This document shows, piece by piece, positions 1 to 32,000 of a stretch of 32,000 bases of DNA (positions within the stretch are counted from its first letter, which is position 1; every line of letters begins with the position of its first letter). The position numbers and the translations under genes are program-made. The notes under the pieces were generated by a model. The model was not told the DNA's origin, made no database searches, and saw only the letters and a list, made by a program, of their open reading frames with translations. Origin of the DNA: Aciduliprofundum boonei T469. GTDB lineage: Archaea > Thermoplasmatota > Thermoplasmata > Thermoplasmatales > Aciduliprofundaceae. The DNA lies in contig NC_013926.1 of the NCBI RefSeq assembly GCF_000025665.1, positions 870,001 to 902,000 on the forward strand, read 5' to 3'.

Positions 1-867
1 GATGCAAGAAAGATTGCTAGAGAAGCGGTAAAGAAAATGAAGGATTACCAAGTTCAAATTTTTGATACTTCTGGCAGGCATGCTCTTGAGGATGATTTAA
101 TCGAAGAGATAAAAGATTTGAAAGAAATAATTCAGCCAGATGAGATTTTCTTGGTTTTGGATGCTACAATAGGGCAGCAAGCTGGAAAGCAGGCAAAGGC
201 CTTTCACGATGCTGTTGGAGTCACAGGGGTAATAATTACAAAGATGGATGGAAGTGCAAAGGGAGGAGGTGCCTTGAGTGCAGTGGCTGCCACAGGAGCA
301 CCGGTAGTGTTTATTGGGACTGGCGAGCATCTTGAGGACTTAGAGCATTTCAATCCAACACGCTTCATATCCAGATTGTTAGGTATGGGTGATTTAGAAA
401 CTTTACTTGAAACCGCAAAAGAATTAGAGTTAAAGGAAGAAGAAGCAGAGAAGGTAATGGAGCGCATGATGAGTGGAAAGTTCAATCTAAAGGATATGTA
501 TGAGATTTGGGAGCAGATGGCAAAGCCCGGACTTTTGCAGAAAATTCTTTACTCTCTACCATTTTTCAAGATGGGGGATATAGATAAAGGAATGGTTGAG
601 GAAAGCGAGGAGAAATTGAGAAAGTATAGAATAATAATGGATTCTATGACATACGAGGAATTAGAGAATCCTGAAATAATAAAATCCTCAAGGATTAAGA
701 GGATTGCCAGGGGAAGTGGAAGAAGTGAGCAGGAAGTGCGCTCTTTGCTCAAAGAGTATAACAGGATGAAAAAGACAATGAAGCAGATGCGCGGAAATCG
801 TAAATTGATGAGAGCTTTAAGAAAGCAATTAAAAAGTGGAGATTTTGATATGTCGGGATTCACATGA
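1..867 (+). CDS. srp54: Signal recognition particle protein SRP54, C-terminal part (5' end lies upstream of the window)
   Basis: Frame 1 is open from nt 1 (DARKIAREAVKK precedes the first Met of the ORF track). It carries SRP54 GTPase motifs DTSGRH (DTAGR-type) and TKMDGSAKGGGALS. A Met-rich M domain follows (MERMMSGKFNLKDMYEIWEQM ... MKQMRGNRKLMRAL). The stop overlaps the next start (ATGA at 864-867). Confidence 0.93.
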   Translation, partial: DARKIAREAVKKMKDYQVQIFDTSGRHALEDDLIEEIKDLKEIIQPDEIFLVLDATIGQQAGKQAKAFHDAVGVTGVIITKMDGSAKGGGALSAVAATGAPVVFIGTGEHLEDLEHFNPTRFISRLLGMGDLETLLETAKELELKEEEAEKVMERMMSGKFNLKDMYEIWEQMAKPGLLQKILYSLPFFKMGDIDKGMVEESEEKLRKYRIIMDSMTYEELENPEIIKSSRIKRIARGSGRSEQEVRSLLKEYNRMKKTMKQMRGNRKLMRALRKQLKSGDFDMSGFT

Positions 868-1433
868 GAGCTTTTTTAGTTATAGGGCACAAATTTAAAG
901 GGGAGATAAATTTAAACGACCTTCCTGGCTCTGGGAGAATAGATGTTATTGCAAGATGCATAAATGCTGCCATATTTCTCTCCCACAACATAAGGAGAGA
1001 TGTTCTATTCTTCGCTTACTTCCCACAAATCAATGCTCGTTTACGAATTGATTCCTCGCAAGTTAAGTATTTAAATCCCGATGAGAGAAGCACAGCTGCC
1101 TTAATAAGAAATGCCATTTTAAAATTAGGAGAGAGTGAGATTAAGAGTTCTCCAGGATTTTACATAAAAAGGGCTAGTTTTGAAGAAGTTTTAAATGAAA
1201 TTGCAGAAATAGGCAATGTATATTATTTGCGTGAAGATGGAAAGGACATAAGGGAGCTGGAGTTTCCGGCTAATGCATCCTTCGTATTGAGCGACAGCGT
1301 AAATATGAGTGAAGATGAAGAGAAGCTTGTGGATAAATATGCGGATGATATCGTAACTGTGGGGCCGAAGATCATACTAGCTTCTCACGCCATATCCATT
1401 GTGCATAACGAGTTAGACAGGCGATTTCCATGA
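864..1433 (+). CDS. trmY: tRNA (pseudouridine54-N1)-methyltransferase TrmY (SPOUT, DUF358 family)
   Basis: The N-terminus INLNDLPGSGRIDVIARCINAAIFLSHNIRRDV matches my recollection of the archaeal TrmY family signature (DLPGS.GR.D...RC....F.SH.IRRD). Length of 189 aa is typical. It is ATGA-coupled to srp54 upstream and to the radical SAM gene downstream. Confidence 0.85.
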   Translation: MRAFLVIGHKFKGEINLNDLPGSGRIDVIARCINAAIFLSHNIRRDVLFFAYFPQINARLRIDSSQVKYLNPDERSTAALIRNAILKLGESEIKSSPGFYIKRASFEEVLNEIAEIGNVYYLREDGKDIRELEFPANASFVLSDSVNMSEDEEKLVDKYADDIVTVGPKIILASHAISIVHNELDRRFP

Positions 1434-2356
1434 TTCGATTATCCTATGGTACAGCGGTTAAAATGGGTTTAAAAGAAGGAAAGATGCTTGCAGAACCTAC
1501 AACTGCTTACATAATGCTCGGGGAGAGATGCATATCCAATTGCCTATTTTGTGCTCAAAGAAGAGAAGGCAGAAAAGAAGGTTATTTATCACGAGTTTTG
1601 TGGCTCTCCTATACGGATGAGGTTCTTCGCAATTTAAGAGGATTCTCACGAGTGTGCTTTCAAACTCTTGATTATCCTGAGGTTGTGAATGATTTGAGTT
1701 CCCTACTTCCCCTATTGCCTTCCATTCCTGTTTCAGTTTCTATAGTTCCTATTTCTAATGAGGATATGAAGAGGTTAAAAGAGGAAGGTGTTGAAATTAT
1801 CAGTATTGCATTGGACGCTGCTACTAAGGAAATATTTGATGATGTTAAAGGGTACAAAGTCGGAAATCGCTTCACTTGGGAAGGGCATTGGAGAGCTTTG
1901 AAAGATGCAATTAAAATTTTTGATTCTGTGAATACACATTTAATTGTTGGATTGGGAGAGAGTGATAAAGCATTGTACAATATTATGGCGAGATTGAGTG
2001 ATATGGGAATATCCATAGCTTTATTCGCTTTTATGCCAGTTTTTGGAGGAAAGCAACCATCATTGCATAGATACCGGGTTATACAATTAATGCGTTATCT
2101 TTTTTCGAGGAACTACAGAAATTTTGCAGAGTTTGAAGATGAAAGAGTCATGGAAATCATAGTGCCGGAGGAAGAAAGGAAAAATATTATGAGAGGAATA
2201 CCTTTTCTAACCTCTGGATGCCCGGGATGTAATCGCCCTTTTTACAACGAGAGACCTGGGGGAAAGATTTACAACTATCCATTTTTACCAAAGAAGAATG
2301 TGGCAAGGGAATTGATTAAAGAATGCGAAGAATATGCTAAAATTATTTGGATTTAG
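1430..2356 (+). CDS. Radical SAM protein, BioB/HydE-like fold, specific function unknown
   Basis: It has a CX3CX2C cluster motif (CISNCLFC) about 35 residues from the N-terminus. HLIVGLGES is typical of biotin-synthase-like radical SAM barrels. There is a C-terminal Cys pair (GCPGCNRPFYNE). The start overlaps the trmY stop (ATGA at 1430-1433). Confidence 0.8.
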   Translation: MIRLSYGTAVKMGLKEGKMLAEPTTAYIMLGERCISNCLFCAQRREGRKEGYLSRVLWLSYTDEVLRNLRGFSRVCFQTLDYPEVVNDLSSLLPLLPSIPVSVSIVPISNEDMKRLKEEGVEIISIALDAATKEIFDDVKGYKVGNRFTWEGHWRALKDAIKIFDSVNTHLIVGLGESDKALYNIMARLSDMGISIALFAFMPVFGGKQPSLHRYRVIQLMRYLFSRNYRNFAEFEDERVMEIIVPEEERKNIMRGIPFLTSGCPGCNRPFYNERPGGKIYNYPFLPKKNVARELIKECEEYAKIIWI

Positions 2357-4187
2357 TTTCCTCACCAATAGTTCTTGCTTCCAAGGAGAAAATGTATTGT
2401 GAGGCATAGATCTCGTGGGATAGGAGATATGTTGAATAAACTATTGCCCATAGAGCTAGGAGCGGAGGTACAATAAGCCACCATTTATCCCAGTACCCTG
2501 TAAAATACGCGTTTGAAATCATCCATCCCCAAGTTGGAACCGTATAATTTCCAAATCCCAAGAATGATATGCCTACTTCAAGCAATAGTGCCATGGTCAC
2601 TGCACTAAGGGCATATACTGTCGATATTCCCTTTATTTCTGGAAATATGTGAACTAATATTATTCTCCAGTGTCCAGCTCCTGATAATTTTGCGCTTTCT
2701 ACGAATGCCTTTTCTTTAACAACCTTCGTATAATTTCTAACAGCTCTTGCTTCCAAGGGTGAGAGTGCAAATATGGAAGCCCATATAGTTGCTTCTATGT
2801 GATGAGATATGCCAAACAAATAAATCATAAGAGCTGCATAGCCGATCGCAGGTATGAACAGAAAAGAATCTGAGAGAAGAAGCAGTAATTCATCAGTAGT
2901 CCCGCCGAAATATCCTGCAATCACTCCCCAGAGTGTACCTAAGAGAAGAACTATTGCTCCGCTTACAAATGCAATATACAACTCGCTTCTAAAGCTCCAT
3001 AGGAGTTGAGAGAAAACATCCCTTCCGGCAAAATCGGTGCCCAGGATATATTTTTTACTTGGTGGTAGAGGAGTTATCATCTTTCCAGAATAGCTGTACT
3101 GTTGGACATCTTTTTGATTTTCCAAAATAGCTAAAAGATAGGTTGTATGTGACATCTCTGTAAGGAGGATGTTGTATACATTCACATCTTTTCCCCACTG
3201 GATAGCTCCATCTGTTAGTATAAATCCTATTTTTCCATTTTTGAAAATCACTCCTATGCCATCTATAAACGGGCTTGCTACATATTTCTTTACATCATCA
3301 ACTTTCCAAGAAAAACCGTTTTTGAGGACATCCACCTTCCCAAACACGCCAGATGGAGAATAAGCAAAAAGAATCCCTCCACGATACTCTAAGGATGTAA
3401 TTTCACATGGCATTTGTATATCTGCCCTCTTGCTTCCATTTTCTATGGATAATGCCTCTATTTCGTTATGAGAAGCTATGTATAATTTATCGTTTCCATA
3501 GATGGGCAAGAATATTGGATTTGATGTGAAATTTCCTCTTTTCTCCCACACAATTTTTCCATTGGATGTTATATCAATGATTTTATCGTGAAAGGATACA
3601 AAAATATGGTTGTAATCATAATGCAATCCTAAGGGTTTTTGATGCGCTACAATGTGCCATAATGGCTTTGTAGAGAATCCGTAAGGGCTGTATTGGAATG
3701 CGTATAAACCTGTGCTGTTGTAAGTAACAAACCCTGTAAAAGAAGAGAAGGGCGGATTGAGAATGTAGATAGAAACAGTATCGTTTATAGGGTATCTTAC
3801 AAGAGCGGTGCCTGAAAATACATAGATATAATTTTGGTTGTAAAACACAGGAAAGCCATGGGGATATATTCTAAGAATCTTTATGTCTGAATAGTTTTGT
3901 AATGGTAAATTCTCTTCAAATGTGATATTATGGTTCAGAATATTGTAATATATGAATTCAGAACTCTCGGTTATCATATAAAATTCATCTTCATAAGCGT
4001 TCATTCTAACTATTTTATAAGGAAATGAATAATTGGCAACTATTTGGGGTACAAATATATCTGTAGGTGGGGCTCTATAGCTCAGAGGTGGCCGTAGAGG
4101 CATTATGGGTACTAGGAGAGCAATAATTATGTAAGTGATAATCACGGCAATAGCGACTTTTCCCTTGAGAGATACTTTCAGTTTCAT
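2343..4187 (-). CDS. ABC transporter permease, OppC/DppC-like, with ~370-aa N-terminal extracytoplasmic beta-propeller-like domain
   Basis: One N-terminal TM helix (VAIAVIITYIIIALLVPIM) is followed by a Tyr/Asn-rich region. That region has many N-x-S/T sequons and PQQ/beta-propeller-like strands (ITSNGKIVWEK, LTDGAIQWGKD). A canonical OppC entry motif follows (ILGTDFAGRDVFSQLLWSFRSEL), then 5 more TM helices with the EAA-loop region (ESAKLSGAGHWRIILVHIFPE). The start is ATGA-coupled to the upstream permease. Confidence 0.85.
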   Translation of the reverse strand: MKLKVSLKGKVAIAVIITYIIIALLVPIMPLRPPLSYRAPPTDIFVPQIVANYSFPYKIVRMNAYEDEFYMITESSEFIYYNILNHNITFEENLPLQNYSDIKILRIYPHGFPVFYNQNYIYVFSGTALVRYPINDTVSIYILNPPFSSFTGFVTYNSTGLYAFQYSPYGFSTKPLWHIVAHQKPLGLHYDYNHIFVSFHDKIIDITSNGKIVWEKRGNFTSNPIFLPIYGNDKLYIASHNEIEALSIENGSKRADIQMPCEITSLEYRGGILFAYSPSGVFGKVDVLKNGFSWKVDDVKKYVASPFIDGIGVIFKNGKIGFILTDGAIQWGKDVNVYNILLTEMSHTTYLLAILENQKDVQQYSYSGKMITPLPPSKKYILGTDFAGRDVFSQLLWSFRSELYIAFVSGAIVLLLGTLWGVIAGYFGGTTDELLLLLSDSFLFIPAIGYAALMIYLFGISHHIEATIWASIFALSPLEARAVRNYTKVVKEKAFVESAKLSGAGHWRIILVHIFPEIKGISTVYALSAVTMALLLEVGISFLGFGNYTVPTWGWMISNAYFTGYWDKWWLIVPPLLALWAIVYSTYLLSHEIYASQYIFSLEARTIGEETKSK

Positions 4188-5776
4188 CTTCTCACCCTTG
4201 GATCAAGGAAGTAAATCACAATGTCTGAGAATATAGAAGCGGCTATCATTACTAATGAGAAATATATAATTGCAATTTGAATCTGAAATGGATTGCCGTT
4301 TATTGTACCTTTGAATAGAATTAGCCCAATTCCCTTTATGTGAAATATAACTTCTAAGAACACCTGTGCTGTCAAGATCCATCCAAAATTCAGCACCAAA
4401 TCTGTCATTGTAGGAATCATTGTACTTTTCTTTATGAATTTCTTAATCCTCTTTGGAGTTAATCCCACTGCCTGAAATGTTTTAACATAGGGCTCCATGT
4501 ATTCTCTGTTGGCTATAGAATGGGCTATCAAATAAGGTCTAGCAATGGTTAAAAGTGAGAGAATGAGAGAAGCAATAATGATTCTTATTCCCTCTTGCCA
4601 CCCATTTGTAGGAGAAACTAGAGCATCGTATAATAAAGGCCAGTTCTGGAATGTTTGTAAAATAACTAAAGATGCGTAGAAGGTTGGTATAGAGTATAAA
4701 GCTAAAAATATGGCAGCATATATGTCTAAAGAGCGAGGGCTCTTTTTGCGGATGGCCAAGTAGAGTGATGAGAAATATGTTATCACTGTAGTTAATATGA
4801 ATATTGTGAGAGACACAATAATGGCATTTTTAAGGTCTATGGGCTGTGTACCCCAGTTTACTCCCTTTGTTATTCCCCCCGTTAAAATTAGATGCCACCA
4901 GTTCAAGTACTGATCATACCAAGGTCTGTCAAGGTGATAGTATTTTATTATATAGAATCTCATAACTATATCTGATATCCCCCCAACTCTAACCTGTGGG
5001 GGTGGACCAAAAACCCAAAGAATGTAAAATAGGATGGTCAGGACTATAAAAAGTGCAAATAAATTTCTGAGTGTGCTCCTTATAAGAAGTTTTATACCTT
5101 TAACACGCCCCCCTCTAAATTTATATGCTATAAATACAAACACACCAATTAATGCGGCCAAGAATGAATAGGCATAAATGCTCATCCGGTAATAGTATTC
5201 CTCTCTGAATTTTATGATAATGGAGCTATCAAATCTCCCTTTAATTTTATTCTTCTCAGTAATTGAATCAATTAGATTGCTCTGTAGAATAGTATCGTTT
5301 TTCGGAAGGGCTATTGAGAACATACCTGAAACATCAGGAAGGCTTATCTTTAGAGTATGGTCATATGTGCCATTTAAATAAAATGTGAAATTAAAGCTTA
5401 TAGCGTAATATGATGAAGTGTTTACAGGCATAGGAAAACTATAATTCTCATACTTGTGTATCCCTTTTAAATTAACTATGGGATTTCTTCCATCTATAGT
5501 TAGGTTATGAAAAATCAAAAAATAATTTCCTGCAGGTGTGAAATTTAATTTCATCATATTTTCATCAAGCAACTTTAAAAATTCCGAGAAATCCAGGTAT
5601 CCAGAATGGTCTTTATCGTACTCTTTTTTTAATTGCGGAGAGAAAATCTGTTTTATAAATATATGTCCAGAGTATCTATCTTTAATTTCAGAATTAATAT
5701 TTGAGTTTTTAGCGTGAATTGAAGGTATTAGCAAGATTGAAATTATGAAAAGTACAATGATAATCTTTTTAATCAT
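4184..5776 (-). CDS. ABC transporter permease, OppB/DppB-like, with ~200-aa N-terminal extracytoplasmic domain containing an EF-hand loop
   Basis: It starts with a signal/anchor helix (MIKKIIIVLFIISILLIPSIHA) and a sequon-rich ectodomain. OppB hallmarks follow: LDRPWYDQYLNWWHLILTGG, the EAA-loop region EPYVKTFQAVGLTPKRIKKFIKKSTMIP, and the C-terminal DIVIYFLDPRVRR. Confidence 0.85.
   Translation of the reverse strand: MIKKIIIVLFIISILLIPSIHAKNSNINSEIKDRYSGHIFIKQIFSPQLKKEYDKDHSGYLDFSEFLKLLDENMMKLNFTPAGNYFLIFHNLTIDGRNPIVNLKGIHKYENYSFPMPVNTSSYYAISFNFTFYLNGTYDHTLKISLPDVSGMFSIALPKNDTILQSNLIDSITEKNKIKGRFDSSIIIKFREEYYYRMSIYAYSFLAALIGVFVFIAYKFRGGRVKGIKLLIRSTLRNLFALFIVLTILFYILWVFGPPPQVRVGGISDIVMRFYIIKYYHLDRPWYDQYLNWWHLILTGGITKGVNWGTQPIDLKNAIIVSLTIFILTTVITYFSSLYLAIRKKSPRSLDIYAAIFLALYSIPTFYASLVILQTFQNWPLLYDALVSPTNGWQEGIRIIIASLILSLLTIARPYLIAHSIANREYMEPYVKTFQAVGLTPKRIKKFIKKSTMIPTMTDLVLNFGWILTAQVFLEVIFHIKGIGLILFKGTINGNPFQIQIAIIYFSLVMIAASIFSDIVIYFLDPRVRR
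5582..5617 (-). other. Canonical 12-residue EF-hand Ca2+-binding loop inside the permease ectodomain
   Basis: The minus strand translates to DKDHSGYLDFSE followed by F. Every position satisfies the PROSITE-style EF-hand loop pattern as I recall it (D-x-[DNS]-x-[DENSTG]-[DNQGHRK]-x-[LIVMC]-[DENQSTAGC]-x-x-[DE]-[LIVMFYW]). Confidence 0.6.
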
Positions 5777-5859
5777 TAAGGAAGGGGATGATTTCAGAGA
5801 AGATAAATTTAACTATAAATTTGGCAAAAAAATTAATATTTTTAAAGAGATTTGTAACT
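5777..5859. promoter_or_regulatory. Divergent promoter region between the permease operon (-) and polB (+)
   Basis: This is an AT-rich spacer with several TATA-like boxes (aaatttatag / ttaaatttat around 5803-5820; aattaatattttta around 5830-5845). AAGGAAGGGG directly precedes the ATG at 5788. The attaatat box sits about 25 nt before the alternative ATG at 5860, which fits a leaderless start. Confidence 0.4.
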
Positions 5860-7611
5860 ATGAGAACTTTGTATTTCAAAACTCTTGCGAAAACTGAGAG
5901 CGGATATATAAATCCAAAAAAAGATAGCATTTATATGCTTGCTCTACAAACCAATAATATTAGGATTTTAAAAGGAAATGAAAAAGATATAATAGAAAAA
6001 TTCGTAGAAATTTTCAATGAGTACAATCCTGATCGAATTGTTGGATTTAAACAGGATACCGAAGATTTCCCGTTGCTCTACGAAAGGGCTAAGAGATATG
6101 ATATAAATTTAAATCTTGGTAGAGATGGGAGTGCTATAGATTTTTCTGGGAAATATTTTAGGGGTATAATTCTGAAGGAAACAAAAATTCAAGGGAGAGA
6201 AAATATAGACCTATTTGCCATAGCTTGGCGCGATTTTCCGAGATTGCCTACCAAGGAAATAGACGAGCTTGCCAATGCTTTAGAAGTTAAGGGATTTGAG
6301 AGAATCCCCCAGTTCAGAATTAGGGAAAAGAGTGATGAAGAGTTGGAATCGTATTTGAAAAACTATGTGAAAATAATTGTAGAGATAGCGGATGCCATAT
6401 TACCGTTTGAGGAGAGTATATCAGGTATATGTGGTATCCCAATTGACAGGCAAACGAGAATGACTGTGGGTGAATTGATAGATGTTGTTGTGGCCAGAGA
6501 GATGAAACGGAGAGGTATAGATAAGATGAAAGTGGGAAAATCCAAAAAGTATGAAGGGGGCTATGTATGGTTAAAGGAGCCAGGCGTGTATGAGAATATA
6601 ACCTATCTGGATTTTCAAAGCATGTATCCCAATATCATTAAAGCGTGGAACATCAGCCCTGAAACTGTGGACATGGGTGGGGGCGAGGAAGTGGAAATTG
6701 AAGGTGTTAAACATAAAATAAAAAAAGATGTTCGTGGTGTTATTCCAGAACTTGTTGATGATTTTCTATCCAAAAGATTGGAGTTAAAGAGAAAATTGAA
6801 GGATAAGTACGATAAGAGAATTGACGCTGAGCAGAAGGCCCTGAAGGTCATGGCAAATGCTATGTATGGTTATATGGGCTGGAATGGAGCATCATATTAC
6901 AATAGAAACGCCGCCGAATTGATTGCTGCTTTGGCTAGATATTACATAAAGAATGTGCAGAGAATTATAGAGGAAATGGGAGGCACAATAATTTATGTGG
7001 ATACTGATGGCATTCAATTTATTGGAGGAGATTGGAAGAAAATCATGAACAAAATCAACGATGAATATCCTCTAAATATTGAATTGGAGAGAATAGTGCA
7101 GCGGGGAGTTTATTGGACTAAGAAGAAGTATGCACATCTTTATGATGGTAAGGTAACTGGTGTAGGGGTAGAGTATATAAGGAGAGATTACCCCAAGATA
7201 ATAAAAGATGCACAGAGGCAAATTGTAGAGCATTTGCTTAAAGGGAATGTAGAAAGAGCGAGGGAGCTCAGGAGAAAATATAGGAATATGATAAAAGAAG
7301 GTAAATTTGAAATTGAAGATATTGCGGTGGTTGAGCAGTTAACAAAGAAACCGGAGGAATATGAGAAAGCCACGAAAGCCAGCATAGCTGCTAAAATTTT
7401 GATGGAAAATTACGGGATTGAAGTGCATAGGGGAATGTACATTTACATAGCGATAGTAAAGGGAGTTGGAGGTCCAACATATAGGGCTAGGCCTATCGAA
7501 ATGGTGAGAATTGAGGATTTAGATTTATCCTACTACCTTTCAATGTATGATGATACGATAAACAGAACATTTGAGCCCTTTAAAGTGTCTCCCACTAACC
7601 AGTGGTTTTGA
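5788..7611 (+). CDS. polB: Family B DNA polymerase, short form (PolB2/Dpo2-like): polymerase motifs intact, N-terminal domain absent, exonuclease motifs degenerate
   Basis: Motif A is YLDFQSMYPNII, motif B is KVMANAMYGYMG, motif C is YVDTDG (6994-7011). The KxY motif is WTKKKYAHL, and VEYIRRDYP is present. The Exo I position reads LYFKTLA instead of FDIET. Exo II reads GFKQDTEDFPLL (Asn lost). Exo III Y-x3-D is not recognisable (SYLKNY). An alternative start at ATG 5860 (MRTLYFK...) is plausible. Confidence 0.9.
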   Translation: MISEKINLTINLAKKLIFLKRFVTMRTLYFKTLAKTESGYINPKKDSIYMLALQTNNIRILKGNEKDIIEKFVEIFNEYNPDRIVGFKQDTEDFPLLYERAKRYDINLNLGRDGSAIDFSGKYFRGIILKETKIQGRENIDLFAIAWRDFPRLPTKEIDELANALEVKGFERIPQFRIREKSDEELESYLKNYVKIIVEIADAILPFEESISGICGIPIDRQTRMTVGELIDVVVAREMKRRGIDKMKVGKSKKYEGGYVWLKEPGVYENITYLDFQSMYPNIIKAWNISPETVDMGGGEEVEIEGVKHKIKKDVRGVIPELVDDFLSKRLELKRKLKDKYDKRIDAEQKALKVMANAMYGYMGWNGASYYNRNAAELIAALARYYIKNVQRIIEEMGGTIIYVDTDGIQFIGGDWKKIMNKINDEYPLNIELERIVQRGVYWTKKKYAHLYDGKVTGVGVEYIRRDYPKIIKDAQRQIVEHLLKGNVERARELRRKYRNMIKEGKFEIEDIAVVEQLTKKPEEYEKATKASIAAKILMENYGIEVHRGMYIYIAIVKGVGGPTYRARPIEMVRIEDLDLSYYLSMYDDTINRTFEPFKVSPTNQWF

Positions 7612-9088
7612 TTTTACCCCTAATCTTCACTGCCTTTCCCTTTTTCTGCTGGAGCATGTCAATATGGCTCATTTTTGCAATACCCCATCCCCTCAATTCA
7701 TCCTCGTATACTACGGCTACTTCATCCTCTTCCCTTATATCTTCTGTTGAATTTAGAATACCTGCTGCAAAAACATCTCCCTCTGGATAAAAATCGTCTA
7801 TGTATACGGTATATTTCTCATTTTTTGCCAAGCATTTTGCGGATTCTTCCGTGAGTGTTAGCATCCCCTTTTGAGGATTGTAACTGAATATTCTTTTCCT
7901 CTCTTTCCATATATTGAGCTGGTAGTATCTTCCCTTTATCTTTGCTTCATCCAATAACTCTTCGCAACATCCAAATTGGAATCTAGCCAAACTCTTGAAA
8001 TTCTCTCTCTCAAGCACATTCCTTGGGATATGGTAATCCAATTTTTTTGTTGATTTTTCTAGTTCTTCATAATCCTTACCCCAAATTGTATGTGCTCCGA
8101 AATCATTTAGGATATCCTCTAAGAATCTCATGCTCTCTGGTAAAAATGATATTATTTCCTCGTATTCAAACTTTGAAAGATACCATTCTAAGGTATCCCT
8201 TATCAATTTCTTCTCCTCTTCGTACCAATGTCCTATCACAGGTATGTCATAATTTTGGGCGGGATAGAACCTTTCAAGCTCCCTTGGTACAAGGGCCAAA
8301 GGAGAGGTTAAGATTACCTCGTGCATGGTGGCTTTTATATGCTCTCTCATTTCTCTGTGCGATTTTGATATTGAATATGGCTTCTTAGCACTGCAGGGTA
8401 TGAGAAGCAAATATTTAGCCCAAGACGGTTTTTTATACCTATCTTTCAAACGCCCGATCCATCTCCTCACATCGGGCCTATAAAGAGAGTCCAATGTTAC
8501 AGCATTTATCTGAGGATTCCAAATGGGATAAAAATTTTCAATTAAAGAATAGTAGTTCATATCTAGATACCTCAATATTTCCTTGGCTTTGTTATCCGCT
8601 ATGCTCTCTACAAGCTCTCTGAGCAATCCTTTTTTCAAAGCAATCTTTGTTTGAGAGATAATAAATTTTGATATTGGCGGGGCATCATCAATTCTTCCTA
8701 CCAATGAATAATCTTCTATGTGCTCTAAAGAATCATCAAATATATCATACCCAAGATAAGTTAGGATAGGAATGAGATGAGGTGGAGCGCCCGGAGCGTA
8801 AAACAATTTATCAAATCCAAGTTTGTATCTGAGCTTAATAGTGTAATCTACAAAATTTGTAGTATTTCTTAAGCGAGAATTTATATGTGGTATCAGATAA
8901 ATATCATCCGCAATTTTTATTTCTCCTTCGTTCATCTCTGGTGTGTAAAGTACATCCCTTCCAATTTCAAAATTAAGAAATTTGAATGTATTTCCATTGA
9001 ATTCTATATCCTTTCCTGTCTCTAAGAGCAATGGAGTTTCCATCGTCCCTCTTGTAATTTTTGCTAATCCAAATCTTTTAACGAGCAT
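7595..9088 (-). CDS. arcS: Archaeosine synthase ArcS (TGT-like N-terminus, DUF5591 core, C-terminal PUA domain)
   Basis: It contains the ArcS signature PC-X3-KPY-X2-S-X2-H exactly (IPCSAKKPYSISKSH). The C-terminal region is PUA-like (DVFAAGILNSTEDIREEDEVAVVYEDELRGWGIAKMS). The ATG lies 4 nt after the stop of the giant gene. Confidence 0.9.
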   Translation of the reverse strand: MLVKRFGLAKITRGTMETPLLLETGKDIEFNGNTFKFLNFEIGRDVLYTPEMNEGEIKIADDIYLIPHINSRLRNTTNFVDYTIKLRYKLGFDKLFYAPGAPPHLIPILTYLGYDIFDDSLEHIEDYSLVGRIDDAPPISKFIISQTKIALKKGLLRELVESIADNKAKEILRYLDMNYYSLIENFYPIWNPQINAVTLDSLYRPDVRRWIGRLKDRYKKPSWAKYLLLIPCSAKKPYSISKSHREMREHIKATMHEVILTSPLALVPRELERFYPAQNYDIPVIGHWYEEEKKLIRDTLEWYLSKFEYEEIISFLPESMRFLEDILNDFGAHTIWGKDYEELEKSTKKLDYHIPRNVLERENFKSLARFQFGCCEELLDEAKIKGRYYQLNIWKERKRIFSYNPQKGMLTLTEESAKCLAKNEKYTVYIDDFYPEGDVFAAGILNSTEDIREEDEVAVVYEDELRGWGIAKMSHIDMLQQKKGKAVKIRGKIKTTG

Positions 9089-9092
9089 AGAA

Positions 9093-12000
9093 TCACTCGA
9101 AATTAAACGGAGTGCCGCATTTCAGACATTTTCCTGCTCTCTTCGCACAAGGCAAATGGTAAACTGCACCACAGGTATCGCATATTACAATGTCCATGCC
9201 TGGAAGTATCGTTCCTCTGCAGAGAGTGCATTTAACCTTTTCTTTATTCTTCTCGATATGGAAACCTTTCTTTGATATTTTGTACTCTACTTCAAATTCC
9301 TCCTCGTATTTCTTTCCATCAAATCTTTCATAACTAATTTTTACATTTATTTTTTCTCCCTTTCCTTCTGCAAGGAAGCTCTCAACAATTTCCTCGGAAT
9401 CTTTTGCAATTTTCATTATTGTTATATCGCCCTCGGTCTTTAAAGAGCCGTTTAAGCTTAAGTGTACATTACGAGCATCCGTGCTACCTTCATTCCTAAC
9501 TCTGATTTTTGCTAAATACTTATCATTTACCTTTTGAGTACTGTCTATGGCTACAACTAATTTCGGTTTGAGTTTTTCAATCTCATCCCAAATTTCATTC
9601 TCTATATCTTCCATAACTTTTATTCCCTTCTCCAAATCCTCCTGCGAGGATAAAGCATCCTTTAATCTTTTTATGTATGAATCCATATTCAACCCGAGAG
9701 AAATGGCGGATTTGATTAATTCTTTGAGTTCCATTGCCTTCTTGTTGAACTCTGCTACTCTATTGCGATACTCACCTACATACTTTATCGCATCTTCGTA
9801 AATTTTTATCGCACTCTCATAGTTCCCCTTTTCTACATTCTCTAAAATATTCCTTTCGTACTCTTCTGCTTTCTTTTTGCTGTACTTCATAACCATTTCT
9901 TTTGCCCTTGCTGCTCTATCTTTAGTGTATTCCTTAATATAAGTTTCAAAGTTCTTCTCGAGCTCTTCAAGCTCGCTCATGGCTATGTCATAATCCATAT
10001 CATTTAACTCATCCATCAATTTTGATGCCCTATCTCTATAATCTCCCAAGTTCAATCCAAAAGTCTCAAATTTATTTAATTCATTCATGAATTCCTCGAT
10101 ATCGTCTCTTATTTTTTGTTTAATGATTTCAACCATCTTATCTTTAAGAGCTTCATAATATTCTAAAAATTCCTTCGGGCTATCTTTGAGCTTTTCTAAT
10201 TTACCTCTCTCTTTATTCAAATCAATATTGGCCTTAATCTTTGTCTCTCCAATAATCTTACTCATCCTCTCAAACTCATCCATCTTATCCTTCATTATAT
10301 TTGCAACTATGCTAAGCGCTTTCTCTTTGAGTTTAGGTATTAAGGAGTTTAAAGCAACGACATCTTTGTTTGCAAAGGCATTGTTTATCTCTTTGATATT
10401 ATCTTCTAGTTCATCTCTCAAATCGAATTCTATGATGGGTTTTAGAATCTCTTCGTATCTCCTTCTATACTCTCCTATAAACTCTTCAATCTTCTTTCTT
10501 GCCTCCTTATGAGCTTCATTTACAAGCTTGAGTGCAGAATCATAATGTAAGCCCTGCAACTCTTTTTTTGCATTGGCGAGCGGGATTAGAACATTCCTCA
10601 TATCTATACCAAGGGCTTTGCCCTGCTCAATATACCTTTTGATCTCTTTATTCTTATCCTTGATTATTTCAATTATTTTCTCAATATTCCAAAGCTTTTC
10701 ACTAACATTCATGGCTTTGTCTATTGCTTCCCTGTACTTCTCATTCAAAAACAGGCTCTTAGCGTTTCTATACTCTGAAATAATATCCTTGGGTATTAGT
10801 CCCTGCATCTTTTTCATCTTCACATCCAGAGTTTTTAAAATTCCATAGGCAGTGTTTTTCTGCATACCTACATTTTCAATCTCTTCCATTGCATTCAAGG
10901 TGAGAGTCAAAGAATCCCTATAATTCCCTTTCTTCATAGAGGATTTTGCCCTAACAAGCATAGATTCTGCCGTGGTAATATTCTCACCCATTCTTCTCAT
11001 TCTTGTTAATTCTAGTTCAACATCATTTATCATGCTCTCAATTTTCTCTTTAATCCCTTTCTCGATCTCTTTAGCCAAATCCTCGAGTCCCTTCTTTCTG
11101 TGTTCTATGTTCTCTGATTTTTCTAGCTCTTTAGCCCGCTCCAAATAGGGCTTTGTGTCAATTCCAAGGGATGAAGCTACAGTTATCAATCTTCCAATTC
11201 TGTTCTCCAGATCCATTAGTTTCATTTTCTCTCCATGTATCTTCTTTATCTCGCTCTCAAGGTTCTGGAGCATCGAGAAAGCTTCTTCTACATTCCCTTC
11301 CCAGAATTTCTCTTTGCTGGCAGCTATTGGGGAATCATCAACATTCACTCCCAAATCCCCCAAATCTGATATTAGCTTTTCAAGACGATTTACATAGTTA
11401 TTGAAAATAATTTCAATGGATTTTTTTAATCTCTCAATAGTTTTCTTTCCTATCTCTTCCAGATTCTCATACTTTCTCTCCTTATATCTTATGAAGAAAT
11501 CCTCTGTGATAGTTAAATAATCCTCTTTGAAATTGAAATCTCTCATAATCTTTCCTATACTCTCAATTTCCCTGCGAATCACATTAATTCTTCCTTCAAT
11601 TTCAATTGATTTAGCTAAATCAAAACCATTCTTTATGCTCTCTTCAATATCTTCAAATTCATTGTTCTCTATTTTTCTTTCTATTTCCCTTATTAGCTCT
11701 TCCAATTTTTCAACATTGTATCCCAAATCTAAAAGCTCATTCTTTCTCTTCTCTAACTCATCTTTCATTGAGAGGGCTTTATTCATTTTATTCATTAGAT
11801 CTTTAATTCTCTCATCAATCTCTGCAGTGTATTTTATGACATCCTGGTATCTTTTATCTTTTAAACTCTCTGCCGCCATATTTAGCATATCTATGATCCC
11901 GTTCTTTTCTAAATCTATCTTCATCTTACTGGCTTTATCTGCCGAATCCTTGACGGAATCATACGCTTTTTGAGCTAGGTTTTGAGAAAGGGATTCAATT

Positions 12001-13889
12001 ATCACATTGCAATCTTTTAGATTTTTCTCAACATTCTCTAGGTCTTTTCTCTCCAAAGATTCTTTTGCTTTGTTTAAAAGCTCCTCTACCTTCTCCGTAT
12101 CCTCTCCCAAATCTTTCAAAAATGAAATACTGGTTTCCGCTTCTTTAATCATTTTTTCATATTTCTCTCTCTCAATATTGAAAATTGAATCTTGGAGTTC
12201 TATAAAACTATCTAAAACTTTTTCAATTTCCCCCTTCTCTATAAGCTCGAAGACACTATTAATCTTTTTGTCTATCTCCTTCACCTTGTATTTCTTAAAA
12301 TCTTCAAGTTTGTTTCTGATATCTTTGTAAATTCTATCGTATAATTTTTCTTCAATTTTTCTTAGCACGATTATGGAATCTTTGTAATTCTCATCCTTAA
12401 GAAGTTTTTCAACATTTTCCAGCTCCACTTTTATATCCCTCAAATCAATCTCTGCACTAATACCCTTGTTGAGTATTGAAGATAAATCATTGTACAATGT
12501 ATTTGCTATATCTCTCAAACTGAATATAATCAATTTTTTAAGTTCGTCGACCATCTTTTCCGCATCTTCTGGATTTTTCTCCAGAGTAGCTTCAATATTC
12601 TCTATTTTATCTTCAACTCCTTCAAGTATTATATTCTCCTTTTTTAGTTCTTCATTGGATTTTTTAAGCTCTTCAATCTCTATTTTTAGCTGGGAATAGA
12701 GGTTCATTTTCCTTTCTAACATTTGAAGGGCTTTTAGGATGGTATCATACGCTTTTTTATGCTTTCCTATTTTGAGGAAGTTTTTGGCATTATCAATCAT
12801 CCCTAAATAAGGTGAAATATCAATACCTTTCTTCTTAGCATCAAGTAGCTTATCTCTTGCATTCTTCATAAGTTCCAATACCTTGTGTAATTTTATCTTC
12901 TCAGCTTCTTCCGTTGCCTTTTTTACCAGTTCTACGGCATTATCAAGATCATCATTTTCATAAGCGATTTTTGCTTTGTTGAAGATTTCCATAGGGCCAC
13001 TCATGTCCTCATTCATCTCTTCTCCTTCTCTAATCAAGAATTCTGATATGTCCAATAATTTTGTGAAAAACAGTTTAAAAGAATCTTTGGCAGATTCTAA
13101 AAATTCTTTCGATATCTTTATTGCGGATGAATAATCTCCAGATTCCAACGCACTGAGTGCATCTTTCTTCTTGTCCAAATCTATGGATAAAGAGTAATGG
13201 GCTGATTTTGCCAGATTTATAAGTTTATCCCCCTCTTTTATATTATTTTCAACAATATTTTTTGCAGAACTTTTTATCCTCTCCTCTATCTTTTTAAGTT
13301 GTGCAAGAACATCCTGAGGATTTCCCTCTATTTTATCGATCTCGTCCCTTACCCATTCAAAACCTTCAATACTTACTACTTTAGCTAAAAGCTCTCTCTT
13401 TCTTCTCTCCACCACATTTTTTAATGAGGAGGATATTTTTTCATTTATATCTTGAAGAATTTTCAAGCTTGAAGCAAAATCTGAAGAGAACTTCGATCTC
13501 GCTTCTTCTAAGTATGCCTTTAATCTTGCAGAATCTTCAACATTACCGGATGATAGAATCTCATCAATTTTCTTTGCCTCATCTTCAAATATTTTTTCAA
13601 TATCTTTCTGAATATCCTTGTAGAGATTTTCTAATAAGCTTAATGCCCTATCAAAATCTTTAACCTCGAAGGAGCTCTTTGCATTTTTTAGTTTTTCTTC
13701 ATAACTCTTTGTGTTTTTGTAATTTTTAAGCGTTGCAATTCCCTGCTCAACATCTTTTATATATTTCTCGCATTTCTCTCTCTTCTCCTTGATTGCCTGT
13801 GCCTTCTTTACAAGCTCCCTCTCGATTTTTATCCCGCTAAGGTATGGACTTGGCAATTTCAAACCTCCTATACATTCATTCTCTTTCAA
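9093..13889 (-). CDS. Giant (up to 1598 aa) K/E/I/L-rich helical-repeat protein with C-terminal CARDB-like beta-sandwich and C4HC3 zinc finger; no signal peptide, TM segment or P-loop seen
   Basis: The 4.8-kb ORF is uninterrupted. The opposite strand yields only short S/F/L-rich ORFs. No in-frame ATG occurs before codon 292, so initiation must be non-ATG. Candidates are TTG at 13889 (11 nt after the ftsZ stop) or TTG at 13856, which lies 6 nt after a perfect GGAGGT (13863-13868). Domain content is described in separate features. Confidence 0.85.
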   Translation of the reverse strand: MKENECIGGLKLPSPYLSGIKIERELVKKAQAIKEKREKCEKYIKDVEQGIATLKNYKNTKSYEEKLKNAKSSFEVKDFDRALSLLENLYKDIQKDIEKIFEDEAKKIDEILSSGNVEDSARLKAYLEEARSKFSSDFASSLKILQDINEKISSSLKNVVERRKRELLAKVVSIEGFEWVRDEIDKIEGNPQDVLAQLKKIEERIKSSAKNIVENNIKEGDKLINLAKSAHYSLSIDLDKKKDALSALESGDYSSAIKISKEFLESAKDSFKLFFTKLLDISEFLIREGEEMNEDMSGPMEIFNKAKIAYENDDLDNAVELVKKATEEAEKIKLHKVLELMKNARDKLLDAKKKGIDISPYLGMIDNAKNFLKIGKHKKAYDTILKALQMLERKMNLYSQLKIEIEELKKSNEELKKENIILEGVEDKIENIEATLEKNPEDAEKMVDELKKLIIFSLRDIANTLYNDLSSILNKGISAEIDLRDIKVELENVEKLLKDENYKDSIIVLRKIEEKLYDRIYKDIRNKLEDFKKYKVKEIDKKINSVFELIEKGEIEKVLDSFIELQDSIFNIEREKYEKMIKEAETSISFLKDLGEDTEKVEELLNKAKESLERKDLENVEKNLKDCNVIIESLSQNLAQKAYDSVKDSADKASKMKIDLEKNGIIDMLNMAAESLKDKRYQDVIKYTAEIDERIKDLMNKMNKALSMKDELEKRKNELLDLGYNVEKLEELIREIERKIENNEFEDIEESIKNGFDLAKSIEIEGRINVIRREIESIGKIMRDFNFKEDYLTITEDFFIRYKERKYENLEEIGKKTIERLKKSIEIIFNNYVNRLEKLISDLGDLGVNVDDSPIAASKEKFWEGNVEEAFSMLQNLESEIKKIHGEKMKLMDLENRIGRLITVASSLGIDTKPYLERAKELEKSENIEHRKKGLEDLAKEIEKGIKEKIESMINDVELELTRMRRMGENITTAESMLVRAKSSMKKGNYRDSLTLTLNAMEEIENVGMQKNTAYGILKTLDVKMKKMQGLIPKDIISEYRNAKSLFLNEKYREAIDKAMNVSEKLWNIEKIIEIIKDKNKEIKRYIEQGKALGIDMRNVLIPLANAKKELQGLHYDSALKLVNEAHKEARKKIEEFIGEYRRRYEEILKPIIEFDLRDELEDNIKEINNAFANKDVVALNSLIPKLKEKALSIVANIMKDKMDEFERMSKIIGETKIKANIDLNKERGKLEKLKDSPKEFLEYYEALKDKMVEIIKQKIRDDIEEFMNELNKFETFGLNLGDYRDRASKLMDELNDMDYDIAMSELEELEKNFETYIKEYTKDRAARAKEMVMKYSKKKAEEYERNILENVEKGNYESAIKIYEDAIKYVGEYRNRVAEFNKKAMELKELIKSAISLGLNMDSYIKRLKDALSSQEDLEKGIKVMEDIENEIWDEIEKLKPKLVVAIDSTQKVNDKYLAKIRVRNEGSTDARNVHLSLNGSLKTEGDITIMKIAKDSEEIVESFLAEGKGEKINVKISYERFDGKKYEEEFEVEYKISKKGFHIEKNKEKVKCTLCRGTILPGMDIVICDTCGAVYHLPCAKRAGKCLKCGTPFNFE
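9117..9230 (-). other. C4HC3 zinc-finger module (PHD / RING-CH-like spacing) at the C-terminus of the giant protein
   Basis: Residues 1554-1591 read CTLC-x12-CDTC-x4-H-x2-C-x6-CLKC. That gives eight ordered Zn ligands, C-x2-C-x12-C-x2-C-x4-H-x2-C-x6-C-x2-C. Confidence 0.65.
9279..9569 (-). other. CARDB-like beta-sandwich domain of the giant protein
   Basis: Residues ~1441-1537 are KPKLVVAIDSTQKVNDKYLAKIRVRNEGSTDARNVHLSLNGSLKTEGDITIMKI...INVKISYERFDGKKYEEEFEVEY. They show alternating beta-strand periodicity and the v.V.N.G...A.NV.v.L motif typical of CARDB / NPCBM-associated domains. Confidence 0.5.
9570..13742 (-). repeat. About 23 tandem, highly degenerate ~62-codon (~186-nt) protein-level repeats
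   Basis: The anchor position is the Y/F/hydrophobic residue of the [GKE]-[ND]-[YF]-x-x-[AS]-h motif. It recurs at residues 79,138,191,253,315,377,440,502,555,617,681,745,807,867,928,990,1052,1116,1177,1241,1300,1357,1419, with spacings of 53-64, mostly 61-64. Nine units also carry an LG-[IVLY]-[DN] motif 19-22 residues before the anchor (G355,595,723,847,909,968,1094,1278,1399). The repeats are not conserved at the DNA level. Confidence 0.7.
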
Positions 13890-13900
13890 GATTTAAATTT

Positions 13901-14947
13901 TTACCTTTGAGATCTCTCCATCTCGTAAGTCTTCAAGCTCTTTACTTCATACTCTTCCCCAAGAATTGGGATTTTTATATCGGTCAAAAGTACCAGTACT
14001 CTCATTTTATTTTCAAATTGCGGATCTATCCTTGCCCCGATCATAAGATTTGCATTATCTTTCATCAAGGAGGATATGGCATCTACGGCGGAATATACGG
14101 CTGAAAGTGGTACATTCTCTCCCGTTGTAATATGTATCACACCCCCACTTGCTTTTGAGTAGTCCATGTCCATAATGAGAGGCCTGTTTAAAGCATCTAC
14201 AACTATTTTCCTCGGATCACTGGCATCTCCTTCCCCTATTAGTATGGTGGAGTATCTTCCATTCTTCATTATCCTCTTCAAATCCTCCAGATCTATATTC
14301 ATCAAAGATGGCTTGGTGAGAACATCCACAAAGGACATTATTGTATAGCTTATAAGCTGGTCCATAACAATGAATGCCTTTTTGATTGGTAAATTTGGGG
14401 CAATTTCCATAAGTTTGTCATTTTCCAAAACTATTAGTGTGTTGGATAATTCAACGATTCTTTTCAACCCTTCTTTTGCCTTTATGAACCTCGCTCTTTC
14501 AATCTTGAACGGCATGGTGGCTATCGTTATAACCAATGCTCCTTTTCTCTTTGCAATTTCTGCAATTATGGGAGTTGCCCCTGTGCCTGTGCCCCCTCCA
14601 AGCCCAGTTGTTAGAAAAACAATATCTATGCCATCAAATATATTTTCAAGCTCCTTTGATGCAAGGATTGCACTCTTTTCTCCTATTTCCACCAAGCCCC
14701 CAGAGCCCAAGCCCTTTGTGTATTTTTTCAAAAGAATCTTTTTATCTGCCTCAACAGTTCTTAGGTTATTTATATCTGTATTAATCGCCACAGTGGGTAC
14801 GGATAGTCCTAATTTTTTCATCCTGCTTACAGCATTGCATCCAGCTCCGCCTATCCCCACAACCATGATATTAATTTTCTCCTCGTAGAGCTCCCGCTCA
14901 ACAAGAGTGTATGAGGAAGCCCTTCTTATGAGGGATTCTATGCTCAA
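13901..14947 (-). CDS. ftsZ: FtsZ-family tubulin-like GTPase (FtsZ2-like by synteny with an upstream RHH gene)
   Basis: VVGIGGAGCNAV (G1), AINTD, and the tubulin signature GGGTGTG (14579-14599) are present. IVLENDKL and the T7 loop NIDLEDLKRIM (N-x-D-x-x-D retained) are also present. The start must be TTG at 14947: it abuts the RHH stop (TAATTG), and GGAGGGTGA lies 7-11 nt upstream. The first in-frame ATG would delete the residues preceding strand S1. Confidence 0.9.
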   Translation of the reverse strand: MSIESLIRRASSYTLVERELYEEKINIMVVGIGGAGCNAVSRMKKLGLSVPTVAINTDINNLRTVEADKKILLKKYTKGLGSGGLVEIGEKSAILASKELENIFDGIDIVFLTTGLGGGTGTGATPIIAEIAKRKGALVITIATMPFKIERARFIKAKEGLKRIVELSNTLIVLENDKLMEIAPNLPIKKAFIVMDQLISYTIMSFVDVLTKPSLMNIDLEDLKRIMKNGRYSTILIGEGDASDPRKIVVDALNRPLIMDMDYSKASGGVIHITTGENVPLSAVYSAVDAISSLMKDNANLMIGARIDPQFENKMRVLVLLTDIKIPILGEEYEVKSLKTYEMERSQR

Positions 14948-15331
14948 TTAACTCTCACCCTCCACAATTTCTTTTTTAATTCCCTCTTCAATCTCCTTCT
15001 TTGCAAGAGTGGATATTTGTCTTCTAACATACTCCCTAACGGCTGTTCTTATTGCATCATCCATATCCACTGCCTCTCCTGCCTCCACGAGCTTGACTAG
15101 CATCGCAACAGTGCCCTTTGGCAGATCTACACTTATCTTCTCAATATTGCGAGGCGCAAATTTCTCAGCTAGAAAATTCTCAATTGCAGTACGAACAACC
15201 TCAGATAAATTTTTGAACTCACCACTCTTGACTAACTCTTCCATTTTTTCCGCCGCATTGCGGGAGAGCCTGATTGTAATCCTTATTGAATCGGACATTT
15301 TAACTGCCTCTTTCCATGTTTTGTCTGACAA
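14948..15331 (-). CDS. Tandem ribbon-helix-helix (CopG/MetJ-type) DNA-binding protein, CdrS/CdrL-like
   Basis: One chain carries two RHH units: IRITIRLSRNAAEKMEELVKSGEFKNLSEVVRTAIENFL and EKISVDLPKGTVAMLVKLVEAGEAVDMDDAIRTAVREYV. The more likely start is ATG at 15298 (MSDSIRITI...), preceded by GAGG 8 nt upstream. The ORF-track start at 15331 is a TTG lying about at the predicted transcription start. Confidence 0.8.
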   Translation of the reverse strand: MSDKTWKEAVKMSDSIRITIRLSRNAAEKMEELVKSGEFKNLSEVVRTAIENFLAEKFAPRNIEKISVDLPKGTVAMLVKLVEAGEAVDMDDAIRTAVREYVRRQISTLAKKEIEEGIKKEIVEGES

Positions 15332-15403
15332 TAAGTATCACATAATGGGTATATATAATTTTCCCAGAGAAAAAGGTATTTACAGGTATGCAATAAGCCA
15401 ATC
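15332..15403. promoter_or_regulatory. Bidirectional promoter with a shared symmetric TATA box
   Basis: tatatataa at 15350-15358 is the only strong TATA element in the spacer. It lies ~25 nt from the start of the RHH ORF on the minus strand and ~45 nt from the ATG at 15404 on the plus strand. Confidence 0.45.
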
Positions 15404-16060
15404 ATGGACACTGCGAACGACCCAAGGATTCTCATGGCTGAAAAGTGCACAAAGGATATGAAGAATCTATTCAATAATATGCGAGGTGTTGGCAAAGAAG
15501 CATCTAAAATCATGAATGATATTGAAAGAAAGATTTTGGAGATAAAATACTCTTATGCAGAGCTTGATGCTTTGCAATCCTTACTTAAAGAAATAGAATC
15601 AAAAATTTTGGAGCTTTATGAGCTTCTTGGCGGAAAAGAATGGGTGAATAGATTGAAAAGAGTGAATATTGATGATGGGAGAATTGCAAAGGTGAAATTT
15701 TGTATGAATATCCTCTATAATCTATCCTCACGCCTAAAACTGCCAGATGATCCTGCCTACGCTGTGGATATAAGAATTGGTGAGATTGATAGTGTTATGA
15801 AGCACCCTAAAGCAGATAAATTGAAGATTTGTAATGTGAATGTTGGTAGAGTTATAACTGTGGTGACGAATATTCAAAATGTAAAAGAGGGAGAGAAATT
15901 GCCCGTAGCATTGCTCCCTCCTGCAGAGTTTTTTGGTATTGTGAGTGAAGGTATGTTTCTCTCTCATAACTTTAAAGAAGGTGCTCCGGGAGAATTGCCA
16001 AAGTTGGACGAGGATGAGTTAAATAACGCTCGTAAAGAGGTTTTAAAATATCTTAAATGA
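15404..16060 (+). CDS. tRNA-binding domain protein (Trbp111/CsaA/MetRS-beta-like OB fold) with N-terminal coiled-coil extension
   Basis: The C-terminal half is IRIGEIDSVMKHPKADKLKICNVNVGRVITVVTNIQNVKEGEKLPVALLPPAEFFGIVSEGMFLS, the classic tRNA-binding OB-fold pattern (hP.AdkL....VD.G......v.g......G..v.va). The start is uncertain (ATG 15404 or ATG 15434). Confidence 0.8.
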   Translation: MDTANDPRILMAEKCTKDMKNLFNNMRGVGKEASKIMNDIERKILEIKYSYAELDALQSLLKEIESKILELYELLGGKEWVNRLKRVNIDDGRIAKVKFCMNILYNLSSRLKLPDDPAYAVDIRIGEIDSVMKHPKADKLKICNVNVGRVITVVTNIQNVKEGEKLPVALLPPAEFFGIVSEGMFLSHNFKEGAPGELPKLDEDELNNARKEVLKYLK

Positions 16061-17383
16061 TTTCATTTCCTTTATTTTCAGGGGCATGGATAAATGCCTC
16101 CTTGCTATTACCGGGACCTCATACCATCTTTCTTTTATTTCCCTATCTAAAATCTTAAATTCTGCTGCATCCTCGGGAAGTTTTATTCTGCATTTCCTGC
16201 ATCTGTATCCCTTGCCCCTTCCTAAACTCTCCATCCTCCTTCCGCATTTTGGGCATCTTGGATTTGCCACTTTAACTCTTATTTCTGCTAATCTCAAAAT
16301 CCTTATTTTCTCAATGTTTATTGTTCTTGGCTCATCCCTAACGCTACCGTAAACTTCCACTTCATCTCCCACTTTCAATTTATTTATTGTATTCCTAAAA
16401 TTCTTTGTGGGCTCGTAAGCAGCGCAGTCGATTTTTCCAGTTGAATCTTCAATTTGGAATATTGCATGACCCCCTTCAATTTTTCTTGCCTCTTTCACCA
16501 CCTTTCCTCTTAAGATAACATTTTGATATTCTTTTACCTTCTTAATTCTTCTTTTTACTAGGTGCTCATCGGTACCTTGGTTTGTTAAGAATAGAAACCA
16601 AGCATTGTAAGGGGTGCTTTTTATCATGTCCTTTGCTTTTATTAGCTCTTCGGGCTCTAGACCTCTTATGCCAAAAAGCACAGGGGTTTTTGAATGGGGA
16701 GATATGGCCACATAATTGTTTTCATAATCATAATTGTCAAAAGTGTATCTTGTTTTTTTGTCCATCTCGATTACAGAATTTTCGTCAATGTATCGCTGCT
16801 CTTTCCATTTATCCTCCGGCAAGTAAGTTAGAAGCTCGTATGTAAACTTCCTGGCTCTCCAAGCTATTGATGCGGAAGCACCTATTATTCCCCTTCCATT
16901 TTTGAATTTGAAAAATTTTGCGTTATTCTCTTTTAAAACTCTCTCAACGAATTCGATATTCAAAACATTCCTAACTGCGTTCCAGTATAGCCATTCTGGA
17001 AGTTTTTTCTTAGAAATAACTATCCCTGGGTTAGTTGTGGGCTCTTCTAACACAAAATAATCTTTTAGGAGTGGAATTATATCATTTAAATCAAGTTCAC
17101 CATCTTTCCCGTACTTGAAAGCGTATATTTTCTCTCCCTCTATCTCCCCCACAACCTTCTTCTCTCCATAGCCCTTGCCAACTCTTATGCATACGGCTCC
17201 ATTTCCCCTTGTTTTCCAAGGTATGTTTGGATTCAACCTCACTAATCTTGGCGGGCCTATTAAATCCATACCTGAATCTTTTAATTTCTCAACGAGCACT
17301 TTTACGAGATATGTGGTGCACATTCCGTTGCGGGAGTCTGTATCGTCAATTCCAATATACACGCTCTTACATTCTCCTCGCAT
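16043..17383 (-). CDS. tiaS: tRNA(Ile2) 2-agmatinylcytidine synthetase TiaS
   Basis: The N-terminal motif is YIGIDDTDSRNGMCTTYL (DUF1743/TiaS kinase-like domain). An OB-fold region follows (ILRGKVVKEARKIEGGHAIFQIEDSTGKIDCAAYEP). A C-terminal zinc ribbon is present (CPKCGRRMESLGRGKGYRCRKC). Confidence 0.9.
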   Translation of the reverse strand: MRGECKSVYIGIDDTDSRNGMCTTYLVKVLVEKLKDSGMDLIGPPRLVRLNPNIPWKTRGNGAVCIRVGKGYGEKKVVGEIEGEKIYAFKYGKDGELDLNDIIPLLKDYFVLEEPTTNPGIVISKKKLPEWLYWNAVRNVLNIEFVERVLKENNAKFFKFKNGRGIIGASASIAWRARKFTYELLTYLPEDKWKEQRYIDENSVIEMDKKTRYTFDNYDYENNYVAISPHSKTPVLFGIRGLEPEELIKAKDMIKSTPYNAWFLFLTNQGTDEHLVKRRIKKVKEYQNVILRGKVVKEARKIEGGHAIFQIEDSTGKIDCAAYEPTKNFRNTINKLKVGDEVEVYGSVRDEPRTINIEKIRILRLAEIRVKVANPRCPKCGRRMESLGRGKGYRCRKCRIKLPEDAAEFKILDREIKERWYEVPVIARRHLSMPLKIKEMKSFKIF

Positions 17384-17447
17384 ATTTGGATTTATCGTTA
17401 AAAAGCTTTATATATGAAAACCCATTAAACCACATCTGGTGGGTTTT
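17384..17447. promoter_or_regulatory. Divergent promoter for tiaS (-) and rpoK (+) with a shared TATA box
   Basis: ctttatatatg sits at 17406-17416. It is ~28 nt from the tiaS ATG, which is leaderless-compatible. It is ~37 nt from the rpoK ATG at 17448, which is preceded by GGTGG (17438-17442). Confidence 0.45.
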
Positions 17448-17621
17448 ATGGAGTACACAAGGTTTGAAAAGGCGCGCATAATCGGCGCTCGCGCATTGCA
17501 GATATCTATGGGCGCTCCTGTTCTTATTCATCTTCCTGAGAATATAGTGGACCCTTTGGATATTGCAATGTATGAGTTTGAAAAAGGAGTTATTCCCATA
17601 ACTGTGAAGAGAGCTAAATAA
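17448..17621 (+). CDS. rpoK: DNA-directed RNA polymerase subunit Rpo6 (RpoK)
   Basis: [27 protein letters not shown] is the conserved Rpo6/RPB6 core. The ORF-track start at 17439 is a GTG. The ATG at 17448 with an upstream GGTGG is preferred. Confidence 0.9.
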
Positions 17622-18846
17622 CGAAATCTTCACCGTTTTTTGGCATAATAACTTCAAATCCCCTATTTCTCAAATCTTTTGCAAGGGCTTCCCTATTGTC
17701 CCCGTGCATTAATATTATTCTCTCTGGAGAGCATTTTTCTGCAAATTCAATTAGCTCGGAGTGTCCAGCATGCGCGGAGAAATCAAAGAAATCTATATCC
17801 ATATCAATTTTTTCCTTTACTCCATACAATTCAAGTATGCCTTCGTCCATTAGCAACCTTCCATTAGTTCCCTCCACTTGATAGCCAGTGAGCAGTATCC
17901 CGCTTTTTGGATCATTCTTTAGATGATTTATGTAATGTAACACAGGGCCTCCTTCAAGCATTCCTCCTGTTGCCACTATTACTTCTCCCTTCAGAGCTTT
18001 TCTCCTATCGCTTCTCCTTCGTACTATATGCATCTTGTTTCTCGCTTTTTTCAATTTCTTTGCAGATCTTAGATACTGTGGATTTTGCAGGAATAGATTT
18101 GTAACGAATCTACCCATCCCATCAACCCACACTTCAAAGTCGGTTTTTGCAAGTATTAGCATAATCTCTTGGGTACGGCCTACTGCGAATGCCGGCACTA
18201 TGGCTTTACCTCCATTATCCACGATTTCTTCAATTTTTGCCAAGAAGTTTTTCTCAACTTTATCTCTTGGGGGGTGCTCTCTTCCAGCGTAGGTACTTTC
18301 CATTATGAGCACATCCGTTTTTACAGGCTTTGTGCCCCACACGAGATGTGTGTTAACAGTTTGAATATCTCCCGTGAACAGTATCGTTCTATCATCTTTA
18401 ATCTCATACATTGCGCTTCCGGGTATGTGACCCGCACTGTGAGGTATAATATCCAATGAGCCAAGCTCTATTGTTTTTCCGTAATCTACATCTATGAGCC
18501 CATCAACGGTATTTTCTACCTCCTCCTTCGTGTATGGTATAGGAAAACCTTCAATGTTTGCAACTTTGATCGTATCGTTTAACATTAAGGGTAGCACAGA
18601 ATTTGTTGGAGGTGTTGCATATATGTTTGCCTCATATTCCATAGCAATTCTCGGAACCATTCCAGAATGGTCTAAATGCACATGGGTTATGAATAAAGAA
18701 TCCACAGGAGGGGCATGCATGGGATATGCGGGTGGCTTTGAAGGAGTTAGTCCATAATCAAAAAGAAGCCGCAACTCACCTATTTGCATATACAATCCGA
18801 GGCTTCCAACCTCCTCCGCACCGCCTAAGAATTTTGCGTTGATCAT
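17614..18846 (-). CDS. beta-CASP family metallo-beta-lactamase fold ribonuclease (aCPSF2-type, no KH domains)
   Basis: MBL motif 2 is HVHLDHSG. Downstream are [17 protein letters not shown] and a C-terminal [10 protein letters not shown] ... ILMHGD (beta-CASP motifs B/C region). Length is 410 aa. Confidence 0.85.
17636..17641 (+). terminator. Oligo-T tract downstream of rpoK (archaeal-type terminator candidate)
   Basis: A T6 run lies 15 nt after the rpoK stop, embedded in the 3' end of the convergent nuclease gene. Confidence 0.35.
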
Positions 18847-18877
18847 TTATATCCTCTTGCTTTACTCCATCATCTAT

Positions 18878-19447
18878 TTAAAGTTTCTTATCCTCACCCT
18901 TGCAGAGTTTTATAAAGTGCTTTACACCTTCTAATGGTCCCTTTGCAAGAAGGATATCATCTGGTAATACTTTGGTGTTCTCAGTAGGCCCGAATATCCA
19001 TTGCTTCCCCCTCTTTATCGCAATTACCCACATGCCTGTCTCGCTTGCAAGATTTAATTCTCCGAGAGTTTTATTTGCTAAAATACTGTTTTCCCTAACT
19101 TTTGCTCTAGTTATTGTAATATCACTCTCCTTGATACTCTCTTTTATCACGGGATGAGGTTCAATTCCACGGAGCACCACATCTGCAATTTGCACTGCCG
19201 AATCTGATATTGCCTCAATACTCGTTGCAAGGCGTATTAAAATTAAAGCAGGATAAGGATTTTTCTCCTCTATTGCCTGCTTTATTGCCTCTTCTTCAAG
19301 CTGGTAATACCTCTTATCAATTTTCTCTTCTAAGTATTTCACTTCTTCTGCAATCTCCTTATTATTGAATATCAACGCAGAGTAAGCCAAATCAACCATC
19401 AATTCTGATATATTTTTCATCTCAATTATCATCTCGCCTAATCCCAA
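18878..19447 (-). CDS. PhoU-like plus TrkA-C (RCK_C) domain protein, paralog 2
   Basis: The N-terminal PhoU-like helices are ELMVDLAYSALIFNNKEIAEEV ... ATSIEAISDSAVQIADVVL. The C-terminal TrkA-C motif is TLGELNLASETGMWVIAIKRGKQWIFGPTENTKVLPDDILLAKGP. The probable TTG start at 19447 is preceded by GGGGTGAGGA. The gene overlaps its upstream paralog by 10 nt. Confidence 0.8.
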   Translation of the reverse strand: MGLGEMIIEMKNISELMVDLAYSALIFNNKEIAEEVKYLEEKIDKRYYQLEEEAIKQAIEEKNPYPALILIRLATSIEAISDSAVQIADVVLRGIEPHPVIKESIKESDITITRAKVRENSILANKTLGELNLASETGMWVIAIKRGKQWIFGPTENTKVLPDDILLAKGPLEGVKHFIKLCKGEDKKL

Positions 19448-20010
19448 CTTTCCTCACCCCTTGCTACCCTGTCTAAGAATTCATAGCCATCCTCTGTGCC
19501 CCTTATTATGAGCAAATCATCCGCTTTTATCCTCACATGATCTTCTGGGTCGTAAATCCAGTTGCGTCCCCGTTTTATTGCTATTATTCTTACTCCACTC
19601 TCTACTTCAATATTTAATTCTCCTAAGGTTCTGTTTACTATGCTTGAATTGGGATAAACCTTGACCACATGTATCTTTTCATCAGCCTTCATAAACAAGC
19701 TCGGTAGAAAAGGCCTTGCAGTTATATCTAAATCGAGGAGATATGCAATATCCGCAGCTGCATTTGCCAGATTGTTGGATGAGTCAGCCATCTGCAATAT
19801 TCCTGCAAGTTGTTCTGCCTCATCAGGGGTATTTGCAGCAAGCATGCTCACTATTCTTATCTTGTAGGTTAACTCGCTTATCTCTTTCTCCAATTTTTCC
19901 ACTTCTTTTGCCAGGTCCTCACTATCTAAAATTATGGCTGAATAGGCCAAATCAACGATAAGCTCCGATTTTTCCTTGATTTCTACAAGCAAATCTTTGA
20001 CATTTTCCAT
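19438..20010 (-). CDS. PhoU-like plus TrkA-C (RCK_C) domain protein, paralog 1
   Basis: It has the same architecture as the downstream gene: ELIVDLAYSAIILDSEDLAKEV ... TLGELNIEVESGVRIIAIKRGRNWIYDPEDHVRIKADDLLIIRGT. Confidence 0.8.
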   Translation of the reverse strand: MENVKDLLVEIKEKSELIVDLAYSAIILDSEDLAKEVEKLEKEISELTYKIRIVSMLAANTPDEAEQLAGILQMADSSNNLANAAADIAYLLDLDITARPFLPSLFMKADEKIHVVKVYPNSSIVNRTLGELNIEVESGVRIIAIKRGRNWIYDPEDHVRIKADDLLIIRGTEDGYEFLDRVARGEESWD

Positions 20011-20050
20011 TGAGAATGCGTAGAAAATTAAAAGATATAATGTTTTCGCA

Positions 20051-20362
20051 TCAATCTTGTCTTATGTAATAGTTCTCCCCTCTTATTTCTATGTTCCACC
20101 CATGCAGGATAGCCTCTACTATTTTCTTTCTTCCGCTCTTCAAATCATTCCATAAGGTTTTGCGGGAGATGCCCATCCTCGCGGCGGCCTCTTCCTGAGT
20201 TAATCCCTCAACATCCACTAAGCGTAAAGCCTCTAATTCTGAATAAGTAAGCACGACACTTTTGATGTAAGGACCACCAATTGGTGCATAGCTATTTACA
20301 GGGGGAACATACGAAATCCATCTAGGTCCTCTACGTCTCCCTCTTCTTCCATATCCTCTCAT
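20051..20362 (-). CDS. DUF134 (UPF0251) family helix-turn-helix DNA-binding protein
   Basis: The N-terminus is Arg-rich. It is followed by LTYSELEALRLVDVEGLTQEEAAARMGISRKTLWNDLKSGRKKI, a sigma-70 region-4-like HTH characteristic of DUF134. Confidence 0.85.
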   Translation of the reverse strand: MRGYGRRGRRRGPRWISYVPPVNSYAPIGGPYIKSVVLTYSELEALRLVDVEGLTQEEAAARMGISRKTLWNDLKSGRKKIVEAILHGWNIEIRGENYYIRQD

Positions 20363-20497
20363 TAATTACACAAATGCGATTTAATATTTATGCATTTTGC
20401 AAAATGAGATATGCGTAATTATGCAAATTTATATGTCTCAATGTAAAAATTTATATGCCCAAATAATATATGCCCTTTGCTTTAAGGGTGATGGCGA
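20363..20497. promoter_or_regulatory. Repeat-rich divergent promoter/operator region between the DUF134 gene (-) and hppA (+)
   Basis: A perfect 14-bp palindrome cattttgcaaaatg sits at 20393-20406. The direct repeat aaatttatatg occurs at 20425-20435 and 20447-20457. The direct repeat tatatgccc occurs at 20452-20460 and 20467-20475. An SD-like aagggtga lies at 20484-20491 before the hppA ATG. Confidence 0.5.
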
Positions 20498-22561
20498 ATG
20501 ATGGCATATGTTGCACTTGGAATAGGGCTCTTGTCCCTGTTAATAGCCTTCTTCTTTGCGATGTATGTGAGAAGGCAGGACGAAGGCAAGGGAAAGATGG
20601 TAGAGATCTCCGGATATATAAGGAAAGGTGCAATGACCTTTCTTAACAGAGAGTACAGGTATTTAACGGTGTACATAATTGTCGTATCTGTTTTTCTGTA
20701 TCTGTTAAGTTTCATAAAGAACGGCGGTGTTAGTCCGTACACTTGGATGGCATTTGTTGTTGGAGCGATATTCTCTGCACTTTCAGGCAATATAGGAATG
20801 CGTATAGCCACTCTTGCAAATGTTCGAGCAGCGAAGGCCGTGGAGAAGGATATGCACTCTGGATTGAAAGTGGCGTTTTCCTCTGGGGCAGTGATGGGTC
20901 TAACTGTTGTGGGTCTAGGCCTATTCGGTGTAAGCTCAATGTATCTCCTGTTTAGTCATCTTGGCCCGTACGAGTTATCCAACATACTATTTGGATTCGG
21001 ATTTGGTGCGAGCTCCATTGCCTTATTTGCAAGAGTTGGAGGTGGAATATATACAAAGGCGGCAGATGTGGGTGCTGATCTTGTGGGGAAGATAGAAGCT
21101 GGTATACCCGAGGATGATCCAAGGAATCCTGCCGTTATTGCGGATAATGTTGGCGATAATGTCGGCGATGTTGCAGGGATGGGTGCAGATTTATTCGAAA
21201 GTTATGTGGATTCTATAATTTCCGCAATAGCTATTGGTGTGTTATTTTCCGCTATAAATAGTGCATTAGTTTATCTTCCTTTGCTTCTAGCAGCCATTGG
21301 AATCATCTCCTCTTTTATCGGAGTGGGAGTTGTTGTTCTGATGCGTAACAAAGATCCGTCTAAGGCAATGAATACTGGTGTTATAACCAGTGCAGTTATA
21401 ATGGTCCTTCTTTCCCTTATGATAATGTACTGGAATGGGGATTATAAGTTCGAAAGCTTAAACAAGGTAGTGCCTTGGTACAATATGTTCATTGCGCTTC
21501 TCGGTGGGTTAATAGCGGGTATAGTTATTGGATTCTCCACAGAATACTACACTTCAGATAAATACAAACCCACTAAGGATATAGCAAAAGCCAGTACCAC
21601 GGGCGCGGCCACAAACTTAATAACCGGTATGTCAATTGGAATGCTGAGCACAGTTATTCCCGTTCTATCCATATCCGTTGCTATAATTATTGCATACATT
21701 CTTGCTGATCTCTACGGAATTGCTATAGCCGCTGTTGGAATGCTTAGCACATTGGGAATGACCTTGAGTATGGACACCTATGGACCTGTTGCAGACAACG
21801 CCGCAGGCATTGCAGAAATGGCAAATCTTGGAAAAGATGTTAGAGAGAGAGCTGAAGAGTTAGATGCTGTTGGAAATACAACAGCTGCCATAGGTAAAGG
21901 ATTTGCGATAGGCTCAGCTGCCTTAACGGCACTTGCTCTATTTGCAACATATAACCAAACCCTTTCTGGTTTGGGACATAAAATAATCATAGATTTGGCA
22001 AATCCATCAGTGATGGTTGGAATATTCATTGGAGCACTTATGCCTTTCCTGTTCAGTGCTCTTGCACTTCTTGCGGTTGGACACGCTGCTGAGAATATGG
22101 TGGAAGAGGTTCGCAGACAGTTCAGAGAGATACCGGGGATAATGGAAGGCAAAGCAAGACCAGAATATGAGAAATGCATAGATATATCTACAAGGGCAGC
22201 AATTAAAAAGATGATTCTTCCAACGCTTCTCGCCATAATAGTGCCTATCATAGTTGGCGTGACTCCGGGATTGGGACCTGAAGCTGTTGGTGGGCTTCTG
22301 GCAGGCTCCATAGCTTCTGGATTCTTGCTTGCCATATACATGGCAAATGCTGGTGGTGCCTGGGATAATGCTAAGAAATTCATAGAAAAGGGCAATTTCG
22401 GAGGGAAGGGAAGCGATGCCCACAAGGCAGCAGTGGTTGGAGATACTGTGGGAGATCCTCTCAAGGATACAGCAGGACCTTCATTGAACATATTGATTAA
22501 ATTGATGAGCATAGTGTCTCTTCTTCTAGCTCCGCTCTTTGTGCTAATATTGAGTCTGTGA
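20498..22561 (+). CDS. hppA: Membrane-bound cation-translocating inorganic pyrophosphatase (K+-dependent type)
   Basis: Hallmark motifs are [57 protein letters not shown], and [13 protein letters not shown] ... [18 protein letters not shown]. The protein has about 16 hydrophobic segments. Confidence 0.95.
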
Positions 22562-22565
22562 TAAC

Positions 22566-22581
22566 TTTTTATACTTTTTTT
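22566..22581 (+). terminator. Two oligo-T tracts after hppA (terminator candidates)
   Basis: T5 at 22566-22570 and T7 at 22575-22581 lie within 20 nt of the hppA stop. Confidence 0.35.
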
Positions 22582-22597
22582 AATATTCTCTAAGAAG

Positions 22598-24052
22598 ATG
22601 AAAAAGATATTTGCTATCGTTTTACTTGCGTTCGTTCTATTCCCATCCGCTTATGCTCAGCTCCTGCCATCTACTGGAAATGTCACTATTAGAGGAGGTG
22701 AGGAAATAGTCGTTAATTTCTCCATAGTAAATACCCAGAATGAGACGGTATTTTATACAATCAACTACAAGGCTCCTTATGGTTGGGATATTAATGTAAC
22801 TCCGAGCAGTGGTGTAGTAAAAGAGGGGGGTTTTCGAACCATTAATGTTCAAATTCATGCGCCAAAAAGCTATGGAGTAAGTGATTTTAATCTTCCCATT
22901 CATGTTCTTCTTTACGATGAGAATGGAAAAATTGGAGATTATGTTTATACTTTACACATTTCTTACTTATCCACCCCGTTTTACCTTTTTGAAATACCAT
23001 GGCCCGAGAGTTGGGGATACTGGGGCACATTCCTCAATGTGATCATAACTTGGGTAATACTCACCCTTGTTCTTTATGTTCTCTTTCCATATCTGAAAAA
23101 GATAAGTAAATTAACAAAGACAAAAATAGATGATATTATTGTTGAAATCCTTCATAAGCCCATTACAACATGGGTAATTCTCTATGGTATTACCACTGCT
23201 CTTTTGACTCTACCTCCTCTATCCTTAATTTTCTGGCTTATAATTGAAATTTACAATATAATTGTGGTTATAATTCTAACTTGGATCTCTTATCGCATTT
23301 TTAAAGATATAATCATTTACTATCTTTTCCATCTTTCTAGAACTAAAAAGGGAGATTTGGAGAATGTTCTCATTCCTATTCTAGAGAAACTCGGAATTGT
23401 TACAATCGGTACGCTTGGGGGGCTTATGATACTACAAGTTATGGGAGTGAATGTTGGAGTTCTTCTTGCCAGCGTAGGTATTGCTGGTGTTATATTGGGT
23501 CTCGCAGCCCAGCAGACTTTGGGCAATTTCTTCTCCGGACTGCATATTTTGATAGATAAGGCCTTTAGAATAGGAGATATAATAATGCTTGAAAACGATG
23601 ATGGTGTTTATAAAGTTTTGGATGTTGGTGTTAGGAGCACAAGATTATATGAGCTCTTTTCCAATACAGTTGTTTTCGTGCCAAATAGCAAACTTGCGAA
23701 TACTAATATAATCAATTTTAACAGGCCGAATAATAAAATGAAGATAAGGATTGATGTGAGCGTCTCTTATGGAAGTGATGTTGAAAAAGTAATAAAAACT
23801 CTAAAAGAGATTGCACTATCTCATCCTAAGGTTCTGAGGGATGGAGATTACGAGCCAGTGGTTATATTCCGCGAATTTGGAGCATCCAGTTTAAATTTCT
23901 CTCTCTACATATGGATCGATAATGTGATGGAGCAGTGGAAAGTGCCAAGTGAGATAAGGGAGAGAATAGTCAAGGTATTCAGAGAGAGAGGCATAGAGAT
24001 ACCGTTTCCGCAGGTGGATGTGCATATAAAGCCCTTAAAGCCGGGTAGCTGA
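22598..24052 (+). CDS. MscS-family mechanosensitive channel with N-terminal secreted beta-sandwich domain
   Basis: It has a signal peptide ([21 protein letters not shown]). A ~110-aa beta-rich domain follows ([39 protein letters not shown]...). Then come 4-5 TM helices, the pore helix [25 protein letters not shown], and the MscS beta and alpha/beta domains. Confidence 0.9.
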
Positions 24053-24523
24053 ACGCTTTTTTAGTATTGCGAGAACGAGCTTCACATACTTTGCTCTTAT
24101 GTAAGACAATGAAAAAAGCCATCCTGTATATATGGCGATATAGAATGGAAAAATTTGAATAATGATGGGGACAATGCTCTCGATATGGTCCATGTAGATT
24201 CTCAAATAGTAAATTATTCCCCAGCTTGAGAGAATGATAAGGAGAGACAAATATAAAGCAAGGGCCGCCTTTGCAATTTTTTTCCATACCCTAATTAAAT
24301 GGAATATTTCTTTTAAATCCTTTAATTTTGAAAGTATGAATGATTTTAAAATTTTATCCTCCGTGATGAATATCCCCCAAAAAATTAGAGAGTATTTTAT
24401 CACATTATTCCAATCATTTGCATATATAAAATTGAAGATAATGGATATGAGAAAGGCAAGCTCCACTAGGTATGCGTATAAAAAATCTTCCTTTATATCT
24501 TCGATTGTGGCCACATTTTTCAA
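24035..24523 (-). CDS. Hypothetical small integral membrane protein
   Basis: The 162-codon ORF has 4 clear hydrophobic segments (LVELAFLISIIFNFIY, YSLIFWGIFI, ALALYLSLLIILSSWGIIYYL, VPIIIQIFPFYIAIYTGWLFSL). I recognised no homology. The start codon is uncertain (TTG at 24523, with no nearby ATG). Confidence 0.5.
   Translation of the reverse strand: MKNVATIEDIKEDFLYAYLVELAFLISIIFNFIYANDWNNVIKYSLIFWGIFITEDKILKSFILSKLKDLKEIFHLIRVWKKIAKAALALYLSLLIILSSWGIIYYLRIYMDHIESIVPIIIQIFPFYIAIYTGWLFSLSYIRAKYVKLVLAILKKRSATRL
24057..24062 (+). terminator. Oligo-T tract after the MscS gene (terminator candidate)
   Basis: A T6 run starts 5 nt after the stop codon. Confidence 0.35.
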
Positions 24524-24620
24524 TCTTTGTGCCTTTATTTATATTAATCGTTGCAAATCTTAAGGTTGATAATCAAGTTGCAATCAACAAGCATAAATAA
24601 TTGCACTTTTATTCACCATT

Positions 24621-25175
24621 ATGCCTGTTATTCTCCTTGTGGGTATGCCCGGTGCAGGAAAGGAAGAATTTGTTAGAGTTGCAAGAGAGGAGGGCTACGA
24701 AATAGTCAGGATGGGTGATGTTGTTCGCAATTTCGTTCTTTCTTTGGGTTTAGAACTAAAGGATGAGATTGTGGGAAAAATCGCTTCGGAGGAGAGAAAT
24801 AAATATGGTATAGATATATGGGCAAAAAGAACTTTGGAGAGGATAAAGAATAAAAAAAGAACGCTAATAGATGGAGTTAGATGCTTGGAAGAAGTAGAAG
24901 TTTTCAAAAATGCTTTGGGAGAAGATGCTAAACTTGTAGGTATATTTGCACCTAGAAAAGTCAGGTTTGAGAGAATATTGAACAGGGGAAGGGAAGATGA
25001 TATCCATAGCTGGGACGAGTTTGTTGCAAGGGAGATGAGAGAGCTCAAATGGGGTCTTGGCAATGTGTTTGCCTTGGCAGATTATATGCTTCTTAATACA
25101 TCTACTTTAGAGGATTTCAGGAAAAATGTCAGAAGCTTCCTTATTGCTCTCGAGAAAGAGGAGAATAGCTCTTGA
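24621..25175 (+). CDS. P-loop nucleotide kinase-like protein (UPF0200 / archaeal dephospho-CoA-kinase-like family)
   Basis: Walker A is present at the N-terminus (ILLVGMPGAGKEEF). RMGDVVR, IDGVRCLEEVEVF and a lid-like RGREDD segment resemble the small archaeal UPF0200 kinases. Confidence 0.75.
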   Translation: MPVILLVGMPGAGKEEFVRVAREEGYEIVRMGDVVRNFVLSLGLELKDEIVGKIASEERNKYGIDIWAKRTLERIKNKKRTLIDGVRCLEEVEVFKNALGEDAKLVGIFAPRKVRFERILNRGREDDIHSWDEFVAREMRELKWGLGNVFALADYMLLNTSTLEDFRKNVRSFLIALEKEENSS

Positions 25176-25589
25176 AGATATTTTTATTATTTTATCCTCT
25201 TCTATGGCTGTTTTCAAAGTGCTCTTTGGAGGGGCAACGAATGGAAACTCACCCCATACATAACTCACTTCTCCTTCTTCTACAATACTTTTCCCAAAGC
25301 TTTTTAATTTTCCACTGAGCTCGAATACTTTTCCATTTTTCAAAAGGTACCATTTTTTATCATTCTTATCATATTTGTAATGCTCCTCGTAATTGCCAAA
25401 TCTTATGTAGCCGGGGGAATTTGCCTTTCTAAAATAATACCAGCCATTCTCTTTTGGCACCCTATAGAATTTTTTATCCTTTGCATTAACAATAAGAAGA
25501 GAGCCGCAGTAAGGACAGGTTAGCATCTTTGCATAGCTCTTATCTCCAAGCTCTGCATAGCAGGTTGGGCATTGCCAAGCCAATCTCAT
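25107..25589 (-). CDS. Zinc-ribbon protein with DUF4178-like C-terminal domain (function unknown)
   Basis: The N-terminal CPxC ... CPxC ribbon is WQCPTCYAELGDKSYAKMLTCPYCGSLL. A W/Y/K-rich beta region follows, ending in VWGEFPF. The ATG overlaps the folP stop (ATGA at 25586-25589). The 3' end overlaps the convergent kinase-like gene by 69 nt. Confidence 0.65.
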   Translation of the reverse strand: MRLAWQCPTCYAELGDKSYAKMLTCPYCGSLLIVNAKDKKFYRVPKENGWYYFRKANSPGYIRFGNYEEHYKYDKNDKKWYLLKNGKVFELSGKLKSFGKSIVEEGEVSYVWGEFPFVAPPKSTLKTAIEEDKIIKISSRAILLFLESNKEASDIFPEIL

Positions 25590-26779
25590 ATTTTTACCTC
25601 CGTAATTTTCTCAAGCATCCTTATCGCTCGGAAGTTCTCCTTTACATCATGTACTCTGATTATTGAGGCCCCTTTAAGTGAGGCAATTACATCGCTTGCA
25701 ATAGTGCTTTCTAATCTCTCTTCTACAGGCAAATCAAGGAGCTTGCCCATATAGCTCTTTCTAGATGCCCCAACCAAAATAGGAAAACCCAGAGATTTGA
25801 AAGAATCAAAATATTTCAAAATTCTCAAATTATCCTCTACTCTCTTGCCGAACCCGATTCCTGGATCTATCATTATCTTATCCTCTTCTATCCCTTTCTT
25901 CAAGGCAAATTCTATTCTCTCCCTCAAGAATTTTGCTATTTCACCTATCGTATCTGCATAGCTTGGATTTAGTTGCATGTTCTTTGGCTCTCCTTTCATA
26001 TGCATTATTACCACGGCCGCATCGTAATCTCTTACTATTTCTGCCATACCTTCTTTTCTCAATCCGTAAATATCATTCACCATGCTCACTCCTCTCTTTA
26101 ATGCCTCCTCGGCAACCCTAGGTTTGTATGTGTCTATTGAAATTGGAACCTTTAGCTCTTGCAATTCTTCTATCACGGGCAGAACTCTCTTCATTTCCTC
26201 ATCCTCACTTACTGGCTCTGAAAATGGACGAGATGATTCTCCACCAATATCAATTATATCTGCACCTTCCTTGACCATCTCCTTTGCTCTCTCCACAGCC
26301 CTCTCAACGCTCAAATATTTTCCCCCATCGGAAAATGAATCTGGTGTGACATTTAGTATGCCCATTATTTTCACAGGTGGTATTTTTATTTTATACTCCC
26401 TTGCCTCTATTACAAATTCTCTTTTGGCGTAGTTCTCTATTACTTCTTTCATTTCATCTGACATCTCTTTACCCTTGAAGGGCTGCTTTCTCATTTTCTC
26501 TATCAATATTTCGAATTGTCTTAGAGTGCCAAACAATATGGCATCCGTACTTTCACATTTTAATGCGGCAGTGCACCATGGCAATGCGCATTCCATCCCC
26601 GCTGCCAAAGCTTCCTGCTTTAGAAGAAGCGCCCCTTTAAGCGGTAAATTTTCCATTCTTAAAACTATAAAATTTCCCTTCTTTGCCATAATTGAAATAC
26701 CATCTTCACTCACACCAATTTTTCTCATAAAATGCTCTAAATCATAGGAGCTTTTATTGAATACTAATGCATTGAACAT
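25586..26779 (-). CDS. folP: Dihydropteroate synthase with ~125-aa N-terminal extension
   Basis: The pterin-binding core is IMGILNVTPDSFSDGGKY, GADIIDIGGESSRPFSEPVS, ISIDTYKP, VNDIYGL, IMIDPGIGFGK and LVGASRKS. The N-terminal 125 residues have no match to the DHPS barrel. Confidence 0.9.
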   Translation of the reverse strand: MFNALVFNKSSYDLEHFMRKIGVSEDGISIMAKKGNFIVLRMENLPLKGALLLKQEALAAGMECALPWCTAALKCESTDAILFGTLRQFEILIEKMRKQPFKGKEMSDEMKEVIENYAKREFVIEAREYKIKIPPVKIMGILNVTPDSFSDGGKYLSVERAVERAKEMVKEGADIIDIGGESSRPFSEPVSEDEEMKRVLPVIEELQELKVPISIDTYKPRVAEEALKRGVSMVNDIYGLRKEGMAEIVRDYDAAVVIMHMKGEPKNMQLNPSYADTIGEIAKFLRERIEFALKKGIEEDKIMIDPGIGFGKRVEDNLRILKYFDSFKSLGFPILVGASRKSYMGKLLDLPVEERLESTIASDVIASLKGASIIRVHDVKENFRAIRMLEKITEVKI

Positions 26780-26820
26780 AAGGGGAAAATAAGTTTAAAA
26801 ATAAAAAATATTTGGAAAAA

Positions 26821-28212
26821 TCATAACCAGTAGAGCCAGATAAAGTATATTACAAACACGATTGCAAGTATGTACATTAGCGGGGTTATCTCCTTGAATC
26901 TCCTCGTAGCCATCTTTGTTATCACATATGTAATTATGCCTGCGCCTATTCCATTTGATATGCTGTAAGTGAATGGCATAACTATGAGAGTTATGAAAGC
27001 TGGAATGTACTCTGTGTAATCGTCAAAATTCACCATCTTCATGTTTGAGAGCATAAAGAGACCCACAAGAATCAAGGCAGGGGCAGTGGCGGCTGATGGC
27101 ACAAGGGCGACTATGGGTGTTATGAAGAGTCCAATTGTAAAGAGGAGAGCCACAACTATACTTACCAATCCTGTACGGCCACCCTCTTCTACACCAGCGG
27201 CACTTTCTATGTATGTAGTTACTGTGGATGTACCTATCAAAGCACCGAATGTAGTGCCTATAGCATCGGTCAATAACATTCTTGTTAGCGGTTTTTCAGG
27301 TATGTTTCCCTTCTCATCAAGGTCTCCAACCTTCGCCGATAGACCTGTTACAGTGCCCAAGGTATCAAAGAAATCCACCATAAGGAAAGCAAAGATAACT
27401 CCCAAGGCTCCTGCATTGATCAGCCCTTGAAAATCTAGTTTTAAGGCAATGGGTGCAATTGATGCTGGTAAAGAGACAGGTGAGGATGGCAAAGAGAATC
27501 CTGATGGGTAAAGTTGTGATGCTGCCCACGGATTATGTATTGCCCATAAAACTGCTGCTAATGTGGAGCCAAGTATTCCCCAGAGAAGTGCTCCTTTTAT
27601 TCTGTTAACCAAGAATATTATTGTTATGAATATCCCGAATAGTGCTATGGCAACAGATGGAATATTTATGTAGTTCATGGATACCACTACACCAACTGCC
27701 TGTCCATTTGGAAGCAATTTTTCTGCTGTGTATCTGATTATGTTGGCGTTATTTAGACCTATAAATGTAAGGAATAGTCCTATGCCTGCGCCTATAGAAT
27801 ATTTGAGCGTAACTGGAAATGCATTTGCCACCATCGTTCTAACTTTTGTGACTGAGAGTGCTATGAAAATCAAACCTTCAATGAACACTGCGGTAAGAGC
27901 AACCTGCCATGAATAACCCATAACCAATACTACGCTGTAGGTGAAATAAGCGTTTAATCCCATACCAGGTGCCAATGCATAGGGTTTCTTAGCTAAGAGA
28001 CCCATAAGCGCTGTTATCACTGCAGTTGCTATAACGGTGGTCGTTACAAGAGGTGCAAATGGCATGTGAGCCTTACTGAGAATTGCTGGATTTACGAAGA
28101 TTATGTATGCCATAGTCATGAATGTTGTAAACCCTGCGATAACTTCAGTTCTTATCGTGGAGCCATGTTCACTAATCTTAAAAAACGAGTCTAATTTTTC
28201 AGACCATGTCAT
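26821..28212 (-). CDS. NCS2/AzgA-family purine (adenine/guanine/hypoxanthine) permease
   Basis: The N-terminus is FFKISEHGSTIRTEVIAGFTTFMTMAYIIFVNPAIL, the PbuG/AzgA signature. The protein has about 12-13 TM segments and contains ESAAGVEEGGRTGL. Confidence 0.9.
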   Translation of the reverse strand: MTWSEKLDSFFKISEHGSTIRTEVIAGFTTFMTMAYIIFVNPAILSKAHMPFAPLVTTTVIATAVITALMGLLAKKPYALAPGMGLNAYFTYSVVLVMGYSWQVALTAVFIEGLIFIALSVTKVRTMVANAFPVTLKYSIGAGIGLFLTFIGLNNANIIRYTAEKLLPNGQAVGVVVSMNYINIPSVAIALFGIFITIIFLVNRIKGALLWGILGSTLAAVLWAIHNPWAASQLYPSGFSLPSSPVSLPASIAPIALKLDFQGLINAGALGVIFAFLMVDFFDTLGTVTGLSAKVGDLDEKGNIPEKPLTRMLLTDAIGTTFGALIGTSTVTTYIESAAGVEEGGRTGLVSIVVALLFTIGLFITPIVALVPSAATAPALILVGLFMLSNMKMVNFDDYTEYIPAFITLIVMPFTYSISNGIGAGIITYVITKMATRRFKEITPLMYILAIVFVIYFIWLYWL

Positions 28213-28254
28213 GCATCCACCATGGAAAATATGTGTTTCATATATTTAATAATT

Positions 28255-28701
28255 TCATTGCTCTACATCAAAGCTTATCTCTAGCAACTCTTTGGCTCTC
28301 CTAAACCTCCATTTTGTTATCTTTATTTTCCCCACTTCACCTGTGCTATTAGTATGCTCTTTGTTGCAGGCATTAACATTCCAGTTATCTATGACAACGA
28401 TTTTCAGGGTTTTTACATTATCCGGAATTGGAAATAGGTCGTATATATCCTCTCCAAACATTTCTTCGGCTTTATCTCTTGGCAATGTTAAAATTTTTAT
28501 TGGAACATTTTCCCCTATTTTTTCATTTGCAAGTTCCTCTATTCTTTTCATCTCATCTTGAGACGGCTTTCTGTGATATTTCACTGTTAATCTCCCGTGA
28601 TTGCCACTTACATAAACGCTTGCTGTCCATTTTGCACCCAAAACTTTAACCACAGCTCCCTTTAGTATGTGCAAAGCAGTATGGGTTTTTATTTCATCCA
28701 A
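28255..28701 (-). CDS. alaX: Alanyl-tRNA editing protein AlaX-S
   Basis: Zinc-binding motifs HTALH (HxxxH) and CNKEH (CxxxH) are present. Overall it closely resembles the Pyrococcus AlaX-S sequence as I recall it ([10 protein letters not shown] ... [11 protein letters not shown] ... [10 protein letters not shown]). The start must be TTG at 28701, 2 nt after the infB stop, because any later start would remove HTALH. Confidence 0.88.
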
Positions 28702-28703
28702 TA

Positions 28704-30440
28704 CTACAACCCCCAGAAGGGCTTTTCTTTTCTTTTAATTCTTGCAATCTCATCTAAAACCTCTTTATCTTCGTAACTTAAATTCATCTTGAAGAGTTTT
28801 CTAGCATGCTCCTCTGGGATGTCCACATAGTATGTTTCACCCGCTTTCACTTGCCTCCCAACGGTTACTCCATCTATTGCAATTGCAACCTCTTCTCCCA
28901 TTATTGCCTCGAGCACATTATTTTCCCCGCTTCTTATGCTCTTTATCCTTCCTACAACCCGACCATCTTCTCTCAATATTCTCTGCCCTACTCTTATTCT
29001 ACCACCAAGAACTCTAACACCTACAATAGCAGGCTTACTCAAGCGGAAAATATACTCAGGTAGAATCTTAAACTTGCCTGGAAAGGTTATCTCCATCCTC
29101 TTCTCCGCTTCCAATTCTCTCTTTTTCTCATCCATCCACTCTTTATAATCTTCAATGATCTTGTAAACTACATTATTCGTGAATATTTTTATCTTGCTTG
29201 CCTCTTTCTCTGCATCCGGCAGGATTTTTACATTGAATCCTAATATCACCCTATACAGGGGATTTCCTATTGTTTGAGCATTTACAATATCTCTTTTACT
29301 TATATCCCCAATGTCTGCCATTTTTATTGGTAGCCCCTCTTGTTTCAACTCGTAAGCCAGAGCTTCCAAAGAGCCGAGGGCATCGGCTTTTATTATCACT
29401 CCTTCCTCTTGAGTTTCTATGTGGATGCCCGTCTCTTTTCTCACCCTGTTAACTACCTCTTCTAGGTTATCATCTGCAACTATTACAGGCGAGCCCGCAA
29501 GGGCATTTTCCAAGTTTGGTGCTGCTATTTTTATTCCTGCTGCGGCATGCACTTCGTCCACACTCAAGAACCTATCTCTCGGGTCTCGCATCTCATCCAA
29601 AGGTTTTGGCTTTAATATTGCCTTTATTTTGGTTATTATCGGTTCATCATGGCTCCCAACCACTATTGTATCACCCTTGCGCATTGTGCCAGAGTATAAA
29701 ATCACATCTATTGTTTTTCCCAAACCTCTTTCTTCTTTAACTTCTAAAACTGTGCCCTCACCAGGTCCCTCTTCCGTTTTTAGATTTTCCTCTAAGAACC
29801 TTTGGGCTAAACCTACAAGAACTAATAACAAATCTGCAATTCCTATGCCCAATTTTGCGCTCATTGGAATAATTGCAAGGTTCTGAGTGAAATCGGCAAT
29901 TCTATCGTATCTATCAGCGGAGAACCCAAGCTCGTATAATTTTTCCACTATCTTATAAATCTTTTCATCAACGGATTGCTGCACCTCTTCTTTTTGCTTT
30001 TGAATTGCAAATATGAATGGCTCATCTTTACAGTTTTTCCAGCCATAAATCAAATCAATCTTATTTGCCGCGATAACAAAGGGGGTTTTGTATCTTTTGA
30101 GAATATTTATTGATTCCACAGTTTGTGGCATTATTCCTTCGTTTATGTCTATAACCAATACTGCCAAATCTGCAAGAGCACCTCCCCTTGCCCTCAAGGT
30201 TGTAAATGCCTCATGGCCAGGGGTATCTATGAAGAGAAGCCCTGGTACCTTGAATTTTTTGTTTATTAACTTTCCGCAAATCTTGTAAATTGCGTCAATA
30301 GGTACCTCTGTAGCTCCAATATGCTGGGTAATTGCCCCTGCTTCTCTTCTTGCAACTGAAGTGCCACGAATTTTATCCAATAGTGTAGTCTTTCCATGAT
30401 CAACATGGCCAAGAACACTGACAATCGGTTGCCTTATCAT
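28704..30440 (-). CDS. infB: Translation initiation factor aIF5B (IF-2 family GTPase)
   Basis: GTPase motifs are G1 [17 protein letters not shown]3 IDTPGHEAF and G4 ANKID. The beta-barrel domain II and C-terminal domain IV are typical of aIF5B. Confidence 0.95.
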
Positions 30441-30464
30441 ATTTTCCCGTATAACAAGATTATA

Positions 30465-31736
30465 TTAAGATTTGCTTATTTCCTTCATTTTCCTAGGCAA
30501 TGTATTCCAGCGCCAAGTTCCGTCCATAATCTCGCTATGGGAGTATCCCTTCTCTCTTAAAAACCCATACCATTTTTCAAAAAGCTCTGGATGCGTTCTC
30601 TTCAAATTATGAAATTCAGAATTTAGCATAGAGGGACACATAAAGCAGCCTATACGCTCGTATCCCATATCGTATAGGGGATTATGAGGCAGTTTTTTCC
30701 ATTCTAAAAATAGCCATACATCGAGAGCAAGCCAGTCTAAAATTGGATATATAACCTTCAAATTTCCAAGTTTTGATTCTTGAGGTCTTAGCATCCTTCC
30801 TAAAGATTCATACTTTCTAGAACCATCAACTATTGTACCTTTGAATTTTTTTAGTCCTTCTAATTTTAAATATTTTGTGCACCATCGTCTATCCTTGGTT
30901 GGTACTCCTAATTTTTCAACCATTTCCCAGAAATCTACTTTTGGCCTGATCTCAATTAGTTCAATACCCAGATAATCTGCAAAATTGTATGCGAACCTTT
31001 CCGTTTCTGGAAACTCCAATCCCGTATTGGCATATATTGCTCTCTTCACTCCTGCTTTGTATGCAAGGTATAGAGCTGTCTCGCTATCCTTGCCACCTGA
31101 GAAGGCTACATAATCTGCCTTTGCCCTTTTTATTCTCTCAATTGCCTCATTTTCAACTTTTTTCAAATATCCTAAATTTGCAGATATAGTATCTTTCATA
31201 CTGCTCTTTCTTGCAGTTTTTATTTTTCCACAGTAAATATCTTTTATTTTCGTACCTTTTTCTGTTTTAACTGCAACTCCTATGCAATTGCCCGATGAGA
31301 ATATTGCCCAATCTCCTTGGATATCCTTTTTTATTCTCTTACCCTTCAAATGTCCTTTGCTTTCAATTTTGAAATCTTCCACTCTGCCAAGAATATGAAA
31401 AAGTGATGCTCCCTTTCCTGTAGGTGTGAATTTCCATCTCCATATACCATCCTTTATGTATTCCATAATTCCTATCTTAAAACCGTCCACAAATACATCC
31501 TTGCGATAATCCAATCCGGGCTGCTTTGATAGAAGAATTAATCTTTTACTCAAGTAATTTCTTACTTCTTTGTAAGGTATGATCTTCGTTAAAATTTCTC
31601 TCTCATAATTGGAGGCAGGTCTTATATCTCCAAGATCATGAAATTTCAAAGTTCCACCTTTTTTACCGCATATATCGCATCTGTGTCCTCGCAAAGGCAC
31701 ATTGCAATTAAAACAGTGACCGATTTCCACGGACAA
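30465..31736 (-). CDS. PAPS reductase-family PP-loop enzyme with N-terminal zinc ribbon and PUA-like domain (predicted RNA-modifying enzyme)
   Basis: The PP-loop is AFSGGKDSETALYLA. The C-terminal Cys motif is RIGCFMCP. The N-terminal ribbon is CFNCNVPLRGHRCDICG. A beta-rich PUA-like segment is present (GDWAIFSSGNCIGVAVKTEKGTKIKDIY). The start is non-ATG (TTG 31736 or GTG 31730). Confidence 0.85.
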   Translation of the reverse strand: MSVEIGHCFNCNVPLRGHRCDICGKKGGTLKFHDLGDIRPASNYEREILTKIIPYKEVRNYLSKRLILLSKQPGLDYRKDVFVDGFKIGIMEYIKDGIWRWKFTPTGKGASLFHILGRVEDFKIESKGHLKGKRIKKDIQGDWAIFSSGNCIGVAVKTEKGTKIKDIYCGKIKTARKSSMKDTISANLGYLKKVENEAIERIKRAKADYVAFSGGKDSETALYLAYKAGVKRAIYANTGLEFPETERFAYNFADYLGIELIEIRPKVDFWEMVEKLGVPTKDRRWCTKYLKLEGLKKFKGTIVDGSRKYESLGRMLRPQESKLGNLKVIYPILDWLALDVWLFLEWKKLPHNPLYDMGYERIGCFMCPSMLNSEFHNLKRTHPELFEKWYGFLREKGYSHSEIMDGTWRWNTLPRKMKEISKS

Positions 31737-31761
31737 GCAAACTCTATTTGCATTATAAACT

Positions 31762-32000
31762 TTATTGCAAAATGATTACATCTCCAGCAACTACTTTTTT
31801 TATTTCTCCCTCTTTTTCAACAAGCAAAAATCCTTCGGGAGTTAAATCTTTAGCCAATCCTACGAAACTCTCATCTTCAACAATTTTAACCTTCTTGCCC
31901 AAGGTGCAATTGTATTTTTTCCAATCTTTTATTATCTCATCTCTCTCTTTCGCAATTTCATCTTCAAGTGTTTCCAAGAGTGTAGGAAGTAAATCATCTC
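31762..32000 (-). CDS. birA: Biotin--protein ligase BirA, C-terminal fragment (5' end beyond the window)
   Basis: The frame stays open to nt 32000, and the ORF-track Met at 31977 is an internal TTG Leu. LGKKVKIVEDESFVGLAKDLTPEGFLLVEKEGEIKKVVAGDVIIL matches the SH3-like BirA C-terminal domain pattern. Confidence 0.7.
   Translation of the reverse strand, partial: DDLLPTLLETLEDEIAKERDEIIKDWKKYNCTLGKKVKIVEDESFVGLAKDLTPEGFLLVEKEGEIKKVVAGDVIILQ

Follow-up and report, generated by a model that had tools for sequence, protein, structure and literature searches.

A giant helical-repeat protein with a RING-type finger, encoded between ftsZ and arcS in Aciduliprofundum boonei: a candidate cell-cycle scaffold

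Four co-directional genes lie on the minus strand of the window, the whole stretch of 32,000 nucleotides of the Aciduliprofundum boonei T469 genome that was analysed. Their longest open reading frames (RHH, 14948–15331; FtsZ, 13901–14947; a giant protein, 9093–13889; ArcS, 7595–9088) fall exactly where a first-pass annotation of this DNA had placed them. As described there, the TAA stop codon of the RHH gene directly adjoins the TTG start codon of ftsZ (TAATTG, 14950–14945), and the TGA of the giant gene is separated from the arcS ATG by 4 nt (ttct). The features discussed below are as follows.

15349..15362, minus strand: promoter-like BRE/TATA sequence GAAAATTATATATAC, 5′ of the RHH gene, as read from the sequence
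14948..15298, minus strand: tandem RHH protein, 116 aa from ATG 15298; Pfam RHH_1
13901..14947, minus strand: FtsZ paralog, 348 aa, TTG start; Tubulin and FtsZ_C domains
13857..13900, minus strand: ftsZ–giant spacer, with TATA-like AAATTTAAAT at 13891–13900 and SD GGAGG at 13864–13868
9093..13856, minus strand: giant protein, 1587 aa (1598 aa from the longest open reading frame, starting at 13889)
9570..13832, minus strand: helical-repeat region of the giant protein, from DSSP of AF2 models and repeat alignment
9285..9563, minus strand: Ig-like (CARDB-like) β-sandwich of the giant protein, residues ~1443–1535 in 1598-aa numbering
9099..9248, minus strand: Prok-RING_1 zinc finger of the giant protein, residues 1548–1597 in 1598-aa numbering
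7595..9088, minus strand: ArcS-like archaeosine synthase subunit, 497 aa; DUF5591, TGT_C2 and PUA domains

Tight packing of genes is by itself ordinary in archaeal genomes. What rises above chance is that the arrangement RHH–ftsZ–giant–arcS persists throughout DHVE2, the order of the deep-sea vent archaeon Aciduliprofundum, while the flanking genes change. The last gene of the four matches Pfam DUF5591 (E 7.7e-45), TGT_C2 and PUA, and also the NCBIfam ArcS models at E 1e-122 and 3e-100, both below the model cutoffs.

The RHH protein most likely starts at ATG 15298, which gives 116 aa, in keeping with its orthologs (116–120 aa), rather than at the TTG 15331 of the longest open reading frame (127 aa). 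It contains an RHH_1 domain at residues 17–55 (E 4.7e-11) and a second RHH at residues 65–102, detected by matches to DUF7120 and ORF56, and the two halves align to each other (E 3e-6). CdrS is the best NCBIfam model, matching in two stretches with 52.8 bits where the cutoff is 100, and the protein is CdrS-like by position: cdrS and ftsZ2 are co-transcribed (PMC7439475), and ftsZ2 often adjoins parD/RHH genes (PMC8178401). The further label ‘CdrL-like’ in the first-pass annotation is not borne out, as no second RHH gene precedes this one and CdrL occurs in Halobacteria only (PMC7439475). The TATA sequence at 15349–15362, 3′ of which lie a conserved element, GATACTTATTGTCAGACAAAA, and then an SD-like GGAAAGAGG, is conserved in four orthologous loci (L005, L014, L007 and L021) and is probably the promoter of the RHH gene. 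It had been taken for the only strong TATA box of the cluster; the box is real and conserved, but it is not the sole one, AAATTTAAAT at 13891–13900 being conserved too.

The FtsZ protein matches Tubulin (E 1.1e-36), FtsZ_C (E 9.2e-16) and TIGR00065 (309.6, above the cutoff of 295.2), carries GGGTGTG and the T7-loop motif NIDLEDL, and finds M. jannaschii FtsZ1 as its best PDB match (248 bits). Identity to its orthologs is 56–98% and to all other FtsZ at most 47%. Judged by its sequence it is a divergent, long-branch paralog belonging to a DHVE2-specific clade, and could be either FtsZ1 or FtsZ2. Its C-terminal tail is short and ends in a motif, [FY]-E-[VI]-R, that is conserved within the clade and is similar to GLDVIR, the peptide at the C-terminus of Hfx. 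volcanii FtsZ2. Five FtsZ-family proteins and a SepF are encoded by Aciduliprofundum sp. MAR08-339 (PMC8178401, Supplementary Data 1). This FtsZ is thus one paralog among several in a lineage that already possesses an anchor and has no obvious gap for another anchor or scaffold, which counts against a role for the giant protein as an FtsZ scaffold.

The giant protein is a cytoplasmic, helical-repeat, RING-ended protein. Its bulk consists of about 24 TPR-like units of ~60 aa (24–25 by repeat HMM), each a short helix of ~13–15 aa and a long helix of ~38 aa (DSSP, AF2 models), with the motif G-[IL]-[DN] in the loop between units and A-K-x-x-L-x-x-G-x-Y-x-x-A at the hairpin; an irregular unit near residues 990–1030 (E-x-E...Q) is invariant family-wide. 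The AF2 models have a pLDDT of 79 for residues 1–1200 and 89 for residues 1101–1598, with a pTM of 0.39–0.54, so that the repeats may together form either a rod or a solenoid. The helical part found no fold match in the PDB (best Foldseek E 0.49), and 7/30 family members give TPR/ANAPC3 matches in Pfam, the best at E 3.5e-11. The β-sandwich that follows has seven β-strands (pLDDT ~90) and matches β-sandwich domains only in the PDB (Foldseek E ~3e-4), with CARDB matches in 10/30 members. At the C-terminus, Prok-RING_1 (PF14446) is matched at E 8.6e-15 (54.9 bits, cutoff 29.1), and zf-RING_2 in 10 members out of 30. This C4HC3 cross-brace has eight Zn ligands that are invariant in alignments of 20 (A1) and 29 (A2) sequences; in a 30-sequence alignment (A5) seven of them show no variation at all and the fourth Cys hardly any. 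Neither a transmembrane segment nor an RNA-binding domain was found in the giant protein. Pfam, the AF2 models and the repeat HMM agree with its first description as a non-enzymatic, repeat-built protein ending in a zinc finger, and no described division protein of this architecture was matched.

Such an architecture invites comparison with ubiquitin ligases. The giant protein would then be an E3-like adaptor, in which the TPR-like array recruits substrates, perhaps cell-cycle proteins, and the RING works with an E2/Ubl-type system: a single-chain analogue of CHIP (TPR plus RING/U-box) or of the TPR and RING subunits of the APC/C. The near-complete conservation of the Zn ligands across the family and the ANAPC3/TPR and zf-RING_2 matches fit this idea. 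So does one homolog, P0030, which is divergently paired with a gene for a fusion of a Rad60-SLD Ubl domain (E 2.9e-5) and an E2 domain (UQ_con, E 7.6e-10). PF14446 is also reported, in its Pfam description, to be linked with ubiquitin-like systems of prokaryotes (Burroughs et al., 2011). Against this, P0030 is the only one of ~75 loci with an E2/Ubl neighbour, and no E1, E2, Ubl or JAB gene was found within the window. We therefore regard the E3-like adaptor as improbable. C4HC3 fingers, moreover, are often plain interaction modules, PHD fingers being an example.

Orthologs of the giant protein are 1587 aa long and begin MPxPYLS, the equivalent peptide here is MPSPYLS, and a GGAGG lies 7 nt 5′ of TTG 13856. 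The start codon is thus most likely TTG 13856, so that the gene runs from 9093 to 13856 and the spacer to ftsZ is 44 nt long; the 11-nt gap and 1598 codons given in the first-pass annotation apply to the longest open reading frame. In 9/10 orthologs a spacer of 44–49 nt has an invariant TATA-like TTAAAT, and a conserved GGAGGTTTGAAA lies ~23 nt 3′ of TTAAAT and is followed by the TTG start. No conserved RNA structure was found in the spacer. A 14-mer of the class present in the spacer also sits ~45 nt 5′ of the H+-PPase start codon, and homologs of the giant in unrelated contexts have TATA boxes of their own. The box, SD and TTG in the spacer therefore look like the giant gene's own promoter, which weakens the earlier proposal of a single transcription unit. 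L007 differs in having a spacer of just 12 nt, and co-transcription with ftsZ is likely there.

The giant protein belongs to a new, undescribed family of at least 150 clusters, most members being ~1,440–1,640 aa in length; every organism-named member is from the Thermoplasmata, and there is a cultured relative (AciM339_0080, whose neighbouring FtsZ is AGB03980.1). Within DHVE2, the RHH–ftsZ pair lies upstream of the giant gene at 11 of 11 assessable loci (nine complete, two in which the contig edge leaves a fragment of FtsZ), and the four-gene order is kept down to 35% identity of the giant protein at loci whose outer flanks differ. This constant adjacency makes the protein a candidate cell-cycle scaffold. 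The linkage predicted from the A. boonei locus thus holds throughout one order but not beyond it: ftsZ was not near the giant gene in any of ~60 non-DHVE2 family loci or DHVE2 paralog loci, and confinement to one order could reflect inherited synteny.

The tie to arcS is both tighter and deeper than that to ftsZ. arcS directly follows the giant gene at all 18 DHVE2 loci with downstream sequence, at a distance of 1–5 nt throughout DHVE2, and the two are also joined, without ftsZ, in L003 (6 nt) and L035 (4-nt overlap). One could therefore connect the giant protein with 7-deazaguanine (archaeosine) tRNA modification, for instance as a platform for ArcS, the more so as QueH follows one independent homolog after 12 nt and Cgi121 (KEOPS) lies 5′ of the giant gene in L004 and L048. 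Most family members, however, those of clade B and of the clade whose C-terminal tail is basic among them, have no adjacent ArcS, and the giant protein lacks a detectable RNA-binding domain; it is simpler to suppose that a low-abundance enzyme is carried on the transcript of a weakly translated giant. In characterised systems ArcS acts together with RaSEA and is not known to require a partner of this kind. We consider an ArcS platform very improbable. That arcS is the closest partner, and that QueH follows one homolog, means that the evidence points away from division or that adjacency at this locus says little about function.

A second hint of a cell-cycle role, independent of the first, comes from clade B, where the order SMC–ScpA–ScpB–giant is found at every assessable locus (two by protein, L045 and L046, and 42 of 46 in metagenomes, where the contig ends too early in the remaining 4). 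The downstream genes (HAL, MetK) are kept there too, and this adjacency may likewise be inherited. Elsewhere the neighbours are heterogeneous and include Cgi121, an aminotransferase, ThyX, PCNA, a subtilase and the Ubl-E2 fusion. Such variety, with the promoter-like element in the spacer and the TATA boxes of other homologs, would suit a lineage-specific scaffold or structural protein that stands alone, has its own promoter and serves clients outside division, lying next to ftsZ or SMC–ScpAB by inheritance alone. A sister FtsZ clade has the RHH–ftsZ bicistron without the giant gene, and archaeal ftsZ genes commonly lie among unrelated genes (PMC8178401). Such a positional accident is nevertheless somewhat unlikely: the four-gene block outlasts its shuffled flanks, the short spacer of L007 implies co-transcription there, and two independent adjacencies to cell-cycle operons among ~13 context types have a rough, post-hoc p of ~0.004–0.04.

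Our tentative preference is to read the locus as two juxtaposed gene pairs, not one module, with the giant protein a scaffold whose likeliest clients are cell-cycle proteins. In the first pair, a CdrS-like tandem-RHH regulator would be translationally coupled to the divergent FtsZ paralog, as in the known RHH–ftsZ bicistron; in the second, the giant gene, with its own TATA-like box, SD and weak TTG start, would be translationally coupled to arcS. The product would be a low-abundance, multivalent protein–protein scaffold in which the TPR-like units may bind short peptide tails and the Ig and RING end may dock a partner, of the E2/Ubl type in some lineages. In DHVE2 its clients would be cell-cycle proteins, above all the upstream-encoded FtsZ paralog with its [FY]-E-[VI]-R tail, and in clade B probably SMC–ScpAB. 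The original suggestion of a structural partner of FtsZ is partly supported and unproven: the DHVE2 linkage and the repeat architecture argue for it, whereas the promoter-like box, the ~60 loci without ftsZ and the tighter bond to arcS argue against it.

Several known systems resemble parts of this locus. In Halobacteria, cdrS–ftsZ2 likewise has a small RHH gene directly 5′ of, and translationally coupled to, ftsZ (PMC7439475, PMC8406309), but the protein there is a single domain of ~60 aa as opposed to a 116-aa two-domain tandem, CdrL is missing here, and ftsZ2 of the described systems is not followed by a giant gene. With Prok-RING_1 proteins the giant shares a binuclear C4HC3 finger above the Pfam gathering threshold and, in one homolog, an adjoining Ubl-E2 fusion; the Pfam forms are bacterial and small or membrane-anchored, whereas this finger caps ~1,440 aa of repeats together with an Ig-like domain, and the whole is a cytoplasmic protein so far known from the Thermoplasmata alone. 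The TPR-like repeats and RING-type finger recall CHIP/STUB1 and the APC/C TPR subunits with Apc11, and relatives of the giant give ANAPC3-family matches and have cell-cycle gene neighbours in two clades; the giant is, however, a single chain of 24 atypical 60-aa units with an extended B helix, and the resemblance is architectural only. The position of the clade B gene directly after SMC, the kleisin ScpA and ScpB is reminiscent of the HEAT-repeat (HAWK) SMC subunits, although the repeats are not HEAT by Foldseek or Pfam and ScpB, the kite subunit, is still present. Finally, a non-enzymatic, helix-rich protein encoded beside ftsZ is possibly analogous to the organisers of the FtsZ ring, EzrA, ZapA and ZapB in bacteria and SepF, CdpA and the PRC-barrel protein CdpB in archaea; it has no sequence or fold similarity to any of these, lacks the transmembrane segment of EzrA and CdpA, and is five to ten times larger.

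We have now defined a protein family, large and so far without a name, whose members keep a length of about 1,500 aa and whose genes lie beside ftsZ in one archaeal order (DHVE2, that of Aciduliprofundum) and beside SMC-ScpAB in another clade. The member in the window, here called the giant, belongs to a cluster of four co-directional minus-strand genes, which ORF calling found exactly where the first-pass annotation had placed them (listed here with two start codons corrected, those of the RHH gene and the giant):

14948-15298, minus strand: RHH protein
13901-14947, minus strand: FtsZ
9093-13856, minus strand: giant helical-repeat/Ig-like/RING-finger protein
7595-9088, minus strand: ArcS-like protein

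The annotation had the RHH stop abutting the ftsZ start and a 4-nt gap between the giant and arcS, and both junctions read that way (TAA/TTG and TGA-ttct-ATG). Its 11-nt spacer between ftsZ and the giant is corrected to 44 nt by the start codon TTG 13856. Giant orthologs are 1587 aa long with the N-terminus MPxPYLS, and GGAGG lies 7 nt 5′ of this TTG in the window, which together fix the gene at 9093-13856; residue numbers here nevertheless follow the 1598-aa longest ORF. For the RHH protein the likeliest start is ATG 15298 (116 aa). The cluster proteins are 83-99% identical to those of the MAG WAKY01000019 ('Aciduliprofundum sp.'). The RHH-ftsZ junction measures 0-5 nt in all orthologs, with the SD site within the RHH 3′ end, and the giant-arcS junction 1-5 nt in DHVE2 and 6 nt at locus L003, with a 4-nt overlap at L035. 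Each of the two pairs gives the appearance of translational coupling.

Modules like the RHH-ftsZ half are already known, though here the RHH protein is a tandem and CdrL is missing. The RHH protein matches RHH_1 (E 4.7e-11) and consists of two RHH domains, its halves aligning at E 3e-6. CdrS is defined by an equivalog cutoff of 100 bits and by one RHH domain only, about 60 aa long; we found that this protein differs in both score (52.8 bits against model NF058555, in two stretches) and size, as a 116-aa tandem. What it shares with CdrS is the position of its gene, directly 5′ of ftsZ and co-oriented, an arrangement kept in the orthologs and in the sister FtsZ clade. The label 'CdrL-like' had to be dropped, as no second, larger RHH gene lies upstream at the locus, where the 5′ neighbour is a divergent gene for a tRNA-binding-domain protein, and CdrL is limited to Halobacteria and absent elsewhere (PMC7439475). 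The RHH promoter region is conserved, comprising the TATA box and one further element:

within 15299-15362: conserved element of about 21 nt, GATACTTATTGTCAGACAAAA, just 3′ of the RHH-gene TATA box, kept in L005, L014, L007 and L021

This element may be an operator through which the tandem RHH protein regulates its own gene, or else a 5′-UTR element. It was not seen in the ftsZ-giant spacer, and no operator common to the two regions was found by eye.

The cluster FtsZ is a true FtsZ, scoring 309.6 on TIGR00065 (cutoff 295.2) and matching Tubulin (E 1.1e-36) and FtsZ_C (E 9.2e-16); the tubulin signature GLGGGTGTG and the acidic T7-loop MNIDLEDL are present in the translation and conserved across orthologs. 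Its top PDB match is M. jannaschii FtsZ1 (248 bits, as against 51 bits for CetZ). Members of its clade are 56-98% identical and separated by a gap from every other FtsZ (≤47%), and in a neighbour-joining tree of 115 hits, built without reference FtsZ2, the DHVE2 FtsZ occupies its own long branch together with the homologs P0072 and P0073. Labelled with C-terminal motifs, this tree did not separate FtsZ1 from FtsZ2. The only pointers to a possible FtsZ2 are the upstream RHH context and the C-terminal ...EVR motif; ftsZ2 often adjoins parD, an RHH gene (Pende et al., PMC8178401). The C-terminal linker is short and the tail ends in [FY]-[ET]-[VI]-[RK] in most orthologs, resembling both GLDVIR at the C-terminus of Hfx. 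volcanii FtsZ2 and the SepF-binding archaeal 'GID' tail (PMC8178401). For P0073, the closest outgroup of the clade (47% identity), a gene for a 120-aa RHH protein overlaps ftsZ; no giant is found at that locus, where ftsZ is followed by convergent unrelated genes. Aciduliprofundum sp. MAR08-339 has five FtsZ-family proteins, one SepF (AGB04201.1) and no ESCRT-III (PMC8178401 Supplementary Data 1), an unusually large tubulin-family complement for a genome of 1.44 Mb. One of the five, AGB03980.1, has an accession consecutive with that of the giant, AGB03981.1. Thus the giant-linked FtsZ has several paralogs beside it, and the cell already has a membrane anchor. Replacement of a missing SepF by the giant is ruled out, since Aciduliprofundum has SepF.

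The proposed linkage of the giant to RHH-ftsZ held within DHVE2, at all loci with upstream sequence, but not outside this order, where no ftsZ lies nearby. RHH-ftsZ is directly 5′ of the giant at nine complete loci (L001/L007, L005, L008, L009, L011, L013, L014, L021 and L023), and two more DHVE2 loci (L016, L019) have an FtsZ fragment at the contig edge 5′ of the giant; arcS follows directly 3′ at 18/18 DHVE2 loci with downstream sequence. This order is kept with giants down to 35% identity, and the outer flanks vary (TiaS and the tRNA-binding gene versus TFIIB and GATase; PolB present or absent). No ftsZ occurs within 5-9 kb of the giant at L003, L004, L022, L024, L026-L028, L030, L035 and L041-L049, at 46 metagenome loci, or at the DHVE2 paralog loci (DUF835-repeat-RING). 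At L003, where the giant is 25% identical, the order is eIF5A-agmatinase-giant-arcS. The simplest reading is that RHH-ftsZ and giant-arcS are two old pairs, juxtaposed in the DHVE2 ancestor and adjacent ever since. For a functional link between the giant and FtsZ, gene order is the sole argument. We consider it somewhat unlikely that the giant stands beside ftsZ by pure positional accident. Even a purely positional link would make the case a useful warning on inferring function from archaeal gene adjacency.

The ArcS-like protein has DUF5591, TGT_C2 and PUA, and scores 410 bits on NF053620 (cutoff 600) and 337 on NF040592 (cutoff 440). Genes of tRNA/RNA modification lie around the cluster (7595-9088, 15404-17383 and 864-2356), encoding ArcS, the tRNA-binding-domain protein, TiaS (agmatidine synthetase), a Methyltrn_RNA_2 methyltransferase and a radical-SAM protein, a candidate for the ArcS partner RaSEA. 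On the plus strand (5788-7611) a gene for a short family-B DNA polymerase of 607 aa, whose exonuclease-domain match is weak, runs convergently towards arcS (7595-9088, minus strand), the 3′ ends overlapping by 17 nt; it is retained at some DHVE2 loci only. Elsewhere in the window, tandem paralogs of 189 and 190 aa (18878-20010, minus strand), each with PhoU and TrkA_C, adjoin a DUF134/HTH gene, and a BPD_transp_1 ABC-type permease (4184-5776, minus strand) has an EF-hand-like calcium-binding motif at residues 51-70, below the Pfam cutoff, an unusual pairing.

The single transcription unit joining the giant to ftsZ, as envisaged in the first-pass annotation, stood only in part: the ftsZ-giant spacer carries conserved promoter-like elements, but at L007 it is only 12 nt long, which makes read-through from the RHH promoter likely as well. 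The spacer is 44-49 nt and conserved at the DNA level in 9/10 orthologs. Directly after the ftsZ stop it reads (G)GTAAA-(A/T)AT-TTAAAT, with TTAAAT invariant; about 23 nt beyond TTAAAT comes GGAGGTTTGAAA, and then the TTG start. Archaeal promoters have a BRE/TATA box set upstream of the transcription start, and the spacing here would fit such a box with transcription starting at an SD-bearing leader. The same 14-mer class occurs about 45 nt 5′ of the H+-PPase start codon in the window, and giant homologs with unrelated neighbours have classic TATA boxes (CTTTATATC in L003, CTTTTATATAC in L045). A conserved RNA structure in the spacer was rejected and cannot explain the conservation: RNAalifold gave −1.1 kcal/mol and 5 pairs, with no covariation. 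There is no obvious terminator 3′ of ftsZ. The non-ATG start codon of the giant is itself conserved, being TTG in 8/10 DHVE2 orthologs, preceded by a strong GGAGG, and mostly GTG in the second giant clade, clade B (L050-L095). This points to selection keeping translation at a set rate, probably a low one; to judge from the sequence, the weak start codon would keep giant expression low.

AlphaFold2 models from ortholog alignments are confident at the local level, with a mean pLDDT of 79 over residues 1-1200 and 89 over residues 1101-1598, and less so globally (pTM 0.39 and 0.54, respectively). They show a very regular array of repeat units in which a short helix (about 13-15 residues) is joined by a turn to a long one (about 38 residues) that leads into a loop. 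With an iterated repeat HMM we counted 24-25 units, each about 60 aa long, with the consensus ...L-x-x-A-K-x-x-L-x-x-G/D-x-Y-x-x-A-i... and the unit end G-[IL]-[DN]. C-terminal to the repeats the models place a seven-stranded Ig-like β-sandwich and then a C4HC3 finger, which matches Prok-RING_1 (PF14446) at 54.9 bits (cutoff 29.1). Its zinc ligands C1554, C1557, C1570, C1573, H1578, C1581, C1588 and C1591 are invariant in family alignments A1 and A2 (20 and 29 sequences); in A5 (30 sequences) seven are invariant and the fourth Cys nearly so. A Pfam scan of 30 family members gave Prok-RING_1 in 27/30, CARDB in 10/30, zf-RING_2 in 10/30 and ANAPC3/TPR in 7/30. TPR matches are sub-threshold in the window giant (TPR_2 E 0.024) and reach E 3.5e-11 (ANAPC3) and E 1e-8 (TPR_2) in relatives. 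These family matches indicate TPR-like repeats with an extended second helix, the unit being 60 aa rather than the 34-aa helix-turn-helix of TPR. A membrane anchor is ruled out by a 19-residue Kyte-Doolittle maximum of 1.24, and without a hydrophobic segment the giant should be cytoplasmic. No fold similarity to solved structures of EzrA, ZapA or spectrin-like FtsZ regulators was found. A link to MIT domains and ESCRT was discarded (no MIT Pfam match; A. boonei lacks ESCRT, PMC10936438), and the likeness of the repeat-loop G-[IL]-[DN] to the FtsZ-tail 'GID' (PMC8178401) is probably coincidence, the former being taken as a helix-capping motif. The giants of L022, L024, L026, L027, L028 and L030 have a conserved basic tail, ...KPKVxRKKLAxKLG, after the RING finger, which may be a membrane- or nucleic-acid-targeting peptide; the DHVE2 giant lacks it and ends directly after the finger.

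A word-indexed search returned about 30 relatives, all unnamed or 'hypothetical', and every organism-named one belongs to Thermoplasmata. Exhaustive phmmer over 1.84 billion cluster representatives gave at least 150 with E ≤ 1e-3, of which 78 reach E ≤ 1e-10. The length is mostly 1,440-1,640 aa, though identity is only 17-25%. Besides length and the non-ATG start codon, two features are conserved family-wide: an N-terminal peptide (MPxPYLS...L-x-K-E-L-E-K-K-A in DHVE2, MSGYLKD...L-R-K-Q-L-E-E-K in others) and an irregular unit at about residue 1000 in which E-x-E...Q is invariant. The giant fits Prok-RING_1 as defined, and its repeats are TPR-like. Scaffolds that join helical repeats to a RING are of a known kind; what is undescribed is the combination of about 24 extended 60-aa units with Ig-like and RING domains, and with conserved length, termini and weak start. 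The annotation's remark that no described archaeal division protein has this architecture stands, as the giant falls outside every described division-protein family and full-text literature searches found no paper describing its own. Related proteins are encoded at a second DHVE2 locus, L029:30-8078, found also in L032, L034, L036, L025 and L031, with the gene order:

first: 508-aa protein with an N-terminal hydrophobic TM-like stretch and DUF835
next: tandem paralogs of about 1,110 and about 1,015-1,027 aa, each with DUF835 domains, helical repeats, β-sandwich and Prok-RING_1
last: citrate lyase beta and alpha genes

In clade B (L045, L046 and metagenome loci L050-L095) the giant follows a different cell-cycle machine. 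A profile search reached P0310 and P0312 (1,496 aa), each encoded immediately 3′ of SMC-ScpA-ScpB and co-oriented with it. Scanning metagenomes with a clade alignment of six sequences gave 46 loci, with best-segment identities of 29-48% to its first sequence, P0173. SMC, ScpA and ScpB, as far as the contig reaches, precede the giant wherever a clade-B contig has upstream sequence; in the four exceptions the contig starts <400 nt before the giant. Downstream synteny with HAL and MetK is likewise conserved, so clade B may simply be a syntenic lineage. Even so, two different cell-cycle machines, FtsZ and SMC-ScpAB, are encoded 5′ of one giant family, in separate lineages. With about 13 context types and about 0.7% of genes taken as division or segregation genes, two cell-cycle contexts would arise by chance at p ~0.004, or ~0.04 after category choice, on a rough post-hoc estimate.

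A set of other neighbours recurs in a comparable way and may point elsewhere. They are connected with 7-deazaguanine and other tRNA modification: arcS (DHVE2, L003 and L035), QueH beside P0030, and Cgi121 upstream in L004 and L048. They may reflect another function or the noise of adjacency here. We think it very unlikely that the giant is linked to ArcS or tRNA modification. The surroundings of the P0030 giant include:

L042:3656-4327, minus strand: Ubl-E2 fusion of 223 aa, divergent from the giant (UQ_con E 7.6e-10, Rad60-SLD E 2.9e-5)
L042:8849-9370, plus strand: QueH, 12 nt 3′ of the giant

The fusion points to a minimal Ubl-E2-RING set in the Thermoplasmata MAG that carries it, and its divergent pairing keeps a RING E3 role in play. 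This Ubl/E2 neighbour of Prok-RING_1 was seen for one distant homolog only, that of L042, and the window holds no Ubl, E2 or JAB gene; an E3-like adaptor seems an unlikely description of the giant.

Our tentative preference is for a low-abundance, cytoplasmic, multivalent scaffold. TPR clamps bind C-terminal peptides in CHIP, Hop and PEX5; by analogy, the TPR-like units of the giant might bind short peptide tails while its Ig-RING end docks a partner, and in DHVE2 the clients would include the FtsZ paralog encoded upstream. AciM339_0080 (AGB03981.1, WP_015282633.1), whose annotation goes no further than 'hypothetical' or 'RING finger protein' and which is encoded next to FtsZ AGB03980.1 in the cultured MAR08-339, offers a concrete testable candidate, either for a cell-cycle factor peculiar to its lineage or for an adaptor of RING type in archaea.

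To our knowledge, very few archaeal divisome components have been described beyond FtsZ1, FtsZ2, SepF, CdpA and PRC-barrel proteins, and Thermoplasmata cell biology is almost unexplored. It is quite unlikely, but worth stating, that the Thermoplasmata giants form an unseen class of cell-cycle hub, a single-chain and possibly E3-like scaffold acting on the FtsZ paralog in DHVE2 and on SMC-ScpAB in clade B. Such a hub would organise or time the division or segregation machinery, and would correspond by analogy, on the archaeal side, to ring organisers or to TPR-RING regulators of the APC/C type.

Follow-up and report, generated by a model that had tools for sequence, protein, structure and literature searches.

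A giant archaeal helical-repeat protein with a C-terminal RING finger encoded behind ftsZ: a candidate rod-shaped scaffold

Introduction

Spectrin rods consist of serial antiparallel three-helix bundles and act as spacers or cross-linkers (PMC4243239). The same design is found in EzrA, a bacterial FtsZ regulator that binds FtsZ directly. EzrA has a membrane anchor at its N-terminus, five repeats of ~100 residues, and a four-helix bundle at its C-terminus, and it forms a 12-nm arch (PMC4243239). The FG repeats of the giant protein Embp rise by 70 Å per 125 residues (PMC7587433). For archaeal division based on FtsZ, few accessory proteins are known, namely SepF, CdpA, CdpB proteins of the PRC-barrel type, and CdrS, which is a regulator (PMC12126565, PMC10120694, PMC7439475). 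A division operon, cdrS-ftsZ2, has been documented (PMC7439475, PMC8406309).

Here, a giant helical-repeat gene located behind ftsZ was analyzed in a 32,000-nucleotide stretch of the Aciduliprofundum boonei T469 genome (the window). No description of the giant-protein family was found in the literature on Prok-RING, PF14446, and giant Thermoplasmatota proteins. We propose, with a rough probability of 0.45, that the product may be a cytoplasmic rod-shaped scaffold or strut, possibly located at the FtsZ ring.

Results and Discussion

Gene and protein

9093..13889, minus strand: giant helical-repeat gene, longest open reading frame (1598 codons plus stop)
13800..13856, minus strand: conserved N-terminal peptide (residues 12–30), PSPYLSxIKxEKELxKKA

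The true start of the giant gene was probably the TTG codon at 13856, which would give a 1587-aa protein beginning with M-P-S-P-Y-L-S, because the homologues begin at MPSPYLS in sequence comparison and a Shine-Dalgarno-like GGAGGT (13869–13864) is located six nt ahead of the codon. Residue numbers follow the 1598-aa reading frame; 11 is subtracted for the 1587-aa protein. The giant protein has a size of ~184 kDa. The sequence-only reading had reported no Walker motif, signal peptide, or transmembrane (TM) segment, in agreement with a motif search that found no Walker A motif in the protein and a hydropathy scan that found neither a TM segment nor a hydrophobic stretch resembling a signal (19-residue maximum, 1.24). 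The lack of such stretches supports a cytoplasmic location.

Residues 1–14 were predicted to be disordered (pLDDT <50), and the chain then entered the first long helix. In the homologue alignment, residues P13, P15, Y16, E25, and A30 of the N-terminal peptide were nearly invariant, and distant relatives had a related N-terminus, [GS]x[YF]LKxxQLxKQLEEKAKEA.

The 62-residue period

The sequence-only reading had described about 23 degenerate helical repeats of ~62 residues at 9570–13742, corresponding to residues 50–1440. This description was confirmed by autocorrelation, hhalign, AlphaFold2, a unit HMM, and the repeat spacing in the family. The ungapped BLOSUM62 autocorrelation of the giant protein gave z values of 3.5 at lag 62, 6.5 at lag 7, and 5.3 at lag 19. 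When the family alignment A1 (27 sequences) was compared with itself using hhalign, 38 suboptimal alignments were obtained, with shifts of 60–64, 122–124, 176–190, 240–250, 300–311, 365–374, 422–435, and 490–499 residues, which are multiples of ~62. Among the 25,387 aligned residue pairs, 88% were in register (within 0.05 of a unit), compared with 10% expected, so that repeat detection recovered the proposed period.

The unit HMM contained 62 positions and was trained on distant relatives only, with the orthologue group of the window left out. It matched 11 in-register units of the giant protein with a score of 148.5 bits and gave no match on 400 global or local shuffles or on the other open reading frames of at least 150 aa, among them an SMC coiled coil, in 16 loci. 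Among 3,122 units in 178 family proteins, the mode of the start-to-start spacing was 62 (1,003 cases). In the all-against-all hhalign comparison, single units formed a connected network of pairs at 60–95% probability, with units 2, 6, 7, 12, 16, 19, and 21 too diverged for individual links, and the unit-by-unit comparison gave no odd/even alternation. BLASTP of 124-aa pieces against the giant protein gave hundreds of matches at every offset and was set aside, since composition bias and the tiny database made the E-values meaningless.

The LG-[IVLY]-[DN] motif noted ahead of the anchor residues was recovered as the family consensus ELGIDV, located 22 residues ahead of Y. The G-[ND]-Y-x-x-A signature was also present, but the strict form G-[ND]-Y-x-x-[AS] occurred only three times in the giant protein; two further units carried G-N-V-E-[DE]-[SA]. 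Judged from its sequence, the array is ancient, as had been proposed from the divergence of the repeats in DNA. No DNA-level repeat of ~186 nt was found in the giant gene, and a homologue of 25% identity (P0026) gave a collinear alignment over the full length.

Architecture of the rod

9561..13847, minus strand: repeat array (residues 15–1443), predicted as 24 long and 23 short helices in 23 staggered three-helix bundles

The AlphaFold2 models of residues 1–760 and 700–1598 gave helical units with pLDDT values of 85.6 and 84.9, respectively, rather than low-confidence disorder. The predicted long (35–41 aa) and short (11–16 aa) helices alternated strictly. The long helices started at residues 79, 138, 191, 253, 315, 377, 440, 502, 555, 617, 681, 745, 810, 867, 928, 990, 1052, 1116, 1177, 1238, 1300, 1357, and 1419, which agreed within 3 residues with the anchor positions of the sequence-only reading, and one extra long helix was located at residues 15–54. 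Each unit consisted, in order, of a ~38-residue long helix, a loop of the ELGIDV type, a ~15-residue short helix, and a turn of three residues of the G-D/N-Y type.

When co-variation was analyzed by mean-field DCA with 1,590 double units (Meff 1,518), the strongest couplings fell, with one exception (29 of 30), into three coherent ladders, classes that represent only ~17% of the possible pairs. The first ladder was formed between L_n(27–38) and S_n(47–58) and was antiparallel; the second, between S_n/loop(40–57) and L_n+1(3–22), was also antiparallel; and the third, between L_n(23–33) and L_n+1(4–19), was parallel. According to these couplings, the short helix packs antiparallel against two long helices, its own (over the final ~12 residues) and the following one (over the initial ~20 residues), and is clamped by the C-terminal half of the former and the N-terminal half of the latter. 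Successive long helices are parallel with an offset of ~18 residues. With this packing, the chain forms one uninterrupted series of staggered up-down-up three-helix bundles, in which neighboring bundles have a long helix in common. The earlier proposal of a hairpin plus a long connecting helix forming an elongated rod was therefore supported by both the AlphaFold2 secondary structure and the co-variation ladders. The repeat was clean enough for contact prediction from the repeats alone and can thus be modeled and annotated.

As modeled, the design is that of serial three-helix bundles with the spectrin/EzrA topology at ~60% of the period (62 vs. ~100–106 residues), and such a rod would thus be feasible at this fraction of the spectrin period. 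By analogy, we infer a rise of ~2.8–3.5 nm per unit, which would give a strut ~65–80 nm long.

Intermolecular coiled coils or filaments, similar to SMC proteins or intermediate filaments, would be a very unlikely substitute for this intramolecular bundle rod. The strong heptad autocorrelation at lag 7, the K/E/I/L-rich composition, and an SMC-ScpA pair upstream of one homologue (L015) are consistent with them. However, conserved loops with Gly, Asp, or Pro interrupted the helices every 62 residues, intramolecular hairpins fully explained the co-variation ladders, the unit HMM was blind to the SMC coiled coil, and ATPase head domains were absent.

A Foldseek search of residues 1–760 against the PDB gave nothing significant (best match dynein, E 0.27). 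With residues 700–1598, an Integrator subunit was matched over the threshold (E 6.8e-4) and rejected as unconvincing, with an r.m.s.d. of 57.5 Å.

Comparison with known helical systems

The 62-residue repeat had no relative in Pfam, NCBIfam, or the PDB. The units had been described as TPR/MIT-like, and this held for local sequence resemblance only: the short helix, the G-[DN]-Y turn, and the x-x-A long helix resembled the junction of TPR helices A and B and MIT helices 1–2. The giant protein is a member of neither family, and all scores were below the cut-offs. In Pfam, TPR_2 (PF07719) scored 15.1 against 27, TPR_8 13.9 against 25.7, and TPR_16 13.9 against 32.7. MIT (PF04212) gave no match on the real protein at E≤1 and 21.6 bits on an idealized threefold consensus (cut-off 30). 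Consensus-TPR PDB chains reached E ~1e-3 (1.2e-3) at best and covered one unit only. Unlike TPR arrays, the giant protein has a period of 62 rather than 34, unequal helices, and an axial stagger instead of a side-by-side solenoid. The PDB profile matches (consensus TPR, designed bundles, and ApoA-I) were marginal and were judged compositional. The idealized consensus also matched PIG-S, YqaH, DUF1771, and other Pfam families above threshold; these matches were disregarded as spurious because three identical low-complexity matches were summed.

By structural analogy, the serial three-helix bundles of the spectrin/EzrA type are closer to the giant protein. The sequence-only reading had named them only as comparison targets, together with TPR and MIT. 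The spectrin rods (spectrin, alpha-actinin, and dystrophin; PF00435) share the serial up-down-up bundles in which the third helix runs on into the following bundle as its first, the degenerate repeats with heptad character, and the elongated shape. The giant protein differs in its period (62 vs. ~106 residues) and in its helices (~19/15/19 residues per bundle vs. ~30 each). It is archaeal and lacks actin-binding or EF-hand ends; its C-terminus carries an Ig-like domain and a RING finger instead. PF00435 gave no match at E≤1, and no spectrin, alpha-actinin, or plakin chains were present among the Foldseek PDB matches.

EzrA is likewise a prokaryotic cytoplasmic protein with serial three-helix bundles joined by continuous helices. 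In contrast to EzrA, the giant protein has no TM segment, contains 23 repeats of 62 residues, carries the RING end, and is about three times larger. The link of EzrA to FtsZ is direct binding, whereas that of the giant protein is its operon position only. The Pfam search gave no sequence match to EzrA (PF06160).

The FG repeats of Ebh and Embp also belong to giant proteins, in which three-helix bundles with a common long central helix form a rod, with ~62.5 residues and ~35 Å per bundle and low identity between repeats. Unlike the giant protein, they are secreted, cell-wall-anchored bacterial adhesins, and their true repeat of 125 aa comprises two different bundles (FIVAR and GA) and a perpendicular short helix. 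No Pfam match to FIVAR, GA, or DUF1542 was found in the giant protein, and Ebh/Embp were not among the Foldseek matches.

Conserved stretches of the rod

12387..12947, minus strand: most conserved stretch of the rod, units 5–7 (residues 315–501)
10545..10922, minus strand: second conserved stretch, units 16–17 (residues 990–1115)

The mean column identity was 0.60–0.71 in units 5–7 and ~0.5 elsewhere. In many distant relatives, the best-matching stretch was located at the same place in the protein (profile positions ~273–405), and units 5–7 are a candidate partner-binding site. Units 16–17 had a mean column identity of 0.65–0.69. Here, the long helix was broken at residues 1004–1006 (H291–304/H308–328 in the second AlphaFold2 model), and two residues of the conserved segment MQKNTAYGILK, Q1010 and A1014, were invariant.

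C-terminal beta-sandwich and RING finger

9288..9560, minus strand: Ig-like (CARDB-like) beta-sandwich (residues 1444–1534), seven strands predicted by AlphaFold2
9099..9248, minus strand: Prok-RING_1 zinc finger (residues 1548–1597), PF14446 54.9 bits vs. cut-off 29.1

The sequence-only reading did not include these two domains, the ftsZ neighbor, or the size of the family. The beta-sandwich was the sole convincing Foldseek match of residues 700–1598 and matched the transglutaminase-2 C-terminal barrel, TRAP subunits, and FlaF at E-values of 7e-4 to 6e-3. Relatives of the giant protein gave a weak Pfam CARDB match.

The C-terminal 50 residues were a bona fide member of Prok-RING_1 by score and by the full set of C4HC3 ligands, C1554, C1557, C1570, C1573, H1578, C1581, C1588, and C1591, in the order reported as typical of prokaryotic RINGs (PMC11354881). 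All eight zinc ligands were invariant in 27 of 27 sequences, and the RING was the most conserved part of the giant protein (column identity 0.82). Compared with Prok-RING_1 proteins, the domain accounted for 3% of the giant protein and was attached to a repeat rod that has no Pfam or NCBIfam entry.

That conservation is strongest in the RING finger counts against a purely structural role and points to an activity. One alternative is that the giant protein would be an E3-like ligase or adaptor of the RING type, in which the rod would recruit substrate and the RING would recruit a charged carrier of a ubiquitin-like protein (Ubl), either an E2 or the SAMP/UbaA system of archaea. Helical-repeat bodies are also present in giant RING and HECT ligases of eukaryotes. 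Besides the above-threshold domain score, the ligand order, and the invariant ligands, this reading agrees with the presence of the RING in 83 of 177 family proteins and with a gene encoding a Ubl and E2 fusion (Rad60-SLD 24.2 bits, UQ_con 39 bits), divergent beside the giant gene at locus L009. However, the fusion was an orphan, itself the sole match among 5.8 billion clusters, and was absent at the syntenic loci of the close relatives L010 and L011 and at all other 14 loci. No E1, E2, Ubl, or JAB gene was present in the 32-kb window or the other 13 loci. The RING was also missing in about half of the family, including the 7-kaa giants, and RING/PHD-type treble clefs also serve as plain protein-binding modules. 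A ligase was considered quite unlikely.

Family and distribution

The family comprised at least 825 clusters at 50% identity, with members of 1.4 to 7.7 kaa (maximum 7,686 aa), and the named full-length members were all from Thermoplasmatota. Whatever its function, a large protein family entirely missed by current domain databases is hereby defined. The 26 homologues of the giant protein had 1514–1637 aa and 25–96% identity, and the total length and unit number were conserved down to 25% identity. When compared with locus L003, the giant rod was 36–37% identical, whereas the neighboring FtsZ, ArcS, PolB, and ribbon-helix-helix (RHH) proteins were 66, 63, 64, and 85% identical, respectively; the rod sequence thus evolves much faster than the neighboring genes. 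Because length is conserved while the rod sequence diverges fast, a ruler-like behavior is suggested. Many relatives ended in a basic K-K-K-x-A-L-K-L-G tail, which was absent from the giant protein of the window.

Gene neighborhood

13901..14947, minus strand: FtsZ gene, 348 aa (Pfam Tubulin and FtsZ_C; TIGR00065 ftsZ 309.6 bits vs. cut-off 295.2)
14948..15331, minus strand: RHH gene, 127 aa, abutting ftsZ in a CdrS-like position (RHH_1 4.7e-11)
7595..9088, minus strand: ArcS-like gene (DUF5591 and PUA), 497 aa, starting 4 nt past the stop of the giant gene

The RHH gene, ftsZ, the giant gene, and arcS were closely packed on one strand, and 44 nt lay between the stop codon of ftsZ, the upstream gene, and the likely giant-gene start. 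The best NCBIfam match of the RHH protein was CdrS (52.8 bits, below the cut-off of 100), and the protein had a second RHH-like stretch. As in the cdrS-ftsZ2 locus, a small RHH gene was located directly upstream of a co-oriented FtsZ gene. Since the neighbors were housekeeping genes, a defense-system or mobile-element origin was rejected.

The block of the CdrS-like RHH gene, ftsZ, the giant gene, and arcS was kept in L001, L003/L004, L012, and L013 despite differing flanks. The adjacency of ftsZ was restricted to the Aciduliprofundum-like clade and absent at the homologues of 25% identity and below (L005–L011, L014, and L015). The most deeply conserved neighbor of the giant gene was arcS; the pair was kept in L003, L006, L012, L013, L014, and L015, with a 4-nt overlap in L014 and L015, and was found in every clade with an MP[ST/N]PY-type N-terminus. 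The fact that this more deeply conserved neighbor is a tRNA-modification gene does not fit a division role.

A role with the tRNA 7-deazaguanine (archaeosine) machinery or in another RNA-related process would account for the giant-arcS pair and for two more distant relatives with QueH, a 7-deazaguanine-pathway family, directly downstream. It was considered extremely improbable. No RNA-binding domain was found in the giant protein with Pfam, L005, L007, L008, and L011 had neither arcS nor QueH adjacent, and we know of no tRNA-modification precedent that involves a rod of 180 kDa. In compact genomes of archaea, operons commonly combine housekeeping genes that are unrelated.

Proposed function

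The cytoplasmic scaffold or strut proposed above would act as a fixed-length spacer of ~65–80 nm, joining partners at the C-terminal sandwich and RING to partners at the N-terminal peptide and the patches ~315–501 and ~990–1115. More speculatively, in the Aciduliprofundum lineage the giant gene would be co-expressed with the CdrS-like RHH gene and FtsZ, and its product might be located at the division ring, where it would tether FtsZ filaments or cross-link them, in the way that EzrA and spectrins act on their own filaments.

The distribution of the family could also reflect a spectrin-like lattice beneath the membrane, serving Thermoplasmatota as a general cortical or membrane skeleton that is not specific to division, with the ftsZ adjacency resulting from local gene-order history. 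Thermoplasmatota is a phylum with many wall-less members. The widespread family (825 clusters) in this phylum, the absence of a division gene near most loci, and the range of 1.4 to 7.7 kaa, as expected of struts of differing length, are consistent with such a skeleton, and the basic tail of many relatives could be a membrane-binding amphipathic peptide. However, the window protein lacks this tail, no lipid-binding or filament-binding domain was identified, and in its clade the block of four genes that includes ftsZ has persisted through rearrangements of the flanks. A skeleton of this kind was considered unlikely.

A broader view, in which the 62-residue unit would mark an unnamed, Thermoplasmatota-wide cytoskeletal protein class of "mini-spectrin" struts in a division-ring or cortical skeleton, with the conserved RING coupling them to Ubl- or zinc-finger-mediated assembly, is doubtful at present. 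If true, strut lengths would range from ~65 nm for proteins of 1.5 kaa to well over 180 nm for those of 7.7 kaa, providing a skeleton for archaea that often lack a rigid wall and an archaeal analogue of spectrin and EzrA with an independently evolved repeat.

For the scaffold proposed here, none of SepF, CdpA, CdpB, and CdrS is a long structural element, and the giant gene offers a testable candidate: a length-conserved rod of the estimated size, encoded directly behind the CdrS-like RHH gene and ftsZ. A homologue is present in a cultured relative, Aciduliprofundum sp. MAR08-339 (AciM339_0080).

Gene start and domain organization

The giant protein was encoded on the minus strand within a run of four genes, in the order RHH, FtsZ, giant gene, and ArcS-like gene, with gaps of 0, 11–44, and 4 nt.

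14948..15331, minus strand: RHH gene, first of the four
13901..14947, minus strand: FtsZ gene (TIGR00065, 309.6 bits)
9093..13889, minus strand: giant-protein ORF, 1598 codons
7595..9088, minus strand: ArcS-like gene (DUF5591+PUA), last of the four
Residues 1444–1534 of the giant protein: Ig-like sandwich of seven strands, directly after residue 1443
Residues 1548–1597 of the giant protein: Prok-RING_1 finger (54.9 bits; cut-off 29.1)

The start assigned by the ORF finder, TTG 13889, is probably wrong. The N-terminus of the homologues, M-P-S-P-Y-L-S, matched the window at codon TTG 13856, the probable actual start, which has GGAGGT on its 5′ side (13869–13864). With this start the protein most likely has 1587 residues (~184 kDa), the length of its 96%-identical homologue P0001. 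The pI was 5.5. Residue numbers follow the 1598-codon ORF. A scan of the sequence gave no Walker A motif and no hydrophobic stretch of transmembrane grade, as the sequence-only reading had held.

Periodicity of the repeat

The array had been described as about 23 degenerate helical repeats of ~62 residues. At lag 62, ungapped autocorrelation of the giant protein rose modestly (z = 3.5), and heptad (z = 6.5) and lag-19 (z = 5.3) signals were also present. The decisive test was based on the family and not on the single sequence. Thirty homologues were found, nearly all of 1578–1637 aa, and 26 of these were aligned with the window protein. When this alignment was compared with itself by hhalign, 38 suboptimal alignments were obtained, with E-values down to 5e-39 and shifts of 60–64, 122–124, 176–190, 240–250, 300–311, 365–374, 422–435, and 490–499 residues. 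Unit phase agreed within 0.05 unit in 88% of 25,387 aligned pairs, against 10% expected. When a 62-position unit HMM was trained on distant relatives alone, it picked up 11 units of the window protein, in register and at 148.5 bits, and none in 400 shuffles. A unit HMM matched no other ORF of at least 150 aa in 16 loci, a 1179-aa SMC included. The self-alignment, the phase agreement, and the HMM thus bear out the repeat. The array is also old, as had been claimed, because no ~186-nt repeat survives in its DNA and a 25%-identical homologue aligns collinearly with it.

Architecture of the rod

Residues 1–760 and 700–1598 were modelled by AlphaFold2, each with a 13-sequence alignment, with mean pLDDT values of 85.6 and 84.9, respectively. 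The pTM values were low (0.42 and 0.50), as expected because the object is elongated. In both models, long helices of 35–41 residues alternated strictly with short helices of 11–16 residues; taken together, the long helices numbered 24 and the short ones 23. The recurring hydrophobic anchors of the sequence-only reading (79, 138, 191 ... 1419) coincided with the long-helix starts to within 3 residues.

An iterated unit HMM gathered 3,122 units, most often spaced 62 residues apart, from 178 proteins of the family; their consensus was YEEALELAKEAEEEAEKALREKAEEAIEEAEELIEEAK-ELGIDV-SEAEELLEEAKEALE-EGD. In mean-field DCA of 1,590 adjacent unit pairs (Meff 1,518), three ladders took 29 of the 30 strongest couplings: the long helix (27–38) with its own short helix (47–58), antiparallel; the short helix and loop (40–57) with the next long helix (3–22), antiparallel; and the long helix (23–33) with the next long helix (4–19), parallel and shifted by ~18 residues. 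Identical couplings were seen again in each half of the double unit. The chain thus runs on without a break as staggered up-down-up three-helix bundles, every long helix being common to two of them. The helix alternation and the ladders agree with the earlier proposal of a hairpin plus a long connecting helix. Intermolecular coiled-coil filaments were disfavoured by the ladders and by the specificity of the unit HMM.

The rise per unit would be ~2.8 nm, taken from half a long helix (~19 residues at 1.5 Å), and the Embp FG-repeat, of comparable shared-helix design, has 3.5 nm per 62.5 residues (PMC7587433). From these two values the rod would be ~65–80 nm long.

Terminal domains and conserved patches

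The sandwich was matched by Foldseek to the transglutaminase-2 C-terminal barrel, TRAP subunits, and FlaF, and weak CARDB-like matches were found in relatives. The RING finger, with eight invariant zinc ligands in C4HC3 order in the family alignment, was the best-conserved part (column identity 0.82 vs ~0.5 in the rod). Within the rod, conservation was raised in units 5–7 (315–501) and units 16–17 (990–1115), and the N-terminal peptide was likewise conserved. In many distant relatives the best-matching stretch was that of profile positions ~273–405, and its place along the protein was unchanged, which argues for a positionally fixed putative binding site.

Many relatives (P0027, P0030, P0045–P0047, P0060, P0068, and others) carried a short basic tail, K-K-K-x-(A/S)-L-K-(L/I)-G, after the RING, which might serve to target the membrane or to bind a partner. 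No such tail was present in the window protein, which ended right behind the RING (…KCGTPFNFE).

A RING E3-like role is a rival reading of the protein. A 223-aa Ubl-E2 fusion gene (ubiquitin-like Rad60-SLD, 24.2 bits; E2 UQ_con, 39 bits) lay divergently beside the RING-bearing P0030 of a Thermoplasmatota MAG (L009:3656-4327, minus strand). However, this fusion was an orphan: a search of 5.8 billion clusters showed no relative. L010 and L011, which are syntenic, lacked both it and the two unknown genes that accompany it. The E3-like role rests on this one neighbour.

The family and comparison with known rods

At E ≤ 1e-3 an exhaustive search with the repeat-region profile reached 825 clusters, 361 of them at E ≤ 1e-10. 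Many members had 1.43–1.64 kaa and a matching sandwich-plus-RING end, and others were giants of 2–7.7 kaa, such as P0034 (7,274 aa, 58 units detected) and P0036 (7,686 aa, 64 units). All named full-length members were hypothetical proteins of Thermoplasmata, Candidatus Thermoplasmatota, or Aciduliprofundum. The nearest loci were from Aciduliprofundum MAGs (78–83% identity), and AciM339_0080 of Aciduliprofundum sp. MAR08-339 was in the 49%-identical cluster. The giants P0034, P0036, P0038, P0039, and others, with 58–64 or more detectable units, were all annotated as hypothetical; in some, N-terminal zinc ribbons (e.g. MPICQQCGTAVPDG...) or several internal beta-sandwich domains replaced the C-terminal RING.

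The rod had no Pfam or NCBIfam match and only marginal compositional matches to PDB sequence profiles, and the literature searched gave no description of the repeat family. Prok-RING_1, confined to the last 50 residues, was the sole named family in the protein. Of the TPR/MIT-like character first suggested, the helical hairpin repeat stood, whereas membership in either family failed on sequence and period. The protein differed in both respects from spectrin, EzrA, and FIVAR-GA as well, and by analogy of function it would be a rod of the spectrin/EzrA/Ebh type. The design principle of a serial three-helix-bundle rod is known; the unnamed archaeal repeat family, its period, the domain combination, and the suggestive division-gene context are new.

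Genomic neighbourhood and possible function

The RHH–ftsZ order is that of the cdrS–ftsZ2 division operon (PMC7439475, PMC8406309), and the best NCBIfam match of the RHH protein was CdrS, under its cut-off. This protein has 127 aa, about twice the haloarchaeal CdrS length, with a second RHH-like stretch (ORF56-family match, residues 66–102), and might be a CdrS-like regulator in extended or tandem form.

The four-gene block was also found in L001, L003/L004, L012, and L013, with giant proteins of 36–83% identity and flanks that varied from locus to locus. The deeper relatives L006, L014, and L015 kept the giant–arcS pair alone (the two genes share 4 nt in L014 and L015), and still more distant relatives had neither ftsZ nor arcS beside the giant gene. 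When compared with L003, the rod was 36–37% identical, whereas FtsZ, ArcS, and PolB were 63–66% identical; length is conserved while the rod sequence drifts, which is spacer behaviour.

Beyond the repeat, the staggered three-helix architecture, the end domains, and the family, which are shown, we infer that the protein would be a cytoplasmic strut of fixed length, with partners bound at its ends and at the two conserved patches; a general cortical skeleton is a rival reading. More speculatively, the FtsZ ring might be its site of action, as the gene's operon position in a single clade and the analogy with EzrA, whose serial three-helix bundles bind FtsZ (PMC4243239), would suggest. A link to archaeosine metabolism is a further rival: the ArcS-like gene was the most deeply conserved neighbour (L006, L014, L015, L012, L013, and L003), and NCBIfam ArcS models scored 410/600 and 337/440, under their cut-offs.

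In two more distant relatives, L009 and L010, the gene directly downstream was instead QueH, of another 7-deazaguanine tRNA modification family. In L015:137-4523, the chromosome segregation genes smc and scpA lay upstream on the same strand, with a divergent RNA polymerase subunit L gene between them and the giant gene; this second cell-cycle-related setting may be a coincidence. At the P0026 locus, arcS was followed by a second very large gene (L006:9881-14246; >1670 aa, truncated where the locus stops) with CARDB and several faint zinc-ribbon matches and no 62-residue units.

Elsewhere in the window, a family-B DNA polymerase (5788–7611, plus strand) was only 607 aa long (581 aa in the L003 orthologue), with a partial exonuclease-domain match (residues 63–149). 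This is an unusually small size for a replicative PolB, and the gene might encode a paralogue that is degenerate or specialised. Two ABC-type permeases (BPD_transp_1; 4184–5776 and 2343–4187, both minus strand) were unusually long, at 530 and 614 aa, the former with an EF-hand-like match at residues 51–70. Tandem paralogues of 189 and 190 aa, each with PhoU and TrkA_C (18878–20010, minus strand), adjoined a DUF134/HTH gene.
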